From: an uncultured Holophagae bacterium | GTDB taxonomy: Bacteria; Acidobacteriota; Thermoanaerobaculia; Thermoanaerobaculales; Sulfomarinibacteraceae | NCBI GenBank assembly: GCA_963754985.1 | Contig: CAVWIJ010000001.1 | Location: 17,217-81,216, forward strand | DNA length: 64,000 nt | Reading direction: 5' to 3' | Shown: positions 1 to 64,000 of the stretch, piece after piece | How the letters are laid out: the number at the start of each line of letters is the position of its first letter | Position numbering within the stretch: position 1 is the stretch's first letter | Made by a program: the position numbers and the translations under genes | The notes under the pieces: generated by a model | Database searches by the model: none | The model's input: the letters and a program-made list of their open reading frames with translations, nothing else | Told to the model about the DNA's origin: nothing

Positions 1-1
1 C

Positions 2-196
2 CGCGCGTCCCTAATGGACAGCTCTGAGAGCACCGAGCAGTGGCAGCGCAAGCTGGAGGCCGCCGAGTCCGATTCGATGCGGATTCGCGAGGAGGCCCAG
101 CAGAAGATCAACCTGCTCAATGAGCGCATCCGGGAGCTCAATGTGAAGCTCCAGGAGGGCGGCGGCAAGGCAGCCTCGGGGTTCTTCAAGAGGTAG
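2..196 (+). CDS. 3' end of a coiled-coil protein whose start lies upstream of the window
   Basis: The frame is open from the window edge to TAG at 194-196. The sequence is charged and heptad-like (QWQRKLEAAESDSMRIREEAQQKINLLNERIRELNVKLQE). No family recognised. Confidence 0.3.
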   Translation, partial: RASLMDSSESTEQWQRKLEAAESDSMRIREEAQQKINLLNERIRELNVKLQEGGGKAASGFFKR

Positions 197-272
197 GGGA
201 GTCCTGCCAGCGGCTTTAGTATTCGGCACTTCGAAGCCAGGATGACTCGCGCTACCACGTTGAGCATCTGAT

Positions 273-440
273 CGTCTCCGTCTCCGTCCCGCTCCGTGCT
301 CCGTCTCCGTCTCCGTCTCCGTCTCCGCTCCGTCTCCGTCTCCGTCTCCGAATGGACGATCCTCACGGCAGTCCGTCACTCGGGCACGGAGACGGGCACG
401 GAAGCGGATGCGGGCGCGGACCCGGAAGCGGGCGGGGGCG
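273..440. repeat. Inverted hexanucleotide microsatellite: (CCGTCT)n arm facing a (CGGNNN)n arm
   Basis: Direct reading shows ccgtctccgtctccgtctccg... at 273-350 and cggagacgggcacggaagcggatgcgggcgcggacccggaagcgg at 383-440. The arms are largely complementary and sit upstream of mgtE. Confidence 0.8.
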
Positions 441-491
441 CTAACCCCTAACCCCTATCCCCTCTCTGATGTACACTGACCGGCCGGGGGC

Positions 492-1850
492 TTGATGGAG
501 GAGCAGACCAGCGAACGCGCGCTCGTCGACGAGGTGCACGCGCTGCTGCGCGAGGGCGAGGAGGACTCGCTCCGCATCTTCCTGCGTCTTGTTCGCCCGG
601 AGGACATCGCGGGCTGGCTGGACCTGCTCGATCTCGAGGACCGCCAGCGCATCCTCGCCGCCCTCGACCACGAGGCCGCCGGCACGGTGCTCGACGACAC
701 GACGGTGTCGATCCGCGCCGAGCTCGTAGAGGAGCTCGACCCGGAGCGCCTGGCGCGGATCGCCCAGACGATGCCGGCCGATGAGGCCGCTGACCTCATC
801 GGCGAGCTCGAGATGGCGGACTCGGAGCAGGTGCTGAAGCACATCGCCGGCGAGGACGCACGCGTCCTGCGCCGGCTGCTGCGCTACCCCGAGGACACCG
901 CCGGCGGCATCATGAACCCCGAGGTGGTGGCCCTCGAGCCCACCGCCACGGTCGACGACGCCATCGCCCACCTCCGTTCCATCGACCCCGACACCGTTAC
1001 CGCCTCGCTCTACGTCGTCGACGCGACGCGCCGCCTTCTCGGCTTCGTCAGGCTGCGCCGTCTGGTTACGGCTCACTCCTCGGCGCAGCTCGGCGACATC
1101 ATGAGCTCGGATGTCATCTCGGTGCGGGTCGACGCCGATCAGGAGGAGGTCGCCGACCTCGTCGACAAGTACGACTTCATGGCGATCCCCGTGGTCGACG
1201 ACGAGGGTCGCCTGCTCGGCGCCGTCACCGTGGACGACGTGCTCGACGTCATCGAGGAGGAGGCGACCGAGGACATCTACAAGATGGCCGGCTCCTCGGC
1301 GGAGGAGGAGGAGTCGGAGTCGATCCTCCACGTCGCGCGCTACCGCCTGCCGTGGTTGCTGATCTGTCTCGCCGGTACCCAGCTGTCGACCGCGGTGCTG
1401 CAGATCGCCAAGGGCCACGTCCAGCTCTACGAGCAGATGTCGGTCTTCACCGCATCCATCATGGCCATGGCCGGCAATACGTCGCTGCAATCCGCCACCA
1501 CAACGGTGCGCCGGCTGGCACTCGACACGCTGCCGCGCGGGCGGTTCCTGCGTCACGTGTCGCGGGAGCTCCTCGTCGCCTTCCTGATGGGAACGGTGTG
1601 CGGAGTGACCGCCGCGGGGCTCGCCGTTGCGTTCCGTCACGACCCCGCGATCGGCTTCGCCCTCGGGCTCGCCATGGCGATTGCGATGTCCACTGCGAGC
1701 CTGCTCGGCGCCGCGATGCCGCTGATGCTCGACCTCGTCAAGATTGACCCGGCCGTCGCCTCGGGTCCGCTGGTGTCGACGATCAACGACTCCCTCGCCC
1801 TCACCCTCTACTTCATCGTCGCGACCTCGCTGCTGCTCCTCATCGGATAG
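492..1850 (+). CDS. mgtE: Magnesium transporter MgtE
   Basis: 452-aa ORF with an acidic N-domain, a CBS pair region (MSSDVISVRVDADQEEVADLVDKYDFMAIPVVDDEGRLLGAVTVDDVLDVI), and a TM domain with MAMAGNTSLQS and the C-terminal STINDSLALTLYF. Confidence 0.9.
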   Translation: MMEEQTSERALVDEVHALLREGEEDSLRIFLRLVRPEDIAGWLDLLDLEDRQRILAALDHEAAGTVLDDTTVSIRAELVEELDPERLARIAQTMPADEAADLIGELEMADSEQVLKHIAGEDARVLRRLLRYPEDTAGGIMNPEVVALEPTATVDDAIAHLRSIDPDTVTASLYVVDATRRLLGFVRLRRLVTAHSSAQLGDIMSSDVISVRVDADQEEVADLVDKYDFMAIPVVDDEGRLLGAVTVDDVLDVIEEEATEDIYKMAGSSAEEEESESILHVARYRLPWLLICLAGTQLSTAVLQIAKGHVQLYEQMSVFTASIMAMAGNTSLQSATTTVRRLALDTLPRGRFLRHVSRELLVAFLMGTVCGVTAAGLAVAFRHDPAIGFALGLAMAIAMSTASLLGAAMPLMLDLVKIDPAVASGPLVSTINDSLALTLYFIVATSLLLLIG

Positions 1851-1859
1851 GACTCCTCG

Positions 1860-1878
1860 GGATGCGCTGCGCGCATCC
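1860..1878. terminator. GC hairpin between the convergent mgtE and yicC-like genes
   Basis: GGATGCGC-TGC-GCGCATCC has a perfect 8-bp stem and lies 10 nt after the mgtE stop. There is no clear U-tract, so function is uncertain. The same motif recurs at 12378-12396. Confidence 0.4.
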
Positions 1879-1943
1879 TGACGAGTTCGTGCCGCAGTGT
1901 GTTTGAAGCCCGAGGCCCGAAGCCCGAGGCGAGGCGGGCGGAG

Positions 1944-1991
1944 CTATCCGATCGCTATCCACAGCTATCCGCTATCCTCTATCCACTATCC
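1944..1991. repeat. Six CTATCC copies at 7-11 nt spacing
   Basis: CTATCC occurs at 1944, 1955, 1965, 1972, 1979 and 1986, in the convergent intergenic gap. Confidence 0.7.
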
Positions 1992-2000
1992 GCCCCACTG

Positions 2001-2897
2001 TCACTCGAGATTCTGCACCTGCTCGCGCAGCCGCTCGGTGGCGGTCTTGGCCTCGACCACCTGCTCCGCCAGCCCGACCTCCCGGCACTTCGATCCGAGG
2101 GTGTTGAGCTCGCGGTGGATCTCCTGGCACAGGAAGTCGAGCGTACGGCCGACCGAGCCTCCCTTGGCCAGCCGGTCGGCAAAGGCCGCGAGGTGCGAGC
2201 GCAGCCGGACCACCTCCTCGGAGACGTCGGCGCGATCGGCAAGGATGGCCGCCTCCTGAACCAGCCGCTCCGGATCGACCGCCACCTCGGAGCCGACGAG
2301 GCGCTCGAGGCGCTCCGTGAGGCGCTGCAGGAGGCGCTCCCGGATGTCGACGAGCCCCGGCTCGAGTCCGTCGAGGAATGCGGACAGCCGCCCGAGCTCG
2401 CCGTCGAGCTGGCCGCGCAGGCGGGCTCCCTCCTCGAGCCGCATGGCCAGGTACTGGCGGCTGGCCTCCCGCACGACGGACTCCAGGGCCTCGAGCTCGT
2501 CGGCCTCGAGCAGGGTCTCGGCTCCGGTCACCGTCACCAGCCCCGGCAGGGTCAGGACGTCGCGGAGCTCGACCGTCTGCGGCCCTCCCTGATCCTCTTC
2601 CAGCCGCCGCAGCTGGGCCAGGGCGCTGGTCACTGCCCGGCCGTCGACGACCACCGTGGTGGCGGCCGGCTGGGTCCGCTCGAGGGTGAGCTGGACGGTC
2701 ACGCGGCCGCGCTCGATGGACTCCGATACGACCGAACGAACCGCCGTCTCGAGCTCCGGGGTCTCCTCGCGGAGGTTCGTCCGAACCTGCACATCGAGGT
2801 AGCGGTGGTTGACCGATCGGATGACGACCGACGCCGCGAAGCGCGCGGAGAGTGCGCCGCGCGCGCGCCCAAACCCGGTCATGCTGGCCAGCGCCAT
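2001..2897 (-). CDS. yicC: YicC family stress-induced protein
   Basis: N-terminal MTGFGRARG, RSVNHRYLDV, and C-terminal GRTLDFLCQEIHRELNTLGSKC are typical YicC N- and C-terminal blocks. Confidence 0.85.
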   Translation of the reverse strand: MALASMTGFGRARGALSARFAASVVIRSVNHRYLDVQVRTNLREETPELETAVRSVVSESIERGRVTVQLTLERTQPAATTVVVDGRAVTSALAQLRRLEEDQGGPQTVELRDVLTLPGLVTVTGAETLLEADELEALESVVREASRQYLAMRLEEGARLRGQLDGELGRLSAFLDGLEPGLVDIRERLLQRLTERLERLVGSEVAVDPERLVQEAAILADRADVSEEVVRLRSHLAAFADRLAKGGSVGRTLDFLCQEIHRELNTLGSKCREVGLAEQVVEAKTATERLREQVQNLE

Positions 2898-2942
2898 GGT
2901 GTCCTCCTCGTGCTCAGGGTACCGCCCCCACCCGGCCAGGGG

Positions 2943-3599
2943 CTAGGGACCCCGCCCGCTTCCGCTTCCGCGCCCGCTTCCGGGTGCGTCGCCGAACCTC
3001 GGCGCCCGCCGCTCGAGAAAGGCCCTCGCCCCCTCCTCCGGGTCGCCGGCCGCGAACAGCAGCCGGAAGGTGGCGAGCTCGAGGGCGCGGCCGGCGCTGC
3101 CGCCGGCACGGCTGCGCATGAGGTCGCGGGCCGAGGTCAGCGCCGCGGTCGACGCAGGATCGGGCAGCGGCAAGGCCGCGGCGGCGGCCACGACCTGGTG
3201 GGCGAGACCGAGCCGCACGGCCTCCCCCGCCGGCACGCTCCCGCCGTCGAGGAGAGCCCGGGCAAGGGCACCGGAGCCGGCGCGCGTGAGCGCCCACAGC
3301 AGGCCGGCGGACGGTGGCCGCTCGACCCCGGGAAGAACCAGCGACGCCCCGTCGCGCACGAACACGAGGTCGCAGCAGAGGGCCACCTCGAGCCCAGCGC
3401 CGCCGAGCTCTCCGCCGATATCCGCCACCGTCACCGCGCGCGACCTGGTCCACGGCTCCAGGTCGGTCCAGGGAACAGCGCCGTCGGCAGGCACGTCCTG
3501 GAAGCGCGCGACCAGGATCCCCGGCGTCTTGGCCAAGACCGCCAACTCCCGCAGCTGATCCGCAGCGGTCCGGTCGAGCGTCCAGTGCAGCGTGCGCAC
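2943..3599 (-). CDS. Enoyl-CoA hydratase/isomerase (crotonase) family protein, start uncertain
   Basis: The sequence contains [60 protein letters not shown] and [14 protein letters not shown]. The ORF is open to 3722, but its upstream part lies in a repeat, and a GTG at 3599 is a plausible start. The C-terminal [12 protein letters not shown] is encoded by a hexamer repeat. Confidence 0.55.
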
Positions 3600-3699
3600 C
3601 GGCTCAGTGTACGTGGGCTCGCAAAGCTCCGGTAGCCGTCGACGTTGGCGGAATCCCACGGCGCTCTGTCCCGACCTCGGCGGCGTGTCGCGCTGCGCC

Positions 3700-3860
3700 G
3701 CATTCCGCTTCCGCTTCCGCACCCGAGGAGCCTGCCCTGAGCGAGCGGCGCCTCAGCGCCGCGAGTCGAAGGGTGCCCGTGTCCGTCTCCGTGCCCGTAT
3801 GTCACGGCGACGTGTCACAGCGAGCCGGATCCGCTCCCGCGACCGCCACCGCGACGCGAG
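3700..3860. repeat. Composite intergenic element: (CCGCTT)n, GAGCGAGCGGCG..GCCGCGAGTCGAAGG hairpin core, (CCGTNT)n, TGTCAC motifs
   Basis: The same architecture is read at 9781-9960 and 19665-19757. The core stem is GCGGCGC-CTCA-GCGCCGC. Confidence 0.75.
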
Positions 3861-3894
3861 TTCACCCGGCAGTACAATCGCCCCGGAGGTCGCC

Positions 3895-4461
3895 ATGGAA
3901 TCGAGGGCTCTCGCAGCGTGCACGGTTTCCGGCTGCACGGTGTCCGCCGTGCTCGGCGATCTCACGGGTCAGCGGGTCGACGCCATCGTCAACGCCGCCA
4001 ACAGCGCGCTCGCCCACGGCGGCGGCCTCGCCGGCGCGATCGTCCGGCGTGGCGGCGCGGTCATCCAGGAGGAGTCGGATCGGCTCGCGCCGGTGCCGGT
4101 GGGGAGCGCCGCCACGACCGGCGCCGGCGCCCTGCCCAGCCGCTGGGTGATCCATGCCGTGGGCCCCCGCTGGGGCGAGGGCGACGAGGAGCTCAAGCTG
4201 CGGTCGGCGGTGCGCTCGAGCCTCGCCGAGGCCGCACGCCTCGCCGTACGCTCGCTGGCGCTGCCGGCGATCTCGACCGGGATCTTCGGCTACCCCAAGC
4301 CGGATGGCACCAGGGTCATCGTCGACGAGCTCTGCGGCTGGCTGACGGCACACCCCGAGACGCGGCTGCGCGAGGTCCGGCTCACCGCCTTCGACGAGGA
4401 GACGGCCGCTCTGTTCGCCGCCGCGCTCGCCTCCTGGGGTGGCGCGGCGGCGGGCGGCTGA
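3895..4461 (+). CDS. Macro domain protein (ADP-ribose / O-acetyl-ADP-ribose hydrolase type)
   Basis: Contains [27 protein letters not shown] and [17 protein letters not shown] at 3895 is in frame with the 3592..4461 ORF. Confidence 0.85.
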
Positions 4462-4560
4462 AGCGCGCCCCACCCTTCATCCCTCCGGCGGCCGTTCCGA
4501 GGGACCGGCCCGTCAAGAATCGTCAATCCTGACTCATAAGGCCATTCATCTTCATATACT

Positions 4561-4589
4561 TAGTCAACAGACTCCGGCTGTGCTAGAAT
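4561..4589 (+). promoter_or_regulatory. Candidate sigma70-type promoter of pepA
   Basis: TAGTCA, a 17-nt spacer, then TGcTAGAAT (extended -10), in a locally AT-rich stretch 39 nt upstream of ATG 4628. Confidence 0.4.
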
Positions 4590-4627
4590 CGCCGCCCGAA
4601 CCGTACGAGGGAGGGTCGACGAACCCC

Positions 4628-6120
4628 ATGGCTGACTTGTACCAATACCGAACGGCGCCCGAGGAGCCGCTGGACTGCGTCTACATCCTCATGAGCTCCG
4701 GCGGCGACCCCATTGGCCAGCTCGAGTTCTCGGCAAAGGACCGCAAGTCTCTCAAAGCGAAGGAGAAAGCCCTCGAGCCCCGGGGCGAGGAAGGGGAGCT
4801 GATCTCGGGTGAGTGCCCGCTTCCGTTCGCCCGCCGGATGACCTTCGTGGGCGTCGGCGACGAGAAGAACCTCAGCCACGCCAAGCTGCGGAAGGCACTC
4901 GCCAGGGTCATGCGCCAGGCCACCAAGAACCGCGAGTACCAGATCGGCCTCGGCGTTCCGGTCCGCGTGAGTCGGCCTGTCGGAGGCGGAGTCGCGCCTC
5001 TATCGCGCTGCGCGAGGCCTCGATGGCCGACTACACCTTCGACAACTTCAAGTCCAAGAAGAACGAGTTCGACAAGATCGACGGGCTTCACATCGTCCCG
5101 CTGGCGGGCGAAACCGAGGAGCAGCTCGAGGAGCGGCTCGACGCGGTGCGCCTGCTGCGGACCTCGGTCCAGATCGCCCGCGATCTCGCCAACCGGCCCG
5201 GCAACGACCTCACGCCCGAGACGCTGGCAGTGGCCGCCAAGGAGGTCGCCGACGGGGTTTCCGGCCTGCGGGTGACGGTGCTCGGCAAGCAGGCGCTGCA
5301 GAAGGAGAAGATGGGCGGCATTCTCGGCGTCGGCCAGGGCTCCGAGCAGGAGCCGCGGCTGATCGTCATCGAGCACCGGCCCAAGAAGCCCAAGCGGTCG
5401 ATCGTCCTGATCGGCAAGGGCATCACCTTCGACAGCGGCGGCATCTCCATCAAGCCCGCCCAGGGCATGGAGGCCATGAAGTTCGACATGGCGGGCGCCG
5501 CCACGGTGCTCGCCGTGATGCGGGCGGTGGCCGAGCTCGAGCTGCCGCTCAAGGTCGTGGGGCTCATGCCGACCGCCGAGAACCTCCCCTCCGGCAAGGC
5601 CCTGAAGCCCGGCGACATCCTGACCATGGCCAACGGCAAGACGGTCGAGGTGGACAACACCGACGCCGAGGGCCGCCTGCTGCTCGCCGACACCCTTTGC
5701 TACGCCGAGCGCTTCAACCCCGACGTCGTGATCGACTTTGCGACGCTTACCGGCGCCTGCGTAGTGGCTCTCGGGCACGAGGCCGCAGGGATCATGGGCA
5801 ACGACGATGCGCTCATCGCGACGCTGCGGGACATCGGCGAGCGGGTCGGTGAGCGGGTGTGGCCGCTGCCGCTCTACGACGAGTACCTGAGCTACCTCAA
5901 GAGCGACTGGGCGGACCTCAAGAACACGGGCAGCCGCTGGGGCGGGCCGGTCACCGCCGGGACCTTCCTCAAGCAGTTCGTCCCGGACAAGGTGGCCTGG
6001 GCGCACCTCGACATCGCCGGAGTCGCCTACGCCGAGAAGGAGCACAACGGCCACCCCAAGGGCGCGACCGGCTTCGGCGTCGTCCTGACGGTGACCTACC
6101 TCCAGCAGCTGCTGAAGTAG
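4628..6120 (+). CDS. pepA: Leucyl aminopeptidase, M17 family, interrupted by one frameshift near 4985-5005
   Basis: The N-domain is in the frame of ORF 4439..5275 (MADLYQYRT...NREYQIGLGVP). The catalytic domain is in ORF 4813..6120 with the NTDAEGRL signature (VDNTDAEGRLLLAD), GKGITFDSGG and MKFDMAGAA. Confidence 0.85.
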
Positions 6121-6192
6121 CGGCTGCGTCGAGAAACCGTCGACGGTACCGCGCCGCCCCCGGGGCGGCGCGTTCGCTTCGGGAGCCCACGC

Positions 6193-7341
6193 GTGGACCC
6201 CACCACCCCGCACCGCCCGCCGGCGATCTCCATCGGCCCGCTGGTGGTGTCGCCACCGGTCGTGCTGGCGCCCATGGCCGGGGTGACCAACTACCCTTTC
6301 CGGGCGCTGTGCCGGCGCTTCGGGGCGGCGCTCTACGTCTCCGAGATGGTCACAGCACGGGCGCTCGTCGAGGGAGCGCGGAAGGCGCACAAGCTCGCCG
6401 ACTTCGGGGCCGACGAGGCGCCCCGCAGCCTGCAGCTCTATGGCGTCGATCCCCACTACGTGGGTGAGGCCGTGAGCTGGCTCGTCGGCGAGGGCCGGGT
6501 CGACCACATCGACCTCAACTTCGGCTGCCCGGTGCGCAAGGTGACGCGGCGCGGCGGCGGCGCGGCGATCCCGGCCAAGCCCCGCCTGCTGCGCGGCATC
6601 ATCCGCGCAGCGGTGTCCAACGCCGGGACGGTGCCGGTCACCGTCAAGTTCCGGATCGGCATCGACGACCGCCTGACGACCTTCCGCGACACCGGCCGCA
6701 TCGCTGAGGAGGAAGGCTGCGCGGCAGTCTGCCTGCACGCGCGAACCGCGGCCCAGCTCTACGACGGGCAGGCGCGCTGGGAGGCGATCGCCGAGCTCAA
6801 GCAGCTGGTGACGACCATCCCGGTGCTCGGCAACGGCGACATCTGGCAGGCCGCGGACGCCCTGCGCATGATGCGCACCACCGGCTGCGACGGCGTCGTC
6901 ATCGGCCGCGGCTGCCTCGGCCGCCCGTGGCTGTTCCGCGACCTCGTCGACCTCTTTGCCGGCCGCCAGCCCCGCACTGGGCCGACCTTCGGCGAGGTGG
7001 TGGACGTCATGCTCGAGCACGCCAGGCGGCTCATCGACTGGTACCAGGCCGAGCGGGAGTCGATGCTCGCCTTCCGCAAGCACGCGGGGTGGTACACCCG
7101 GGGCTTCCGGAACACGGCGCCGCTGCGCGAGCGCCTGATGAAGGTCGAGACCCTGGCCGAGCTCGAGCTCGCGCTCGCCGGCATCGATCGGGACGAGCCC
7201 TACCCCGCGAAGGCCCACGAGATGCGGCGCGGCAAGCGGGCGGGGACCCAGAAGGTCGCGCTGCCACCCGGCTTCCTCGATGACCTCGACGACGCGACCC
7301 CGCCATGCGCGGAAGCCGAGGATCCGACATCCGGCGGCTGA
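6193..7341 (+). CDS. tRNA-dihydrouridine synthase
   Basis: Contains LAPMAGVTNYPFR, DLNFGCPVRKV, VTVKFRIG and VCLHARTAAQ. Confidence 0.85.
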   Translation: MDPTTPHRPPAISIGPLVVSPPVVLAPMAGVTNYPFRALCRRFGAALYVSEMVTARALVEGARKAHKLADFGADEAPRSLQLYGVDPHYVGEAVSWLVGEGRVDHIDLNFGCPVRKVTRRGGGAAIPAKPRLLRGIIRAAVSNAGTVPVTVKFRIGIDDRLTTFRDTGRIAEEEGCAAVCLHARTAAQLYDGQARWEAIAELKQLVTTIPVLGNGDIWQAADALRMMRTTGCDGVVIGRGCLGRPWLFRDLVDLFAGRQPRTGPTFGEVVDVMLEHARRLIDWYQAERESMLAFRKHAGWYTRGFRNTAPLRERLMKVETLAELELALAGIDRDEPYPAKAHEMRRGKRAGTQKVALPPGFLDDLDDATPPCAEAEDPTSGG

Positions 7342-7539
7342 CGCCGGCGTCGGCTGGCAGGCCGTGGCTGGCACTCGCCCACACCGGGTGGTAGCGAGGC
7401 GGCGGCCTTCTCAGCCGGATCCATGACCATGCCCGACCGCCATCTGCGGACCGTCGTCGTGCTCGAGCCGGAATCGTCCCGCTGGTGTTGTATTCTCTGC
7501 AGGTGGCAAAAATCAGATTCAACGCGTTTGGGGGGCGCT

Positions 7540-9093
7540 GTGAACGCCTGTTCAACAGCCGGTGTCCTGTGCGTAGCGTTCGCAGCCCTCCTCTTGCTGG
7601 TCTTCGTGCCATCTGCCGGCGCTCAGGCCAACCTCACGCCAACGCCCGGCCAGTCCGAGCCCGCGCCGACCCCCTCGCCCGTCCCAACCTCGTCCGCGGA
7701 GCCTGCGCCGTCCGACCCGACGCAAGCCCCCCAGAAAGTCGAGCCCGCACCAATTCCCTCGCCCGTCCCGACACCGGCCACCGGGTCTGAGGCGGCCGAT
7801 CAGCCCGCGCCCGAGAAACAACCGGAGGAGCGAGTGGACGCGGTCCCCGAGGCAGGGGAAGAGGCGTCGTCGGACCGAATCCAATACAAGGACCCCTTGG
7901 ACATCGACTACGAGCCCGTCAAGGACAAGTGGGATCGCTTCACGCACAGCCTGCTCGGCATCACCCGCTACTCGTTCTTCGACGACAAGCTCCGCTTCCG
8001 CCTCGGCTTCCGGTTCCAGGCCGACGGCACGCTGGCCACTCCGTCGGACCAGCTCGAGGTCGCTCTCGGCGGCATGCCGGACACCGCCAACTTCCGCCGG
8101 CTCAGGCTGTTCGGCGAGGGCATCTTGTGGAACATGTACTTTCGGACCGAGTTCGAGTTCGCGGAGGACGCCGGCTTCAAGAGCGCCTACCTCGAGGGCC
8201 GCGAGGGCGGGCTCGAAATCTGGGACGTCCTGCTCGGCAAGTTCCGCTACGGCTACTTCGACGAGCCATTCAGCCTCGAGCAGAGCGTGAGCAGCTTCGA
8301 CACCACCTTCGTCGAGGTCTCGCTGCCGACCCACGCCATCGCCCCCGGCACCAACCTCGGCGCCATGGTCTACGACGCCTCGAAGAGCCGCCGGTTCACG
8401 TGGGCCGTCGGCGCCTTCTCCTGGGGACGCGAGAACGAGGACAACGCCTCGACCTCGACGCTGTCGGTCACCGGCAGGCTCGGCTTCCGGCCGGTCCGCT
8501 ACAACGACGGCCACACGATGCTCCATCTCGGTGCGTCGTTCAGCCTGCGCAGCCCCGACGGCGACGAGGAGCGCTACCGGGCTCGCCCCGAGGCGCGCTT
8601 CGTCCCCTACTTCGCCGACACCGGCGACATCCCGGCGACCGGAAACACGCTCACCGGCCTGGAGGCTGCCTGGAAAAGCGGCAGCTGGTGGGCTCAAGGC
8701 GAGTGGATCCAGTCCAAGCTGGAGTCGGTCGAGGCGGGTGATCCCAGGTTCTATGGGATCGCGCTCCAGACCGGGTTCTTTCTGACCGGCCAGTCGCGGC
8801 CGTGGGACGACCTGTTCGGAGTCTGGGGCCGGTTGCGGCCGGAGCAGCGCTATCGTCGCGGCAACCCCTTCCGAAAATCGAACGGCGGGGCCTGGGAGGT
8901 CGCGGCGCGCTACTCGACCGTCGATCTGACCGATGGCACCGTGACGGGCGGCGTGGTCCGCGACCTCACGGCCGGGGTCAACTGGTACCCCAACCGCACC
9001 TCGAAGCTCCAGCTGAACTGGATTCGCTCGAAGGTGGAGGACGTCGGCAGCGCCAGCATCTGGGTCCTGCGCTACCAGTTCGCAATCCAGTAG
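7540..9093 (+). CDS. Phosphate-selective porin O/P family outer-membrane porin with a Pro/Thr/Ser/Glu-rich N-terminal linker
   Basis: GTG at 7540 gives the signal peptide VNACSTAGVLCVAFAALLLLVFVPSAGAQA. FRRLRLFGEG and GKFRYGYFDEPFSLE blocks are present, and the C-terminus is YQFAIQ. Confidence 0.7.
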   Translation: MNACSTAGVLCVAFAALLLLVFVPSAGAQANLTPTPGQSEPAPTPSPVPTSSAEPAPSDPTQAPQKVEPAPIPSPVPTPATGSEAADQPAPEKQPEERVDAVPEAGEEASSDRIQYKDPLDIDYEPVKDKWDRFTHSLLGITRYSFFDDKLRFRLGFRFQADGTLATPSDQLEVALGGMPDTANFRRLRLFGEGILWNMYFRTEFEFAEDAGFKSAYLEGREGGLEIWDVLLGKFRYGYFDEPFSLEQSVSSFDTTFVEVSLPTHAIAPGTNLGAMVYDASKSRRFTWAVGAFSWGRENEDNASTSTLSVTGRLGFRPVRYNDGHTMLHLGASFSLRSPDGDEERYRARPEARFVPYFADTGDIPATGNTLTGLEAAWKSGSWWAQGEWIQSKLESVEAGDPRFYGIALQTGFFLTGQSRPWDDLFGVWGRLRPEQRYRRGNPFRKSNGGAWEVAARYSTVDLTDGTVTGGVVRDLTAGVNWYPNRTSKLQLNWIRSKVEDVGSASIWVLRYQFAIQ

Positions 9094-9098
9094 GTGAC

Positions 9099-9780
9099 AT
9101 GAACCGCACGCTTCGCATCCTGCAGTGGAGCCTGATCGGCGTCGGCCTGGTGCTGATCGGTAGTTTTCGTCGCCTCGCTGCTGCACCGCGAGCTCGGCTC
9201 GCGCAGCGCGATGCGCGACTTCGAAACGGCGCGTGAGGCTGCCCGGGCCGCGCCGTCTCCTTCACCAACGGTCGCGCCCGTCCCGACCCGCGTGCTGCCG
9301 AGCGAGCTCCCGACCGACACCACGCTGTGGGCCCAAGGCCGGATCGCGAAGTACAGCGAAAGCCTGAGCCACCAGTTCGCGGCGCCGCTCGCCATCCTCC
9401 GCATTCCGAAGATCGGTCTCGAGGTGCCAGTGCTCGACGGCACCGACGACCTCACGCTCAATCGCGCGGTGGGCCGCATCGAGGGCACGGCCACCGTCGA
9501 GACCATGGGCAACCTCGGCATCGCCGGCCACCGCGACGGCTACTTCCGCGGCCTCAAGGATGTCGTCGTCGGCGACACCATCGAGCTCGAGACCCTGACC
9601 GGAGAGCTGACCTTCGCCATCGAGAAGATCTCGATCGTGAAGCCCACGGACGTTGACGTGCTCGCCCCGACCGAACGGCCGACGATCACCCTGGTTGGCT
9701 GCTACCCCTTCTACTACGTCGGCAAGGCCCCCCAGCGCTACATCGTCCGCGCCACTCTCGTCGATCCCGGCGCGACGTAG
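9099..9780 (+). CDS. Sortase family transpeptidase, one frameshift near 9160
   Basis: The N-terminal TM segment MNRTLRILQWSLIGVGLVLIG is in the frame of ORF 8802..9236. The catalytic part is in ORF 9211..9780 with GIAGHRD and TLVGCYPF (a TLxTC-type Cys motif). The shift is at ggtagtttt. Confidence 0.75.
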
Positions 9781-9960
9781 CGCCTGGCCCGCTTCCGCCC
9801 TTGTCACGGCGTAGTCCGCCTCGCCACGGCGTAGTCCGAAGGACGCAGCCGGGAGGACGAAGCCGGATCCGCGCCCGAGGAGCCTGCTCTGAGCGAGCGG
9901 CGCAGCCGCGCCGCGAGTCGAAGAGTCCCCGTTCCCGTTCCCGTTCCCGTTCCCGAATGT
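9781..9960. repeat. Composite element: TGTCACGGCGTAG units, GAGCGAGCGGCG..GCCGCGAGTCGAAG hairpin core, (CCCGTT)4
   Basis: Direct reading. It starts right after the sortase stop and has the same architecture as 3700-3860 and 19665-19757. Confidence 0.75.
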
Positions 9961-10054
9961 CACCATCATCCTTGAGGTGTCCCCGTAATTCTCCCAGGGC
10001 GTCGCGCTCGACATTCGATTCCCGCCCCTCCGTCGCCCAGTTATAGTTGTCGCC

Positions 10055-12262
10055 ATGAAACACCTCCTGGCACTCGTCACAGCGGTCCTCCTCGTGATTC
10101 TCTTCGGCGCTCTGACGGTGGCGGCAGAGCAGCCCCCCGACGGCCCTGAGGCGCGCCCCAAGCTCGTCCTCGTCCTCTCCGGCGGCGGCGCCCGCGGCGT
10201 CGCCCACGTCGGCGTCCTCAAGGTCCTCGAGGAGCTGCACGTGGCGCCCGACATGGTCATTGGCACCAGCATGGGCTCGATCGTCGGCGGCCTCTACGCC
10301 GCAGGCTGGACGCCGGAGCAGATCGAGAGCCTCGTCCAACGGATCGACTGGCAGGGCGTGTTCACCGACGCGCGTGACGCGCAACCGCGAGAGCTTCCGC
10401 CGCAAGCAGGACGACCGGCCGGTGCTCATCCAGGGCCGGCTCGCCTTCGACGGCTTCAAGCCGGTGCTCCCCACCGGCGTCATCAGGGGTCAGAAGCTCG
10501 AGCTCATCCTGCGCATCATCGAGTCGATCTCGCCGGCAGTGAGCGACTTCGACCACCTCCCGATCCCCTATCGGGCGGTGGCGGCCGACATCGCCACCGG
10601 CGAGGCGGTGGTCCTCGACTCGGGCAGCCTGGCCACCGCCATGCGCGCCAGCATGTCGATCCCCGGCGCCTTTCCGCCGGTCCGGCTGGACGGGCGCGCC
10701 CTGGTCGACGGAGGCATCGCCGCCAACCTGCCGGTCGGCATCGCCAAGGAGCTGGGCGCCGTGACGGTGATCGCCGTCGACATCTCCAGCCCGCTGGTCG
10801 GGGCGGAAGAGCAGTTCAGCTCGTTCGCGGCCGTCGTCGGCCACCTCAACAGCCTGCTCACCGCCGGCAACGTCAGCCGGGACCGCGCGCTGATCGGCCC
10901 CAACGACGTGCTGATCACGCCCGAGCTCGGCGACATCAGCTTCGTCAGCTTCGACCGCGTCATCGATGCCGCCCAGATCGGCGAGGATGCCGCTCGGGCG
11001 CAGGCCGACCAACTCCGCCGTTACGCCGCCTCTGACGAGCGGTGGGCCGCGTTCGCCGGCCGGACCACGGCTCGCCCCGACGACCAGCTCCGAGTCGACA
11101 GCATCCGCATCGTCAACTCCAGCCGCGTCAACGACCGGATCGTCGGCCGCGCGATCGGCATCCAAACGCCGGTGACCCTCGAGCCGGAGGAGCTCGCCCT
11201 CGGCCTGCTCGACCTCTACAACTCGAGGTACTTCGGGACGATCGACTACCACCTCGAGGACCGTGATGGCGGCCGCGAGCTGGTGGTCACGACGCCGCCG
11301 CCCGCCGCACGGGCGGGGATCCCTGCAGTTCGGCGTCGGCTTCATCGATGACTTCGAGGGCGGCTCCGGCTACCAGCTTTCGGTCCGCCACCAGCTGCTG
11401 CCCGCCAACCGGCGCGGCGGCGAGTGGGTCAATGTCCTCCAGTTCGGCACCGAGAGCCTGGCCGCGACCGAGTTCTACCAGCCGCTCGACAGCGGCCATG
11501 CGCTGGTTTGTCGCACCCTCGCTCGGAATCCGGCGATCGAATCTCGACCTCTACTTGGAAGGCGAGCCGGTGGCGGAGTACCGGATCGACAACGCCCAGA
11601 TCAGGCTCGCCGCCGGCAGGGTGCTCGGCAACTGGGGCGAGCTGCGCGCCACGGCGTTCGTCGCCGACGTCCAGGCCGAGCCGCGCATCGGCGCTCCGGT
11701 GTTCCCGTCCGCCGACGAGCAACGGGGCGGCTTCGATCTCGGCTTCCGGGTCGACACCGTCGACGAGATCGCCTTCCCCCGCCACGGCTCGGTGGTCGAC
11801 GTGCGGTACACCACCTCCTCCTCGTCGCTGGAGTCGGAGGTCGAGTTCGACAAGGTCTGGGCCTCCGCCAGCCACTCGTGGAGCTTCGGCGAGCTCACAC
11901 TGACCCCCCACCTCGAGTACGGGGAGAACTTCGAGGACACCCTCGACCTCCTCGACCTCTACCCACTCGGCGGGCTCTTCCGCCTGTCCGGCCTCGGCCA
12001 GAACGAGCTGCTCGGCGAGCGCGCCGCGCTGGCCACGCTGCAGGCCTACTGGCGGCTGTTCGGCCTGGATCTCGCCGGCCTCAAGGTGCGCCTCTACACC
12101 GGGCTCTCGCTCGAGGCCGGCAACGTCTACTTCGACGATCCGATCACCGCCGACAGCCTCCTCTATGGGGGGTCGGTCTGGGTCGGAGCGATGACCCCCT
12201 TCGGTCCCGCCCGACTCGCCTACGGCCTCACCGAGGGCGGCCGCGACCGCTTCTACATCTAG
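10055..12262 (+). CDS. Patatin-like phospholipase fused to an Omp85/BamA-type barrel (PlpD-like, type Vd), three frameshifts
   Basis: Has a signal peptide, then GGGARG, GTSMGS (GxSxG) and [11 protein letters not shown] (DGG), followed by POTRA/barrel-like sequence ending [11 protein letters not shown]. The pieces are ORFs 10055.., 10260.., 11263.. and 11348.., with frame changes near 10375, 11300 and 11500. Confidence 0.8.
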
Positions 12263-12413
12263 ATCGGCGATCGCTTCTGAGCGTGTCGGGCATAGCCCCT
12301 CGGCGCACGCGGGTCGTAGGCCTCGGGTGTGCGTGAGGCGTCGCGGCCTGGCTGGCCACGCCCCCGCGCGCCGAGAAGGACGCGCTGCGCGCATCCGGAC
12401 TAAGCGAGAAAGA

Positions 12414-12435
12414 GGCGGGGGCCGTCGACCCCGCC
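12414..12435 (-). terminator. Hairpin downstream of the DUF4136 gene
   Basis: GGCGGGG-gccgtcga-CCCCGCC, followed on the minus strand by TCTTTCTC. It lies 33 nt after the stop at 12468. Confidence 0.45.
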
Positions 12436-12467
12436 CCTCGTGAGCTGATGCGATCGGAGCCTGCAGG

Positions 12468-13028
12468 CTACTTGCCCTTGCCGGTGTGGATCTTCTGCCA
12501 CTTCTTGCCGAGCTTCTCGAGAATCTTGTCGATCTGCGCGGCCCGCTTCTCGGGATCCTCCTTGACCGTCACCGTGCCGCTCCCCCGCCACACCAGCTTC
12601 TTCTCGGCAACGTCATAGGCATCGATGATGAGCGTGCCCTCGACGAAGGTCGAGGCAGTGGTGGTCGCGCTCGCCATCCCGCCGCCATAGCCTCTCCACC
12701 CGCCCCAGTAGCCGCCGTAGCCGCCATAGCCCACGCTGGTCGTGTTGTAGACCGTGTTCTCCTTGGAGGCGAGGTGGTAGGTGACCGCGATGTCCGGGTT
12801 CGCCGAGACTTCCCGCAGGCCACCCGTCGTGAGCTTGGCCTTGATGGCGTCGACGATGCGCGTGTGCATCAGCTCGTTGGGGGAGATGCCGTCTTCGCCA
12901 TCGACGTACTGGAAGGTCTTGACCTTGCTGAAGTCGTACTCGTGCGCGTAGTCGATGTTGACGTCCTGCGCCGCCGCCGGCAGGGCGACCGCCAGCGCCA
13001 GCATCGTGATTCCAAGTGCTCTCTTCAT
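12468..13028 (-). CDS. DUF4136 family lipoprotein
   Basis: Has a signal peptide, DYAHEYDFSKVKTFQY and FVEGTLIIDAYDVAEKKLVWRGSG (the DUF4136 hallmark), plus a Gly/Tyr/Trp insert GYGGYGGYWGGWRGYGGG. Confidence 0.8.
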   Translation of the reverse strand: MKRALGITMLALAVALPAAAQDVNIDYAHEYDFSKVKTFQYVDGEDGISPNELMHTRIVDAIKAKLTTGGLREVSANPDIAVTYHLASKENTVYNTTSVGYGGYGGYWGGWRGYGGGMASATTTASTFVEGTLIIDAYDVAEKKLVWRGSGTVTVKEDPEKRAAQIDKILEKLGKKWQKIHTGKGK

Positions 13029-13223
13029 GGATCCCTCCGACAGGTTGTTTCGATGTCCTCAACTCATCTCAAGACACAGAACCTGTGCGGAGCCCCGCAC
13101 ATTCCTCAGGCGATGGCGTCGAGGTCGGTCGACGCGGCGTGACGCGACGCGCCGACGCCAACGTGAAACCAGCCATCAGCCCACCTGCGAGGCGGCCCCG
13201 ATCTTCGGCCTCGTCGCGCCGGC

Positions 13224-14095
13224 TCAGAACCGCAGCCGGACGAACAGGCTCACATCGCTGACGTCCATGTCGATGGCGCCGGTGTAGAGGCTCTCGCCCT
13301 CCTCGGTCTCCAGGCCCGTCCAGTCGACGTCGACGGTGGCGAGGTTGAACGCGCCCCCGAAGCCCCAGTGGTTGCCGGCCAGGTACTCGATGCTGGCCCG
13401 GCCGACCCACTGGCCGCCGTCGATGTCCTCGAACTTCACCTGCAGCCAGCCGACCCCGGCGATGAAGCGCCAGTTGTCGGAGAGCAGCGCCCGGTACTCG
13501 AAGTAGAGGTACGGCAGGGGGCCGGTGCCCTTGGCCTCGGTGCTGCCCTCGAGGTCCTCTTGCTCCCAGGCGAGCGTCGCCGACATCTCCATCACCCGGA
13601 CGCCGAGCCCGAAGCCGGCCGCCCAGTTCTCCTTGACCCACGGGAAGTAGGCGTAGTCGACGAAGTACTGGGTGAGGTCGAAGCCGAGCGCGATGTCGGC
13701 GTCGATCGGAATGACCTCGTCGCCCCAGTGGATCTCTTCCAGCGCCTGCGCCGACGAGTTGCGGCCGAGGTCCTGCCAGCGCACGCCGAGCTTGTGCCGC
13801 TTCGCGATCTGCCAGTCGAAGCTCAGCGACGGGATGGTCTGGTTGGCGTCGAGGTCGAGGTCGTCCTCGAAGTCGAGGGTCGTGCCCCTGCCCAGGAGCT
13901 CGGAGTCGAGCCGGATCTGGGTCGACGTGGAAATCCAGCTGCCCTCGAGGCGCAGGTTGAACTTGTCGAAGAGCGGCTCGTAGGCACGTTGCGCCGACGC
14001 GGGGTGGCGATCGCCAGCAGCAGGACCGCAAGTCCGATCGAGGCAAACCAGTACGCGTTGCCCTTGGTCATGTCTCTCCTCCTCCGAAGGACCAT
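13224..14095 (-). CDS. Outer-membrane beta-barrel protein, family unassigned, one frameshift near 14000
   Basis: The signal peptide MTKGNAYWFASIGLAVLLLAIATP (ORF 13823..14095) joins ...ASAQRAYEPLFDKFNLRLEG in ORF 13224..14108. Beta-strand pattern alternates and the terminal residues are VRLRF. Confidence 0.55.
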
Positions 14096-14372
14096 CGGCC
14101 AGTATCATAGGCCATCACCGACGCCCTCTACCACCCCGTAGATCTACCAGCCACTCCGGGCAGGGACAGCGCCGCAACGACGTCTCAGGCGGCGGAGCCG
14201 GCGCGACTGCGTCGACGCTCGGACCCGCCCAGGCAGCGGCGGTCAGCGCCCGGCAGGATTCCTCGACGCCGGACCCCCGTGCCGCAGGGAACGCGGGCTG
14301 CGTGCCGGGGTGACCGGACGCCGGCCCGCGCCTGATCTCGGGGGATGCTATGGTGCGGGAGCGGCGACGTCC

Positions 14373-17300
14373 ATGGATTTCCGAGTGCGACGCAAGCTGC
14401 TGACCATCGCTGGGATCTGCATCGCGGTTCCGATCGCGGTGATCGCGGTGGCGCTCGCATACCTCCAGTTCGCCGATCTCAGCGGCCACCGGGGGCTCGT
14501 CGAGCGGTTGGCGAGCGGCGCCCTCGGCCGCGAGCTGCGGATCGCGGGCGACTTCTCACCCGATGTCGGGCTGACCACCCGCCTCGTGGCAACCGACGTG
14601 ACACTCGCCAACCCGCCCTGGACCTTGGAGCCCGCCATGGTGGCGGTCGAGCGGATCGATCTCTCCCTCGAGCTGCTGCCGCTGCTCTTCGGCAAGGTCC
14701 GCATCCCGGAGCTGACCCTCGACGGGGCCCGGGTGTGGCTCGAGTCCGACGCCGAGGGCCGCGCCAACTGGCGCTTCGATGCCGGCCCGGATGACGATGA
14801 GGCATCGCGCCGGGCGCCCGACATCGCGTTCGGAACAGTCGTTGTGACCCGGCTCGCCGTGGCAGTGCGCGCTCCGTCGCTGCCGCGCCCTCTCGATCTC
14901 GAGGCCTCGCGGCTCGAGGTGACCTCCAACGCTTCGGGGATGCTCGACCTCTGCCTGGAGGGCGCCGTCAACGGCGAACCACTGGCCCTCGCGGGCGTCG
15001 TCGGGCCAATCGGCGGCGCCGCGCCCGCCGCCGGCGCCGAGAACCACCTCGAAGGACATCTCGGAAACGTCGCGATCTCGCTGCGCGCCACCGTCGACGA
15101 CCTGTCGACTCTCAGTGGTGCCGACCTGGCGGTCGGGATCCACGGCCCTGACGCTTCGGAGGTCACCGAGACCTTCGGGTTGCCCTCGCTGGGGGACGGC
15201 AGCTTCGAGATCACCGCGCACCTCACGCCCTCGGATCGCGGGAACGCAATGTCGCTGTCCGCGCGCCTCGGGCAGGTCTCCGCCGAGGCGGCCGGCACCA
15301 TCGACTCGTGTCAGGCTCCCCGCTCGATCGAGGCCACCGTGACGGCGAGCGGACCGGATCTGGCCGCGGCCGGGGCCCTGGCCGGACTGGGCCGGCTGCC
15401 GGCGCGGCCCTTCTCGCTGTCCGGCGGCGTCCGCTGGAATGGCTCTCGGATCGCCGTCGACGACCTCAAGATCCGGATCGACGACGCTCTGGTGACCGCC
15501 CAAGGCGTTATCGGTGCGCCGCCGGCGATGCTCGGCACCGACTTCAGATTCGAGGGTTCGGGACCGGACCTGGACATGGTCACCGGCCTCACTGGTCTCG
15601 ATCTGCCGCGAGGCGCATTCACGATCCGAGGAAGGCTCGAGCGGATCGACAGCGGCGTTGTGCTCGAGGGCGTGTCGGCCACGGTGGGCGAACACACGGC
15701 CGGGGTCGAGGGCACGATCGGCACCACCGCGGGGCTGGCCGGCAGCGACCTTCGGCTGACGGCGAGCGGGCCCGACCTGTCCTGGCTCGCCGGCACCGAC
15801 GATGCCGCCGAGGCATCCGCCGCACCCTACACGATCGAGGGGAGCTTCCAGATCCGCGACGACAAGGTCCTGCGCGGGCAGGTCGCTGGCCAGTTCGGCG
15901 ACATCGCGCTGGCGGTCGAAGGGTGGACGGGACCACCGCCATCCCTGGCCACCATCGACGCCACCGTCCACCTGGCGGGCCTGGAGGCCTCGACGGCTCG
16001 CGGCCTGATCGGAGTCGCCGGCTTCCCGGCCGAGCCGTTCCAGGTCGACGGCCGCGTCACGGTGCGCGATCACGGCCTCGATCTCGACGCGGTCGAGGCG
16101 CGCGTCGGCGCCGCGACCCTGACGGCGTCCGGTCGGCTCGGGTCGATCCCGAACCTCGTCGACAGCGAGCTCGACGTCGAAGCGCGCATCCCGAGCCTCG
16201 CCCCCTTCGATGCCCTGGTGCAGCAGGCGACGCTGCCGGCGGTTCCCGCGTCGGCGTCCGGCCACCTCTCTGTCACCGCCACCGCCATTCGCCTCGAGAA
16301 CGCCGTCCTCGACATCGACGGCACTCGCGTCGCCGCCGCGGGGACCGTGGTGAGGGCTCCACAACTCGCCGGCAGCGACGTCGAGCTCGAGCTCGCCAGC
16401 CCCGACCTCGCGGCCACGGCCCGGCTGATTGCCGCGACCGGGCTCGTGACGCCGCCCGGGCTCCCCGCCCGTCCGCTCACGCTCGCCGGACGGGTGGTCG
16501 TCGATGACCGCGGCTACCAGATCGAGGGCGTTCGCCTCGCCCTCGGGGATGCCACCGCGAGCTGCCAGGGCCGGCTCGGCCGGCCGCCTGGCCTCCACGG
16601 CAGCGACCTGGCGATCGAGGGCGACGGTCCCGACGCGTCCTTGCTCTCTGCGTTTCTCGGCGTGGCCCTGCCGGTCGCACCGTTCCGCTTTCAGGGCCGG
16701 GTGGAGCGGCCCGACGGCGGCCTCACGTTCCACGACCTCCAGCTGCAGCTCGGGGATTGCCGCGCGACGGCCAACGGCACGCTCGGCGAGCCGCCCCGGC
16801 TCGACGGCACCGACCTCGATCTCCAGGCCAGCGGCCCGAGCACGCTCCTGGTCCAGGAGCTGGCGGGGATCGAGGGCCTCCCGGATCTCCCGTTCGAGCT
16901 GCGCGGCCAGTTCATCGGCAGCCCGCGCCGCTTCAGGTCCGACCCCCTGTCGGTGCGGCTCGGGACCAGCGACGCGACCGGCTCGTTCCGCCTCGACCGC
17001 GAGGGACAGCGTCCCAGGATCGAGGCCGAGCTCGCGTCGCGCCGGGTCGACCTGGCCGAGATTCTTGGCGGCGATGCTCCGCCTCGCCCGGCCGAGGGTG
17101 AGCCGCCGCCCGAAACGCCGGCCGTCGCCAACCATGGGCTGGTGATCTCGGACGAGCCCATCTCGTTCGACGGTCTCAACAGGATGGACGGCGAGGTCCG
17201 CTGGGCCGTCGATTCGCTCGAGCTTCGGACGACGAGTTACACCGCGGTCGACGTGGGCGTCCGGCTGGAGGGCGGCACCCTCCACGTCGACCCCATGCGC

Positions 17301-18029
17301 GCGGTCGGCGCCAACGGCGGAAATCTCGACGGGATGGTCGAACTCGTGTCGGGAAGGTCCACCCCCACCCTTCGGACCGCGTTCCGCCTCAACGGTGTTC
17401 GCATCGATCTCACCTCCGCCGAGGAGGATCCGGCCGAGTGGCCAACCGTCGATCTCGACCTCGAGCTCGAAGCCGAGGGCCGGTCGCTCCACGACCTCGC
17501 GGGCTCGGCGAGCGGACGGATCGCCGTCGTCGTCGGCCCGGGCCCCATGGACGGCTCGATCCTCGACCTGTTGGGGGTCGACATCGTCGGGGAAACCGTG
17601 GAGCTCCTCAACCCGTTCTCCGGCGAACGCCAGACGACGCTGCGCTGTGGGGTCATCTCGATCAGCCTCGACCATGGGATGGCGACTTTCGACCCGTTCG
17701 CAGTGCAGACCGACCGCAACACGGTGATCGGCAGCGGCACGCTCGATCTCTCAACCGAGACCCTCGACCTCGAGTGGGTGGCCAAGCTGCGCCGGGGGCT
17801 CGGGATCAGCACCAGCACGATCACCAACGCCTACCTCAAGCTCGGCGGCACGCTCGCCGACCCGAAGATCGAGACCAAGCCCCTCGAGGCGATCACCACC
17901 ACCGGTGTCGCGGTCGCCACCGGCGGGCTGTCGCTCCTCGCCAGGGGGTTGCTCGATCGCATCACCGCCGAGGCGAAGGTCTGCGAGGAGGCCCTCGCGC
18001 GCGCCGGCCAGACCAACCCCGAGCGCTAG
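14373..18029 (+). CDS. AsmA family outer-membrane biogenesis protein
   Basis: 1218 aa from ATG 14373. It has a single N-terminal TM (LLTIAGICIAVPIAVIAVALAYL) followed by long repetitive beta-rich sequence. The N-terminal block GALGRELRIAGDFSPDVGL...TLANPPW resembles AsmA. Confidence 0.7.
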   Translation: MDFRVRRKLLTIAGICIAVPIAVIAVALAYLQFADLSGHRGLVERLASGALGRELRIAGDFSPDVGLTTRLVATDVTLANPPWTLEPAMVAVERIDLSLELLPLLFGKVRIPELTLDGARVWLESDAEGRANWRFDAGPDDDEASRRAPDIAFGTVVVTRLAVAVRAPSLPRPLDLEASRLEVTSNASGMLDLCLEGAVNGEPLALAGVVGPIGGAAPAAGAENHLEGHLGNVAISLRATVDDLSTLSGADLAVGIHGPDASEVTETFGLPSLGDGSFEITAHLTPSDRGNAMSLSARLGQVSAEAAGTIDSCQAPRSIEATVTASGPDLAAAGALAGLGRLPARPFSLSGGVRWNGSRIAVDDLKIRIDDALVTAQGVIGAPPAMLGTDFRFEGSGPDLDMVTGLTGLDLPRGAFTIRGRLERIDSGVVLEGVSATVGEHTAGVEGTIGTTAGLAGSDLRLTASGPDLSWLAGTDDAAEASAAPYTIEGSFQIRDDKVLRGQVAGQFGDIALAVEGWTGPPPSLATIDATVHLAGLEASTARGLIGVAGFPAEPFQVDGRVTVRDHGLDLDAVEARVGAATLTASGRLGSIPNLVDSELDVEARIPSLAPFDALVQQATLPAVPASASGHLSVTATAIRLENAVLDIDGTRVAAAGTVVRAPQLAGSDVELELASPDLAATARLIAATGLVTPPGLPARPLTLAGRVVVDDRGYQIEGVRLALGDATASCQGRLGRPPGLHGSDLAIEGDGPDASLLSAFLGVALPVAPFRFQGRVERPDGGLTFHDLQLQLGDCRATANGTLGEPPRLDGTDLDLQASGPSTLLVQELAGIEGLPDLPFELRGQFIGSPRRFRSDPLSVRLGTSDATGSFRLDREGQRPRIEAELASRRVDLAEILGGDAPPRPAEGEPPPETPAVANHGLVISDEPISFDGLNRMDGEVRWAVDSLELRTTSYTAVDVGVRLEGGTLHVDPMRAVGANGGNLDGMVELVSGRSTPTLRTAFRLNGVRIDLTSAEEDPAEWPTVDLDLELEAEGRSLHDLAGSASGRIAVVVGPGPMDGSILDLLGVDIVGETVELLNPFSGERQTTLRCGVISISLDHGMATFDPFAVQTDRNTVIGSGTLDLSTETLDLEWVAKLRRGLGISTSTITNAYLKLGGTLADPKIETKPLEAITTTGVAVATGGLSLLARGLLDRITAEAKVCEEALARAGQTNPER

Positions 18030-18205
18030 CCCGCATACCTCACCAACTTTCTGCTGCGGCCAGCGATGCACCGCACTCAGCGGTGCTTTCTCGCCTCGGG
18101 GTGCTCGACGTACTGGCGAGTACGCCTCCGCGCCCCTCGGGTCGAAAACCCCACTGCGCACGGCGCCTCGCCGCCCTCGCGACGAAACCCGGTGAGATAT
18201 GCGGG

Positions 18206-19022
18206 CTAGAACGGGAACGTGAAGTTCAGCCGGATGCCGCGCGTGTGGTCTCCGAAGCGGTAGCCGAGCCCGATCCACGGCAGCTTGACCTTCCACAGCT
18301 GGAGCACCGGGTCGGTCGCGAAGCTGAGCCCCAGCTCGTAGTTCCAGCTCACGTCAAATGGCCCGTCGACGACAATTTCGAACTCGAGCTCCGAGAAGTG
18401 CCTGAGGATCGCGTAGCCGCCGCCCCGGGCCTCCCGCGACCCGACGGCGAAGCCGAGCGGGAGCTGGGCGTCGACGCCGGCCTCCAACGTCGAGTACCAG
18501 TTCTCGACGACGTCGGCAGTCGTGCCGTTGCGGTACTTGTACGCGGTGCCGACCATCAGCGCGAACGGTCTCGCCTCGTACACTCCACGCGCGCGGATTC
18601 CCGCAGCGTACAGCAGGTGGGTTTCCCCGGTCCGCGAGTCATCGCCGATGCCAACCTCGACAAACGGTTTGACGACCCAGCGCTCGCCGGCCGGAAGAAG
18701 GAACTCCACACCCGGGATGACCGCGACGGACTGGATGCTCTCGACCACGTCGCCGATGTCGGTGACGGCCTCCAGCTCGTAGGCTGCCGAGCGACACCGG
18801 CAGCGTGAGCCGCAGTCCCCATGGCTTGTCCTCGAGGCGCCGGAGCGGGTAGGAGATCGGAATCCGGTAGACCTGGAACGACGTCGCGCTGGCGTCCTGG
18901 ATCTCACCCGCATCGCGGGGCATGAGCATCAGCCCGTCGAGGTCACCATCCTGCGCGGCTACCGGTCCGGCGACCAGCGCGAGTGCGAGAAGCTGAGCCG
19001 CGGCTGCCGCACCGACTTTCAT
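18206..19022 (-). CDS. Outer-membrane beta-barrel protein, family unassigned, one frameshift near 18790
   Basis: The signal peptide MKVGAAAAAQLLALALVAGPVAAQ (ORF 18639..19022) joins the barrel part in ORF 18206..18913. Terminal residues are LNFTFPF. Confidence 0.5.
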
Positions 19023-19070
19023 CCTGTGCCAGTAGCCTACCGGAAGCTCCGCACTGTCAGCGGTCCGCCG

Positions 19071-19652
19071 TCACTTGCCCGCCGCCTTGGCCTCCTTGGC
19101 CTTCGTCTCGTCAAACTGCTTGACCATCTTCTCGAGGGCCTTGTTGATCAGCTTTTCGCCTTTCTTCGGGTCCTCCGGGATCGCTGCGACGGCTGACCCG
19201 CGCCACACGATCTGCTTGGTCTTGGCGTCCCAGATGTCAACGACCAGGGTGCCCTTCTCGTAGGTGGAGACGGTCGTGCTGGCTCCGCCCCCGCTGGCGC
19301 TGGGCCCACCCCAGTAGGGGTCCCATCCCCAGCCCGCGCCGTAGCCGTATCCGTAGCCGGTGACGCTGAACTGGAGCTCCTCCTGCGAGCTGGTGTGGTA
19401 GGTGACGTAGAGATCCGGGTTGTCGGCGACCCCGATGAGGCCCCTCGCGGTCAACAAGTGCTCCAGGCCGTTCTTGATGCGCGTGTGCATGAGCGGGGAA
19501 AACTCCTGAAGCGCCGGCCCCGTGTCCTGCCAGGCGAAGGTCTTGTAGTCCCTGCCGATCGCATCACGGTCGTAGTCGACGTAGACCTTCTGCGCCGCCG
19601 CCGGCATCGCAAACAGCACCGCCATCAGCGCGAGTCCAAGTGTCTTCCTCAT
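19071..19652 (-). CDS. DUF4136 family lipoprotein
   Basis: MRKTLGLALMAVLFAMPAAAQ follows a GGGAGGAAGG RBS. Contains YKTFAWQD and YEKGTLVVDIWDAKTKQIVWRGSA, with the insert GYGYGYGAGWGWDPYWGG. Confidence 0.8.
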   Translation of the reverse strand: MRKTLGLALMAVLFAMPAAAQKVYVDYDRDAIGRDYKTFAWQDTGPALQEFSPLMHTRIKNGLEHLLTARGLIGVADNPDLYVTYHTSSQEELQFSVTGYGYGYGAGWGWDPYWGGPSASGGGASTTVSTYEKGTLVVDIWDAKTKQIVWRGSAVAAIPEDPKKGEKLINKALEKMVKQFDETKAKEAKAAGK

Positions 19653-19664
19653 GCCTTCCTCCCA

Positions 19665-19757
19665 CTTTCGCTTCCGCACCCAAGGAGCCTGCCCTGAGCG
19701 AGCGGCGAAGCAGCGCCGCGAGTCGAAGGGTTCCCGTTCCCGTTCCCGTCCCCGTTC
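19665..19757. repeat. Composite hairpin/hexamer element filling the gap between two DUF4136 genes
   Basis: Sequence reads CGCTTCCGCACCCAAGGAGCCTGCCCTGAGCGAGCGGCGAAGCAGCGCCGCGAGTCGAAGGGTTCCCGTTCCCGTTCCCGTCCCCGTT. Confidence 0.8.
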
Positions 19758-20316
19758 ACTTGCCCTTGTCCCGCATCGAACGGTACGTCTCGACGATCTT
19801 CGTGATCGCCTTGTCGAGCTGCTTGAGCGCCTTCTCGGGGTTCTCCGACATCACGTCGGTCGCCGTGCCGCGCCAGACCGCGAGCTTGGTGTGGGCGTCC
19901 CAGATGTCGATGATCAGGCACCCTTTCCGGTAGGTGTTGACCTGGGTGCTCCCGGTCACCATGCTCGTGCCCCAGTAAGGGTCCCACCCCCAACCCGCGC
20001 CGTAGCTGTAGCCGTAGGCCTGTGAAATGACCTGGACCGATTCCTTCGGGTTGGTGTGGTAGATGACGTAGAGGTCGGGGTTCTTGGTGTCCTCGATGAA
20101 ACCCCCTCCGGTGAGCTCGTACTCGATCGACTCCTTGATGAACGAGTGCACCATCGGGTGATTCGCCTCGAGCACGCTCGGCGGCATCTCCCCCCACGCG
20201 AAGGTCTTGTACTTGCTGCGGTCGACCGTCCGATCGTAGTCCACGTACACCTTCTGCGCCGCCGCCGGCACGGCAACGGCCACCAGAATCGACAGCACGA
20301 TCAGCTTTTTCATCAT
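19756..20316 (-). CDS. DUF4136 family lipoprotein
   Basis: Start MMKKLIVLSILVAVAVPAAAQ. Contains YKTFAWGE and YRKGCLIIDIWDAHTKLAVWRGTA, with the insert AYGYSYGAGWGWDPYWG. Confidence 0.8.
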   Translation of the reverse strand: MMKKLIVLSILVAVAVPAAAQKVYVDYDRTVDRSKYKTFAWGEMPPSVLEANHPMVHSFIKESIEYELTGGGFIEDTKNPDLYVIYHTNPKESVQVISQAYGYSYGAGWGWDPYWGTSMVTGSTQVNTYRKGCLIIDIWDAHTKLAVWRGTATDVMSENPEKALKQLDKAITKIVETYRSMRDKGK

Positions 20317-20431
20317 GGTTCCCCCAGGTCGTTCGCCCGTATCGCGGTCTGACCGCGGAGGATACCACGGAAGCGCACGGCCCCCTGGCACGCTGTATGA
20401 TCGTCTCGGCGAGGGTGCGGAGGACCGCGGC

Positions 20432-20614
20432 ATGCGCTTCCTGATCGCCACCCTGATGGCCTGCCTGATCGCCGCGCCGGCCGCAGCAGGCTGGCTCGAC
20501 GACTACGTCGACTCCGAGGACGGCACGCTCGGCCTGCTCTCCGGCGTCGACGTCGCCCGGGGGCCCGAGGAGTGGGCGTTCTACATCCAGGTGGGACAGG
20601 CCTGGGGACACTGA
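20432..20614 (+). CDS. Small putative secreted protein
   Basis: 60 aa with signal-like MRFLIATLMACLIAAPAAAG. No family recognised, and in high-GC DNA this could be spurious. Confidence 0.3.
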   Translation: MRFLIATLMACLIAAPAAAGWLDDYVDSEDGTLGLLSGVDVARGPEEWAFYIQVGQAWGH

Positions 20615-20691
20615 GCCACTGCGCCCTCCCCACGTCACATCGGATCGACTATCATGGCGACGGTGCCGATCGCGCACCGGGAGGAACGGAC

Positions 20692-21156
20692 ATGAAGAAC
20701 GTCGCCATGCTCCTCGTCGTCGCTGCCCTGCTGGCTTCCGGCCCCGTTGCGGCTCAGGTGGTCAGCGACGAGACGATCCTCACCTACGACGTCATCAAGA
20801 CCGAGCGCAAGGCGCTGGCGATGGAGGCGCTCGAGATCACGCCGGAGCAGATGAAAGCCCTGTCGCCGATCTACGATGCCTACCTGGTCGAGGTCAACGC
20901 GCTCGACGCCCGGCTCGTGGCGCTGATCAAGCGCTTCATCGGCTCGTACAAATCGCTCGATGATCCCGCCGCGGAGCAGATGATCGACGAGATGCTCACC
21001 ATCCACCAGGCCCAGCTCGACCTCAAGAAGCACTACAACCGCAAGTTCCACGAGGCCCTGCCGGCGAACAAGGTGCTCCGGCTGATGCAGATCGAGAACA
21101 AGCTCGGCTCGATCATCCTCGCCCAGCTCGTCAAGGACATCCCGCTGGCGAAGTGA
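20692..21156 (+). CDS. Secreted helical protein, function unknown
   Basis: A GGGAGGA RBS precedes MKNVAMLLVVAALLASGPVAAQ. Composition is non-shadow (K/E/I-rich for this genome). No family recognised. Confidence 0.6.
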   Translation: MKNVAMLLVVAALLASGPVAAQVVSDETILTYDVIKTERKALAMEALEITPEQMKALSPIYDAYLVEVNALDARLVALIKRFIGSYKSLDDPAAEQMIDEMLTIHQAQLDLKKHYNRKFHEALPANKVLRLMQIENKLGSIILAQLVKDIPLAK

Positions 21157-21925
21157 CCTTCGCTGCCCAGCGGGCAGCGAAGGTCATCCCGAGCGAGGTG
21201 CGGCATCGGCCGCTCCGAGTCGAGGGATCTCATCCCGAGCGAGGTGCGGCATCGGCCGCTCCGAGTCGAGGGATCTCATCCCGAGCGAGGTGCGGCATCG
21301 GCCGCTCCGAGTCGAGGGATCTCATCCCGAGTGAGCGGCCCGCACCTTTCTTCTGTCATCCTGAGCGAGCGGCGCGCCAGCGCCGCGAGTCGAAGGATCC
21401 CCTGCGTGCACCGCGCCCTCCCACCGGAGCCATTGGGGGATGCTTCGACTCGCGGCCGGTGGCCGCTCGCTTCCAAATAACTACGGTCCGCTCGGTTGGG
21501 GTCCCTTTGGGCCCAAGTGGATGCACTGAAGCTATTTCCGTCCCTTGTTGGCCCCCGGGGCCCTGGGGGTGCTCAGCATGACAGTGGGGGTTTATGGTCC
21601 ACCCTGAGCGAGGGCCCGCCTCCCCCTGTCACCCTGAGCGAGGCCGCAAAGCGGCCGAGTCGAAGGGTCTCCCGAACTCACGCGGGACGGTGCTCGTGTG
21701 TTGAGGGGATGCTTCGACTCGCGGCCGGCGGCCGCTCGCTCAGCATGACAGTGGGGGTGGGAGATGCTTCGACTCGTCGCTCGCCTGGCGGCTCGTGACT
21801 CGCCTCCAAATCGCTACGCTCGGCTGGGTTGGGGTCCCTGTGGGCCCAAGTAGCTACGCTGAAGTTATTTCCGTCCCCTGTCGGCCCCCGGGGCCCTGGG
21901 AGTGCTCAGCATGACATGAGGTGGC
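21157..21925. repeat. 770-bp repeat cluster: 3 tandem 46-bp hairpin units, single hairpin modules in both orientations, and two copies of a ~113-nt unit
   Basis: 46-bp units CATCCCGAGCGAGGTGCGGCATCGGCCGCTCCGAGTCGAGGGATCT lie at 21185, 21231 and 21277. The 113-nt copies lie at 21472-21584 and 21805-21916. The cluster sits between convergent genes. Confidence 0.85.
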
Positions 21926-21955
21926 AGCGTCATCGGCAGTGAAGGTGGCGACGGG

Positions 21956-23086
21956 TCAGACAAGCTCCCTGACGTACTTCTCCCGCGCCAGGCGCCAGAA
22001 CACCACCAGGAAGGCGGTCAGAGGGATCGCCAGGATCATCCCGGTGATACCACCCAGCGCCGAGCCCCAGAAGAAGATCGCCACGATGATCACCATCGGG
22101 TGAAGGCCGGTACGATCGCCCATCACCTTCGGCGTCAGAAGGTAAGCCTCGATCGCCTGGACGATGGCGAACACCACGATCACCAGCACCACCCTGATCA
22201 GTCCACCACCGGACTGGAAGAAAGCAAGCGGGAGCGCGGTGGCGAGCCCGATGATGCTGCCGAGGTACGGGATGATGTTGAGGAAGCCGAGCACCATGCC
22301 GATGATGAACCCGTATTTCAGGCCGACCACGCTGAAACCGATCGCGAACAGCACGCCCTGCAGGAAGGCGACGATGAGCTGGCCCCGGAAGAAGGCGACG
22401 ATGATCTCCACGAACTGGGTGAACAGGTAGGCGACGTCGTTGCGGGTCTCCTCCTTGAGGAAGGGCAGGTAGCGCTGGATCTCCACCTTTCCCGGGGCGT
22501 CCGCCAGCAGGAAGAACGCAAAGTAGACAGGGGCCACGAACCAACCGAACAGGGAAATCACGAAGGACACCACGCTGATGCCGGCGCTCAGGGCGCCCCG
22601 GCCAACTGCCTCGAGGCCCTGCACCAAGGCTTCCTCTTGACCCTCGATCCCGGCCCGAAGGCCCTTGAGGTACCGGTTGTTCTCGACAAAGGTCACGACC
22701 GTCGGCGCGTGCTCCTCGACCCAGGCCGCGAGCGCCTGCCACCACTCCGGCAGCTTGGCGACGAGATCGCCGAGCTGAGCGACCAGGAGGGAGCCGAAGA
22801 ACCAGAAGAAGGCCAGCAGCGGGATGATCGCGGACAGGAAGACGGCGACCAGTGCCAGCACCCTGCCGAGCCGAAGCCGGTCCCGCAGCCATTCGAAGTA
22901 GGGCTGGCAGACCAGCGCTGCCACCCCGGCCACGGCCAGCGGTAGGAAGACGTTGGCGAATCGGCTGAAGAAGGAGCCGACCAGCCAGAACACCCCTCCA
23001 ACGGTCGCGATGATCACGCCCGCGGACACGATCGTCAGCGCGGCCGCAATGGTGGCACGTTGGCGATCGCTGAGCTCGAGGTTCAT
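21956..23086 (-). CDS. AI-2E family transporter (PerM/UPF0118)
   Basis: 376-aa polytopic membrane protein with the typical length and topology and a C-terminal block GLIGMILAIPL-like (GGITGMILAIPLTAFLVVF). Confidence 0.8.
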   Translation of the reverse strand: MNLELSDRQRATIAAALTIVSAGVIIATVGGVFWLVGSFFSRFANVFLPLAVAGVAALVCQPYFEWLRDRLRLGRVLALVAVFLSAIIPLLAFFWFFGSLLVAQLGDLVAKLPEWWQALAAWVEEHAPTVVTFVENNRYLKGLRAGIEGQEEALVQGLEAVGRGALSAGISVVSFVISLFGWFVAPVYFAFFLLADAPGKVEIQRYLPFLKEETRNDVAYLFTQFVEIIVAFFRGQLIVAFLQGVLFAIGFSVVGLKYGFIIGMVLGFLNIIPYLGSIIGLATALPLAFFQSGGGLIRVVLVIVVFAIVQAIEAYLLTPKVMGDRTGLHPMVIIVAIFFWGSALGGITGMILAIPLTAFLVVFWRLAREKYVRELV

Positions 23087-23301
23087 CGGCTGACTCCTCC
23101 GCGCGTTGGTGCAGCGCCATCGTAGCCGGACCGCGACTCCCGGACAATCGACCGAGCCGCCATCCCGGACATGTGCGTTGAGGGTCCTGGCTCGAGAGTC
23201 GGGCTCGTGTCCGCAGCGCGTCTGCGTCGGCGATCGGAGCGAGTTCGTCGCCTGCCGACGCTCAATCCTCGGCTAGAATCCCCGGCATCAAGGAGGAGCA
23301 C

Positions 23302-25243
23302 GTGCCGAATCCTGCCGACTCGAAATCGCCGACGTTTGCCAGACACCTGCGCCGGTGGCTCGTCGTACTCGCCGTCGCGTGCATCGCGCTCGAGCTCCTC
23401 TACCTCGTCGCCGCAAGCCTGATGCTGCGCGGGGACACGACTCGTCCGCCTGATCAACAAGAAGCCCGAGAAGATGCAGATCACGTGGACATCAGCGCGG
23501 AGCTGGTTCCCCGGTGTCGTGACCGTGGACGAGCTCGAGATCCGCGGCCAGACTCGCAGGATCCAGTGGTACGTGGCGGCCGACGACGTTCACGCGCGCA
23601 TCAGCCTCCTGAGGCTGCCGTTGAAGCGAGTCCACCTCAGCTCGGCTCACACTGCCGGGATCGACTTCCGACTGCGCCGCAGGCTCGACCCTCCTGCCAA
23701 GGAGGGCGCAGAAGGCGCCCCGCCAGAAATCAGGGGCAGCGAGCACTTCCCGGAAATCCCGGGCTTCACCAACCCCCCGGATCCCAAACCCGAGGATATC
23801 TACCCGCCCAAGAAGAAGCTCAAGAAGCCGTGGACCATCCACCTCGGCGGGGTCGACGTCGACGGACTGATTCGGGTCGCGGTCGGCCGCATGCGACTCG
23901 ACGGCGAGGGGATCGCGTCCGGGGCCATGACCTATCGCACGCGCGACTTCGTGGAGGTCCGGCGCGGCAACCTCGTGCTCACGAAGGGGCGCTTGACCAT
24001 CGACTCCGAGGTGGCCAGCGACGACCTCACCCTCGATGTCAGCTCGCGCTGGCGGGCGTTCCCCGCGAAAGGGGCCAAGCTCCCCCAGATCCTCGAGGGG
24101 GTCTCCGGGAGCTTCGCCATCGCCGGCAACATCCACAGCAAGGCCTCGGTCCCGATCGAGCTGGTGCCGGGCCTGCCGATCTCGGCGACCGGCCGGCTGG
24201 ACACCACGCTCCGCCTCGAGGACGGCACGCTCCAGCCGGACAGCTCGTACGCCTTCACCGCCGACGACCTTCGCGTCGGCCTCCTCGGCCTGACCGCGGT
24301 CGGATCGGCGAAGGTCGCCGGCACGACCCGCGCCGGGGACAGCGGCCCGCGAACCGAGGTGACGATCGACCTCGACTCGTTCGAGTTCCTCAGCCCGGAA
24401 GATGCCTCGGTGGGGATCCATGGCTCCGGCCTCGCCGTGCGCGCCGCCTGGGACGGGCAATCGCTGGCACACTGGAAACCTGCAACCTCGGTCGAGGTGG
24501 AGCTGCCTCCGGCCGAGATCAGCGATGTCGGCGTCGTCGGCAGGCTGTTGCCCGTGAACTTGGGCCTCGCCGTCACGTCAGGAACCGGCACGCTGAGCGC
24601 CCAGCTGGCGGTGGACGCGGACCGGCAGGCGAGCGGGCAGCTGGACCTCACCACACAGCAGCTCCGGTTGGAAGCGCGCGGCGTCCCGATGCGGGCGGAC
24701 TTCGGGATCCACACCACCCTGACGCGGGGTGACCTGCAGGAGCGCCGATTCGAGGTCGCAGAGGCGACCATCACCGTCGACAACGCGATGAACGAGGCCC
24801 TCAACCACAAGGAGCAGGAGAAGCGCGGTCCCTGGTGGTGCTCGCTGAAGCTCACCCAGGGAACCCTTGTTTTTGGGCGGCCGATGACGGCGAGCGGCGC
24901 GATGGCCATGAAGCTGCGTGACATCCGTCCGGTTGTGACCATCATCAACGAGTTCTCAGACCCGCCGAAGTGGATATCACTGCTGCCCGACGTCAAGAAC
25001 ATCGACGGATCCATGATCATCGACGCGGACGGCACCGCGACCGCGGTCAAGGACGCGGACATCACCGGCGAGTCGCTCCAGATGCTCGGTTCGCTGCGGC
25101 TTGCGGAAAAGAAGGCGGACGGCCGGATCTACGTGAAGTACAAGGGTGTGGCGGCCGGTATCGGTCTCGACCACGGCAAGAGCTCGCTTCACCTCGTCAA
25201 ACCCCGGGAGTGGTTTGACGAGCAGGGGGCGAACCCCCGCTGA
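23302..25243 (+). CDS. Membrane-anchored protein of unknown function, one frameshift at the G-run 23431-23434
   Basis: GTG 23302 follows an AAGGAGGA RBS. The TM segment WLVVLAVACIALELLYLVAASLML (ORF 23302..) joins ORF 23474..25243. The rest is beta-rich and vaguely AsmA/TamB-like, but unassigned. Confidence 0.55.
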
Positions 25244-25340
25244 CTCCTGCTGGTTCTCTCTGATCCTGATTGCCGGGCTCGGAATCCGCATCGTGGGATG
25301 GCCGAACCGCCGTCGTTCAATGGGATTTCGAGCCCGGGAA

Positions 25341-26601
25341 TCAGGATGGACGCTTGACGAACAGGAGCAGCGTGCCGCCGCCGAGGAACAGCACCACGAT
25401 CGAAAGGATGGCGAGGCGCGGGTTGCCGGTGGCCACGCCCACCCAGCCCATCAGCACCGGCCCGATCACCGCCGCGAATTTGCCCAGCATGTTGTAGAAG
25501 CCAAAGAACTCGGCTGACTTCTCGGGTGGGATGAGGCGTGCGTAGAACGAGCGCGACAGCGCCTGGACGCCCCCTTGGACGAGCCCGATGGTGATGGCGA
25601 GGGCGTAGAACTCCCAGACCGAGTCCATGAAGAACGCCCACACCGTGACCAGGACGTAGACGCCAATGCCGATCAGGATGCCGGTCTTCGCGCCCAGCCG
25701 GGTGCCGATGCGGCCGAAAGCGATCGCCGCCGGGAAACCGACGAACTGGGTGATCAGCAGCGCCAGGATCAGCCCATTGCGGCCGAAGCCCAGCGCCATG
25801 CCGTAGTCCACCGCCATCCGGATGATGGTGTCGACGCCGTCGATGTACAGCCAGTAGGCGAGCAGGAAGAGGAACACCATCCGCAGGCTGCGGATCTCGC
25901 GGAAGGTCGCAGCCAGCTGGGAGATCCCGCCGCGAATCGCACTCGCCAGGCTGGTCCCGCGTCGCAGCGCGCCTTTCCCTGACGAACACGAACAGCGGAA
26001 TCGCGAACACCGCCCACCACACCGCCGTGAGCAGGAAGGACAGGCGGACTGCCTGATCCGCGCCGGCCAGCCCGAAGCGCGCCGGCCACAACGTCATCGC
26101 GACGCAGCCCGCGAAGAGCACGCCGCCCCCGAGGTAGCCGAGCGCGTAGCCGAGCGCCGACACGACGTCGTAGCGATCCTCGCTGGTGACCGAGACGATG
26201 AGGGCGTCGTAGAAGACATTCGCACCGAGGAAACCGACCGTGGACAGCACGAACAGCACCAGCGCGATCTCCCACCGCCCCATCGCCACCCAGGTCAGCG
26301 CCCCGGTCATGGCCACGCCGAGCGCGAGAAAGGCGAGCAGGAAGCGCTTGCGGGCGCCGCCGCGGTCGGCGATCGCGCCGAGCACCGGGCCGAAGGCGAC
26401 GATCACCAGGCTCGCAATGGAGTTGGCGAGGCCGAGCCGGAAGGTGATGGTGGAGCTCGCCTCCCCGGCGCTCCAGACGTCGCGAAAGAAGATCGGGAAG
26501 AAGCCTGCCAACATGACCGTCGCGAAGGCGGAGTTGGCCCAGTCGTAGAGCGCCCAGGAAACCACCGCGCGCCGATCGCCGGCGGTATCGCGCCCCCTCA
26601 T
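25341..26601 (-). CDS. MFS transporter (UMF1/Atg22-like), one frameshift near 25960
   Basis: The N-half is in ORF 25189..26601 (VSWALYDWANSAFATVMLAGFFPIFF). The C-half is in ORF 25341..25880 (LLAYWLYIDGVDTIIRMAVDYG...FFGFYNMLGKFAAVIGP). Confidence 0.8.
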
Positions 26602-26718
26602 CGCGTTGAGTCCGGAGACAGCCGGCTGCGCACCGGCGCCGTTCGCCCAGCGACACGAAACGCGGGGGCCGAAGCCCCCGCGGAATCGACAGCGCTCAGC
26701 ACTCGAGCCGACTGGCGA

Positions 26719-27306
26719 TCACTCATTCAGCTTGTCGTTCTTCTCGTACTTGGTGCCGGCGATGTCGGCCGTCGCCATCAACCCCTTGTCGGAGATCTGG
26801 TAGACGGCGATGCCGTTGACGAAGCCGGTCTGGACGCCGGCACCCTCGCCGCCCGCCTGGGCGCCCGCCGAGGCGTCGGCCTGCCAGCCCTTGTCGACGA
26901 AGTTCTTGAAGGTCTGCTCGTCCTGGAAGAGGAACAGCACCTGGTACTTCTTGGCGCCAAGGCTGAGGCCGATGCCGGCAGTCCCCATCTTCATGTAGGT
27001 CCGGTTGCCGGTCTTCTTGTCGACGGCCACACCGTTGCCGCCACCGCCGGAGAAGCCGAAAGCGATCTTCATGTTGTCGAAGGCGGCCCAGCCGTAGGCG
27101 TCCTTGTACAGCTCCTTGGCCTTGGCATTCTCCGACAGGACGTCATCCTTCGTCTTGTCTGCCGTCTCGTCGATCTTGGCCCGCTTGGAGGCCTGATCGA
27201 GCTCCTCCCAGCTCTTCTCCTCGGCCCGCAACAGCGATGCACTTCCGATCAGTCCAACCACAGCCACCACCACCACGATTCTTCGCGTCATGCCATTCAT
27301 GGTCAT
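26719..27306 (-). CDS. Secreted SYLF/Ysc84-like domain protein (paralog 1)
   Basis: Has a signal peptide, then AYGWAAFDNMKIAFGFSGGGGNGVAVDKKTGNRTYMKMGTAGIGLSLGAKKYQVLFLFQ. The family call is from general resemblance only. Confidence 0.5.
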   Translation of the reverse strand: MTMNGMTRRIVVVVAVVGLIGSASLLRAEEKSWEELDQASKRAKIDETADKTKDDVLSENAKAKELYKDAYGWAAFDNMKIAFGFSGGGGNGVAVDKKTGNRTYMKMGTAGIGLSLGAKKYQVLFLFQDEQTFKNFVDKGWQADASAGAQAGGEGAGVQTGFVNGIAVYQISDKGLMATADIAGTKYEKNDKLNE

Positions 27307-27385
27307 CCTCCCTGTTCGAGTTTGATGTCTCGCATGAAACAACCTGCCCTGGTGATTGAGACTTCCCTTTCGGCCCGACCGCGCG

Positions 27386-27988
27386 CTACTCCGAAGGGTT
27401 GAGCTTCTTGTTCTTCCAGTACTTGGTGCCGGCGACGTCGGCGTTGGCCATCAGGCCGGTGTCGGTGATCTTGAAGATCGCGAGACCGTTGACGAACCCG
27501 ACCGATGGGTTGACGCCCTCGGTGCCGGCCGCCGCGGTGACCCCGGCGTCGGCCTGCCAGCCGTTCTCGACGAAGTTGACGAAGGTCCCCTTGTCCTGGA
27601 AGAGCATGATCACCTGGTAGGTCTGGCCGCCCAGGCCGAGCCCGATGCCGGCGGTTCCCATCTTCATGTAGGTGCGGTCGCCGGTGTCCTTGTCGACGGC
27701 GACGCCGTTGCCACCGCCACCGGAGACGATGATCGCCACCTTCAGGTTGTCGAACACCGCCCAGCCGTAGGCCTTCTCGAACAGAGTCTCGGCCTTGACG
27801 CTCTTGGTGAACAGCTCATCGAGCGCCTGCTGCGCCATGTCGTCGATCTTCGCCCGCTTCGCTTCACGCTCGAGAGACTTCCACTTCGGGATCTCGTCAT
27901 CCGCCAGAGCGGGCCGAGACAACGATGGCGACAGGACGCAAGCGACCGCCGCGACGATGACCACGATCCGCCAGGAACTGAGCTTCAT
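27386..27988 (-). CDS. Secreted SYLF/Ysc84-like domain protein (paralog 2)
   Basis: MKLSSWRIVVIVAAVACVL follows a GGAG RBS. The sequence is collinear with the neighbouring paralog (AYGWAVFDNLKVAIIVSGGGGNGVAVDKDTGDRTYMKMGTAGIGLGLGGQTYQVIMLFQ). Confidence 0.5.
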   Translation of the reverse strand: MKLSSWRIVVIVAAVACVLSPSLSRPALADDEIPKWKSLEREAKRAKIDDMAQQALDELFTKSVKAETLFEKAYGWAVFDNLKVAIIVSGGGGNGVAVDKDTGDRTYMKMGTAGIGLGLGGQTYQVIMLFQDKGTFVNFVENGWQADAGVTAAAGTEGVNPSVGFVNGLAIFKITDTGLMANADVAGTKYWKNKKLNPSE

Positions 27989-28076
27989 CGGTGACTCCTT
28001 CAGATGTCGGACTGCCTTCGCAGGGATGATACCCGCGGCCGTCCGATCCCGCAAACACCGGCTGAGCGCCGGGCTG

Positions 28077-28322
28077 CTACTCGCAGGACGCCTGCTGCCA
28101 GCCGCCGCGAATGCTGGTGCCTCCGCAGTAGCCCTTGCCGCTGCTGTTCGGGTTGTTCAGGTAGGCGAGGATGCTGCCGCAGCTCTCATCCTCGGCCGGC
28201 GTCACCTGACAGACGCCCGTGTAGCGCGAGTTGGTGAAGCAGCACGGCTCCTTCGCCTCGCCGGCGGCGGTGTGCCGGGCGGCGATCACGAAGACCAGCC
28301 CAGCCGCCACCGCGGCACCCAA
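28077..28322 (-). CDS. Small cysteine-rich secreted peptide
   Basis: Has a hydrophobic leader, then EPCCFTNSRYTGVCQVTPAEDESCGSILAYLNNPNSSGKGYCGGTSIRGGWQQASCE (6 Cys). An ATG at 28353 (MTRR...) would give a canonical signal peptide if a frameshift near 28325 is assumed. Confidence 0.45.
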   Translation of the reverse strand: MGAAVAAGLVFVIAARHTAAGEAKEPCCFTNSRYTGVCQVTPAEDESCGSILAYLNNPNSSGKGYCGGTSIRGGWQQASCE

Positions 28323-28527
28323 GCACCACGCCTGCGCAACACCGTCGAGTCATGACACGACCTCCCCATGAAGCACTGTGGGAATGGTATCCCATCCGGT
28401 TCCCGCCGGCTGACAGGGAAAATTACGGAGGAAGTGCCCGCGATCACGCTCATGATTCGTCCGTTCGCCCACCGTGCCAGCCAACCTACCGGCCGGGCGG
28501 CAACAGGTCAGCGTCGACAGCCGGCCG

Positions 28528-29309
28528 TCACGAGCCGAGCCCTTCAAGGAACTCCAGACACAGCGCGGCCAGCCGCTTGGGACTGCTCGACGACCACCGC
28601 GTGGCCCGCGCCCTCGATGAGCACGAAACGGGCGCCGCGGATGCCGTTGGCGAGGGCGCGCGTCCGGGCGAAGGGGATGAAGCCGTCGAGACTCGGCGGC
28701 AACGACCAAAGCCGGGCACGCGACCGCGGCGAGCTCGCCGGCGAGCGCCACGCTCGGGATCGAGTCGAGCAGCCCGGCCAGGCCTTTGAACCAGGAATCG
28801 GGCAGCGCGGCGATCTGGCGGCGCCGCAGCGCCCGCTCCTCGCCGTGGGCGGCCAGATAGCCGGGCGAGTAGACCACCGGCTCGAGCACGTCGCTGATCA
28901 GGCCCCGGTCACCACCCGCCAGCGAGTCGAGGCACGATCGGCGCCACCGCGCCACCTCCTCGGCCATCACATCGTCGAAGGCATCGGCCGACGCGATCGA
29001 GACCAGCGACCGCACTCGCTGCGGCCAGCGCGCCGCCACCAGCAGCGCCACCGCCGCGCCAAAGGAGGTCGCCACCAGATGCGCGCGATCGATGGCGAGC
29101 CGGTCGAGCAGGTCCACCACCTCGGCGGCGTGCTCGAGCACGTCGGCCGGCGGCTCGCCCGGCGACAGCAGCTGGCCGCGGAAGTCGCAGCGAACCACCC
29201 GGAAGCGCTCGGCCAGCGGCCGCGCCATCTCCTCCCAGCTCGCGACGCTCATCGCGATGCCGTTGAGCAGGAGCAGCGGCTCGCCCTCGCCGTCGACGCG
29301 ATGGAACAT
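28528..29309 (-). CDS. Alpha/beta hydrolase, two frameshifts near 28687 and 28583
   Basis: Contains LLLLNGIAMS, the nucleophile elbow VATSFGAA, and GAGHAVVVEQ...RLAALCLEFLEGLGS after frame correction. Confidence 0.7.
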
Positions 29310-29341
29310 CAGGCCTTCACCGGAGCTTCACGTGGCGGCCT

Positions 29342-30217
29342 TCACCGTGGGTACTCGAAGTCCAGCGACTTCGCCGCCATGAACGCCCGGATCATCCCGA
29401 AGAACTGCTTCGGCTTCTCGAGGTAGACGACGTGGCCGCAGCCCGGGATCTCCTCCCAGCGCGCGCTCGGCAGCAGCTCGAAGATCTTGCGCTGCTGCCA
29501 GAGCGGGATCGCGCGGTCCTGGCCGCCGACGATCATCAGGGTCGGCGTGGCGATCGCGCGGTAGCCGGGCAGGTTGTCGTCGAGCGCGGCGAAGAACGGG
29601 TCCTGCGCCTCGGTCAGCCGGATCAGGCAGTGCCGCGCACCGACGTAGCGGTCGAAGAAGCGCTGCCGCATCGCCTCCATCTGCTCCGGGGGGATCGCCG
29701 CCGCGAAGTCCTCGCCGAAGATCTTCTCGTACATGTAGTGGGTGTAGAGCTCGAACGCCTCCTCGCTGCCGCGGTAGAAGCGCAGCGAGATGTCCTGGTA
29801 CATCTGGAACAGCTTCTCGTGGCTGAGCAGGATGCCGGACAGGGTCATCGTGTGCAGCCGCTCCTGGTACGCCCGGGCGAAGTCGAGCGCGATGAAGCCG
29901 CCGTAGGAGATCCCCATGAGGTGCACCCGCTCCTGGCCGACCTCGTCGAGGATCAGCGTCAGGTAGCGGGCGAACTCCGGGATCGAGTACGGGACGTCGT
30001 CCTGGGACGACTGGCCCTGGCCGAGGAAGTCGTAGAGGACCACGTCGTACGCGTCGCTCAGCATGGGCAGGAGGCCGTACCAGGCCTTGGTGTGCATCGC
30101 GAGGCCGTTGAGCAGGCACACTGCCTCGCGCGTGCCGTCGCCGTGGTACTCCCACCACACCTTCTGGCCGTCGACCTCGAGGTGGCCGCTGCGCGTCGGT
30201 GTGATCTCCTGGTTCAC
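29342..30217 (-). CDS. Alpha/beta hydrolase
   Basis: GTG 30217 follows a GGAGGG RBS. Contains VCLLNGLAMH, GISYGG and GCGHVVYLEKP. Confidence 0.8.
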   Translation of the reverse strand: MNQEITPTRSGHLEVDGQKVWWEYHGDGTREAVCLLNGLAMHTKAWYGLLPMLSDAYDVVLYDFLGQGQSSQDDVPYSIPEFARYLTLILDEVGQERVHLMGISYGGFIALDFARAYQERLHTMTLSGILLSHEKLFQMYQDISLRFYRGSEEAFELYTHYMYEKIFGEDFAAAIPPEQMEAMRQRFFDRYVGARHCLIRLTEAQDPFFAALDDNLPGYRAIATPTLMIVGGQDRAIPLWQQRKIFELLPSARWEEIPGCGHVVYLEKPKQFFGMIRAFMAAKSLDFEYPR

Positions 30218-30224
30218 GGTGTCC

Positions 30225-30335
30225 CTCCCTCGCCCGCTTCCGCGTCCGCGCCCGCTCCGATTCCGTCTCCGGCTCGGTTCGAGGATCGGGAATCCGGGCG
30301 CGGGCCGGATGCGGGAACGGAAGCTGGGATCTCGT
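30225..30335. repeat. Intercistronic imperfect inverted repeat made of CCGNNN / CGGNNN hexamers
   Basis: GCTTCCGCGTCCGCGCCCGCTCCGATTCC faces GGAATCCGGGCGCGGGCCGGATGCGGGAACGGAAGC, between the thiolase stop and the hydrolase start. Confidence 0.7.
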
Positions 30336-30345
30336 GAAGCCGCCC

Positions 30346-31553
30346 CTATGCCCTCCGCAGCACGGTGCACACCGAGGCGCAGATCGGCCCGCCGATGTTG
30401 AAGGTCGCCGCGAGCTTGGGGTTGGGCACCTGGAGCGCGGGCCGGGACCTTGCCGAGCAGCTGCCACGCCGACCAGCCGATCATGGCGACGCCGGTGGCG
30501 CCCACCGGGTGGCCCTTGGCGATCAGGCCGCCCGAGGTGTTGATGCCGCACTCGCCCTGCGGGCTCGCCTTGCCGTCGACCCAGTAGGCGCGCGCCCTTG
30601 CCGTACCCCGCCTTGCCGATGACCTCGGCGGCGATCGCGCCCATCACCGTGAAGCAGTCGTGGACCTCGGCCACGTTGACGTCGGCCGCGCTCGCGCCGG
30701 CCATCTCGTAGGCGGTGGCCATCGCGCGGTACGCCCCCTGCGGCCGCAGTACGTCACGGCCTTCCTTGAGCAGCGGGTCGGTGGCCTGGCCGAAGCCGGC
30801 GAGCTCGACGCAGTCGGCCTTGGCCACTCCGAGCCGCTTCAGGCCCGTGTCGGTGGCCAGGATCAGCGCCGCGTAGCCGTCGGTGATCTGCGAGCAGTCG
30901 TAGGTCTTCAGCGGCAGCCCCTCGACGATGTAGCGGTTGCGGCCCTCCGGCGACGCGGCCTCGTCCAGGGTTACCTGCACCTTTTGCATCTGCGCGTAGG
31001 GGTTGTGGTTGCCGTTGGCATACTCCTGGGCCGCCACCGCGGCGAGGTCGCGCTCGCTGGCGCCGTGCGCCGCCATGTAGTCCCGCATCACCTCGGCGAA
31101 GAGGTGCGGAAAGACGTAGACCTTGCCGACGCGCTCGGCGGGGTGGCTGAAGTAGCCGAGCACCTTGCCGATCAGCGCGCCGTCCATCTTGCCCTCGTTG
31201 TCGCGCATCTTCTCGTAGCCGACCGCGATGCCGACCTCGCCCTGGCCGAGCAGTAGCTTGTGCGCCACCGACAGCACCGCCTGGCCGCCCGAGGCGCAGG
31301 CGTTCTCGACCGACTCGATCGGCTTGCCGCCGAGGCCCGGCACCATCGCCATCAGCCCGGCGAGCAGCCCCTGCTCGTTGAGCGAGAAGTTGCAGGTGGC
31401 CCCGATCGAGCCGACGTCGAGGGCTGCGGGCTCGACGCCGATCTCCTTGCACACCCCGGTGACCGCGTTGGCGACGATGTCCGGGACCTGCAGGTCGAGC
31501 AGCTTGCCGAACTTCGACTGGTGGTACGCGGCGATGTAGAGCTTCTTGGCCAT
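30346..31553 (-). CDS. Thiolase-family (SCP-x / lipid-transfer-type) acyltransferase, two frameshifts near 30595 and 30440
   Basis: Contains MAKKLYIAAYHQSKFGKL, VENACASGG (catalytic Cys), HDCFT, and GHPVGATG. After correction the tail is NIGGPICASVCTVLRRA. Confidence 0.8.
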
Positions 31554-31570
31554 GTCGGACCCTCCCTGCT

Positions 31571-31646
31571 TTCGATTCCCTTTCCCGTTGCCCTCACGGT
31601 CGCTGATTCCTCCGCGATGTTCCCTGCCACGGGAAAGGGAATCGAA
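31571..31646. repeat. Perfect 18-bp inverted repeat with a 40-nt loop in the AMP-ligase/thiolase intercistronic gap
   Basis: TTCGATTCCCTTTCCCGT (31571-31588) pairs with ACGGGAAAGGGAATCGAA (31629-31646). Confidence 0.85.
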
Positions 31647-31666
31647 GCACGCGTCATTTCAGCGTT

Positions 31667-33200
31667 TCACGCACCTCCCTCGAGGAGCCTTGCGAGCTCC
31701 GCCTTGACAACCTTGCCGTAGGGCGTGCGCGGCAGCTCGCTGACCGCGATGAAACGCTTCGGGACCTTGTAGCGCGCGAGTCGAGCGGCAAGATACTCCG
31801 AGAGTCCTCCCGCATTCAGCTCGGCGCACTCGCGCAGCACCACGAACGCGACCCCGACCTCGCCCCAGGTCTCGTCGGCCGCCCCGATCACCGCCGCGTC
31901 GCGGAGGTCCGGGTGCTGCAGCAGCTGGTTTTCGATCTCCGCCGGATAGACGTTGACCCCGCCGGAGATGAACATGTCCTTCGAGCGCCCGGCAATGAAG
32001 TAGAAGCCGTCGTCGTCCCGCAGCGCCATGTCGCCGGTGTGGAACCAGCCCTGGCTGTCGTAGACCTCGGCCGTAGCCTTGCGGGTTGTTCCAGTAGCCG
32101 GCGCTCACGTGCGGGCCCCGGAAGCAGAGCTCACCGACCTCGCCCGGCGGCAGCTCCTGGCCGCTCTCCGACACCACCTTGACCTCGGTGAACATCAGCG
32201 GCCGACCGACCGAGCCGGCCTTGGTGTAGGCCTCCTCGTCGGTCATCGTGAAGCAGTTGACGCCGACCTCGGTGAGCCCGTAGCCCTGGCGCAGCACCAC
32301 CCCGCGCTTCCGGTAGACCTCGATGAGGTGCTTGGGCAGCGGTGCGCCGCCGGAGATCAGCCAGCGCACCCGGCTGAGGTTGACCGTCTGGAACTCCGGC
32401 GCCTCGGCCAGGAGCTTCCAGATCGTCGGCACGCCAAGCACCACCGTGCACCCCTCGTCCTCGATCACCCGCCAGACCTCGGCCGCGTCGAAGGCCGCGT
32501 GCAGCACCAGCCGGCCGCCGACCAGCAGCAGCGGCGCCAGGAACGCGCCCAGCCCGCCAGCGTGGTACAGCGGCGTGAAGATCGAGCTGCAGTCGTTCTC
32601 GCCGAGCTGCCAGCAGGCGGCAGTGTTGTAGGCGTTCCAGGCGACCTGGCGGTGGGGAATGGCCACGCCCTTCGGCCGGCCGGTCGTGCCCGAGGTGTAG
32701 AGGAGGCAGTACGGGTCCTCGGGCCGGCAGCGCCGGTGCACCGAGCTGCCGGCGCCGCGGGTGAGCACCAGCTCCGCGACGTCGAGGTCATCGTCGCGGT
32801 CGCGCTCGTCGAGCGCGAGCCAGAAGTCGATCTCGACCCGCGGCCGCAACCGCCGCACCACCCCCCGGTGCTCGCCGTCGTAGATCAGTGCTCGCGGGCC
32901 ACAGTCCCGCACGATCGGTTCGAGCTCGCTCGCGGTGAGCCGGGTGCTCAGCGGCACCAGCACCACGCCGCTCTTGCCGGCGGCGAAGAACGCGTCCAGG
33001 AGCTCCACCCGGTTGTCCGACAGCATGGCGACCCGGTCGCCTGGACGCAGTCCGAGTCCGTAGAGCCACATCCGCGCGCAGCTCACGGCCCGCTGGTCGA
33101 GCTCGCGGTAGCTGTAGCGCCGGCCGTCGGCGACCGTTACCAGCGCGGTGCGCTCGGGCGACACCCTCGCCCGCTCGCCGAGGAGGTCGCCGTGGATCAC
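31667..33200 (-). CDS. AMP-dependent synthetase/ligase (acyl-CoA synthetase family), one frameshift near 32050
   Basis: Contains LLYTSGTTGRPKG, GYGLTE, and C-terminal KVPKRFIAVSELPRTPYGKV (ORF 31667..32029). The GTG start overlaps the upstream stop as GTGA. Confidence 0.85.
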
Positions 33201-34168
33201 GCCCCGCCCTCCGGCAGCGTCTCCGGCGCGGCCACCGGCGGCGGCTCGGCCAGCGCCTCGGTGAGCGCCTTGAGCAGCCGGTCCGGGCACTCACGGTGGG
33301 GCACGTGGCCGCAGTCCTTCACTGGGTGGAGCCGTGCGGCCGGCAGGCCCTCGAGCAGGTGCTGTGCATAGCTCATCGTGAACAGCTCGTCGGCATCGCC
33401 CCACACCAGCTCGACCGGCACCGTCACCTCGCCGAGCCGGCCGTCAAGGACGAACTTCTCGAGATCTCCTCCGGCCTGCACCAGCCCCTCTCCGAGCCGT
33501 GCCGCCGGTCCCACCTTCGCCTGGCGGACCACGTCGTCGAGCACGAAGTCCGGCGGCAGCACGGTGTTGGGCCCGAGCAGCGCCTTCATGGTCGCCCGCG
33601 CCTCCTCCCGGGTCCGCGGCAGGACGTTGACCCCGGGGTTTGAGTCTCGGACCGGGCCGCCATTGATCGCCACCAGCCGCGCCACCCGCTGCGGGTGCTC
33701 GACCGCATACAGGAACGCGATCCAGGCGCCCATCGAGTTGCCGACCAGAATCGCGGGCTCACCCGCGCAGCGCGCGTCCATCAGCGCCTCGAGGCCATCG
33801 AGCAGCTGCCCGACGCTGATCGGCCCCGTCCGCGGTTCGCTCTTCCAGTGCCCCGGGAGGTCGGGCGCCAGCACCCGGTGGTCGGCCACCAGCGGCTCCA
33901 TGATCCGCGCCCAGGCCCCCGCCTGGTCGCCGGCGCCGTGCAGCAGCACCAACGCCGGACCGCTGCCGCCTTCCCATACCGTCATCGTCCCGGCCGGCGT
34001 GGCCAGCTCCGAGGCCTGCAGGCCCCGCTTGCCCAGCGCCAGCCGGCTCATCCACGCGTCTACCGTCAGCGGCCGCTTCCAGAACAGCCACATCCCGGCA
34101 AGCAGCGGCACGACGACGACGGCAAGGCCGAAGCCGATCGCGAGCTTCAGGACGGTACGACTCTGCAC
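33197..34168 (-). CDS. Alpha/beta hydrolase with an N-terminal TM anchor
   Basis: Contains LKLAIGFGLAVVVVPLLAGMWLFW, LVLLHGAGD, GNSMGA and DCGHVPHRE. Confidence 0.8.
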   Translation of the reverse strand: MQSRTVLKLAIGFGLAVVVVPLLAGMWLFWKRPLTVDAWMSRLALGKRGLQASELATPAGTMTVWEGGSGPALVLLHGAGDQAGAWARIMEPLVADHRVLAPDLPGHWKSEPRTGPISVGQLLDGLEALMDARCAGEPAILVGNSMGAWIAFLYAVEHPQRVARLVAINGGPVRDSNPGVNVLPRTREEARATMKALLGPNTVLPPDFVLDDVVRQAKVGPAARLGEGLVQAGGDLEKFVLDGRLGEVTVPVELVWGDADELFTMSYAQHLLEGLPAARLHPVKDCGHVPHRECPDRLLKALTEALAEPPPVAAPETLPEGGA

Positions 34169-34219
34169 GCGGAAGCTACCTCCTGCACTCCCCGCCCACC
34201 ACCTTCCAGACCTCCTATG

Positions 34220-35220
<1,001 letters not shown>

Positions 35221-35325
35221 GCTGCCTCCTCCCGTCCCGTCCCCATACCGTACCCGTCGTTCCCGTTCCGCTCCCGAAATTGGGCGGTGGCGCGGAGTCG
35301 TGCACGGAGACGCGAACGGCCCGCC

Positions 35326-36112
35326 CTACGTCCCGACCACCAGCCCGCCGTCGACGCCAGGGTCTGGCCGGTGACGCAGCTCGCCGCGTCCGACGCCAGC
35401 CACACGTAGGCGTTCGGCGATGTCCTCGCGGCTGGCCCATCCGGCCGAGCGGCGTGTGGCCCACCATCCCCTCGAGCACCTTCTCCGGCATCGCGCTCAG
35501 GATCTCGGTGGCGATGAAGCCCGGCGCCACCGCGTTGACGCGGATGCTCGAACTTCGCCGAGCTCGCGCGCCCAGGTCTGGGTCATGCCGATGACCCCGG
35601 CCTTGGTGGCCACGTAGTTGGTCTGGCCGAAGTTGCCGTACAGGCCGACCACCGAGCACGCGTTGAGGATCGCCCCGCCGCCGCCGACGATCATGTGCGG
35701 CACCACCGCGCGCGTGCAGTTGAAGACGCCGCGCAGGTTGACGCCGATCACCGCCTCCCACTGCTCGTCGCTCATCGTCGCCACGACCTCGCCGTCCTTG
35801 CACTTGACGAGCTGGGCGTCGCGGACGATGCCGGCGTTGTTCACCAGCACGTCGATGCGTGCCCCAGCGCTCGATGACCGCCGCCACCGCCGCCGCCACG
35901 TCAGCGGCCTTCGCCACGTCGACCTTCTGGAACCAGCCGGTCCCGCCGGCGGCAGCGATCTCGGCCACCAGTGCCGCCGCGCCGGCGTCGTTGACGTCCC
36001 ACGCCGCTACCCGGCAGCCCTCCTCGGCGAAGCGCAGCGCGGTCGCCCGGCCGATGCCGGCGGCCGCACCGGTGACGATCACCACCTTGTCCTTGAGTCC
36101 GGTTTCAATCAT
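35326..36112 (-). pseudogene. Short-chain dehydrogenase/reductase (FabG-like), at least 4 frame changes as written
   Basis: Contains VVIVTGAAAGIGRA, LVNNAGI and YVATKAG (YxxxK) in ORF 35497..35850, [26 protein letters not shown], and the corrected tail VDGGLVVGT. Confidence 0.75.
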
Positions 36113-36221
36113 GGGTTTCTCCCCAACAAGCAGGGGGCGCACCGGTCGCCCGGCGCGCCCCCGGTCAGTCAGCTGATAAGCACGAAGCGTCTCCTGCGTC
36201 CCGCTCCCTTCTCCGTGCTCG

Positions 36222-39008
36222 CTAGAACCGCAGCCGCGCCCCGAGCTGGAACTCCTGCGGCCGCAGCGTGTCCAGGTATCGCCCGTAGCGCGTGTTCTCC
36301 ACGTAGGGAAGCGTCGGGTTGGTCAGCGTCGGGCCCGACAGAAACTCGCCGTTGTCGACCGTCGTGACATCCCAGTTGGTCGTGTCGAAGAGGTTGAAGA
36401 CCTCGGCGATGAGCTCGAGATCGGCGGAGTCGCCGAGCGGCAGAGTCCAGCTCAGCCGCGCGTCGAACTCGTTGAAGCTCGGCCCGTCCATCGAGTTGCG
36501 GCCGACGCCCTCGGGCCGATCGGACGCGAATCCGTCGGTGTTGTAGTCGTAGCCGAGCAGGTGGTTCCAGGGCTGGCCGCTGCCGTAGACCCAGGTGCCG
36601 GAGAACATGAAGTTGGCCGGCAGCCGGAAAATGCCGGAGACGACCACCCGCAGGTCCTCGGCCGACCGGCTCGGTCCCCACTCGGCCTCGGGATCGGCCG
36701 CATCGCTGGGGTAGCCCTCGGGGAACTCGGGGGTGAAATCGTCCGACAGGTTGTTCTTCTCGGCCCAGGTGATCGACGAGGTCAGCATGTGGCCGGCGCC
36801 GAAGGTGCCGTTGAGCGACAGAATCCCCGCCATGTACTCGGAGTGGCCGAGGTTGCTGCGGATGTTGATCGCGTTGTACGCCGGATTGATGCGTCCCGGC
36901 GTGTCGTTCCCTGCCCAGTTCGAGTTGAAGTTATAAAACTCCTTGTCGCCCTCGGCATAGAGGCCTTCGAGGTCGACGTACAGGCCACTGTCACCGAGGC
37001 GCTGGGTGAAGCCGAGGTTGACCTGCCAGCTCTCGGGCGCCTCGAGGCTGTCCTCGAGCAGGATGACGCTCTGGGGCAGCGCGATGCCTGTGTTCTCCGG
37101 GTCCGCCGGGTCGAGGACGTACGGGGGAAACGGAAGACCCACGAACAGGCCGTTCAGGTTCTGATGGGTGATCCAGCCGGTGGTGCCGTTCTGCTGCAGC
37201 TCCTGGAGCGCCGGAACCAGCAGGTAGCGGCCGGTGAAGACGCCGGCGCCAGCGCGCATCACGCTCTTGCCGTTGTTGCCGAAATCCCATGAGAGACCGA
37301 GCCGCGGCTGGAAGTTGTCCTCGTCGACCGCCCGCTGGCCGGTCATCGGGTTGACGAAGTCCGGGTTGTTGCCGTCGGTGTCGTAGTCGTAGCGCAGGCC
37401 GAGGCTGAGGGTCACGTTCGGCCGCATCCGCCAGTCGTCCTGGATGAAGCCCGACAGCACACTGGTGTCGGTGGTGACGTTGCTCGAGCCCTCGCCCCAG
37501 GTGTACGCGAGCGGCAGGCTGCGATCGTCAGTCACGTAGATCATCAGCCCATACTGGTAGGTGTCGATCCGCGACTGCTCCTCGACCGCGAACCAGGCGG
37601 CGCCGAGCTTCCAGTCGTGGGTGCTGCGGCCGGTGGTCGACTGGAGGTGGAAGGTGTCACGCACCTCCCAGTACGAGCCGTAGCCGATAAGGTCGCCGAT
37701 CGTGTTGCCGCCGATCTTGAGCGTGTTGCCGCTCGAGAACCACTCCTCGACGTCATCCGAGTTTGTCGGCTCCTCGTAGTCGCGGTCGCCGATCTGGAAG
37801 CGCAGCTCGTTGAGCCGGCTGCCATCGCCGAACACGCTGGTCAGGCCGAGCACCGTGTTCCAGTTGTCGCGGTCGAGCGCTTGTCCGTTGGAGATGTCGT
37901 TCACGCCGCCGACCCGGTAGTTGTCCTGCCGGTACTGCTCGTACATCCCCTTGAAGAAGCCGGTCGAGGAACCGCTGAACTGGTGGTCGAGGCTGAAGCT
38001 CGCCAGCTCCTGTTCGATCGGCAGGTCGTAGTTTGTGGCGAGGTCGACAAAGGCACCGCCGGGCCGGAACCGGGCCACGTCAGACACGTCGATGTACTCG
38101 ATCGCGAGGAAGTAGTGGGTCTTGTCGCGGACGATCGGCCCGCCCAACGTGGCACCCAGCTGATAGCGCTCGTACGGCGGCTTCTCGGCGTCCACCTCCT
38201 TCTTCGCGCGCATCGAGTCGTCGCGGTAGAAGCCGTAGACCGAGCCATGGACCTCGTTCGTTCCCGACTTGGTGACCACCGACAGTGCGCCGCCCTGGGA
38301 GCCGCCGATCTCGCTGTCGAAGCGGCTCGTCACGACCCGGAACTCGCGGATGGCGTCCTGGGAGAAGCGCGCGCGCGACAGGCCGAGCGCCTGGTCGGTG
38401 AAGTCGACACCGTCAACCTGGATCGAGGTCTGCGAGGCGTTGCCGCCCGCGCCCACCACCGGCGAGTTCTGAATGAAGCGGAACGACCCGACCTCCCGCT
38501 GCACGCCCGGCGCAATGAAGGCCAAACGCTCGAAGTCGCGGTCGGCCACCGGCAGGTTCTCGATCTGCTCGGGCACGATGTTGGTCGACGAATCGGTCTT
38601 GAGCACGTCCACCATTGGGACCTCGGCGGTGACCACTATCGTCTCCGACATCTGGACCTGCATCGTGAACTCGAGGCGCGCGGTCTGGCCGACGCGAATC
38701 ACCACCTCCTGGTCGGTGATCGGCGCGAAGCCCTCGAGATTGCCGCTCACCGCGTACGGCCCGGGCGGCAACGCCGGGAACACCGCCCGGCCGAACTCAT
38801 CGGCCACACCGACGCGGTCGTTGCCAGTGTCGGTGTTGCGCACTTGCACCGTCACTCCCGGCATGGCGAGACCCTGCTGGTCGAAGGTCAGCACCTCGAT
38901 CATGCCGGTGCTGACCTGCGCCGCGGCCGGTAGCGCCACTGCAAGCGCAGCGGCGAGCACGGCCAGCGGCAGCCAACTTCTGATGTTCCGATTCTCCTGT
39001 CGCATCAT
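36222..39008 (-). CDS. TonB-dependent receptor with an N-terminal carboxypeptidase-regulatory-like domain (Oar-like)
   Basis: 928 aa and intact. It has a signal peptide, a CarboxypepD_reg-like stretch GVTVQVRNTDTGNDRVGVADEFGRAVFPALPPGPYAVSG, plug and barrel regions, and terminal GARLRF. Confidence 0.85.
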   Translation of the reverse strand: MMRQENRNIRSWLPLAVLAAALAVALPAAAQVSTGMIEVLTFDQQGLAMPGVTVQVRNTDTGNDRVGVADEFGRAVFPALPPGPYAVSGNLEGFAPITDQEVVIRVGQTARLEFTMQVQMSETIVVTAEVPMVDVLKTDSSTNIVPEQIENLPVADRDFERLAFIAPGVQREVGSFRFIQNSPVVGAGGNASQTSIQVDGVDFTDQALGLSRARFSQDAIREFRVVTSRFDSEIGGSQGGALSVVTKSGTNEVHGSVYGFYRDDSMRAKKEVDAEKPPYERYQLGATLGGPIVRDKTHYFLAIEYIDVSDVARFRPGGAFVDLATNYDLPIEQELASFSLDHQFSGSSTGFFKGMYEQYRQDNYRVGGVNDISNGQALDRDNWNTVLGLTSVFGDGSRLNELRFQIGDRDYEEPTNSDDVEEWFSSGNTLKIGGNTIGDLIGYGSYWEVRDTFHLQSTTGRSTHDWKLGAAWFAVEEQSRIDTYQYGLMIYVTDDRSLPLAYTWGEGSSNVTTDTSVLSGFIQDDWRMRPNVTLSLGLRYDYDTDGNNPDFVNPMTGQRAVDEDNFQPRLGLSWDFGNNGKSVMRAGAGVFTGRYLLVPALQELQQNGTTGWITHQNLNGLFVGLPFPPYVLDPADPENTGIALPQSVILLEDSLEAPESWQVNLGFTQRLGDSGLYVDLEGLYAEGDKEFYNFNSNWAGNDTPGRINPAYNAINIRSNLGHSEYMAGILSLNGTFGAGHMLTSSITWAEKNNLSDDFTPEFPEGYPSDAADPEAEWGPSRSAEDLRVVVSGIFRLPANFMFSGTWVYGSGQPWNHLLGYDYNTDGFASDRPEGVGRNSMDGPSFNEFDARLSWTLPLGDSADLELIAEVFNLFDTTNWDVTTVDNGEFLSGPTLTNPTLPYVENTRYGRYLDTLRPQEFQLGARLRF

Positions 39009-39020
39009 GACGTCCTCCCG

Positions 39021-39701
39021 TCAGGTTGCCTCCACCGCGGTGGCTGTCCCGGGGAGGTCGGCCCTCGCCGCCGCCGTCCCGGGCAGCACCCCGAGGCGAA
39101 GAATCCGAATGAACTCCTTCACCGCCTCGCGCGGCGCCATGCCGAAGTGCATGGGCACGCCGAAGCACTTCTCGACCGTGAAGTAGTAGAAGAGCCACCG
39201 CGTCGCGAGCATCACCGCCACCAGCGCGTTCGCATCGCCGAGGCGGCCCTCGTGCCGCTTGCGCGCGAAGTTCGTCTCGTAGGCCGCGGCGAAGCGCGCC
39301 GGCATGGCCTCGTAGAAGGCGTGGATGTGGCGGCCGCGGAACTCGATGACGTCGATGAAGATCAGCATGATGTAGGGAGCGTACGCGTCGACGCTGCGCT
39401 CGATCAGCGTTGCCATTTCCTCGAGGTCGTCGGGGAAGTCGGCCCGCTCGAAGAGCTGCTGCAGCTCGTCCTTCGGGTCCAGCAGCTTCTGCCAGTACTC
39501 GTCGAGCAGCTTCTGGTAGATGGTCTCCTTGGACCCGAAGTGGTGGTAGAGGTTGCCGAGCGAGACCCCGGCCTTCTGCGAGATCTGCCGCATCGAGGTG
39601 GCGCCGTAGCCCTGGGTGGAGAAGAGCTCGAGGGCCGCCTCCCGGGCGCGCGCCATCGCCGCCTCGGATCGTTCGGCCTGTCGTCCGTTGGAGCCCACCA
39701 C
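39021..39701 (-). CDS. TetR family transcriptional regulator
   Basis: HTH region is AALELFSTQGYGATSMRQISQKAGVSLGNLYHHFGSKE. Confidence 0.85.
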   Translation of the reverse strand: MVGSNGRQAERSEAAMARAREAALELFSTQGYGATSMRQISQKAGVSLGNLYHHFGSKETIYQKLLDEYWQKLLDPKDELQQLFERADFPDDLEEMATLIERSVDAYAPYIMLIFIDVIEFRGRHIHAFYEAMPARFAAAYETNFARKRHEGRLGDANALVAVMLATRWLFYYFTVEKCFGVPMHFGMAPREAVKEFIRILRLGVLPGTAAARADLPGTATAVEAT

Positions 39702-39765
39702 TCGCTCCTCTTACAAATCGAACGCTCGTTCTGTAATTGAAAATATGGACCGAAACCGGAGAAAG

Positions 39766-42130
39766 TCAAGGGGGAAGTGACAGGTAAGAGGTGAGAGGTG
39801 ACAAATGACCGCAGAATCGGGGGTGGTGCGAGTGCCTGGAGCCGATCGCTGGTCTCGAGCGTGCGATTGAAACTTTTGATCTACAACGACTTATCGTCTG
39901 CCGCCCAGGCTTGCGTCTGGGCTTCGGCTTCGCGCCGCTGGCACCCCTGGCCTCGCCGACCGGCACGAGCTCGATCCGCAGCTCGCCGGCATCGGCGCCG
40001 ACCAGCTGCACCCGGATCCGATCGCCGAGCCGCCACACCCGCCGGTTGCGCTCCCCGACCAGCCGGTGCCGCCCCTCCTCGAAGTGGTAGAAGTCGTCGA
40101 TGAGCTCCGAGATGTGGACCAGCCCGTCGACCATGAACTCGTCGATCTGGACGAAGAGCCCGGCCTCGGTGACGCCGGAAACCGTGCCGTCGAAGCTCTC
40201 CCCCACCCGCCCCTCCAGGTAGTGGACCGTCTTCCACAGCACCGCCATCCGCTCCGCCGCCTCGGCCCGCCGCTCGGTGGTCGAGCAGCTCTCGCCGAGC
40301 CCGGCCAGCTCGAGCTCGGTCCGCTCTCGCTCGGCGCCGGCCACCGCCCGGCCCTCCGATCGCAGCCGCCGCAGCATGCGGTGCACGACGAGGTCCGGGT
40401 AGCGCCGGATCGGCGAGGTGAAGTGGAGGTAGGCGTCGGCCGCCAGCGCGTAGTGGCCGCGCGCGTCCGAGCTGTAGACCGCGCGCGCCATCGCCCGCAG
40501 CACCAGCATCGACACCAGCCGCTCCTCGGGACGGCCGGCCACCGCGGCCAGCACTCTCTGCAGCTCGATCGGAGGCAGCTCCTCGTCGGTGCCCTCCATC
40601 CTCAGCCCGAGCTCGGCCAGGGTCTCCCGCAGCGCCTTCACCCGGTCCGGGTCAGGCCGGTCGTGGACACGGTGCAGCGCCGGCTGGTCGGCGTCGAGCA
40701 GCATCCGGGCCACGCAGCGGTTGGCGGCCACCATCAGCTCCTCGATCAGCCGGTGCGCCTGGTTGCGCGCGCTCGGCCGCACCGCGGTCACCCGCCCCTC
40801 GGGGTCGAGCAGGATCTCGGGCTCGGCGAGCTCGAAGTCGAGGCTGCCCTTCCGGTGGCGCTCCCGCCCCAGCCGCTCCGCCGCCTCGGCCAGCAGCTCG
40901 AGCGAGTCCGCGAACTCCCCGACACTCCACCGGCCAGCGCTGGCGCGGCAAGGAGAGCCACCCGAAAACCTCCGCGTAGGTGCAGCGCCGGCGCGAGCGG
41001 ATCACCGACGGCGACGCCTCGGCGTGACGGATCGAGCCGTCGCGAGCCACCACGAAGCGCACCGTGTAGGCGAGCCGGTCCTCACCCTCGGCGAGGGTGC
41101 ACAGGTCGCTCGACACCCGCTCCGGCAGCATCGGCACGCAGCGTCCCGGCAGGTAGACGGAGGTGCCGCGCTCGCGCGCCTCCGCGTCGAGCTCGCTGCC
41201 CTTCCGCACGAAGTGCGACACGTCGGCGATGTGCACCTCGACCTCGATGTCGCCGCCCTTGCCCGGCGCCGCGTTCACCGCGTCGTCGAAGTCGCGCGCG
41301 TCCACGGGGTCGATGGTGATCGCCGGCCGGTCGCGCAGGTCCCAGCGCCCGGCCAGCACCTCGCCGCCAATCTCGTCCGGCAGTCGCTCGGCCTCCTCGA
41401 GTACTGCCTCGGGAAACTCGACCGGGATGCCGTGCGTCCGCAGCACCACGAGCTCCTCGATCCCAGGGTCGCCGAGCCGGCCGAGCCGCTCGAGCAGGAC
41501 GCCGCGAGCGCGCTGCCCGCGCGCCGACAGCGACTCCACCGACGCGACCAAGTAGTCTCCGTGACGCGGCTCCTCGGCGAGGCGCGACCCGGTCGGCACC
41601 AGCACGAAGCGCAGCCGGCGGTCGATCGGCTTCAGGCAGGGACGGCCGCGGTCCGCGACCCAGCGGCCGACCACCTCCTCGAGCCGGCGCTCGACCACCC
41701 GGACCACCACGCCCTCGCGCAGCCCTTCGGCGCGTGCCCGCCGCCGCGCCGACTCGAGCTGCACCAGCACCCGATCGCCGTCGAGCGCCCCGCGCAGGTG
41801 ATGGGCGTCGATGCGGATCGGCTTGGCCCGGGCGTCCGCCTCGCGCACCAGCGCGAAGCCCGCCGGCTGGCGTCGCAGCACGCCCGGGATCAGCTCCGAC
41901 GCGCCCGCCACCACGAAACGCTGGCCGCGGCCTTCGATCACCCGACCATCGCGGACCAGCTCGCGCAGGCTCTCGCGCAACAGCGTTCGCACCTCGGAGC
42001 GCCCAATCCCGAGCTCGTCGACAACCGCGGCCACCAGCATGCGCAGCGTGATCCCGCGTTGCCCGCGCTCCCGGATCAGCCTCAGGATGTTGCCCGGGCT
42101 CGTGACATCGAAGACCTGTTTGTCGTCCAT
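39766..42130 (-). CDS. rnr: Ribonuclease R, one frameshift near 40930
   Basis: Contains ITIDPVDARDFDDAV (RNB), LYLPGRCVPMLP, ARNQAHRLIEELMVAAN, HFTSPIRRYPDL, the S1 motif GTVSGVTEAGLFVQI, and a basic tail. Pieces are ORFs 40652..42304 and 39766..40791. Confidence 0.85.
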
Positions 42131-42204
42131 CGTCCCCCGACTATACGCCGCCCGGGGTTGACACCCCTTCCCCCCACGACCTACCATGCAACGCCCGCCT
42201 GGGT

Positions 42205-42291
42205 GCGAAAGTGGCGGAAGTGGTAGACGCGCAAGATTCAGGATCTTGTGCCCGCAAGGGCGTGGGGGTTCGAGTCCCCCCTTTCGCACCA
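42205..42291 (+). tRNA. tRNA-Leu, anticodon CAG, type II with long variable arm, CCA encoded
   Basis: Folded by hand. Acceptor GCGAAAG/CTTTCGC; anticodon stem CAAGA/TCTTG with loop TTCAGGA; variable arm GCCC-GCAA-GGGC; T arm GGGGG-TTCGAGT-CCCCC; then ACCA. Confidence 0.9.
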
Positions 42292-43375
42292 ACTCTCTGA
42301 TCAACCATCATCCGTCGACGCCAGCGTGGGGGTGGCTCGCGCGCTGCGCGCGCGGCGACCCGGCGGACTCTGCGGGCGGTTGTACGCCGCTCACCTCCCT
42401 CTCCGGTCGAGCTTCGCCCTCCCTGCGACCCCCCCGGCTACAACCGCATACCGCAGCCTCTCGCCGTGTGCGAGTCCCCCCTTTCGCACCAACTCTCTGA
42501 TCAACCATCGTCCTTCGACACCCGCGTGGGGGTGGCTCGCGCGCTGCGCGCGCGGCGACCCGGCGGACTCTGCGGGCGGTTGTACGGCGCTCACCTCCCT
42601 CTCCGGTCGGGCCTCGCCCTCCCTGCGACCCCCCCGGCTACAACCGCATACCGCAGCCTCTCGCCGTGTGCGAGTCCCCCCTTTCGCACCAACTCTCTGA
42701 TCAACCATCATCCGTCGACGCCAGCGTGGGGGTGGCTCGCTCGCTGCGCGCGCGGCGACCCGGCGGACTCTGCGGGCGGTTGTACGCCGCTCACCTCCCT
42801 CTCCGGTCGAGCTTCGCCCTCCCTGCGACCCCCCCGGCTACAACCGCATACCGCAGCCTCTCGCCGTGTGCGAGTCCCCCCTTTCGCACCAACTCTATGA
42901 TCAACCATCGTCCTTCGACACCCGCGTGGGGGTGGCTCGCGCGCTGCGCGCGCGGCGACCCGGCGGACTCTGCGGGCTGTTGTACGCCGCTCACCTCCCT
43001 CTCCGGTCGGGCCTCGCCCTCCCTGCGACCCCCCCGGCTACAACCCCATACCGCAGCCTCTCGCCGTGTGCGAGTCCCCCCTTTCGCACCAACTCTATGA
43101 TCAACCATCGTCCTTCGACACCCGCGTGGGGGTGGCTCGCGCGCTGCGCGCGCGGCGACCCGGCGGACTCTGCGGGCTGTTGTACGCCGCTCACCTCCCT
43201 CTCCGGTCGGGCCTCGCCCTCCCTGCGACCCCCCCGGCTACAACCGCATTCCGCAGCCTCTCGCCGTGTGCGAGTCCCCCCTTTCGCACCAACTCTCTGA
43301 TCAACCATCGTCCTTCGACACCCGCGTGGGGGTGGCTCGCGCGCTGCGCGCGCGGCGACCCGGCGGCGCTGGCGG
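42271..43375 (+). repeat. Tandem array of 200-bp units, each ending with the 21-nt 3' end of tRNA-Leu (5 full units plus a partial one)
   Basis: CGAGTCCCCCCTTTCGCACCA occurs at 42271 (the genuine tRNA), 42471, 42671, 42871, 43071 and 43271. Two unit variants are ordered A-B-A-B-B-partial. Confidence 0.95.
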
Positions 43376-43411
43376 GCGCGGCCTGTTGAGTTCTGGGCTG
43401 ACCCTCGTAAG

Positions 43412-44035
43412 ATGGCAGACCGACAAACACAGAGTCGGGATGGTGCCACCGTGAAAAATGATCACTCCCTTTTGGTCTGGGTCCTCGATCAAACCCTGGG
43501 GTTGCTCCTGAGCTCCGCGAGAACTGCCGAGCAGGAGGAGGCAGTCAAGGAACTCCGTACGCTCGCGTTGCTGCCAAAGCCGGACAAGTCAAAGCTCGAG
43601 TCGCTCGTGCATCGACTGGAGACGATGGTCTCGACCAAACCAGAGCCCATGCGAACAGAGCGCACCCTGAAACGTGCAGGAGTCATAGAGTCACGCCCTG
43701 TTCGCATAACCCTTGACCGTGAGTTGAACAGGCTGATTGAGTCCATCGGGAAGAAGTCAGCCGCGAGAAGAACTCCTGGCAAGAAGGCCGCGGTGAAGAA
43801 GACCGCCGTCAAGGCCCGCGCGAAAAAGACCACCACCAAGGCTGGCGGGAGAAAGGCCGCCGTACGGCCTGGCAGGATGAAAACCGCCGCAGAGGTTGGC
43901 GCGAAAAAGACCGCCGTCAAGGGCGGCGGGAAGAAGACCGCAGCCCTGGCTCCAAGGAAGAAGACCGCCAAGAGAGACGGCGGCAAGAAGACCGCCGCCG
44001 TCAAGAGTGTCCACAGAAAGACGACGCGAGCATGA
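43412..44035 (+). CDS. Histone H1-like / Lys-Ala-rich nucleoid-associated protein
   Basis: An N-terminal globular part is followed by a KKTA(V/A)K-type repeat tail (GKKAAVKKTAVKARAKKTTTKAGGRKAAV...GGKKTAAVKS). Local GC is visibly lower than the flanks. Confidence 0.6.
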   Translation: MADRQTQSRDGATVKNDHSLLVWVLDQTLGLLLSSARTAEQEEAVKELRTLALLPKPDKSKLESLVHRLETMVSTKPEPMRTERTLKRAGVIESRPVRITLDRELNRLIESIGKKSAARRTPGKKAAVKKTAVKARAKKTTTKAGGRKAAVRPGRMKTAAEVGAKKTAVKGGGKKTAALAPRKKTAKRDGGKKTAAVKSVHRKTTRA

Positions 44036-44246
44036 GTGCCTTGCGCAAGAACCTGAGCTGACGCTTCACTCGAGTGAAAAGGCGGTGCCAGGCACCGATT
44101 TCCGTACTTGCGTGTTCGCGCACAACGGGTGCACCGCCCCCTGATTCGCTGCTTGAAACGTCGTCGCCCACGCCCGCCGGATGTCGCGACGGCGGGGAGA
44201 TGCCGGCGCAACCCGCGCCAGCGAGGTGGCGCGCTGGGGGGTGCGG

Positions 44247-44603
44247 TCAGTCCAGGTCGAGCTGCACGCGGAGCGCGGCCCGCACCGCCGCCCGCAGCTC
44301 CTCATCATCAACCCTGCCGAGGAGGGAGCCCAATCGGCGTATCGAGACGGCGCGGATCTGGTGCGCCATCACCACCGAGTCGCGATCGAGACCCGCGGTC
44401 CCTGCCGGCAGCAGGACCTCGTTGGGATAGACCCGCCGCCCCTTGCGATGTGAGGTCAGCGGCAACGCCGTCACCACCGGAAGCGCCAGGTTGGCGACCT
44501 CGCGCGAGATGACCAGCACCGGCCGCCGCCCCGCCTGCTCCGACCCCACCGCCGGATCCAGATCAACCACGAATACCGACCACTGGTACGGAGGCCCGCT
44601 CAC
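44247..44603 (-). CDS. mazF: MazF/PemK family endoribonuclease toxin
   Basis: Contains VFVVDLDPAVGSEQAGRRPVLVISREV and VMAHQIRAVSIRRL. It overlaps the upstream antitoxin stop by 4 nt. Confidence 0.85.
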   Translation of the reverse strand: MSGPPYQWSVFVVDLDPAVGSEQAGRRPVLVISREVANLALPVVTALPLTSHRKGRRVYPNEVLLPAGTAGLDRDSVVMAHQIRAVSIRRLGSLLGRVDDEELRAAVRAALRVQLDLD

Positions 44604-44866
44604 CGCGAGCCCTCCAGATCCACGTCCGCGTCGCGGAAGTCCCGCATCACCGCCTCGACGTCCTCGAGGAAGGTGGGGTCCGAGGCCGCCTCGCGGAACG
44701 CCTCCGCCAGGCGCTGCTCACGAGCCCGCCGCAGACCCTCCTCCAGCGCCCGCTCCACGAAGGCGCTGTACGACGGCGCCGCTCCCTCCCGCACCACCGC
44801 TCGGATCTCGTCGACGAGCTCCTCCGGCAGAGAGTAGGTGACCTTCTTGACCGGCCGCGTTGCCAT
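44600..44866 (-). CDS. Ribbon-helix-helix (CopG-like) antitoxin
   Basis: MATRPVKKVTYSLPEELVDEIRAVV follows a GGGAGG RBS. It is paired with the MazF gene. Confidence 0.8.
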   Translation of the reverse strand: MATRPVKKVTYSLPEELVDEIRAVVREGAAPSYSAFVERALEEGLRRAREQRLAEAFREAASDPTFLEDVEAVMRDFRDADVDLEGSR

Positions 44867-45007
44867 GATGCCTCCCAACACTCGCGCTTATTGTAGAGAT
44901 GGATGGCAGAAAATACCATACGATTTCGCCATAATCGACCTCGGTGGACCCATCTGCCAGCGTGTCTCCTTACGCTCCTTGCTGCTGACAAGGGAAGGCC
45001 CGTAGCC

Positions 45008-45787
45008 ATGTCGAGCCTCGCCGACGACCGGGTGCGCATCATCGCCGACGACCGCGAGCAGACCGCCGGCGTCATCGAGGTCCTGAACGCCATGGCGGAC
45101 GTTGAGCTCTGCATCGAGCGCCTGAGCCTTGGCGACTACGCGGTGGAGAGCGGTCTCCTCGTCGAGCGCAAGACCGTGCTCGACCTCGGGCTCTCCATCT
45201 TCGACGGCCGGTTGTTCCGGCAAGTCAGTTGTCTCGCGCGGGCGCCCGCGACGCGGCCCTGCCTCATCGTCGAGGGCGCCACCGAGGACTTCGACCGAGC
45301 CGCCGTATCTCGCCTCTCCTTGCAGGGCGCACTCATCACGGCCACTCTCGTGTTTGGCTTGCCTGTCCTGTACTCGAGCGGCCCGGTCGAGACCGCCCGT
45401 CTGCTCCGGATCGCCGCCCGCCAGCTCCGCCGGCGACAGGCGAGAGGCCCGGAACGGTTCTGCTCGAAGACCGGCTCCGACCGTCGCCTTCGGATGCTCA
45501 TGCTGGAGGCCGTTCCCGACATCGGTCCGGTGCGCGCGGAGGCCCTCGTCGACGCCTTCGGGACTATCGAGGCCATCGCCACGGCCAGTGTGAGAGATCT
45601 CGCGACGACGGCCGGTATCGGCCCGGTGATCGCTGAGCGCCTCAAGCGCATTGTGTGCGGCGGCGAGCGTTCCGACCGCGCACGGCAGCTCGATCGACAG
45701 CTCAAGACCGCCTACTCAAAGGACGGCGACGAGAGCGCCGAGCGGGCCGCCGAGTGGGAGCCTGTTGACCCGGCGATCGACGAATAG
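45008..45787 (+). CDS. ERCC4 (XPF/Mus81-type) nuclease domain protein with a C-terminal (HhH)2
   Basis: Contains the GDx(n)ERKxxxD motif (LGDYAVESGLLVERKTVLDL) and the HhH region LEAVPDIGPVRAEALVDAFGTIEAIATASVRDLATTAGIGPVIAERL. Confidence 0.75.
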   Translation: MSSLADDRVRIIADDREQTAGVIEVLNAMADVELCIERLSLGDYAVESGLLVERKTVLDLGLSIFDGRLFRQVSCLARAPATRPCLIVEGATEDFDRAAVSRLSLQGALITATLVFGLPVLYSSGPVETARLLRIAARQLRRRQARGPERFCSKTGSDRRLRMLMLEAVPDIGPVRAEALVDAFGTIEAIATASVRDLATTAGIGPVIAERLKRIVCGGERSDRARQLDRQLKTAYSKDGDESAERAAEWEPVDPAIDE

Positions 45788-45950
45788 CGAGCGGGATTCG
45801 CTACGGAGGGGGTGAATGTCCTCCGTGCGCTGGCCCAGCCTGGAGGCGACGGTCGTGTGGCGTGAGCTTCCAGCTCGCGATCTCTGCGTGCTCCCAAATC
45901 CGCCCGAGTCCCAGCAAGCTCCTGACCTCCCCACTTTGCCATTCACGTCT

Positions 45951-45967
45951 TGAATGATTATCATTCA
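45951..45967. promoter_or_regulatory. Perfect palindrome TGAATGAT-T-ATCATTCA at the start of the AAA ATPase gene
   Basis: Direct reading in an AT-rich spot. It overlaps the first in-frame ATG (45954), so the true start may be ATG 45972. Confidence 0.35.
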
Positions 45968-47195
45968 TGGCATGGATACAACCGTACTTCCTCGCCTTTT
46001 GGCTCCTGCTCTTGCTGACCGCCTGCGCGTGATGCCCGCCGTGGTGGTGATTGGGGCGCGGCAGACCGGCAAGAGCACCCTCGCACAGCAGCTGGCGCCA
46101 GGCCGCAGGCGCTTCCTCTCGCTGGACGACTTGGACGTGGTGGATGCCGCACGGCGTGATCCTGACATGCTCGTTGGCGGCGCCCAGCCGGTCACTCTGG
46201 ACGAGGTGCAGCGTGAGCCCGATCTGCTGCATGCCGTGAAGCGCGCCATCGACCGGCGCCGTCGCCCGGGCCAGTTCCTTCTCACCGGATCGGCCAACCT
46301 ACTCCTCATGCGCCAGGTCTCAGAGTCGCTCGCGGGTCGGGCGAGCTATCTGACCCTCTGGCCCATGACGAGACGCGAGCAGCTGGGTTTGGGACGATGC
46401 GGTGTCTGGGAGGAGCTGCTCGAGGCTCCCGACAGCGACTGGTTCAACCTCCTCGCGGAGCAACCAAAGGAAGCCACGGACTGGCGAGCGCTGGCGCGTC
46501 GTGGCGGCTTCCCGACCCCGGCCATCCATCTGAGCACGCCGCCTGATCGCGCAGTCTGGTTCGACGGATTTGTGCGGACGTACCTGGAGCGCGATCTGCA
46601 GGAGCTGTCCTCGATTGCCGCGCTGCCCGACTTCCGTCGCCTGATGCGTGCCGCATGTCTGCGCCTCGGCCAGCTCGTCAACCAGACCGAGCTCGGACGT
46701 GAAGTCGCGCTGCCGCAACCGACGGTCCACCGCTACCTCAATCTGCTCGTAACCTCTCTCCTTCTGGTGCGGCTGCCGGCCTATGCCGTGAACCGCACCA
46801 AGCGGCTCATCAAGTCACCAAAGCTCTACTGGGGTGACACCGGCGTGGCGCTGCATCTTGCTGGGAAAGTTGAGCCTTCCGGACCTCATCTCGAGAACCT
46901 CGTGCTCTTGGACCTTCTGGCCTGGCGCGACTCCCGTCTCGATCTCGCCGACGTGCTCCACTGGCGGACCGCGACCGGCGAAGAGGTCGACCTGGTGATC
47001 GAGGCTGGCGGCCGCCTGCTACCGATCGAGGTCAAGGCGACAAGCCGACCTCGCCTGGCAGACGCGGCAGATCTGCGAGCCTTCCGCGCGGAGTACGGCA
47101 ACCAGGCCCGACCCGGCCTGCTGCTGCACACCGGCACCGCGCTGGAGTGGATCGCGCCCGACGTCCTGGCCGCCCCGTGGTGGATGGTCCTGTAG
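45954..47195 (+). CDS. AAA-family ATPase with a DUF4143-type C-terminal domain
   Basis: Walker A is VVVIGARQTGKSTL. The length and the C-terminal block EVDLVIEAGGRLLPIEVKA are typical of AAA_14/DUF4143 proteins. Confidence 0.8.
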   Translation: MIIIHGMDTTVLPRLLAPALADRLRVMPAVVVIGARQTGKSTLAQQLAPGRRRFLSLDDLDVVDAARRDPDMLVGGAQPVTLDEVQREPDLLHAVKRAIDRRRRPGQFLLTGSANLLLMRQVSESLAGRASYLTLWPMTRREQLGLGRCGVWEELLEAPDSDWFNLLAEQPKEATDWRALARRGGFPTPAIHLSTPPDRAVWFDGFVRTYLERDLQELSSIAALPDFRRLMRAACLRLGQLVNQTELGREVALPQPTVHRYLNLLVTSLLLVRLPAYAVNRTKRLIKSPKLYWGDTGVALHLAGKVEPSGPHLENLVLLDLLAWRDSRLDLADVLHWRTATGEEVDLVIEAGGRLLPIEVKATSRPRLADAADLRAFRAEYGNQARPGLLLHTGTALEWIAPDVLAAPWWMVL

Positions 47196-47311
47196 CGCTT
47201 CACCCGCGTCCACGCACCGTGGCTCAGCCGGCCCGGCCGCGTGGGGCGCTCGGCGGCCGCCACGATCTTCGACCCCCGACGCCATCGACCGCGGCGCCTC
47301 CACGGAGACCT

Positions 47312-47475
47312 GAGGAGATTCCTCGACTCGTCGCCGCCTCGCGGCTCCTCGCTCGGAATGACAGTGTTGTTTGGGTCATCCCGAGCGTGGCCTCCGCCTC
47401 CCGTCATCCCGAGCAAGGCATCCTCTCTCCTGTCATCCCGAGCGAGCGGCAGAGCCGCGAGTCGAGGGATCCCCT
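47312..47475. repeat. Composite of GTCATCCCGAGCGAG..CGAGTCGAGGGATC hairpin modules in both orientations
   Basis: GAGATTCCTCGACTCG..CTCGCTCGGAATGACAG is followed by three TCATCCCGAGC modules. The same composite is seen at 51471-51610 and 56027-56215. Confidence 0.8.
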
Positions 47476-47692
47476 CAGGCGTGGAAGCACATGCGCGACT
47501 CCACGGTTGCTGTGACGGCTCGACGCGCGTTCGCCGGTTCGCCGTCGGATGCTATGATTGAGACAGCCTGTGGGGACACGGCGTCGCTGGTGAGGCAGGT
47601 CGGTCGAAGCCGATCTGCGGCGTTGGCGTCGGATGGTCGATGACCGTTGCAGGCGGCACCGTCGCCTGCCCCCGCAGGACGAGAGAGGAGCC

Positions 47693-48604
47693 ATGGCGCT
47701 GGATCGCCGCGAGCTGCTGGGATGGCTCGGCTGCGCCGCCACGAGCTGCGTGGTGGCGCGTGACGCAGAGGGCGCTCACTCGACCGGCCCCGACCAGGAC
47801 CCCTACGCGGTTCTCGTCGACACCACCACCTGCATCGGGTGCCGCAAGTGCGAGTGGGCCTGCAACCAGGCGAACGGTCTTCCCGCCGAGCCCCTCGAGA
47901 GCTTCGAGAACAAGGCCATCTTCGCGACCATGCGCCGGCCGGATGCGGGCCACTACACCGTGGTCAACCGCTTCGGCGGCTCGGGCGGTGGCGACCCGCT
48001 CAGGTACGTGAAGGTCCAGTGCATGCACTGCATCGAACCAACGTGCTACTCGGCCTGCCTGGTGACCGCCTTCACCAGGCATGACGACGGCGCCGTCACC
48101 TACGACGCGTCGCGCTGCATGGGCTGCCGGTACTGCATGGTTTCCTGCCCGTTCCAGGTCCCCGCCTACGAGTACTCGAACCCGCTGACGCCGCAGGTGC
48201 GCAAGTGCAGCTTCTGCCACAACAGGGTGTCCGAGGAAGGCAAGGCCCCGGCCTGCGTCGAGGTCTGTCCTCCCCAGTGCCTCTCCTTCGGGCGCCGCGG
48301 CGAGCTGCTCGAGCTCGCTCACCGCCGCATCGCCGAGGGCCGGGGGCGCTACGTCGACCAGGTCTATGGCGAGCACGAGGTGGGCGGCACCTGCTGGCTC
48401 TACCTGTCGAGCGTGCCCTTCGCCGAGATCGGGTTTCCGCGGCTCGGCAGCGAGCCGCCGGCGCGCATCACCGAGGGCATCCAGCACGGCGTTTTCAAGC
48501 TCTTCTTGCCGCCGATCGCTCTGTTCACTCTGCTCGGCGCCGCCATGCACTTGCTCCGCCCGGAGGATGGTTCGGCCGATGCCGACAGCGGAGGCGCGCC
48601 GTGA
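47693..48604 (+). CDS. Tat-exported 4Fe-4S ferredoxin-type subunit (HybA/HmcB/DsrO-like) with a C-terminal TM helix
   Basis: The twin-arginine leader is MALDRRELLGWLG. Cys clusters are CIGCRKCEWAC, CMHCIEPTCYSAC, CMGCRYCMVSC and CSFC...CVEVCP. The TM helix is VFKLFLPPIALFTLLGAAM. Confidence 0.85.
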   Translation: MALDRRELLGWLGCAATSCVVARDAEGAHSTGPDQDPYAVLVDTTTCIGCRKCEWACNQANGLPAEPLESFENKAIFATMRRPDAGHYTVVNRFGGSGGGDPLRYVKVQCMHCIEPTCYSACLVTAFTRHDDGAVTYDASRCMGCRYCMVSCPFQVPAYEYSNPLTPQVRKCSFCHNRVSEEGKAPACVEVCPPQCLSFGRRGELLELAHRRIAEGRGRYVDQVYGEHEVGGTCWLYLSSVPFAEIGFPRLGSEPPARITEGIQHGVFKLFLPPIALFTLLGAAMHLLRPEDGSADADSGGAP

Positions 48605-49857
48605 CCGCGCACCTCGCCGCGCCGCTGCGACGGCCCTTCTTCACGCCCGGCGTGCTCGTGCTGCTCGGCCTGATGGCGGTCGGTCTCGCGTTCGCGGCGG
48701 CCCGCTTCGTCCTCGGCCTCGACGCGGTGACCCACCTCAGCGACCAGTACCCGTGGGGCATCTGGATCGCCGTCGACGTCGCCACCGGCGTGGCCCTGGC
48801 GGCCGGCGGCTTCACCACCGCGGCGCTGGTCCACATCTTCCACCGGCGTCGCTACGAGGCGGTGGTCCGCCCGGCCCTGCTCACCGCCGTTCTGGGCTAC
48901 ACCTTCGTCGTCCTGGGAATCCTCGTCGACCTGGGCCGCTACTACAACATCTGGCACCCCGCCATGCCCTGGATGTGGTCCGGGCACTCGGCCCTGTTCG
49001 AGGTGGCCATGTGCGTCATGGTCTACCTCACCGTGCTCTACATCGAGTTCCTCCCGATCGTGGTCGAGCGCTTCGCGGGCCGGGTCGCGCTGCCGGGCGT
49101 GCTGCGGGCCCTCGACGCTCCCATCGAGGCGACCCTCCGCCTCCTCGACCGGACCTTTGGCCGCGCGATGTCGCTCTTCATCATCCTCGGCGTCGTCCTC
49201 TCCACCCTCCACCAGTCCTCGCTGGGCGCGCTCATGGTGCTCGCGCGCGACAAGATGAGCCCCCTGTGGTGGACCCCGATCCTGCCGCTGCTCTTCCTGC
49301 TGTCCGCGGTCGCCGTGGGCTACTCCATGGTCATCTTCGAGTCGCTGCTCTCCTCCCGGGCGTTCAAGCGCGCACCCGAGATGGACATCCTGCCGGGCCT
49401 GGCCAGGTTCCTCCCGCTGCTGCTCTTCATCTACCTCTCGTTCAAGGTCATCGACCTCGTCATCCGGGGCGCGGCCCGCCACCTGCTCGACGGCGGCGCG
49501 GCCCCGCTGCTTTTCCTGCTCGAGATCGGCGCCGGCGTGGCGGCGCCGCTCCTCATGCTGCTGTCGGAGAAGGTGCGGCGCAGCCCGGCGCTGCTGTTGA
49601 CGGCCTCGGCCCTGGTGATTTTCGGGGTGGTCCTCAATCGAATCAACGTGTTCCTGGTCGCCTACACGCCGTACTACGCCTCCCGGCCGTACTTCCCCAG
49701 CCTCGGCGAGATCGCCATCACGGTCGGGTTGGTCTCCGCCCTCGTCCTCGCCTACCGGCTCCTCGTCACCGTTCTCCCCATCCTCCCGGCAGAGGCCCAC
49801 GGCCCGTCCGGGGCGCGCGATGCGCTGCCGTCGAGCCGCGGCGCAGGAGGCGCCTGA
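48601..49857 (+). CDS. NrfD/PsrC/HybB-family integral membrane quinone-interacting subunit
   Basis: The GTG start overlaps the upstream stop (GTGA). It is a polytopic protein of about 418 aa with WGIWIAVDVATGVALAAGGF and SALFEVAMCVMVYLTVLYIEF. Confidence 0.85.
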   Translation: MTAHLAAPLRRPFFTPGVLVLLGLMAVGLAFAAARFVLGLDAVTHLSDQYPWGIWIAVDVATGVALAAGGFTTAALVHIFHRRRYEAVVRPALLTAVLGYTFVVLGILVDLGRYYNIWHPAMPWMWSGHSALFEVAMCVMVYLTVLYIEFLPIVVERFAGRVALPGVLRALDAPIEATLRLLDRTFGRAMSLFIILGVVLSTLHQSSLGALMVLARDKMSPLWWTPILPLLFLLSAVAVGYSMVIFESLLSSRAFKRAPEMDILPGLARFLPLLLFIYLSFKVIDLVIRGAARHLLDGGAAPLLFLLEIGAGVAAPLLMLLSEKVRRSPALLLTASALVIFGVVLNRINVFLVAYTPYYASRPYFPSLGEIAITVGLVSALVLAYRLLVTVLPILPAEAHGPSGARDALPSSRGAGGA

Positions 49858-49858
49858 G

Positions 49859-50990
49859 ATGGGCGCGCACGGCAGGGCCGCGCTGCTCGCGCTCCCGCTG
49901 GCATGCTTCCTCGCGGCGGCGGCCGCCGCTCAGACCTCCGCACCGGCCCGCGCGAACGCCGCCGAGCCGCGTTGCTCGCCATGTCACGTCTGCGCGAGCC
50001 CGACCCGGTCCGACCCGTGCCTGCGCCACTGCACGCGCCACGAGGGGTCGGCGGCCCTCTCTCCCGATATCGGGCCCGACGTGGTGATTCTCGACGACCT
50101 GGAGAGCCTCTACGTGCCGGTGCGCTTCAACCACCGCGCCCACGCGGGCATGGCGGGCATGGCGGGAGGCTGTGAGACCTGCCACCACTACACCCCGCCC
50201 GACGCGAACCACCCCGCCTGCAGGGACTGCCACCCGGTCGAGATCGTCCACGAGGACATCTCTCAGCCGGGGCTCAAGGGCGCCTACCACCGCGGCTGCC
50301 TGCACTGCCACGAGGAGTGGGACAGCGACACCGCCTGCGAGGTCTGCCACGAGAAGAAGCAGGGCGGAGCCCTGCACGGGACCGCGACCACGGTCTGCGA
50401 TCACAGCCACTACGAAGCTCTCGAGCTCGACGAGCTCATCGTCTTCTCGCCGCCCGACGGAGGGTGTCGAGAGCGTCCCCTTCCACCACCGGCGCCACAG
50501 CCAGCTCTACGAGCGGGACTGCACCGAATGCCACCAGCGCCAGAGCTGCTCACGCTGCCACATCCAGGGCGGCGACGAGCTGCATCCGATGCGGGGCTCC
50601 GGCCAGACGAGCCTGCACGAGACCTGCAACCGCTGCCACGACGGCCAGCGCTGCGACGACTGCCACGGCCGCGATCCCGGCGAGCTGTTCAATCACGCCG
50701 AGACCGGCTGGCGGCTGAAGGCCTACCACGGGTCCCTCGCCTGCCGCACCTGCCACGGCCACAGCGGCGCCTACCGCAAGCTCGACCGCAGGTGCACGAG
50801 CTGCCACCCCTCCGGATGGCCGGCGGCGAGCTTCGACCACCGGGTGACCGGGGTCGCGCTCGACGAGATCCACCGCGAGGCCGGCTGCGAGGACTGCCAC
50901 GCCAAGGGGCCCGCGTCACCGCCGCGCTGCGACGGCTGCCACGACGACGGCCGCGGCTTCAACGCCGCCACCGGCTTCAGCGGGGGCTGA
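49859..50990 (+). CDS. Multiheme cytochrome c (c3/Hmc-like, 13 CxxCH motifs), one frameshift near 50455
   Basis: Has a signal peptide. CxxCH motifs are CSPCH, CETCH, CRDCH, CLHCH, CEVCH (ORF 49820..), then CTECH, CSRCH, CNRCH, CDDCH, CRTCH, CTSCH, CEDCH and CDGCH (ORF 50172..50990). Confidence 0.8.
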
Positions 50991-51019
50991 TCCCGACCCG
51001 ACCACGACCGCTTCGCTCA

Positions 51020-51100
51020 TCGCGAGCGAGGCCCCATCCTCCTGTCATCCCGAGCGAGCGGCAACGCCGCGAGTCGAGGGATCCCCCGAATCGACAGACG
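51020..51100. repeat. Hairpin module TGTCATCCCGAGCGAGCGGCAACGCCGCGAGTCGAGGGATCCCCC
   Basis: Direct reading. An identical module is seen at 51555-51602. Confidence 0.8.
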
Positions 51101-51166
51101 CCGTCCCGCCACGTCTTACCAGCCGCCGCGGATTCTCTCCTTTCCAATGGTGGGGGGGTGAATCGA

Positions 51167-51517
51167 ATGGACAGTTGCGCGGTGTACTTCCTGACCAACC
51201 GGCACCAGACCGTGCTCTACGTTGGTGTCACCTCCAATCTCCGCAAGCGACTCGCGGAGCATCTCGCCGGGGTTCATCCCTCGAGCTTCACACACAAGTA
51301 CAACGTGGATCGGCTCGTGTACTTCGAGCTCACCGCGGACATTCGCGCAGCGATTGCCCGAGAGAAGCAGATCAAGAAGTGGTCACGGTGGAAGAAGGTG
51401 GAGTTGATCGAAGCAGTCAATCCTGACTGGAAGGATCTCGGTGAGGATGTGCGCGCCGAGGTCCTTTCGGGAGATTCCTCGACTCGTCGCTCCTGTGGAG
51501 CTCCTCGCTCGGAATGA
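51167..51517 (+). CDS. GIY-YIG nuclease superfamily protein (UPF0213-like)
   Basis: Contains VYFLTNRHQTVLYVGVTSNLRKRLAEH and REKQIKKWSRWKK. The last ~15 codons run into a repeat module. Confidence 0.75.
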   Translation: MDSCAVYFLTNRHQTVLYVGVTSNLRKRLAEHLAGVHPSSFTHKYNVDRLVYFELTADIRAAIAREKQIKKWSRWKKVELIEAVNPDWKDLGEDVRAEVLSGDSSTRRSCGAPRSE

Positions 51518-51740
51518 CAGGTAATGGGGGTCATCCCGAGCAAGGCATCCTCTTCCTGTCATCCCGAGCGAGCGGCAACGCCGCGAGTCGAGGGATCCCC
51601 CGAATCCACAGACGCCGTCCAGCCGCGGCGTAGCCAACCGCGACTTGTCACGGCGTAGCCAGAGGCGAAGCCGGAAGCCGGAAGCCGCAGTCGGCCTGTC
51701 ACGGCGAAGTGCAAAGCACGGAGCCGGAAGGGATCCCCAC
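51471..51740. repeat. Composite hairpin modules followed by TGTCACGGCG..GCCGGAAG units
   Basis: Direct reading. The sequence shares more than 40-nt blocks with 47312-47475, 56027-56215 and 56850-56925. Confidence 0.8.
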
Positions 51741-51875
51741 CGTCAACGAGCGCCACCCGCAACCCGTCCCCTGCCCCGCCGTATGGACTCCGTGAGCCAT
51801 GACGTCGTCGCTGATTCGGAATCACTCCTGAAACTCGCCCAGCACACCGCGCCGGCGCGCGCGGAAGGAGAGGCC

Positions 51876-53305
51876 ATGAGAACGAAGCTCGCACTCACCG
51901 TCGTCGCGTCGCTGCTGCTCGCCGCCTCGTGGGCGGGCGCCGAGGAGGTCGCCGGCCTGCCGCTGCACGTCCAGCGGCTCGACCCGGGCACGATCCGGGT
52001 CTGGGTCGGCGACTCCATCTCGTCGACCGCGATGGTCGCCTTCGCGACCGAGAAGGGCATCGTGGTCGTCGACACCTTCGGCATCCCGAAGGTCGACGCC
52101 GAGCTGCGCACGGTCATCGCCCGCGAGCTCGGCCGCACCGACTTCAGGGTCCTCATCAACACCCACGAGCACGGCGACCACACCGGCGGCAACTCGGTCT
52201 ACGCCGACTGCACCATCGTCGGCCACGAGCTCGTCGCCGCCGGGCTCGCGGAGATCGCCGGCAACCGCGAGCGGATGCTCGAGCTGGCCCCGCGCGGCTC
52301 GCCGAGCTGGAGACCGAGCTCGCGAAGGCCGAGCCCGGCTCCCCCGAGGCGGCGCGGCTCCAGGAGGACCTGACCCTCCGGCGGCTCGACTTCGAGAAGG
52401 CGAAGGCGAACCTCGCCCCGGTCCCGCCGACCGAGACCTTCTCCGACCGCATGACGCTCGACATGGGCGACACCACCTTCGAGCTGTACTGGATCGGCGG
52501 CATGCACTCGGCGAGCGACATCGCCGTCTTCGTCCCGGAGCGCGGCCTGCTGCTGACCGGCGACACCATGGCCGACGTCTGGCTCACCGACACGCCGGGC
52601 TGCCTCGCCTGCTTCAGCGCGCGGTCCGGCGTCCGCCACGACTTCCCGCTGCTGCTCGCCAACTGGGACCGGCTGCTCGCCCAGAGGGACCAGATCAAGC
52701 GTCTGCTCCCCGGCCACTGGAACGGCGAGCTGTCGATCGCCGGCGCCGAGGCCAGGGTCGAGTACGTCCGGACGCTCTGGGACGGGCGTCACCGCGGCCG
52801 TCGCGGAGGGCAAGAGCTTCGACGAGCGTCCAGACGGAGTACCAGCTCGCCAGCCCGCTTCCCCGACCTCGCGAGCAGCCCCGGCTTCGCCCAGGCCAGG
52901 CACTACGGGACCATCGCCGAGATCTGGAGCGAGGTGACCGGCCAGCAGGCGGCCGCCACCGTGCTCTTCGCCCTGATCGACCAGGGCGCCGACGAGGCGG
53001 CCGTCCGCGCGGTCGTCGCCGACCGCTCGAGCACGTCGCCGAAGTACTTCTTCGTCGAGAACGAGATCAACGGCTACGGCTACTTCTTCCTCCAGGACGA
53101 CAAGGTCGAGCAGGCGATCAGGATGTTCAGGATCAACGTCGAGCTCTTCCCCGACTCGTGGAACGTCTACGACAGCCTGGGCGAGGCGCTGCTGCGCGCC
53201 GGCTCGACCGACGAGGCGGTGGCGATGTACGAGCGCTCGCTGGTCCTCAACCCGGACAACGCCAACGGCAGGGACGCCCTGGCCAAGATCCGCGCCGCCG
53301 CCTGA
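51876..53305 (+). CDS. Secreted MBL-fold metallo-hydrolase with a C-terminal TPR-like region, at least 3 frame changes
   Basis: Has a signal peptide MRTKLALTVVASLLLAASWAGA, HEHGDH (HxHxDH), and a tail DSLGEALLRAGSTDEAVAMYERSLVLNPDNA. Shifts lie near 52290 and within 52795-52860. Confidence 0.75.
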
Positions 53306-53307
53306 CC

Positions 53308-53510
53308 GTTGTAGCGCAGGCTTCCTGCCTGCCTTGTGGGGTAGGCATCCTGCCTGCCTTGTAGGCGTGGGCATCCTGCCTGCGTCCGGAGGCATCCTGC
53401 CTGCCTTGTAGGCGCAGGCATCCTGCCTGCCTTGTAGGGTAGGCATCCTGCCTGCCTTGTGGCGTGGGCATCTTGCCCGCGTCCCAGCATCCAGCCTGCT
53501 TGTAGCGCAG
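53308..53510. repeat. Tandem ~27-28-bp units built on the hairpin GCAGGCA-TCC-TGCCTGC (about 7 copies)
   Basis: GGCATCCTGCCTGCCTTGTAGG is repeated head to tail. The same family occurs at 54500-54712, 60171-60210 and 60855-60900. Confidence 0.85.
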
Positions 53511-53718
53511 CGCGCGAGAGAGTCCCTGCTCCGTGCCTCCAACCGGGAATTCCACGGCGGCTGACGCGGGTTGCAGAAATCTGAGACGACCTCGCAAAGT
53601 CGACCGCTTGCGCCAACTGGTGGCCATCTGACGGGGCGTTCTCACCCTGCCACCAGGGGCCGCCCAGCGGGGCCGTCGGACGCCGCGCATTCAAGGCGCA
53701 GCGCGGCTGGGAGGCGAC

Positions 53719-54514
53719 ATGACGGAGGCACATGCGATCGGCGGACTGGACCGGAACGTTCTCCGGCAGGAGATCCGCAACGAGTACCGGGAGGTCGCAC
53801 GGCATCCCGACCGCGGCTTCCACTTCCACACCGGCAGAACGCTCGCCCGCCTCGTCGAGTACCACGACGAGTGGCTCGAGGGCATCCCCGAGCCGGTGAT
53901 CTCGCGCTTTGCAGGAACCGGCAACCCTTTCAGCATCCGCTCCCTCGTAGCCCGGCGAACGGGTCGTGGACCTGGGGTGCGGGGCGGGCATCGACAGCTT
54001 CATCGCCGCGCGACACGTGGGCCCCGAGGGCGCGGTCGTGGGCATCGACATGACCCCGGAGATGCTGGACACGGCGCGGTCTGCAAGGGCCGAAGCCGGG
54101 ATGGAGCACCTGGACTTCAGGCAGGGCTACCTGGAGCAGATCCCGGTCGACGACGGCTGGGCCGACGTGGTCATCTCCAACGGCGTCATCAACCTCTGCC
54201 CCGACAAGGGCGTCACCTTCCGGGAGATCCATCGCGTGCTCAAGCCCGGCGGCCGCCTCCAGATCGCCGACATCCTGGTGAGCCGTCCCGTCTCCGACTC
54301 GGCCAAGCGGCGCATCGACCTGTGGACCGGGTGAATCGCCGGCGCTCTGCTGGAAGCAGAGCTCGAGGCGATTGTTCGTGGCGCGGGGTTCGAGGACTTC
54401 GAGATCACCTGGAGGAAGCCCGTGTTCGAGGGTGCACCGCAGAGCTCGAGCGCGGCCGCCTTCGGAACCGTGGGCATCAACTACCGCGCATCCAAGCCGC
54501 GCGTTGTAGGGTAG
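53719..54514 (+). CDS. ArsM-like class I SAM-dependent methyltransferase, one frameshift near 53950 and an in-frame TGA at 54332
   Basis: Contains FAGTGNPF, motif I ERVVDLGCGAGID, VVISNGVINL and LKPGGRLQIADI, then RIDLWTG-TGA-IAGALLEAELEAIVRGAGFEDFEI in the same frame. The TGA replaces the Cys of the ArsM WxGC(I/L)AGAL motif. Confidence 0.75.
54335..54372 (+). promoter_or_regulatory. Stem-loop immediately 3' of the in-frame TGA (bacterial SECIS-like candidate)
   Basis: Structure is ATCGCC-ggc-GCTCTGC-TGGAA-GCAGAGC-tcga-GGCGAT: a 7-bp upper stem and 6-bp lower stem, with the apical loop 16 nt after the TGA. Confidence 0.4.
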
Positions 54515-54712
54515 GCATCCTGCCTGCCTGATCGCCTCGCGTTGTAGCGCAGGCATCTTGCCTGCCTTGTAGCGCAGGCATCCTGCCTGACGTCTCGCGT
54601 AGGGTAGGCATCTGCCTGCCTGATCGCCTCGCGTTGTAGGGTAGGCATCCTGCCTGCCTGATCGCCTCGCGTTGTAGCGCAGGCATCCTGCCTGCCTCTG
54701 GCTGCGAACGGC
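54500..54712. repeat. Tandem ~41-bp units of the GGCATCCTGCCTGCC family (about 5 copies)
   Basis: CGCGTTGTAG(G/C)G(T/C)AGGCATCCTGCCTGCCTGATCGCCT is repeated. The first unit supplies the stop codon of the methyltransferase. Confidence 0.85.
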
Positions 54713-54752
54713 ACGAGCTCGACGCGCGCGCCCAGCTGCTAGACTCCAGCCC

Positions 54753-55718
54753 ATGACGGACAAGGCCGGCAGCCGGAGCATGCGTGGGCCGCGGATGGTG
54801 GAGCACACCCTCAGCGCGCTCAACGGCTGCTTCGGCGACTACCTCGCTCAGACCGGCAGCGAGCTGCAGCAACCGATGGCGTTCTACCGGGATGCCCGGC
54901 CGGTGGCACCGGAGGAGCTCGCGGCACCTCCGACCGGCAAGCTCTGCGTCCTGGTGCACGGGCTCTGCTGCAACGAGGCGCTGTGGAGCTTCCCCGCGCC
55001 TCACGAGCCCGGCGATTACGGCGCGCTGTTGGACCGTCGCTGCGGCTACATGCCGCTGTACCTGCGCTTCAACACCGGCTTACGCATCTCCGAAAACGGC
55101 AAGCAGCTGGCCGCCCTCCTCGAGCGCTACTGCTCGCACCACGGCGCAGCGGTGACGGAGCTGCTGCTCATCGGGCACAGCATGGGCGGCCTCGTCATCC
55201 GCAGCGCCTGCCACCTCGGCAGCGAGGCGGGCCATGCCTGGGTGCACCTGGTGCGCCACGTCGTCTACCTGGGCGCTCCCCACCTGGGAGCGCCCCTGGA
55301 GCAGGTCACCAACGTGGCGACCCATGTGCTGGGCCTCTTCGACACCACCGCCACCCGCGTCGTCCGCGACCTGCTCAACACCCGCAGCGCGGGAGTGAAG
55401 GACCTCCGCTTCGGCAACCTGGTCGACTCGGACTGGCTCGACGGCGACCCGGACGAGCTGATGAACAATCGCCGCGTGCCCATCCCATGGCTCGCCACCG
55501 CGCGCCACCATCGCGTCGTGGGCCAGGTGCTGGCCGGAGCGGGGACGTTGGGCGACGGCATCGTGCGTCCGGACAGCGCCGCCGGCCGCGCCCGCGGCTC
55601 CCATCCCGGAGCGCCTGGATCCGATGTGCAGGTGATGCCCGGGCTCAACCACTTCGACCTGGCCCGGCACCCTGCCGTCTACGAGCACATCGAGCGCTGG
55701 GTGACCGCCGATGGATGA
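54753..55718 (+). CDS. Alpha/beta hydrolase (PGAP1/lipase-like)
   Basis: Contains LCVLVHGLCCNE, IGHSMGG and LNHFD. TGcTAGACT lies 8 nt upstream of the ATG. Confidence 0.75.
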   Translation: MTDKAGSRSMRGPRMVEHTLSALNGCFGDYLAQTGSELQQPMAFYRDARPVAPEELAAPPTGKLCVLVHGLCCNEALWSFPAPHEPGDYGALLDRRCGYMPLYLRFNTGLRISENGKQLAALLERYCSHHGAAVTELLLIGHSMGGLVIRSACHLGSEAGHAWVHLVRHVVYLGAPHLGAPLEQVTNVATHVLGLFDTTATRVVRDLLNTRSAGVKDLRFGNLVDSDWLDGDPDELMNNRRVPIPWLATARHHRVVGQVLAGAGTLGDGIVRPDSAAGRARGSHPGAPGSDVQVMPGLNHFDLARHPAVYEHIERWVTADG

Positions 55719-56028
55719 CCAGGACTGGCGCCGGCTCAGGGGACTCAAGCGCCTGATCCACGACGGCGTCAGGCAGGGCGCTGACTTCGTGGAGAAGCAC
55801 CACCGCCACGCCGCCGAGAAGACGTTCCGCGTGCTCGAGTCCATCCCGCCCATCGCCGCGCCCACCAAGGTCGTTCACGGCATCCACAACGGGGTGTTGC
55901 GGCTCAGCTATGGCGGCATTCGCACCGTCAATCACGCCATCGAGGCGGCGGATGACTGGCTGGTGGACCAGCTCGCCCCGGCCGACGACGATCACCGCCC
56001 CGACCACGACGCCCCGCCGGAGGCCTGA
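55711..56028 (+). CDS. Hypothetical protein, start overlaps the hydrolase stop (ATGA)
   Basis: 105 aa with non-shadow composition (LIHDGVRQGADFVEKHHRHAAEKTFRVLESIPP). No family recognised. Confidence 0.45.
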   Translation: MDDQDWRRLRGLKRLIHDGVRQGADFVEKHHRHAAEKTFRVLESIPPIAAPTKVVHGIHNGVLRLSYGGIRTVNHAIEAADDWLVDQLAPADDDHRPDHDAPPEA

Positions 56029-56215
56029 GGAGATTCCTCGACTCGGCGCCCCATGGGGCGCCTCGCTCGGAATGACAGTGTTGTTGGGGTCATCCCGAGC
56101 AAGCGGCCCAGCCCCCGCTCTCTTGTCATCCCGAGCAAGGCCACCATTCTTTTGTCATCCCGAGCGAGCCGCCCGTCAGGGCGGCGAGTCGAGGGATCCC
56201 CCGAATCCACAAGCG
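56027..56215. repeat. Composite hairpin-module element
   Basis: Same architecture as 47312-47475 and 51471-51610. Confidence 0.8.
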
Positions 56216-56307
56216 CCGCCCCTCTCGGCCTCGTCAACCTCCGCCGCACCCCTCCTTATGCATGGTGGAGAGGCGCAGGGTCATGCCGCTGGTGCTGTCA
56301 CGCTGTC

Positions 56308-56336
56308 TTGACGTTGTAACGCTATGACGTCATAGT
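56308..56336 (+). promoter_or_regulatory. Promoter/operator of the RHH-RelE module
   Basis: TTGACG at 56308, then the perfect 14-bp palindrome CTATGACGTCATAG (56322-56335), directly upstream of ATG 56343. Confidence 0.5.
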
Positions 56337-56342
56337 GTCGTC

Positions 56343-56573
56343 ATGAGCGACTCCCGCCGCGCGACCGTCTACCTCGACCCGGAGATCCACCGGGCCTTGA
56401 AGCTCAAGGCCGCCGTCTCCGATCGCTCGATCTCGGAGATGGTGAATGAGGCCGTGCGGCTCGCCCTGGCCGAGGACGCGGAAGACCTCGCAGCGTTCGA
56501 CGACCGCGTCGCCGAGCCGGACATCGACTTCGGCTCGTTCGTCAGGTCACTGAGGCGCCGTGGCCGGCTATAG
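56343..56573 (+). CDS. Ribbon-helix-helix antitoxin (RelB/ParD-like)
   Basis: MSDSRRATVYLDPEIHRALKLKAAVSDRSISEMVNEAVRLAL. It overlaps the downstream toxin gene. Confidence 0.8.
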   Translation: MSDSRRATVYLDPEIHRALKLKAAVSDRSISEMVNEAVRLALAEDAEDLAAFDDRVAEPDIDFGSFVRSLRRRGRL

Positions 56574-56829
56574 CCTCCGGATCAAGCCCTCGGCCGCAAA
56601 GGAGGTCGAGGCCATCGAGCCGAGGAAGCTCCGCCGTCAGGTTGTTGAGCATATCCGGCGGCTCGCCACCGACCCGCGACCGGGGGGCTGCGAGAAGTTG
56701 GCCGGCGGATCGGGTCGCTATCGGCTCCGCCAGGGGGCCTACCGGATCGTCTACTCGATCGAGGACGATGAGCACGTCGTCGTGGTGTTCAAGGTGGGCC
56801 ATCGGAGCGAGGTGTATCGAGATCGCTGA
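56560..56829 (+). CDS. RelE/ParE family toxin
   Basis: 89 aa with KLAGGSGRYRLRQGAYRIVYSIEDDEHVVVVFKVGHRSEVY. Confidence 0.85.
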   Translation: MAGYSLRIKPSAAKEVEAIEPRKLRRQVVEHIRRLATDPRPGGCEKLAGGSGRYRLRQGAYRIVYSIEDDEHVVVVFKVGHRSEVYRDR

Positions 56830-56898
56830 TCGCACCAGCTCCGCGCCCTCCCTCCTCCTGTCATCTCGAGCGAGGCCCGCACAGCGTGTCACGGCGAA

Positions 56899-57153
56899 GT
56901 GCAAAGCACGAAGCCGGAAGGGATCTCCTCCAACGGCGGCTGTGAGAGCCATCGCATCCTGTTCGAGGACAGCGAGTACGAAATCATCCTGCGGCATCAT
57001 GAGGACGTGGACCGCCGCAGCCAGGAGATCCTCGACCGCTACCGCATCCCGTCCGACCGCTCCCACCCTCTACGAACACCCGCGGCGATCTCGGCATCCG
57101 GACCTTCTGGTTACATTTCACCAACAATCACCGAACGCATGAACCTCCTATGA
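56899..57153 (+). CDS. Copy A of a three-copy conserved mini-ORF (unknown family)
   Basis: The core SHRILFEDSEYEIILRHHEDVDRRSQEILDRYRIPSDRS (56947-57064) is shared with 59851-60003 and 61993-62146. Substitutions are mostly synonymous in this frame. The GTG start lies inside a repeat element. Confidence 0.35.
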   Translation: MQSTKPEGISSNGGCESHRILFEDSEYEIILRHHEDVDRRSQEILDRYRIPSDRSHPLRTPAAISASGPSGYISPTITERMNLL

Positions 57154-57240
57154 GTAGGCCGGTGACTCTGGTCACGGCCACCGGCCTGCCCCAGGACGAT
57201 ATTGCTACCACGTCTCAACCGCTTGTGTGCGTGGGACTGA

Positions 57241-59664
57241 ATGGAGGGACGACTCATGAGTAGCTCGATACTGAAGAGAGGCTCGCCGGTTCTCTTCACC
57301 TGCGCGCTGCTGGCGTTCGCAGCCGCCGGTGTGATCGGCGATGACGATGGCTCGCCCAACGAGGCGAAGATGTACCGAGTCACGATCCAGAACCTCACTC
57401 CCGGCCAGCCCCTGTCGCCGCCGGTGGCCGCCACGCACCGGGGCGGCTTCCGCCTCTTCAGGGTTGGCGACGAGGCCTCGTCCGAGCTCGAGGCGATCGC
57501 TCGAGACGGTGACGAGGTTCCGATGCACGACCTGCTCGCCGGCCTCAGCCACGTGTTCGACGTGGTGGACGTGGGGGTGCCGCTGACGCCGTACGGATCG
57601 GTGGTTGGCGATGTCACCGACGCGGCCGAGTTCCTGATCGAGGGGCGCAACGGGGACAAGATCTCGCTGGCGTCGATGCTCGTCTGCACCAACGACGGCT
57701 TTGTCGGCCTCAACCGCGCCGAGCTTCCCGACACGGGGTCGAGCGTGTTCACGTTGCGCGGGTACGACGCCGGAGCCGAGGACAACACCGAGCTCAGTCC
57801 GGACATCGTCGACGCGTGCAGTGCCCTCGGCCCGCTGGTCCTGAACGGCGACCCCAACGGCAACGAGAACGCGGCGGTCAACACCGTGCCGCGCGGTGTG
57901 ATCGCGGCCCACCACGGCGTGCTCGGGGTCGGCGACCTCGGCGCGATCCACGAGATCCCGGCAGGGGTCGCGAAGGTCACCATCACCCGGGTATCGGACA
58001 GCGGCCGTGAGTTCTCGACGACTCTGAGCGGGGTCGGCGAGGTGCCGGTGGTTCAGACCGATGCCTCGGGAGAGGCCCGATTCAAGCTCGGCAACCGACA
58101 CGGTGACGACGACGATGACGACGATGGCGACGACGACGAAGACGACGGCGACGGCGATGACCGCATGTACCGCGCTGAGGCCCGCCTGCTGCCGTCCAGT
58201 GGGCCCCGGGGCGACGACGAGTCGCTGAGCTACCGGGTGTCGGCCGAGGACATCGTCGACGTGGTCGCGGCCCACATCCACGCCGGGCTGCCGAACGAGA
58301 GCGGCCCGATCGTGGCGACCCTGTACGGTCCGGCGGCCCCGTCGGGACCGGTGGACGGCACCTTCGCCCGGGGAACGCTGACGCCGGCCGACCTCGACGG
58401 AGGCCCATTCGCAGGAGACTGGGAGGGCTTCCTCGCGGCAATGGGACGGGGCGAGCTGTACGTGAACGTCCACACGGTGGAGTTCCCGGCCGGTGAGATC
58501 CGTGGCCAGGTCGGCGTCCGCAAGGGTGGTGGAGGAGGCGTCAACCTCAACCGTCCGCCCGACGGCGTCATCACCTCGCCGCCCGGCGACGTGGCGATCG
58601 CGCCCGGTGAGTCGGTGTTCTTCGAGGGCATGGCGAGCGATCCGGACGGCGACCCGGTTACCGTCGAGTGGGACTTCGGCGACGGCACCAGCTCCCCCGA
58701 CCTGGCGCCCGGCGACCACACCTACAACGACCCCGGCGTCTACCTGGTGACCTTCACCGCCACCGACGACCAGGGCCTCTCGGACCCGAGCCCCGACACG
58801 CGCACCATTACAGTGGGCGAGCAGAACAACCCGCCCGACGGCGTCATCACCTCGCCGCCCGGCGACGTGACGATCGCGCCCGGTGAGTCGGTGTTCTTCG
58901 AGGGCATGGCGAGCGATCCGGACGGCGACCCGGTTACCGTCGAGTGGGACTTCGGCGACGGCACCAGCTCCCCCGACCTGGCGCCCGGCGACCACACCTA
59001 CAACGACCCCGGCGTCTACCTCGTGACCTTCACCGCCACCGACGACCAGGGCCTCTCGGACCCGAGCCCCGACACGCGCACCATTACAGTGGGCGAGCAG
59101 AACAACCCGCCCGACGGCGTCATCACCTCGCCGCCCGGCGACGTGACGATCGCGCCCGGTGAGTCGGTGTTCTTCGAGGGCATGGCGAGCGATCCGGACG
59201 GCGATCCGGTCACCGTGGAGTGGGACTTCGGCGACGGCATCAGCTCCCCCGACCTGGCGCCCGGCGACCACACCTACAACGACCCCGGCGTCTACCTCGT
59301 GACCTTCACCGCCACCGACGACCAGGGCCTCTCCGACCCGACCCCCGACACGCGCACCATCACCGTGGAGGCGGGTCCGGCGGCGGCGACCCTGACCATG
59401 GTCCAGGACGCCATCTTCACGCCGAGCTGCACGGGGTGCCACGGCGGATCGAATCCCACCGCCGAGCTGAACCTCGAGCAAGGCCAGGCGCACGGCGACC
59501 TGGTCAACGTCCCGGCCACCACGCAGCCCGGGGTGCGGGTGATCCCGTTCGACGCGGACAACAGCGTCCTGGTGATCTTCCTCGACGACGGTCACCGCAA
59601 CCTGCCCGCGGACGACCGGCAGATGATCCGGTCGTGGATCGACGCGGGCGCGCTCGACAACTGA
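57241..59664 (+). CDS. Secreted multidomain protein: spondin_N, CHRD (with poly-Asp insert), 3 x PKD, C-terminal PSCyt-like CxxCH domain
   Basis: The spondin_N region has YRVTIQNLTPGQPLSPPVAATH...LVCTNDGFVGLN. The CHRD region has LSGVGEVP...AAHIHAGLPNESGPIV...LYVNVHTVEFPAGEIRGQV. The PKD units have VEWDFGDG...HTYNDPGVYLVTFTATDDQG. The C-terminal domain has IFTPSCTGCHGG...WIDAGA. Confidence 0.8.
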   Translation: MEGRLMSSSILKRGSPVLFTCALLAFAAAGVIGDDDGSPNEAKMYRVTIQNLTPGQPLSPPVAATHRGGFRLFRVGDEASSELEAIARDGDEVPMHDLLAGLSHVFDVVDVGVPLTPYGSVVGDVTDAAEFLIEGRNGDKISLASMLVCTNDGFVGLNRAELPDTGSSVFTLRGYDAGAEDNTELSPDIVDACSALGPLVLNGDPNGNENAAVNTVPRGVIAAHHGVLGVGDLGAIHEIPAGVAKVTITRVSDSGREFSTTLSGVGEVPVVQTDASGEARFKLGNRHGDDDDDDDGDDDEDDGDGDDRMYRAEARLLPSSGPRGDDESLSYRVSAEDIVDVVAAHIHAGLPNESGPIVATLYGPAAPSGPVDGTFARGTLTPADLDGGPFAGDWEGFLAAMGRGELYVNVHTVEFPAGEIRGQVGVRKGGGGGVNLNRPPDGVITSPPGDVAIAPGESVFFEGMASDPDGDPVTVEWDFGDGTSSPDLAPGDHTYNDPGVYLVTFTATDDQGLSDPSPDTRTITVGEQNNPPDGVITSPPGDVTIAPGESVFFEGMASDPDGDPVTVEWDFGDGTSSPDLAPGDHTYNDPGVYLVTFTATDDQGLSDPSPDTRTITVGEQNNPPDGVITSPPGDVTIAPGESVFFEGMASDPDGDPVTVEWDFGDGISSPDLAPGDHTYNDPGVYLVTFTATDDQGLSDPTPDTRTITVEAGPAAATLTMVQDAIFTPSCTGCHGGSNPTAELNLEQGQAHGDLVNVPATTQPGVRVIPFDADNSVLVIFLDDGHRNLPADDRQMIRSWIDAGALDN
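58555..59370 (+). repeat. Three near-identical 276-bp (92-codon) tandem repeats encoding the PKD domains
   Basis: Unit starts (CCGCCCGACGGCGTCATCACC) are at 58555, 58831 and 59107. Only a handful of differences between units are seen by eye. Confidence 0.9.
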
Positions 59665-59850
59665 CCGCGGGGCGTCCGCCGGCCAAGGCGGACGGCAACG
59701 CAGCCGAGAAGGCCGTCCCGTGCCGCGCGCCCGCCAGACGTGAACGGCCCGGAGCCATATGAGGGCCACGACGGACCGAGGGGGAGGCCGACGCCTCCCC
59801 CTCGACCTTCCTCCCACGGCGTCGAGCTGCTCTCGAGCCGTAACGGCGAG

Positions 59851-60003
59851 AGCCACCGGATCCTGCTCGAGGACAGCGAGTGCGAGATCGTCCTGCGGCA
59901 CGAGGACGTGGACCGCCGCAGCCAGGAGATCCTCGACCGCTACCGTATCCCGTCCGACCGCTCCCCTGGCCTGATGGCAATGAAGCCCTCGCCCGCTGTC
60001 GAC
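59851..60003 (+). other. Copy B of the three-copy conserved coding-like segment (no nearby start codon)
   Basis: SHRILLEDSECEIVLRHEDVDRRSQEILDRYRIPSDRSPGLMAMKPSPAVD. It is in frame only with a distant ATG at 59740. Confidence 0.3.
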
Positions 60004-60231
60004 GCGACCGCCTCCGTCGGACCCAGCTCGAGCAAATCGTCTCTAGCCTCGCCCTCGGTCTCGTCCGCAATGACAGGCTTGAGGGAGTTGCGGTCAGCCG
60101 GTACCCGCAACCCACCGCGCTCTGGCAGCTCACGCTTGAACGGCGGAATGGCGTGCCCGGCACCCGTCTGGGCATCCTGCCTGCCTTGTGGGGTAGGCAT
60201 CCTGCCTGCCTCGCCCGCAGGCTGCGCCTGT

Positions 60232-60462
60232 CTACGACGCCTCCTCGAGGTGCCGGGCGATCAGGATCTTGATCAGCGACTGGCGCGGCACGCCGAGCCG
60301 CGACGCCTCGCGATCCAGCGAGTCAATCATCCATACCGGGAAGTCGACATTCACACGACGCTGCTCGTGCCCCGGGCGCCGCGCCCTTGACATGTCGAGA
60401 TACCTCGTCACGTCCTCGCCGGCGTCAAACTTCCGGTCAAGCTCCTTGGCTTTCACCTTCAT
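60232..60462 (-). CDS. brnA: BrnA antitoxin (CopG/RHH type)
   Basis: MKVKAKELDRKFDAGEDVTRYLDMSRARRP...RVNVDFPVWMIDSLDREASRLGVPRQSLIKILI. Confidence 0.8.
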   Translation of the reverse strand: MKVKAKELDRKFDAGEDVTRYLDMSRARRPGHEQRRVNVDFPVWMIDSLDREASRLGVPRQSLIKILIARHLEEAS

Positions 60463-60712
60463 AGCTCGCGATCTCCTCTTCTCGGGCACGGCGAACGGAG
60501 ATGATCCGCACGCGTTCGTCGCGGTAGGTCACGATCCCCGCCCAGGTCTCGTTGCCAATCCTGCCCACGACGAGATACCGCGGCTCATCGAGTGTCCGCG
60601 CCGGGATCTCGATGAGGTCTGGGTCGTCCCACAGAGCCTGCGCCTCAACGAAGTCAATCCCGTGCTTCTGCTGGTTCGAGTGGCTCTTCCGTGGATCGAA
60701 CTCGAACTCCAT
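60437..60712 (-). CDS. brnT: BrnT toxin (DUF497)
   Basis: MEFEFDPRKSHSNQQKHGIDFVEAQALWDDP...RIISVRRAREEE. Confidence 0.85.
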   Translation of the reverse strand: MEFEFDPRKSHSNQQKHGIDFVEAQALWDDPDLIEIPARTLDEPRYLVVGRIGNETWAGIVTYRDERVRIISVRRAREEEIASYEGESQGA

Positions 60713-60748
60713 GGTATAAAAAGTATACCCCACACATACACTTGTCAA
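60713..60748 (-). promoter_or_regulatory. Candidate promoter/operator abutting the BrnT start (possibly a leaderless transcript)
   Basis: The minus strand reads TTGACA-15 nt-TATACT-TTTTATACC-ATG. The palindrome GGTATAAAAAGTATACC (60713-60729) touches the start codon and no RBS is visible. Confidence 0.4.
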
Positions 60749-61142
60749 TTCCAGCCCCGGCAGGAATCGGCTCAGCACATAGCCCCGACGATCGCCATCG
60801 AGCGCCCCGGCCCCTCGGGCCAAGGCCCTCTTCGTGTCTTCCCGAGCGATTGTGGCGTCGGCATCCTGCCTGCCTTGTGGCGTCGGCATCTTGCCGGCGA
60901 TGCAGCACCGCTTGTCACTGCGCCTCGTCACGGCGGCTTGTCACGGCGGCTTGTCACGGCATAGCCAGAGGCGAAGCCGGAAGCCGGAAGTCGAGGGATC
61001 CCCGGATCGCACGAGCGCCATCCCGCCTACGGGCTGCCAACCCCACCACAGCCCTCCTTGTGGATGATCGGGAGGCGTAGAAAGGGCTCGTTCGCGCCTT
61101 CGTGCCCGTGCCCGCAAATGGTCTGGGAGGGGGGGTATGCCC

Positions 61143-61177
61143 TTGACGCGGAATCTGACAAACTGTACAATTTGTCA
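61143..61177 (+). promoter_or_regulatory. Promoter/operator of the Phd-RelE module
   Basis: TTGACG (61143), a 17-nt spacer, then TACAAT (61166). The inverted repeat TGACAAA...TTTGTCA (61156-61177) spans the -10 element. Confidence 0.55.
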
Positions 61178-61224
61178 GGATTGCCAAACCGCGACGAGGC
61201 AGTGCGCGGCACAGGAGAGACGCA

Positions 61225-61500
61225 ATGGTACCGCTCGAGAAGGTCACGGCAAGCGACGCGCGCAACGCCTTTTCAGAACTCATCAGCTCGGTGAAGTACG
61301 GCAAACGCCGCGTCTGCATCACCAGCAACGGGAAGGACATGGCCGCGATGATCCCGCTCCAGGACCTGGAAGTCCTCGAGGCTCTGCTGCGCCGATACGA
61401 GGATGAGGTCGACTCCCGCGACGCGAAGATCGCCCTCGAGGAGGCGGAGCGCGAAGGCACCGTTTCGCTTGACGAACTCATCGCCGAGATCGGACTGTGA
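61225..61500 (+). CDS. Phd/YefM family antitoxin
   Basis: VTASDARNAFSELISSVKYGKRRVCITSNGKDMAAMIPLQDLEVLE. Its stop overlaps the toxin start. Confidence 0.85.
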   Translation: MVPLEKVTASDARNAFSELISSVKYGKRRVCITSNGKDMAAMIPLQDLEVLEALLRRYEDEVDSRDAKIALEEAEREGTVSLDELIAEIGL

Positions 61501-61791
61501 AAGACGACTCCTCCCGGAGCTACGTCGTTCGGATCGCCCCAGCCGCCAGGCGCGAGATCAAGCACCTCTCAAAGCAGAACCAGCGCCGAGTCGTCGCCGT
61601 GATGCAGGGGCTCGCCGTCAACCCCAGGCCGCACGGCTACACACCGGTGGAGGGCCTTGACGGGCTGTTCAAGGTGCGGGTCGGCGACTACAGAGTCATC
61701 TACACTGATAGAAGACGGCAAGCTCTTGGTGATCGTTGTGAGGGTCCGCCACCGCAGCGACGTCTACCGTCATCTGAAAGGCCTCCGCTAG
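61497..61791 (+). CDS. RelE/ParE family toxin, one frameshift near 61705
   Basis: YVVRIAPAARREIKHLSKQNQRRVVAVMQGLAVNPRPHGYTPVEGLDGLFKVRVGDYRVIYT, then after a frame change IEDGKLLVIVVRVRHRSDVYRHLKGLR. Confidence 0.8.
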
Positions 61792-61944
61792 CGACGCCGC
61801 CTTACCGCGCCCGTCATCCCGAATGAGGCGCACCCCTCGCTTCAATGTCATCCCGAGCGAGGCCTACCCTCCTCCTGTCATCCCGAGCAGCCTGTCACGG
61901 CGTAGTGCACCGCACGAAGCCGGAAGTCGACTTGTCACGGCGTA

Positions 61945-62223
61945 GTGCACCGCACGAAGCCGGAAAGGATCCCCTCCAACCGCGACGGCGGGAGCCACCG
62001 CATCATGCTCGAGGACAGCGAGTGCGAGATCGTCCTGCGGCACGAGGACGTGGACCGCCGCAGCCAGGAGATCCTCGACCGCTACCGCGTCCCGGCCGAC
62101 CGCTCCCCGGACCTGATGGCAATGAAGTCCTCACCCGCGGTCGACCCGCCCGCCGACTACCGCGACCGCCGAGGTCACACCGACGAGCCTCCCGCAACCC
62201 CAACCTCGGCTGCTTCCCAATGA
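61945..62223 (+). CDS. Copy C of the three-copy conserved mini-ORF
   Basis: SHRIMLEDSECEIVLRHEDVDRRSQEILDRYRVPADRSPDLMAMKSSPAVD. The GTG start is inside a TGTCACGGCG..GCCGGAA repeat unit, as in copy A. Confidence 0.35.
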   Translation: MHRTKPERIPSNRDGGSHRIMLEDSECEIVLRHEDVDRRSQEILDRYRVPADRSPDLMAMKSSPAVDPPADYRDRRGHTDEPPATPTSAASQ

Positions 62224-62638
62224 CGGCTCTGAGGCGATGCTGTCAGTCGGTGCCTACAAGCGGCCGCACTTCGGGGGACTCAGCTGGAATGGCGGAATGG
62301 CGTGCCTGCCACCCACCGGTGAAGTACCGGCCGTGCTGACGTGTACGAAACCGGACGCCGAACGACCCTCCGGATCCGCCACCCGCGCCCCACTCGGAGC
62401 TGCCAGTGCGAGCCGCAGCCCTCCTTTTGCATGGTGGGGAGACGCACGGGATGCAGAAGCGAGCGGCCCACATCCTGACCAAAACGAACGCATGTCCGAG
62501 CGCAGGTCGTGTGGGCACAACCCGACGGGTTGACGCGGCCGGCGTTAAGGCCCATCGTGGGTGCAGCACTTGCTCCCCGTTGGACCAGCCGCAAGGCCTC
62601 CGGCGGGGTTTTGTATTTCAAGGACGTCTTCATGCCGC

Positions 62639-62677
62639 TTGACACGCGAGCGCGATGGTATGACCATTAGTCATACC
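62639..62677 (+). promoter_or_regulatory. Promoter/operator of the RHH-MazF module
   Basis: TTGACA at 62639, the perfect inverted repeat GGTATGAC-cattag-GTCATACC (62657-62677), then a GGAGGTGG RBS and ATG 62689. Confidence 0.5.
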
Positions 62678-62688
62678 GGAGGTGGCCG

Positions 62689-62931
62689 ATGGCCAGCGCA
62701 AAGATCGCGGTGAGCCTCCACAAGAGCACGGTCGAACGCCTCGATCGCCTGGTCGAGCAGGGAACGTATCCGAGCCGCAGCCGCGCGATTCAGGACGCGG
62801 TCGACGAGAGGCTGGCCCGGCTGACCCGCGATCGGCTTGCCCGCGAGTGCGCGAAGCTCGACCCCGAGTACGAGGCGGCGTTGGCCGAGGAGGGCATGGG
62901 CTCGGAGGCTGAGCAGTGGCCCGAGTACTGA
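62689..62931 (+). CDS. Ribbon-helix-helix antitoxin (MazE functional analog)
   Basis: KIAVSLHKSTVERLDRLVEQGTYPSRSRAIQDAVDERL. It overlaps the toxin gene. Confidence 0.8.
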   Translation: MASAKIAVSLHKSTVERLDRLVEQGTYPSRSRAIQDAVDERLARLTRDRLARECAKLDPEYEAALAEEGMGSEAEQWPEY

Positions 62932-63254
62932 GAGGTGAGGTGTACTGGGCAGACCTCGGTCCTGTGACTGGGCGAGAGCAGTCCGGTCGCCGGCCGGTCC
63001 TCGTCATCAGCCACGACGTTTTCAACGAAAGGTCCGGCACGGTCATCGCCATGGCGATCACCAGCCAGGCTCAGCGGGCGGGGTTCCCACTGACTCTCGA
63101 GATCGCGGAGCCGGGATTGCCGAAGCAGTCCTGGCTCAAGATCAGCCAGGTCCGCACCCTCTCGTCCATCAGGCTCGGTGAACGCATCACCGCCCTCTCC
63201 CCCGAGCTCGTCAACCAGGCAATCGACGGCCTCAACGAGATCGTCGCCACCTGA
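62916..63254 (+). CDS. mazF: MazF/PemK family endoribonuclease toxin
   Basis: GEVYWADLGPVTGREQSGRRPVLVISHDVFN and SWLKISQVRTLSSIRL. Confidence 0.85.
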   Translation: MARVLRGEVYWADLGPVTGREQSGRRPVLVISHDVFNERSGTVIAMAITSQAQRAGFPLTLEIAEPGLPKQSWLKISQVRTLSSIRLGERITALSPELVNQAIDGLNEIVAT

Positions 63255-63318
63255 CAACCCCTCGGCCCTCGGTTTCGCGATCCGGTAGAATCTTACTTGT
63301 AAGAATGGAGTTGATGAC

Positions 63319-63584
63319 ATGACGAGGATTGCCACAACCAAGATGTCGTCGAAGGGCAGGTCGTGCATCCCGGAAGGTGCGGGTCGCCCTCGGCCTCGAA
63401 GCAGGGTCGCAGTTCGTGGTAGTTGGCAAGGGCGACGTCGTCGTGCTCAAGAAGGTCACTCCCCCTCGATGTTCGACTTCGACGGATCCTCGAGGAAGCC
63501 CGCCGCCAAGCCAGGCAGGCCGGGATGAAGCGGGCGGACGTGACTGCCGCGATCAAGCCGACTCGGCCGAAGCGCAGCCGGTGA
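63319..63584 (+). pseudogene. AbrB/SpoVT/MazE-type DNA-binding protein, at least 4 frame changes as written
   Basis: Fragments are MTRIATTKMSSKG, QVV, KVRVALGLEAGSQFVVVGKGDVVVLKKVTPP, SMFDFDG and ILEEARRQARQAGMKRADVTAAIKPTRPKRSR, spread over three frames. Confidence 0.55.
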
Positions 63585-63641
63585 TACCCCGAGAGTTCTG
63601 TTGACTCCGTCCTCTGGCAACGCGCTCGGTATACTTGACTC

Positions 63642-63932
63642 ATGACGCGCACCGACGTACTGCAGACTCTCCACAGCTACGCCGACGATCTTCGATCTAT
63701 GGGCGTGGCACGGATCGCCGTCTTTGGATCCGCCGCCCGGAACGAGGCAGTCCCGGGAAGCGACATCGACATCCTCATCGAGTTCGATCGTGCTGTAGGC
63801 CTTCTACACTTTGTCCGCGTCAAGCGTTACCTCGAGGGCCTACTCCACGCAAGCGTTGATCTCGTCACGACTGACGCGCTTCATCCCGCACTTCGGGAGC
63901 GGATTCTCCGAGAGGCCATCAATGCCGCATAG
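63642..63932 (+). CDS. Nucleotidyltransferase (MNT/MntA-type antitoxin)
   Basis: VFGSAARNEAVPGSDIDILIEF (a GSx10DxD-type motif). Confidence 0.85.
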   Translation: MTRTDVLQTLHSYADDLRSMGVARIAVFGSAARNEAVPGSDIDILIEFDRAVGLLHFVRVKRYLEGLLHASVDLVTTDALHPALRERILREAINAA

Positions 63933-64000
63933 GTCGTGGCGGTTCAGGATCCAGGACATCCTGGACGCCATTGACCGTGTGAGCCGCTACGTCGAAGGCC
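63922..64000 (+). CDS. HEPN/DUF86 (HepT-type) toxin, 5' end only
   Basis: MPHRSWRFRIQDILDAIDRVSRYVEG overlaps the MNT stop. The gene continues beyond the window. Confidence 0.6.
   Translation, partial: MPHRSWRFRIQDILDAIDRVSRYVEG

Follow-up and report, generated by a model that had tools for sequence, protein, structure and literature searches.

Within the 64-kb stretch of DNA analysed here (the window), a tRNA-Leu(CAG) gene is followed by a tandem array that probably arose by amplification of a 200-bp piece of the 3′ flank of the tRNA, a piece that carries a 147-nt structured RNA module. Unequal recombination is the most likely source of the extra copies, rather than a mobile element that integrated repeatedly. 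Comparison with related loci supports the interpretation of the module as an uncatalogued structured non-coding RNA, the fold of which appears to have been kept by compensatory substitutions across lineages. The mechanism by which the array expanded is ordinary; the RNA module and the tRNA-derived frame around it are new.

The tRNA-Leu(CAG) gene lies at 42205–42291 on the + strand (ARAGORN; Rfam tRNA model, 55.4 bits). A sigma-70-like promoter precedes it at 42158–42187 (+ strand; TTGACA, 18-nt spacer, TACCAT); it is the sole promoter-like site that the promoter scan returned between 41900 and 43700, and it is kept 5′ of the tRNA in five relatives (L135, L136, L144, L145 and L147). The 3′ end of the tRNA, from T-loop C56 through CCA, is the 21-mer CGAGTCCCCCCTTTCGCACCA, the first copy of which occupies 42271–42291. 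A sequence-only reading of the window had reported that this 21-mer recurs five more times at a 200-bp period. There are indeed six exact copies, at 42271, 42471, 42671, 42871, 43071 and 43271, against a chance expectation of 0, and Tandem Repeats Finder returns a repeat at 42271–43378 with a period of 200, 5.5 copies, 96% matches and 0 indels. Repeat finding and unit alignment together define the array as 42271–43366 (+ strand), with five full units (U1–U5, starting at 42271, 42471, 42671, 42871 and 43071) and a sixth unit of 96 nt. Unit alignment reproduces the A-B-A-B-B-partial order proposed earlier and refines it, as U4 and U5 form a sub-type, B′, marked by 27A and 108T (U1 A, U2 B, U3 A, U4 B′, U5 B′, U6 partial B). 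The sixth unit is type B over exactly 96 nt and diverges from 43367, which places the end of the array at 43366, where the earlier reading had put it. All units are exactly 200 bp, even across runs of C6–C7, and 12 of the 200 positions vary among them; the A/B variable sites lie in a 42-nt spacer (42292–42333, + strand) that the alignment shows recurring every 200 bp in each unit. We considered the intact 21-mer inside the array as a sign of constraint and rejected it, because with 12 variable sites in 200 the probability that none falls in the 21-mer is about 0.26. The idea that the unit tail is a copy of the promoter or leader of the tRNA was likewise rejected (local alignment no better than shuffles, p = 0.77).

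Around nine related contigs were recovered through a metagenome scan and look-ups with neighbouring or spurious open reading frames (ORFs). They were assembled from short reads, a procedure in which 200-bp repeats can collapse, and the copy numbers given for them are therefore lower bounds; two of the contigs (L125 and L142) end within the unit, a usual outcome of short-read assembly at repeats. The closest relative, L144, has a unit 96.5% identical to that of the window. Here the tRNA leads into a single complete unit; another 21-mer begins exactly 200 bp after the first, and a truncated terminal unit like that of the window follows. The direct repeats of L144, 200 bp apart, match over 96 nt apart from 2 mismatches and then diverge at position 97; the last unit of the window shares this end point, position 96. 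In L121 and L136 (85–90% identical), the tRNA is followed by unit positions 1–144 once, and then by the post-array promoter and histone-like gene of the window, PemK and ERCC4; L136 lacks the 3′ half of the module and a second copy. In L138, the tRNA, a unit and a perfect second 21-mer are followed by a different flank, similar to that of the tRNA in L128, and a rubrerythrin-like gene, beyond which a tRNA-Leu fragment (positions 27–65) is fused to the unit hairpin and a truncated terminal unit; a histone-like gene comes after these. A unit, the 21-mer and then a third kind of flank are found in L142 and L145. L135 has two units joined tail-to-hairpin with no intervening 21-mer, the first alone holding an intact module, and in L147 two intact modules, with an identity of about 70% as judged by eye, adjoin as in L135 and also without the 21-mer. 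L128 and L129 (ERCC4 82% identical) have a single diverged unit that bears a GC-rich insert of 69 nt, and their second 21-mer is truncated. Among close relatives there are four distinct sequences 3′ of the second 21-mer.

That unit number might differ between relatives had been suggested before, and it does: intact modules number 0 in L136, 1 in L135, L138, L144, L145 and L128, 2 diverged ones in L147 and 5 in the window. Throughout the close clade the tRNA is followed by unit sequence, and no empty tRNA-Leu site was found there; the 200-bp unit is, in every relative found, the native 3′ flank of tRNA-Leu and not foreign DNA. An A-like signature is present in L136, L125, L144, L145 and L147 and a B-like signature in L138 and L135; as both occur in other lineages, they predate the genome of the window. 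Pairwise identity among array units is 95–99.5%, compared with about 81% to L138 and L145, a pattern that we read as concerted evolution. The unit does not seem to be a dispersed genome-wide repeat of the REP kind, an alternative raised at the outset, as neither BLAST nor a covariance model found a further copy in the rest of the 64-kb window; in the relatives it occurs only near tRNA-Leu, with a hairpin-only fragment 1.8 kb downstream in L128.

These layouts suggest how the array may have grown. The starting state would have been X–Y–X, as in L144, where X spans 96 nt, is 98% identical between its two copies and suffices in length for homologous unequal exchange. From this state, either unequal homologous recombination or slippage during replication would have raised the number of copies from 1.5 to 5.5, leaving X–Y reiterated in the window and closed at the X boundary of L144; later duplications would have produced the pairs U1/U3 (99.5%) and U4/U5 (99.0%), the latest. 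Like other tandem repeats, the array runs head to tail at a fixed period and closes with an incomplete copy, and unequal exchange is further indicated by a precursor with long direct repeats (L144) and by copy-number differences (0–2 versus 5, the relatives being short-read assemblies). Unequal crossing-over of a single attL scar had been among the explanations first offered, and it comes close to the picture given by the 1.5-copy precursor and the 96-nt repeats.

The neighbourhood of the array is shared with relatives on both sides. Divergent from the tRNA is a gene for RNase R (39766–42133, − strand; ORF and domain annotation), the ORF of which is split by a frameshift near 40921. The nearest named genomes with the RNase R–tRNA-Leu arrangement are those of the Thermoanaerobaculia L078 (Ca. 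Sulfomarinibacteraceae), L053 and L079, at about 70% nucleotide identity, which makes an uncultured bacterium of this class the most likely source of the window. On the 3′ side, a candidate promoter of the downstream gene (43386–43413, + strand; TTGAGT, 16-nt spacer, TAAGAT) was picked out by eye, below the threshold of the scan, and alignments suggest that it is conserved in L136, L138, L142 and L144. It is followed by a Lys/Ala-rich histone-H1-like gene (43451–44035, + strand), which is also found 3′ of the tRNA-Leu locus in relatives, and then by a PemK toxin–antitoxin pair, an ERCC4/HhH nuclease and an AAA_14/DUF4143 ATPase; redox genes, more toxin–antitoxin pairs and a PKD-repeat protein lie further downstream. 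The sequence-only reading had placed the border of a toxin/nuclease island at the end of the array, together with a drop in GC content. The drop is present but small (0.69 to 0.65 in 1-kb windows), and the claim of a border is wrong: the histone-like, PemK and ERCC4 genes come in the same order after the tRNA in relatives, so these genes are syntenic and not a freshly inserted island. No integrase or recombinase was detected by Pfam among the main ORFs from 43 to 64 kb, in line with the earlier observation for the next 20 kb, nor did the gene calls on the contigs of the relatives include an integrase.

The module is 147 nt long and is predicted to fold into three helices: P1′ (a GC hairpin), P2 (long-range) and P3 (an inner hairpin). 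All copies are on the + strand and were delimited by alignment and the covariance model. Copy 1 (A type, 42324–42470) consists of P1′, P2, the C-rich CUCACCUCCCUCUCC, P3 and a tail, and matches the covariance model at 153.5 bits, with further support from covariation and the fold z-score. In copy 2 (B type, 42524–42670), C-to-G at 42587 breaks a pair beside P2; in copy 3 (A type, 42724–42870), G-to-T at 42741 breaks a pair of P1′; copy 4 (B′ type, 42924–43070) has two broken P2 pairs (42978 T and 43046 C) and copy 5 (B′ type, 43124–43270) has one (43178 T). A terminal truncated module (43324–43385; 51-bit covariance-model match) retains the hairpin and the start of the 5′ strand of P2, the 3′ partner of which is missing, and alignments show it to be the orthologue of the terminal unit in L144, L138 and L142. 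The CGCGCGC-TGC-GCGCGCG hairpin attributed previously to every unit is perfect in five of the six and altered in the third by the change at 42741. P2 comprises 15 + 3 pairs (18 bp) with a 3-nt bulge and encloses a C-rich unpaired stretch, CCACC(U/G)CCCUCUCC; the C-rich stretch of the module reads CACCUCCCUCUCC.

The two strands of P2 co-vary between lineages. In the window, 5′ CUGCGG-GCGGUUGUA faces 3′ UACAACCGC-AUA-CCGCAG; the corresponding strands are CAGCGG-GUGGCCGUA and AACGGCCAC-AAA-CCGCUG in L138, CAGCAG-ACAGCCGUA and UACGGCUGU-GAA-CUGCUG in L135, and GGCAG-GCGGACGUA and UACGUCCGC-ACU-CCGCUGCC in L128. We aligned the module in two ways (A2 and A4, the 69-nt insert of L128 being cut out by hand for A4). 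RNAalifold reports seven covarying pairs. The named structure has 41 pairs, with 93% of cells paired and double changes in 11 of the 41 pairs, compared with 1–4 in slid-partner controls and with a value that 0 of 500 shuffles reach; this covariation comes from about five independent lineages, and the structure was partly derived from these same sequences. G–U cells outnumber A–C cells by about 8 to 3 in the module alignment. Fold z-scores of −3.9 for the + (tRNA) strand and −0.9 for the − strand amount to a modest asymmetry. Both diverged paralogous modules of L147 hold P2 perfectly, and P3 is built from wholly different sequence in L138 and L128. A covariance model of the module (R1) scores the five copies at 145–153 bits and the terminal copy at 51 bits, and finds nothing else in the window; among 76 loci its matches are confined to the close clade, with none in more distant Thermoanaerobaculia or in L009, a metagenome-assembled genome (MAG) from a distant acidobacterium. 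In Rfam, the tRNA model alone matches, lenient thresholds included, and the best other match is SorX on L138, at 22 bits against a threshold of 46.6 bits. As far as these searches reach, the module is seen at the tRNA-Leu locus alone, in a small clade of uncultured Thermoanaerobaculia-like bacteria. It would be transcribed from the tRNA-Leu promoter within the 3′ trailer, and its RNA would act as a small regulatory or sponge RNA through the C-rich loop.

Sequence derived from the tRNA flanks the module on both sides. The last 10 nt of the spacer, GCGTGGGGGT, directly before the hairpin, are identical to the variable-arm/T-stem 5′ strand of the tRNA, and around 29 nt of the spacer, compared by eye with L138, resemble a decayed copy of tRNA-Leu positions 37–65. 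The same junction, a tRNA fragment and then the GGCTCGCGCGC hairpin, is found in two paralogous copies in which more of the tRNA survives, in L128 (5499–5524; 26 nt, 96%) and L138 (1242–1280; 39 nt, 87%). On the other side, the 21-mer 3′ of the module tail supplies the rest of the T-loop, the 3′ strands of the T-stem and acceptor, and CCA. With the T-stem 5′ strand before it and the 21-mer after it, the module thus sits where the T-loop of a pseudogene copy of tRNA-Leu would be. In a single-sequence fold, the T-stem 5′ strand and GGCUCG pair with the 21-mer to form a closing minihelix that leaves ACCA free. This stem shows no covariation, is weakened by a G-to-T change in L138 and is impossible for the modules of L135 and L147; we keep it as a possible candidate. 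The lack of the 21-mer in L135 and L147 means that it is not obligatory to the module. One of the explanations first put forward, that the units encode small RNAs bearing a tRNA-like 3′ tag, is supported in the part that counts, a module in every unit with a fold kept across relatives by compensatory changes; it would further involve co-transcription and tRNA-type processing.

Among the alternatives, we consider it unlikely that the units are miniature integrative elements or decayed elements of the CIME type, with a 21-bp att core from the T-loop, an integrase encoded elsewhere and the RNA as cargo; tandem amplification would then result from attL × attR exchange between sister chromosomes. 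The identity block from mid T-loop to CCA, exact in six copies as the sequence-only reading had remarked, is the pattern of T-loop-type integration sites in tRNA and tmRNA genes. A parallel to the 21-mer block is offered by the ssrA islands of Dehalococcoides, which are tandem genomic islands bordered by 20-bp repeats of the tmRNA 3′ end (PMC3146451), and cis-mobilizable elements are known to arise by decay and accretion (PMC5704250). The array resembles such islands in that a tRNA 3′-end repeat is reiterated 3′ of the gene in a strain-variable region rich in toxin–antitoxin pairs. However, ssrA and CIME islands are kilobases long, gene-bearing, mutually different and often recombinase-encoding, whereas the array units are 200 bp, near-identical, gene-free and native flank, with no recombinase found. 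Several features of the relatives are suggestive. L138 has the tRNA, a type-1 unit, a perfect 21-mer and then the direct tRNA flank of L128, an arrangement that looks like an insertion with target duplication; close relatives diverge exactly after the second 21-mer; and the 21-mer stays perfect between units with about 79% identity elsewhere (under neutrality, roughly P = 0.008). Two 165-bp units in L009, an independent array of unrelated sequence, end in the same 21-mer and are followed by a third copy and then unique DNA; the L009 unit has an unremarkable fold (z-scores, −1.9 and −2.8).

Against integrase-driven movement, no recombinase remnant turned up in the 21 kb downstream or on any contig of the relatives. 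Two candidates for such a remnant were dismissed: an 82-aa reverse-strand ORF by the tRNA fragments of L138 and L128 has no Pfam match, and a 172-aa gene of L138 is rubrerythrin/ferritin-like. An empty site is absent in the close clade, with unit sequence after every tRNA, and the comparison of L138 with L128, compatible with an old insertion, yet shows no empty site. In the window and in L144, the last 21-mer leads into a further 75 nt of unit sequence and does not meet a separate chromosomal arm. This extends the repeated block to 96 nt, in keeping with homologous exchange. In L135 and L147, modules adjoin with no 21-mer between them. The junction patterns of the units are also absent from viral contigs, phages and plasmids: two such patterns gave 0 matches in viral contigs, the unit–unit junctions of the array itself being indistinguishable from attP-type junctions, and the unit had no match in the phage and plasmid collections. 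One viral contig (L146) that matched a pattern of the conserved loop was a chance hit, rejected by the covariance model. Repeated integration and excision scars, as proposed before, are thus disfavoured by a unit that is native flank, by syntenic flanks and by the lack of an integrase or an attP-type junction. The C56 boundary, the variety of flanks after the 21-mer and the conservation of the 21-mer are nevertheless explained by site-specific recombination no less well than by homologous exchange, and we retain the former chiefly as a possible source of the first duplication, which may have had an integrase origin.

It is improbable, in our estimation, that the array is a neutral minisatellite, in which a GC-rich intergenic segment with inverted repeats expanded without any functional RNA and the covariation reflects hairpin correction at the DNA level. 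Covariation could indeed also arise from single-stranded DNA hairpins or from template-switch correction between inverted repeats. Within the window, the copies behave as a neutral repeat would: substitutions among the five fall at seven module positions, of which five break pairs and two lie in a loop or bulge, so that paired sites, which make up 56% of the module, are struck about as often as expected by chance. None is compensated, unlike the differences between lineages, and for this reason the extra copies look, on our preferred reading too, recent, redundant and unconstrained. In L136, moreover, the 3′ half of the module is lost and a second copy is lacking. Across lineages, neutrality is at odds with the double changes in 11 pairs (slid controls, 1–4), with the perfect P2 in both modules of L147 and the rebuilt P3 of L138 and L128, and with the tRNA-strand bias of G–U pairs and of the fold z-score. 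Expansion of a 1.5-copy locus during assembly is very improbable: the closest relative does show 1.5 copies and two conserved genes of the window are frameshifted, which makes sequence errors possible, but such an artefact would not yield ordered, non-identical copies of three unit types with private substitutions in a fixed order, the units are exactly 200 bp without indels, C6–C7 runs included, and collapse in the short-read relatives is likelier than expansion in the window.

The proposed amplification of native flank by unequal exchange would place the array close to, yet apart from, several known systems. Bacterial minisatellites (VNTRs) expand by unequal crossing-over or slippage, and the array shares their head-to-tail order, constant period, partial end copy, 1.5-copy precursor and copies more alike within the array than between species; it differs in that its unit begins inside a functional tRNA gene and holds a module under apparent base-pairing selection. 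LhrC1–4, OmrA/B and PrrF1/2 are tandem ‘sibling’ small RNAs, and in LhrC and RsaE unpaired C-rich stretches pair with Shine–Dalgarno regions. The array likewise has near-identical units head to tail with unpaired C-rich stretches; sibling small RNAs, however, have promoters and terminators of their own, and the promoter scan detected none within the array units. Ends that resemble tRNAs serve as processing signals in MALAT1/mascRNA and in tRNA punctuation. In a similar way, the T-loop, T-stem, acceptor 3′ strand and CCA of a tRNA come after each module, and the T-stem 5′ strand before it; unlike in those systems, the frame has no acceptor 5′ strand or D arm, and hence no complete tRNA-like fold, and the closing helix with the 21-mer is without covariation and missing in L135 and L147. 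The 3′ external transcribed spacer of leuZ in Escherichia coli is a small-RNA sponge (Lalaouna et al. 2015, as summarised in PMC8166272), and the predicted RNA of the module would similarly ride in the 3′ trailer of a tRNA-Leu transcript. The leuZ spacer is 53 nt long and single-copy, whereas the 147-nt module is highly structured and has been amplified, and the two sequences are unrelated.

Two bolder readings of the locus seem doubtful: that this is a tRNA-framed small RNA of a new kind, or that it is a 200-bp, gene-free integrative mini-element with RNA cargo. In the first, the T-loop of a tRNA-Leu pseudogene copy would house a structured RNA, which tRNA-processing enzymes, using the flanking tRNA halves, would free from a polycistronic tRNA-Leu transcript and which would be able to rise in copy number. 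In the second, an integrase would act on the 21-bp T-loop core and the RNA would be the sole cargo.

If the module is expressed, it would represent an uncatalogued family of structured RNAs tied to tRNA-Leu in a poorly known phylum, and the natural series of 0, 1, 2 and 5 copies could be used to probe its function. A repeat that runs from the T-loop to CCA beside a tRNA gene is commonly taken as the footprint of an integrase. Such a repeat can spread through plain homologous exchange, and it may equally mark a tRNA-derived frame around an RNA, not the border of an island.

Repeats that close with the 3' end of tRNA-Leu also occur in L009, a distant Acidobacteriota MAG. There, tRNA-Leu(CAG) and its repeat units occupy positions 3560-3960 on the minus strand; after the gene come two 165-bp units whose sequence is unrelated, and each of them closes with the same 21-mer (the last 21 nt of the tRNA, from T-loop C56 to CCA) and carries an inverted copy of it 33 nt past the CCA. 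The 21-mer then recurs a third time, lacking one C, and the DNA beyond it is unique. Partial second copies of tRNA-Leu lie 100-230 bp downstream in other Thermoanaerobaculia: in L031 (1-420, minus strand) part of the D-arm and tRNA positions 39-87 are present, together with a hairpin and a promoter-like duplicate, and in L078, a Ca. Sulfomarinibacteraceae genome, a decayed copy (1380-1560, minus strand) retains D-arm-like and T-arm parts.

The window contains several other repeats. A 46-bp unit with TCATCCCGAGCGAGG is present in 3.3 tandem copies that are 99% identical (21184-21335), and a related motif, GTCATCCCGAGC, is repeated at 47.4 kb (47375-47443). Two further repeats are coding: imperfect 27/54/81-bp repeats (43784-43969) encode the Lys/Ala-rich tail (KKTAVKAGG...) of a histone-H1-like protein (gene at 43451-44035), and 2.9 tandem copies of a 276-bp unit, 98% identical (58555-59368), correspond to PKD domains in a CHRD/PKD protein 807 aa long (57241-59664). 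The 25-nt palindromic repeat GCAGGCATCCTGCCTGCCTTGTAG, which looks like a REP-type family, forms arrays at 53289-53497 and 54484-54697 on either side of a methyltransferase ORF that is truncated (53966-54334). This palindrome is also located directly upstream of the tRNA-Leu promoter in three related contigs (L144, L145 and L147).

Reading-frame breaks affect some window genes. The RNase R gene (39766-42133, minus strand) is split near 40921, adjoining a C4 run, into two overlapping reading frames, compared with an intact orthologue in L078, and is either a pseudogene or the product of an indel error. A C4 run is likewise close to the break near 52290 in the Lactamase_B and TPR gene (51645-53305, plus strand), which is frameshifted in the window and encodes one 475-aa protein in the related contig L128. 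An ORF at 49820-51517 (plus strand), with a class III cytochrome c match and a C-terminal GIY-YIG nuclease domain, may represent two genes joined by the ORF listing or a further frameshift.

An RHH/ParE toxin–antitoxin pair is located between RNase R and tRNA-Leu in four related contigs (L121, L125, L128 and L145), but not in the window, where it lies 14 kb downstream (56343-56829, plus strand). The relatives differ by reshuffling of toxin–antitoxin cassettes near tRNA-Leu.

Follow-up and report, generated by a model that had tools for sequence, protein, structure and literature searches.

A probable selenocysteine codon followed by a SECIS-like hairpin in an ArsM-like methyltransferase gene of an uncultured Holophagae bacterium

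As early as the work of Fomenko et al. (2007), and again in the GOS survey (PMC2398784), arsenite methyltransferase was placed among the selenoprotein families. A 2026 review tabulates the arsenite methyltransferase selenoprotein with the motif UxxG, together with three NCBIfam families of ArsM fusions (PMC13188914). The gene described here lies in the window, by which we mean the whole stretch of 64,000 nucleotides that was analysed, from an uncultured Holophagae bacterium. It joins the known ArsM-type selenoproteins and constitutes no new selenoprotein family. The first-pass annotation, made from the letters alone, had implied novelty for its candidate selenocysteine (Sec) site, and this did not hold, because ArsM-type selenoproteins with Sec at UxxG are already catalogued. 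The NCBIfam ArsM selenoprotein families reportedly go back to Haft and Tolstoy in 2025. In canonical ArsM, As(III) is bound by Cys174 and Cys224, and Cys44 and Cys72 serve in reduction.

According to our overall reading, which we hold with considerable confidence, the window very probably encodes an ArsM-like SAM-dependent methyltransferase that carries Sec at residue 205 by means of a hairpin in the mRNA, and the frameshift in the window copy is most likely an assembly indel. By sequence and ORF translation, one gene on the + strand spans 53719-54514, from the ATG at 53719 to the TAG at 54512-54514, and is preceded by the Shine-Dalgarno-like sequence GGGAGG (53709-53714, + strand) 4 nt 5' of the start codon. 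When one extra base is removed, 264 amino acids are encoded and the TGA is codon 205. The N-terminal segment, codons 1-78 in the frame of the ATG (53719-53952, + strand), was delimited by translation and alignment to ArsM; it holds GFHFHTGR and FAGTGNPF, with Thr67 in place of ArsM Cys72, and agrees with how the 204-aa homologs P0001 and P0002 begin. A C run with the extra base follows (53951-53953, + strand), and codons 79-204 lie in a second frame (53954-54331, + strand), identified by its translation, by Pfam (Methyltransf_31/11/25) and by matches to ArsM structures (E 3e-29). This segment contains SAM motif I (VVDLGCGAG) and ISNGVINL, the Gly of which stands in place of ArsM Cys174, and ends in ...IDLWTG. 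The UGA predicted to be read as Sec (54332-54334, + strand) opens the motif U-I-A-G, and the 59 codons after it (54335-54511, + strand) form the C-terminal part of the methyltransferase. The protein ends in ...YRASKPRVVG and has a single Sec and a single TGA. An ORF at 53966-54334 ending in ...RIDLWTG-TGA had been described before, with a frame that stays open for 59 codons past the TGA (IAGALLEAELEAIVRGAGFEDFEITWRKPVFEGAPQSSSAAAFGTVGINYRASKPRVVG); both statements agree with the sequence and translation, the frame running to the TAG at 54512-54514. The one-base frameshift upstream of this ORF had been overlooked, and the GTGNP motif, although present and aligned to the Cys72 site as claimed, lies in a different reading frame from the ORF to which it had been assigned.

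A 25-nt unit that is palindromic at its core (GCAGGCATCCTGCCTGC, 7-bp stem) is present in the window in 10 copies, against 0 expected by chance, and the true stop TAG (54512-54514, + strand) is part of the first downstream copy. Arrays of the unit flank the methyltransferase gene (53300-53477 and 54504-54697), further copies lie at 60186-60210 and 60850-60874, and the copy number differs from that in the 96%-identical contigs L081 and L082. The unit looks like a REP-type element.

The protein has a class I SAM-methyltransferase core (Pfam Methyltransf_31, E 8e-30) with flanking regions of the ArsM type, and the best solved structures are all ArsM: Chlamydomonas 5evj (E 3e-29) and CmArsM 4fr0/5eg5 (about 1e-27), over residues 42-242. 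In this alignment CmArsM Cys224 is matched by the TGA codon, Cys72 by the Thr of GTGNP and Cys174 by the Gly of SNGVINL, so that the set Cys72/Cys174/Cys224 of ArsM and AS3MT reads Thr, Gly and Sec in the window. The alignment thus bears out the earlier observation that the other two ArsM cysteines are absent. Thr or Val at the Cys72 position and Gly at the Cys174 position are found throughout the clade, in Sec and Cys forms alike, and therefore the canonical two-Cys As(III) site cannot form. Among NCBIfam models, the best four gave 230 bits (NF041537, cutoff 510), 217.2 bits (NF008823, cutoff 263), 211 bits (NF041536, cutoff 575) and 199 bits (NF047649, cutoff 460); three of them are defined explicitly as families of selenoproteins with an ArsM-like methyltransferase. 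The window protein thus stays below the cutoff of the NF008823 family model, and it stays outside the ArsM-fusion selenoproteins (NF041537, NF041536, NF047649), being below their cutoffs and having one domain and one TGA. A cysteine lies at 54190-54200 (NLCPDK), five residues downstream of the Gly at the ArsM Cys174 position; this extra Cys occurs in 20 of 130 Sec forms, the subclade of the window, and M, I, L, V or T is found there elsewhere. It could be the partner for a selenenylsulfide.

The conservation of the UGA was followed in proteins and in DNA. Among the best 120 relatives from a search of 5.8 billion proteins, inspected at the Sec site, 54 end exactly in ...LWTG (71-97% identical, nearly all called as 204 aa) and 60 are full-length with Cys in the next position (LWTG-C-IAGAL). 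Three JGI proteins of the same set (P0019, P0020, P0026) have Trp at the site and run on past it, probably because the gene caller translated TGA as Trp. This amounts to a mis-annotation of selenoproteins: with 54 of the best 120 proteins cut at the UGA, the family is systematically truncated in public catalogues. The DNA of relatives comprised 80 loci from species-representative genomes, 80 metagenome loci and several individual contigs, and the codon at the Sec site is TGA in 73 of the 80 genome loci, 78 of the 80 metagenome loci and all five closest contigs. Wherever a stop-type codon stands at the site it is TGA (158/158; 156 related loci and the window), never TAA or TAG. The clade is Sec-containing in its overwhelming majority. 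Hosts named among the genome loci belong to the Acidobacteriota, Gemmatimonadota, SAR324, Anaerolineae/Chloroflexota, Eisenbacteria, Actinomycetota (Ilumatobacteraceae, Gaiellaceae) and Brocadiales. In 99 loci sharing the tail type of the window, the 55 codons that follow the TGA show 1007, 1175 and 2700 substitutions relative to the window at codon positions 1, 2 and 3, respectively; the tail of locus L085 differs from that of the window at 0, 1 and 10 such positions and shares 96% amino-acid identity. The frame after the TGA is open, its peptide is conserved and the differences concentrate in third positions, and therefore we conclude that the tail is translated in this frame. In addition, two gene boundaries aside, no TGA of the 64-kb window other than that at 54332-54334 has coding signal (high GC3, no stops) both before and after it.

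Directly after the UGA, the window RNA from 54332 to 54376 folds with -24.8 kcal/mol (RNAfold; z-score -4.22, none of 200 shuffles as stable). A 7-bp helix, GCUCUGC (54344-54350) paired with GCAGAGC (54356-54362), starts 9 nt after the UGA, and its loop UGGAA (54351-54355) starts 16 nt after it, which confirms the position and the GG ascribed to the apical loop by the first-pass annotation. An outer stem, AUCGCC (54335-54340) with GGCGAU (54366-54371), extends the hairpin to 54335-54371 (+ strand). The family was compared in an ungapped alignment of 72 distinct 48-nt segments starting at the TGA. In these, RNAalifold found exactly one helix, in columns 13-19/25-31, corresponding to 54344-54350/54356-54362 of the window. 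In this apical helix 95.6% of cells are paired, and four of the seven pairs show compensatory double changes; when the partner was shifted by 1-3 columns as a control, pairing fell to 28-49%. Compensations that cost amino acids also occur (CUC..GGA, Ala to Gly; GCG..GCG, Glu to Ala), and in actinobacterial members with a different peptide (IAGGLPRAGW) the helix is still at the same place. The outer stem, which L081 keeps by means of G-U pairs, is paired in only 33% of cells across the family and is therefore regarded as lineage-specific. The fold drawn in the first-pass annotation is thus reproduced for the window RNA, but conservation across the family is restricted to the apical 7-bp helix, and we take 54344-54362 (+ strand), with its covariation, RNAalifold support and codon bias, as the conserved core of the presumed SECIS element. 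The loops of relatives are mostly UGGAN.

Codon usage and the comparison with Cys forms address whether the helix could be a by-product of the peptide. Among Sec forms, GCU stands at Ala codon 5 in 106 of 119 and GCA at Ala codon 9 in 108 of 121, both being required for pairing; over the 200 codons that precede the TGA in these genes, GCU and GCA make up 11-12% of Ala codons, and the unpaired Ala codon 3 is GCC in 73 of 87 Sec forms. The Sec forms (136 distinct) have on average 6.68 of the seven pairs and -11.6 kcal/mol, compared with 4.4 of 7 and -5.9 kcal/mol in the Cys forms (12 distinct DNAs). Cys forms with a nearly identical peptide (CIAGALLEPEL, CIAGALLESEL) use other synonymous codons and retain 2-4 pairs. 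The concern that Cys homologs might share the hairpin through amino-acid constraint is thus mostly dispelled. Three of the 12 Cys forms (L131 3586, L166 9141, L168 5239) keep the full helix right after TGC or TGT; these are candidates for recent Sec-to-Cys conversions with a fossil SECIS, and their helix also leaves room for another role of the hairpin. Under the bSECISearch rules, the first two positions of the loop should contain G and the loop should begin 16-37 nt past the UGA; the window loop agrees on both counts, with G in those positions and a start at 16-17 nt. No Rfam SECIS family was found, either in the whole window at the gathering threshold or in 54300-54420 at E<=10, which means little, since SECIS elements in bacteria differ from gene to gene. 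The only hit, to DUF3800-VI, is on the opposite strand and was dismissed as a chance match.

The locus therefore presents what characterizes a SelB/SECIS-dependent selenoprotein gene: an in-frame UGA aligned to Cys in homologs, that is, a Cys/Sec pair; a UGA conserved together with the coding sequence downstream of it; and a conserved stem-loop directly 3' of the UGA. These same observations, the conserved UGA, the translated tail, the covarying hairpin and the Cys/Sec pair, support the site that had been put forward as a Sec candidate, and its placement exactly at the conserved Cys is upheld by the full-length homologs (LWTG-C-IAGAL) and by the alignment to CmArsM Cys224. In the proposed mechanism, SelB, loaded with Sec-tRNA(Sec), would recognize the hairpin of the mRNA at 54344-54362, and Sec would be inserted at the UGA (54332-54334) instead of termination; it would replace the one active-site Cys that the clade has kept (Cys224 of CmArsM). 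Since Sec would sit at the sole conserved active-site Cys of the clade, it would be expected to serve as the nucleophile, in catalysis or in substrate binding. Both this chemical role of Sec and the part played by SelB are presumed. Sec might hold a chalcogen or metalloid substrate for SAM-dependent methylation, and in a methyltransferase of uncertain substrate it marks the one residue that matters.

The machinery for Sec incorporation was sought in the window and in related loci. The 64-kb window contains no tRNA-Sec (ARAGORN, which found only tRNA-Leu; Rfam), and a Pfam scan of 30 of its larger ORFs yielded no SelA, SelB or SelD and no molybdopterin or formate-dehydrogenase-type selenoprotein. 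The absence of the machinery from a piece of 64 kb is uninformative about the genome. Among 120 related loci, ARAGORN detected tRNA-Sec in L048 alone. In this Gaiellaceae MAG the tRNA-Sec gene (8785-8876; ARAGORN; Rfam RF01852, 67 bits) lies 1.6 kb 3' of the homologous TGA, and a 3' fragment of selB (9401-10007; SelB-wing_3, E 5.5e-14) lies 2.2-2.8 kb downstream of that TGA. The selenoprotein gene of L048 has MBL-fold, MFS and DsrE genes upstream, with the tRNA-Sec gene and the selB 3' end directly downstream, an arrangement that counts in favour of the Sec reading.

Several further features of the window were recorded. At 42271-43378 a 200-bp unit is repeated in tandem 5.5 times (96% matches), the array starting within the 3' end of tRNA-Leu(CAG) (42205-42291). 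Degenerate repeats of 27/54/81 nt (43784-43969) within the ORF at 43301-44035 encode a tail rich in Lys and Ala (KKTAVKA...), similar to those of histone-H1-like or AlgP-like proteins. A 4Fe-4S dicluster (Fer4_11) gene adjoins an NrfD-type membrane subunit gene at 47594-49857; upstream of this pair no recognisable molybdopterin catalytic subunit was found, and ERCC4-like and AAA-ATPase-like ORFs lie there. Three DUF4136 lipoprotein-like genes are located at 12468-13058, 19071-19850 and 19756-20502 (- strand), two of them in tandem.

The frameshift of the window copy was examined by DNA alignment and in a three-frame view. The two frames join at GTAGCCCGGC (53947-53956). Contigs L081, L082 and L084, which come from other samples and share 96% DNA identity, read GTA-ACC-GGC at the GTAGCCCGGC site, in frame, and P0002, available as protein only, has Val-Ala-Gly there (...LVAGERVV). 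Because these 96%-identical relatives are in frame without the additional C, we conclude that the window has one extra base in the C run 53951-53953. Programmed frameshifting is ruled out at this point by the close relatives, which are in frame there. Outside the indel, the methyltransferase gene differs from that of L081 almost only synonymously, and the TGA, the hairpin and the tail are all kept; the adjoining PGAP1-like gene shows a clean 3-nt indel relative to L081. At least three further genes of the window are split between frames with no stop between them in the three-frame view: a patatin-like phospholipase gene (10330-10440, break near 10375), an ATG22/MFS transporter gene on the - strand (25930-26060, near 26000) and the MBL-fold/TPR gene just upstream of the methyltransferase gene (52270-52400, near 52300). 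For the last of these, tblastn found no homolog in any related locus. The three additional split genes suggest an indel-prone assembly, several pseudogenes being less likely, and annotators of this assembly should allow for indel-type frame breaks in several genes.

Other explanations of the codon and of the frameshift have to be weighed against this evidence. That the TGA is an ordinary stop, yielding a 204-aa product with the hairpin as terminator or attenuator, would agree with the 204-aa products that gene finders called in dozens of assemblies. We nevertheless regard this as very improbable: the 59 downstream codons are open and in frame, and in 99 loci they are under purifying selection at the protein level; the homologs with Cys are continuous through the site, where TAA or TAG never occurs; a 204-aa product would be without the part of the fold aligned to ArsM residues 224-260; and no U tract follows the hairpin 3'. 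Even smaller, and close to negligible, is the chance that the TGA is a sequencing error or encodes Trp or Gly under an alternative genetic code. The Trp of P0019, P0020 and P0026 is what a code with TGA as Trp would produce, but many ordinary genes of the window terminate with TGA and the homologous residue is Cys, neither Trp nor Gly. About 156 independent assemblies carry TGA at this position, which contradicts an error; the suspicion of a private error is thereby removed, 156 related loci having both the TGA and the translated, conserved tail. As to the frameshift, we favour an assembly indel for the extra C at 53951-53953, because several other window genes are split likewise, and we consider this origin probable, with appreciable doubt remaining. 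The frameshift may instead be real, with the family being selenoproteins and the window copy a dead, recently inactivated pseudogene, which we rate as possible and clearly short of an even chance. The insertion is indeed missing from all close relatives, and no downstream start gives a functional enzyme, the only one, GTG at 53966, falling inside SAM motif I. A pseudogene is, however, at odds with the intact remainder of the gene, its near-synonymous divergence from L081 and the retention of TGA, hairpin and tail; the at least three other frame-split genes point to a systematic indel problem, and the extra base is located in a homopolymer.

The substrate is the remaining question on which readings diverge. 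A bona fide As(III) SAM methyltransferase, as the family name implies, would be in line with the solved structures, which match best to ArsM (E 3e-29), with the 217 bits obtained for NF008823 and with the name 'arsenite methyltransferase' that JGI gave to many relatives. We judge this unlikely, as the score is under the curated cutoff (217 versus 263) and the As(III)-binding Cys pair is incomplete throughout the clade, with Thr/Val and Gly at the Cys72 and Cys174 positions. The gene neighbourhoods, counted by tblastn among about 175 loci and labelled with Pfam in annotated neighbourhoods, may also speak against arsenite: the seven annotated neighbourhoods contain no ars genes, and genes of sulfur trafficking recur instead. 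The recurrent neighbours are an MBL-fold protein (43-44 of about 175 loci), an MFS transporter (42-44), an ArsR-type HTH-rhodanese regulator (43), DsrE-like proteins (23-25), OsmC (24) and TusA (15), and some Cys forms found in the protein search bear a C-terminal TusA domain. This set resembles the sulfide/persulfide detoxification clusters of the BigR/Blh type. The neighbours in the window differ, with the unrelated MBL-TPR gene upstream and a PGAP1/DUF676-like hydrolase gene, shared with L081, downstream. Because the clade is without the other As-binding cysteines and has sulfur-trafficking neighbours, arsenite is perhaps not the substrate, and the two features together suggest an alternative function. 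Only tentatively, and as a possibility that we regard as doubtful, we propose that this large, multi-phylum and mostly Sec-containing clade, which has lost the As-binding cysteines and keeps one Sec or Cys, acts on S, Se or Te species, not on arsenite. The proposal draws on the recurrent neighbours, taken as genes for handling persulfide and sulfide, with the MBL-fold protein as dioxygenase-like and the MFS protein as an exporter. Sulfane sulfur, sulfide or selenide, for example, could be held on Sec and then methylated; if true, volatile methylated chalcogens would arise by way of a selenoenzyme. The H2S/methanethiol methyltransferases MddH, MddM1 and MddM2 were considered as members of this family and set apart by their descriptions, being of the UbiE/UbiG type with about 200 aa; neither paper on them mentions ArsM or Sec, and the analogy is functional only.

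Compared with described systems, the window protein shares the SAM motifs and the C-terminal domain of CmArsM and Chlamydomonas ArsM (4fr0, 5evj) and of mammalian AS3MT, but of the cysteines of canonical ArsM only the Cys224 position survives, as Sec. With the known Sec-containing arsenite methyltransferase (PRK11873/NF008823 type; GOS; Zhang and Gladyshev, 2008) it has the fold family, the Sec motif and the occurrence of Cys homologs at the site in common. It differs from the NF008823 type (reference sequence WP_011987699.1) in its score below the cutoff and perhaps also in belonging to a clade without Cys72 and Cys174. The marine SAR324 members of the clade (L002, L006) may be those seen in GOS. 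The models NF041537 (ArsM/AhpD), NF041536 (ArsM/DUF2284) and NF047649 (methyltransferase/UXPK-star) align to the query over residues 8-250, a stretch that takes in the Sec site, and have UxxG in common with it, whereas the window protein has no AhpD domain, DUF2284 domain or UXPK-stop tail. As in the fdhF-type SECIS of E. coli, the UGA is followed at once by the hairpin, which is part of the coding sequence; the hairpin sequence is unrelated, however, and shows no obvious bulged U. In the minimal fdhF element the helix begins 11 nt after the UGA, compared with 9 nt in the window.

Follow-up and report, generated by a model that had tools for sequence, protein, structure and literature searches.

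Three repeated segments in a toxin-antitoxin-rich island of an uncultured Holophagae bacterium are probable 3′-end relics of a Deg/HtrA-type protease gene

Three homologous segments, A, B and C, scattered among toxin-antitoxin (TA) modules in the genome of an uncultured Holophagae bacterium, are best explained as nonfunctional relics of the 3′ end of a protease gene, left by successive insertions of small modules; as a whole, we give this explanation somewhat better than an even chance. The segments lie in a variable island within a 64,000-nucleotide stretch of contig CAVWIJ010000001.1 (the window), which belongs to a metagenome-assembled genome (MAG) of 32 contigs and 71.7% completeness, referred to as G000. 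The last 40 to 110 codons of the parent gene make up the coding content of each copy, and the parent gene is predicted to encode a secreted Deg/HtrA-family serine protease with Trypsin_2, PDZ and PDZ_3 domains, of the Arabidopsis Deg2/Deg9 type.

Alignment and the repeat families D8 and D14 confirmed that A, B and C are real, homologous direct repeats, all on the plus strand, as the sequence-only reading had proposed. That reading also placed each copy behind a TA pair or the large secreted protein, and Pfam searches, in which the latter has PKD and CHRD domains, bore this out. Copy boundaries were set by alignment to intact genes of congeners, which showed that the segments had originally been drawn too short; measured against these genes, the coding part spans about 250 nt in B and in C. 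The features of the region are as follows.

56343-56573 and 56560-56829, plus strand: RHH antitoxin and ParE toxin, upstream of A (Pfam RHH_1 E 1.4e-4; ParE_toxin E 2.8e-13)
56884-56931, plus strand: R2 dispersed repeat unit, TGTCACGGCG..GGAAGGGATC, adjoining copy A and giving the GTG start of an 84-aa ORF
56942-57064, plus strand: copy A, a relic of ~40 codons, SHRILFEDSEYEIILRHHEDVDRRSQEILDRYRIPSDRS, ending abruptly after DRS; left edge joined to the R2 repeat unit
57241-59664, plus strand: 807-aa secreted protein with Spondin_N-like, CHRD and three PKD domains, between A and B
59811-60165, plus strand: copy B, the last ~85 codons and ~93 nt beyond the native stop position
60143-60165, plus strand: conserved right-edge motif, GGCGGAATGGCGTGCCNGGCAC, at which homology between copies stops in copy B
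60232-60489 and ~60437 to an ATG at ~60712, minus strand: BrnA antitoxin and BrnT toxin, first part of the interval between B and C
61225-61500, module to 61791, plus strand: Phd/YefM antitoxin (Pfam PhdYeFM E 7.9e-12) and ParE toxin, second part of the interval between B and C
61890-61977, plus strand: two R2 repeat units (family D16; by alignment), adjoining copy C and giving the GTG start of a 92-aa ORF
61974-62316, plus strand: copy C, the last ~75 codons, the native stop (..TSAASQ*, 62221-62223) and 93 nt past the stop
62292-62316, plus strand: copy C version of the GGCGGAATGGCGTGCCNGGCAC right-edge motif (by alignment)
62689-62931 and 62916-63254, plus strand: RHH antitoxin and MazF/PemK toxin, downstream of C (Pfam RHH_1 E 5.4e-5; PemK_toxin E 3e-28)

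Pfam matches to PKD_4 (E 7.6e-54) and CHRD (E 5.3e-23) define the 807-aa protein, whose gene contains 276-nt tandem repeats (family D2), and the BrnTA assignment is based on CopG_antitoxin (E 7.3e-7) and BrnT_toxin (E 1.3e-23). In the Phd/YefM-ParE module, the toxin frame is broken near 61704: positions 1-71 of 89 of ParE_toxin are matched in the 61497-61826 frame and the C-terminal part lies in the 61657-61791 frame, and one relative's contig is one base shorter at 61704. The pairing of a C-type fragment with MazEF recurs in metagenome contig L047 (82% over 1108 nt).

A genome-wide census of copies, which had been proposed from the sequence alone, found only these three in the MAG at its 71.7% completeness: they were the only places with E below 1e-40, and the other 38 of the 41 matches listed had E values of at least 0.016, so that chance does not explain the repetition. 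In a MAG of 32 contigs and this completeness, such copies might stem from misassembly or from a repeat that was collapsed or expanded. However, the copies differ by 4 to 8% in their cores and far more in their tails, each has its own flanks, and there are independent counterparts of B (P0001), of the right end of A (P0006), and of C (L047 and f2, a copy in the same-genus genome G003), and we consider an artefact extremely improbable.

All three copies matched the Pfam family PF17815 (PDZ_3) at its extreme C-terminal end (profile positions 97-145 of 145), with scores of 22.0 bits for A (103-144), 25.9 for B (97-144) and 24.0 for C at a cut-off of 22.8. The core, which had been left without a family, thus belongs to the end of PDZ_3 in a Deg/HtrA protease. 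Two genomes of the same genus, G006 and G003, carry the parent gene in intact or partly intact form. Its product is a 525-aa serine protease with Trypsin_2 and PDZ_3 (E 1.2e-23 and 3.7e-37, respectively, for the G006 gene), and the best solved relatives of the G006 protein are Arabidopsis Deg2 and Deg9 (PF17815; PDB 4FLN, 5IL9 and 5ILB), with end-to-end alignments at E 1e-84 to 1e-92 in which the repeated core corresponds to the last ~45 residues of the plant proteins. Unlike Deg2 and Deg9, the bacterial gene bears a variable low-complexity tail after the domain. In G003, the gene is internally deleted and residues ~84-202 are absent.

Copy A matched the intact G006 gene (L045 13882-14000) at 89% by blastn, and also matched G003. 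Over 351 nt, copy B had 83% identity to the resident gene of G003 at its 3′ end (L044 16154-15805), and the core of copy C was 100% identical to L051 and 99% identical to L052 (native). P0002, which is 89% identical to B, runs upstream into PDZ_3 (E 7.8e-17), and P0013 contains a full PDZ_3 domain (E 1.6e-37). No full-length parent gene was found in G000, but at a completeness of 71.7% the unassembled part of the genome may still contain an intact one. With the G006 protein as the query, a trypsin-like catalytic domain was found neither in the window copies nor anywhere else in G000. The window holds only the gene's final codons, three times over, and in the absence of the catalytic domain the copies are relics that cannot be proteases, rather than members of the Deg/HtrA family. 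The extra matches of at least 60% identity in G000, G003 and G006 all lie at residue 435 or later of 525, so that every extra piece comes from the 3′ end of the gene and none from the 5′ part. The sequence-only reading had itself allowed that the core might be the terminus of a known transposase or TA component; a gene terminus it is, although that of a protease gene.

The copies are also decayed. A is cut inside the domain, B has lost the native stop through a 1-nt indel seen in both the alignment and the translation, and the G003 copy f1 is frameshifted by a 2-nt deletion, although indels in the copies could be long-read assembly errors. The changes private to A comprise three synonymous and three nonsynonymous substitutions, all six of them G:C>A:T, and one inserted His codon. 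Between C and G003 f2 there are 3 synonymous and 14 nonsynonymous differences (Sd 3.0/51.7, Nd 14.0/158.3), which is compatible with neutrality (binomial p 0.78), while an omega of 0.3 is rejected (p 0.004). For this pair, the dN/dS check suggested earlier gave no sign of purifying selection.

B and C are separate allele lineages that split before the divergence of G000 and G003. In the tree, B is sister to the native gene end of G003 (support 98/97) and is not grouped with C, and tail identity is 66% for B and C, 76% for B and the G003 native gene, and 94% for C and G003 f2. A hand count for A versus B had given eight substitutions, three of them conservative (F/L, Y/C and I/V) and the rest synonymous, with one extra His codon, and proved exact; for B versus C (59851-60003 and 61993-62146), the five synonymous changes stood, but the total is 10 substitutions rather than 12. 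The conclusion drawn from these counts, coding constraint rather than a REP or RNA element, was right insofar as the imprint is real and neither an Rfam match nor a stable fold was found, but the constraint is that of the parent gene and not of a free-standing protein of 40 to 60 aa. The synonymous-rich differences are inherited from alleles that diverged within working genes, and the remainder is neutral G:C>A:T decay in A; part of the synonymous bias is polymorphism that is present among intact alleles as well.

An alternative in line with the sequence-only reading is that the copies encode a family of small proteins, of ~70 to 120 aa, with starts taken from the repeat unit. The GTG codons of A and C do come from a dispersed repeat unit, as claimed, and this unit is family D16. 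C has an open frame from the repeat GTG to the native stop, five of the eight A-B changes are synonymous, and the ORF clusters predicted by gene callers in metagenomes include 56 short ones that contain the core. The encoded sequence, however, consists only of the last strands of a PDZ_3 domain, ORF starts vary, with more than 10 junction types that derive from unrelated sequences, the frames of A, B and f1 are damaged as described above, and the core alone shows 1 synonymous to 8 nonsynonymous changes between C and f2. As a group, the copies have neither intact ORFs nor a shared start, and no purifying selection was seen between C and f2; the small-protein proposal is largely refuted and we regard it as very unlikely.

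The edges of the copies are asymmetric. The right edge of the repeat unit is common to most copies, and its motif occurs elsewhere in the MAG at C12:809284 and, in a shorter form, at C12:452943. The left edge is not constant: six junctions were found among eight aligned fragments, a seventh in L048, and more than 10 types in the metagenome protein census. A single precise att crossover would not produce such varied left edges. The left edge of B has no MITE, and C, like A, is joined to an R2 unit. This unit (D16) has four copies in the window, at 51694, 56884, 61890 and 61930, and is dispersed across same-genus genomes as well. The junction GGATCCCC|TCCAAC is common to A, C and G003 f2, which argues that the three descend from one fused copy.

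These observations bear on the possibility that the relics arose solely through rearrangement within the region, by segmental duplication, deletion and illegitimate recombination mediated by MITE/REP elements, with cargo arriving or being swapped later and no insertion process that targets the 3′ end of the gene. The many irregular left junctions and the shared R2 junction fit such an origin, as do P0010 and P0062, in which a MITE-like unit is inserted within a longer copy at the same junction site, the crowding of the region with repeat families D3, D4, D7, D9, D11 and D16, the lack of a recombinase close by, and a recently duplicated block of [fragment piece + vapB + vapC] in G003, whose vapC genes share 97% identity across 300 nt. 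Against it, the cargo in the three G000 intervals is unrelated and unduplicated, the restriction of extra pieces to the 3′ end would be unexpected of an undirected process, B and C correspond to distinct native allele types from other genomes, and most copies share one right edge of the unit. We therefore view local rearrangement without targeted insertion as possible but doubtful.

Related arrays occur elsewhere. In G003, the order is gene, f1, vapBC, further relics, vapBC and f2, and in L048 it is gene end, AbiEi/AbiEii and a second 3′ copy. The array head is the internally deleted gene in G003 and a gene end in L048, and G000 has no intact 5′ part; in G006, a relic precedes the intact gene by 3.7 kb on its upstream side, rather than following it. 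Metagenome ORF clusters with the core numbered 56 short against 7 longer, only 2 of the latter being full length. Left and right flanks of the core, each either native or foreign, were seen in all four possible pairings, and the left junction TLTFDMS| pairs with a native tail (P0019 and P0027) or with an A-type end (P0006).

Direct core repeats flanking cargo in G000, G003 and L048, the full set of flank combinations, and the preponderance of short clusters would also suit a core that is itself a selected, portable recombination site, with [cargo + core] circles that excise and re-enter at any core, by homologous recombination or a trans-acting enzyme, and with the protease 3′ end as the landing pad. 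On relatives' contigs X2 and X4, modules stand in other orders: position 60164 is joined to 57079 with 5 letters between them, and in X2 a BrnA piece lies 83 letters from RHH-ParE. These contigs come from other organisms at 90 to 95% likeness and their joints are thus weak evidence; no circle junction was seen. Searches for an enzyme in G000 and G003 gave no candidate. In Pfam searches of neighboring ORFs, no integrase, resolvase or transposase was found in or beside the arrays examined; genome-wide, PF00589 matched two Xer-like tyrosine recombinases and one partial sequence (on contig C31) in G000 and two in G003, the Xer-like matches all located away from the arrays, and no PF00239 serine recombinase was found in either genome. 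Nor does the core form a hairpin (single-strand DNA folds of both strands, z-scores -0.14 to 0.48). Rfam gave no match in 55500-64000 at E up to 1, and the post-stop consensus fold was weak (-8.7 kcal/mol, covariation term -0.57); an integron attC site, a REP element, and a structured RNA were rejected for want of a stable hairpin and an Rfam match. Synonymous divergence between two native genes was 0.17 in the core and 0.335 in the rest of the gene, but the underlying counts are small, and there is no clear nucleotide-level constraint such as an att site might show; no copy of the core was found on viral contigs. We judge a portable site to be unlikely.

Under the relic explanation that we favor, small cargo modules (TA pairs and the secreted PKD protein) would have been inserted additively where the protease gene has its 3′ end, and with every insertion one further copy of that end would have been left behind or brought in; the G000 lineage would later have lost the 5′ part of the gene, and the copies would thereafter have recombined with one another and with MITE-like repeats. 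An analogue is icd/e14/icdC of Escherichia coli K-12, where a prophage in the 3′ end of icd brings a replacement end and the displaced C-terminal fragment becomes the pseudogene icdC, as outlined in PMC13626634, which cites Hill et al. 1989. The two systems share a direct repeat of the gene 3′ end around inserted DNA, mostly synonymous or conservative differences between copies, and recombination between copies that makes chimeras (for icd, PMC13626634). In G000, G003 and L048, same-strand direct repeats of the gene 3′ end do flank inserted DNA. In contrast to e14, a prophage with its own site-specific recombination system and one defined attachment site, the cargo here consists of 1- to 3-kb modules, an array can hold as many as three to five relics, no intact target gene heads an array (the gene head is gone in G000), no integrase or excisionase lies in or beside the inserted DNA, and only the right edge is constant. 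The missing recombinase, the variable left edges, the upstream position of the G006 relic, and the lack of an array head in G000 all weigh against insertion.

Two further systems invite comparison. In Streptococcus thermophilus, integrase-less cis-mobilizable elements accrete beside ICESt1 at one att site, in the 3′ end of fda; the likeness lies in arrays of small elements without integrases and with repeated gene 3′ ends between them, whereas the repeats at fda are short att sites of defined extent on which a known ICE integrase acts, and neither such an enzyme nor a defined core was found here. The cassette arrays of integrons, with their attC sites, include TA cassettes in chromosomal integrons and likewise consist of small, promoter-poor modules, many of them TA, spaced by a recurring sequence of ~100 nt. 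Here, by contrast, the spacer is coding DNA that forms no hairpin, its edges are irregular, and there is no IntI-type integrase near.

As relics of a protease gene, the segments do not constitute a new small protein or protein family. Provided that they are such relics, our analysis gives roughly even chances that they record a series of additive insertions, in which small cargo modules entered that gene's 3′ end.

The segments A, B and C were confirmed as genuine direct repeats, all on the + strand, both by alignment and by the repeat families of the window. Delimited against native genes, that is, against the same sequence standing at the end of a resident gene, they extend as follows:

56942-57064, + strand, copy A
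59811-60165, + strand, copy B
61974-62316, + strand, copy C

When the whole metagenome-assembled genome holding the window (MAG G000; 4.73 Mb, 32 contigs, 71.7% complete) was searched with the DNA of copy B, 41 places with E no higher than 10 came back, and A, B and C alone lay below 1e-40, the remainder having E ≥ 0.016. The sequence-only reading had counted A against B by hand, and its 8 substitutions, 5 of them synonymous, plus one additional His codon were exact; its 12 substitutions for B against C became 10 (5 synonymous) on a recount of the same span. The dispersed unit that it saw supplying the GTG of A and C is repeat family D16, a MITE-like element (R2) with four copies in the window. 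Its placing of each copy downstream of a toxin-antitoxin (TA) pair or the large secreted protein agreed with the Pfam neighbours, namely RHH-ParE, a PKD/CHRD protein, BrnT/BrnA, Phd-ParE and MazE/F. Its central proposal, a new conserved small coding unit, was not sustained: the copies are pseudogene fragments of a protease gene, and the observation thus has an ordinary explanation.

The core, the 42-codon conserved part left unassigned by that reading, matched the terminus of a known family in an HMM search. PF17815 (PDZ_3) was the sole Pfam family matched by the in-frame translations of A, B and C, always at its C-terminal extremity (profile positions 97-145 of 145). A scored 22.0, B 25.9 and C 24.0 bits (cut-off 22.8), and on the minus strand four ORFs overlapping the copies gave no Pfam match. 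Searching 1.84 billion representative proteins by phmmer with a 63-residue part of B gave 17 matches at E up to 0.001, of 41 to 190 aa and mostly 71 to 92% identical, among which P0002 extends upstream into PDZ_3 (E 7.8e-17); P0013 has a complete PDZ_3 terminating in the core motif (E 1.6e-37). The parent gene is present in two genomes of the same genus, G003 and G006. The G006 protein is 525 aa long, with Trypsin_2 and PDZ_3 domains and a weak match to PDZ_2, and one source (P0064) labels it “serine protease [Thermoanaerobaculales bacterium]”. Among proteins of solved structure, those nearest to it are Arabidopsis Deg2 and Deg9 (E 8.7e-84 to 1.9e-92), to whose last ~45 residues the core aligns. 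The parent gene belongs to the Deg/HtrA PDZ_3 proteases. The window copies, having no catalytic domain, do not; A, B and C are relics of the 3' end of this one gene. The G003 gene (L044; G003:C1, 15897-17160) is missing, in comparison with that of G006, residues ~84-202, among them the NPGSSGGP serine motif region, and is probably a pseudogene itself.

No full-length copy was found in G000, where the PF17815 search gave just the three pieces and the G006 protein matched C-terminal pieces only, together with distant HtrA paralogues at about 30% identity; statements on gene loss and on frameshifts are limited by the incompleteness of the MAG and by possible long-read indel errors. A tblastn match on contig C27 (E 0.001), considered as a second full-length gene, proved to be a junk frame. 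The gene is sporadic: in searches of 41 relatives, of 77 genomes of the family and of 119 of the order, the same three genomes, G000, G003 and G006, gave a match each time. A contig pattern search with P0002 gave the G003 locus alone among the matches listed.

The substitutions separating the copies were read earlier as a sign of coding constraint. Many sites differing among A, B and C coincide with polymorphisms of intact native alleles, which also vary at R4 (CGC/CGG), I/L5, L/M6, I/V34 and A/S36, and the differences held in common with native alleles arose under selection in working genes. The six private substitutions of copy A are all G:C>A:T transitions, half of them synonymous; in a gene whose third positions are about 90% G+C, a spectrum of this kind is by itself enough to give many silent changes. 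The cleanest test of selection is provided by C and f2, a fragment in G003, which have the R2 junction in common and the same tail type. Over their whole length they differ by 3.0 synonymous and 14.0 nonsynonymous changes (1 and 8 in the 42-codon core), which fits neutrality (p 0.78) and rejects an omega of 0.3 (one-sided p 0.004). Pairs of native genes are biased the opposite way, for example 5 : 0 synonymous to nonsynonymous for the loci L048 and L052. The copies are decaying.

We then compared the edges of the copies in an alignment of 14 copies from G000, G003, G006 and six metagenome contigs; a pattern scan of metagenome DNA found only 6 short contigs. Most copies have a common right edge about 93 nt beyond the native stop, ending in GGCGGAATGGCGTGCCNGGCAC. 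Left edges vary: A, C and G003 f2 have a common R2 junction (GGATCCCC joined to TCCAAC), while B, fragment f1 of G003, the G006 fragment (G006f), L047 and L051 each have another junction of their own. The native stop is retained in C (..TSAASQ*) and removed by a 1-nt indel in B; A terminates after ..DRS, and G003 f1 carries a 2-nt deletion. All extra pieces in G000, G003 and G006 map to residue 435 or beyond of 525, and the second copy at L048 begins further upstream and runs off the contig end. Further partial relics are present in G003 (L044 8943-9101 and 12431-12512). The right flank of A (57065-57150) is a dispersed element also found in G003 and at two places in the relative G002, where contig C121 carries the same MITE and the same right flank around a different middle of ~85 nt replacing the protease fragment. 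The flanks of the PKD cassette in congeners were uninformative beyond the dispersed nature of A's right flank.

The copies come in distinct allele types. Core identity is 88 to 100% among all copies but G006f (73 to 80%) and the L047 fragment (82 to 88%, a value inflated by its non-homologous left junction), and the low-complexity tail is 56 to 94% identical among B, C and other full-length copies. B forms a clade with the end of the G003 resident gene (98/97 support; tail 76%, post-stop part 81%). C matches G003 f2 in the tail at 94%, and its core is 100% identical to L051 and 99% to L052. Since B and C match different partners, neither is a recent duplicate of the other; two or more copy types predate the G000/G003 split, and elsewhere both types also terminate genes that appear native. 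The synteny of the flanks is in favour of one shared locus: window 51729-53430 is 84% identical to the MBL-TPR gene upstream of the G006 gene, and window-equivalent 67064-69916, just beyond the window, is 91% identical to genes downstream in G003.

The relics flank diverse small modules. In G000 the intervals between copies hold unrelated modules by Pfam; in G003 the order is protease gene, f1, vapBC, HIT/HNH genes, a partial relic, vapBC and f2, with a vapC pair 97% identical from a recent block duplication. L048 shows the gene end, AbiEi/AbiEii and a second 3' copy, and L047 shows a counterpart of C followed by MazEF. What is left of an AbrB-type vapB antitoxin gene, its frame broken, lies at 63290-63567 and shares 81% identity with the vapB after the protease fragments in G003; MazEF apparently entered between it and copy C. 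The ParE gene of the Phd-ParE pair (61497-61791) is split over two frames near 61704, where one relative's contig is short of one base; either the frameshift is genuine and inactivates the gene, or it is an assembly error of the long reads.

In a protein collection of 5.8 billion clusters, 56 of 58 candidate short ORFs (50 to 161 aa) carried the core at E up to 1e-5, some of which may be genes cut by contig ends, as did 7 of 61 longer candidates (162 to 2000 aa), two of the seven being full length. Some of these proteins have longest contigs of equal length and may lie together on one contig: P0030, P0044 and P0053 (17,129 nt), P0041 and P0046 (31,559 nt), P0052 and P0057 (16,846 nt), and P0047 and P0065 (5,300 nt). 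Flanks were sorted for 65 of 68 proteins, leaving out the distant homologues P0013, P0017 and P0068, and all four flank-type combinations occurred. The patterns are rough, with thirty left ends uninformative and a right class “alt/other” that includes native-like tails missed by the pattern.

Flank types of proteins carrying the core
Native left, native right: P0002, P0021, P0064
Native left, foreign right: P0051, P0065, P0067
Foreign left, native tail: 13 proteins
Foreign on both sides, named right-end type: 6 (P0006, P0012, P0044, P0052, P0055, P0057)

In this census one left junction pairs with different right ends, and therefore copies have recombined within the core. In X2 and X4, two contigs of relatives, five letters separate the standard right edge (60164) from the right flank of A (57079), and X2 places a BrnA piece 83 letters from RHH-ParE; coming from other organisms at 90 to 95% likeness, these joints are weak, though mutually consistent, hints of module shuffling. 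Sequencing runs matched at most 0.26 of the sampled words of the window, with no RNA run among those listed, and contigs from four runs represent relatives at 90 to 95% likeness, none spanning the stretch.

The favoured, inferred explanation of such arrays is successive additive insertions at the end of the protease gene, each leaving another copy of that end. In the icd/e14/icdC case of E. coli, as described in PMC13626634, insertion at a gene end leaves another copy of the end, and the window arrangement works like such displaced 3' ends at an insertion site. However, three defining features of that type are absent: a neighbouring integrase, a single crossover point and, in G000, an array headed by an intact gene. 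Pfam scans of the neighbouring ORFs revealed no integrase, resolvase or transposase in or adjoining the arrays. Tyrosine recombinases in G000 and G003 are Xer-like only and away from the arrays, plus one partial on C31; no serine recombinase was found in either genome, and Y1 transposase genes (IS200/RAYT-type) occur at distant sites only (3, 8 and 3 matches in G000, G003 and G006). The irregular left junctions and the position of the G006 relic upstream of its gene also count against the classical mechanism. Three clustered tyrosine-recombinase genes lie 13 to 19 kb upstream of that relic (G006:C6:13023-19369) and may belong to a separate mobile element.

A structured RNA or hairpin site was rejected, as Rfam gave no match and the core folds no better than shuffles, and the consensus fold of the post-stop part is weak. 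Excess synonymous conservation of the core in native genes is not clear: pS is 0.17 in the core and 0.335 in the rest of the gene, on small counts and without a significance test. Viral contigs gave no exact pattern match and no protein relative. The 20-nt right-edge motif (GGCGGAATGGCGTGCC.GGCAC) recurs at two other intergenic G000 sites (C12:809284 and C12:452943; L073 and L074), too few to judge it as an att site; one of them has a tRNA-like stretch with MITEs on one side and, on the other, two genes of lower GC that by their ORF translations look like an HTH protein and a Fic-domain protein, a Fic-type “mobile mystery” pair.

Because an integrase is absent, the junctions are irregular, the G006 relic lies upstream and the core has neither a hairpin nor a clear excess of synonymous conservation, a serious rival is an origin by local events alone, namely duplication, MITE insertion and deletion. 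It is doubtful, by our estimate, that the protease 3' end is a landing pad for integrase-less cassettes, each bringing a core copy and recombining at the core. Were it so, the cargo in Thermoanaerobaculia/Holophagae would be TA pairs, AbiE and a secreted protein, and cassette arrays would accumulate, reshuffle and could outlive the protease gene; the “att site” would be borrowed coding sequence, and the enzyme, if any, would not be a classical neighbouring integrase. In a possible intermediate history, each module may travel together with a single core copy, through recombination at the core.

The surrounding island is rich in other repeats. Tandem arrays of a 25-nt unit with a perfect small hairpin (GCAGGCA-TCC-TGCCTGC) stand at module borders (53303-53497, 54498-54729, 60161-60226, 60844-60915 and, just past the window, about 64299-64505); they look REP/BIME-like, with no Y1 transposase gene adjacent. 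A composite MITE-like element (families D7, D9, D11 and D12), built of ..CTGTCATCCCGAGCGAGC..GCCGCGAGTCGAGGGATCCCC followed by about 60 nt ending ..CCTCCTT.TGCATGGTGG, occurs at 51024-51160, 51553-51640, 56154-56273 and 60983-61080, just upstream of small operons (GIY-YIG, RHH-ParE, Phd-ParE), and may carry an outward promoter. We also observed five tandem copies of a 200-nt period, 96 to 99% identical, at 42268-43367 (families D1 and D5 with the neighbouring array) and, at 43768-43983, a 27-nt period repeated six times within a reading frame rich in Lys, Ala and Thr.

The 84-, 216- and 92-aa ORFs over the copies should be labelled protease pseudogene fragments rather than small proteins, as should dozens of similar “hypothetical proteins” in metagenome catalogues. 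The relics are tide marks, recording that the end of a dispensable protease gene repeatedly took in different TA and other small modules in this lineage, and the repeated core also allows flanks to be reassorted. The recurring architecture around the fragments is a lead of modest interest: it would be ordinary genome decay in a repeat-rich island if no defined mechanism is at work, and an extra route for the spread of TA and defence modules if the insertions use a defined mechanism without a neighbouring integrase.
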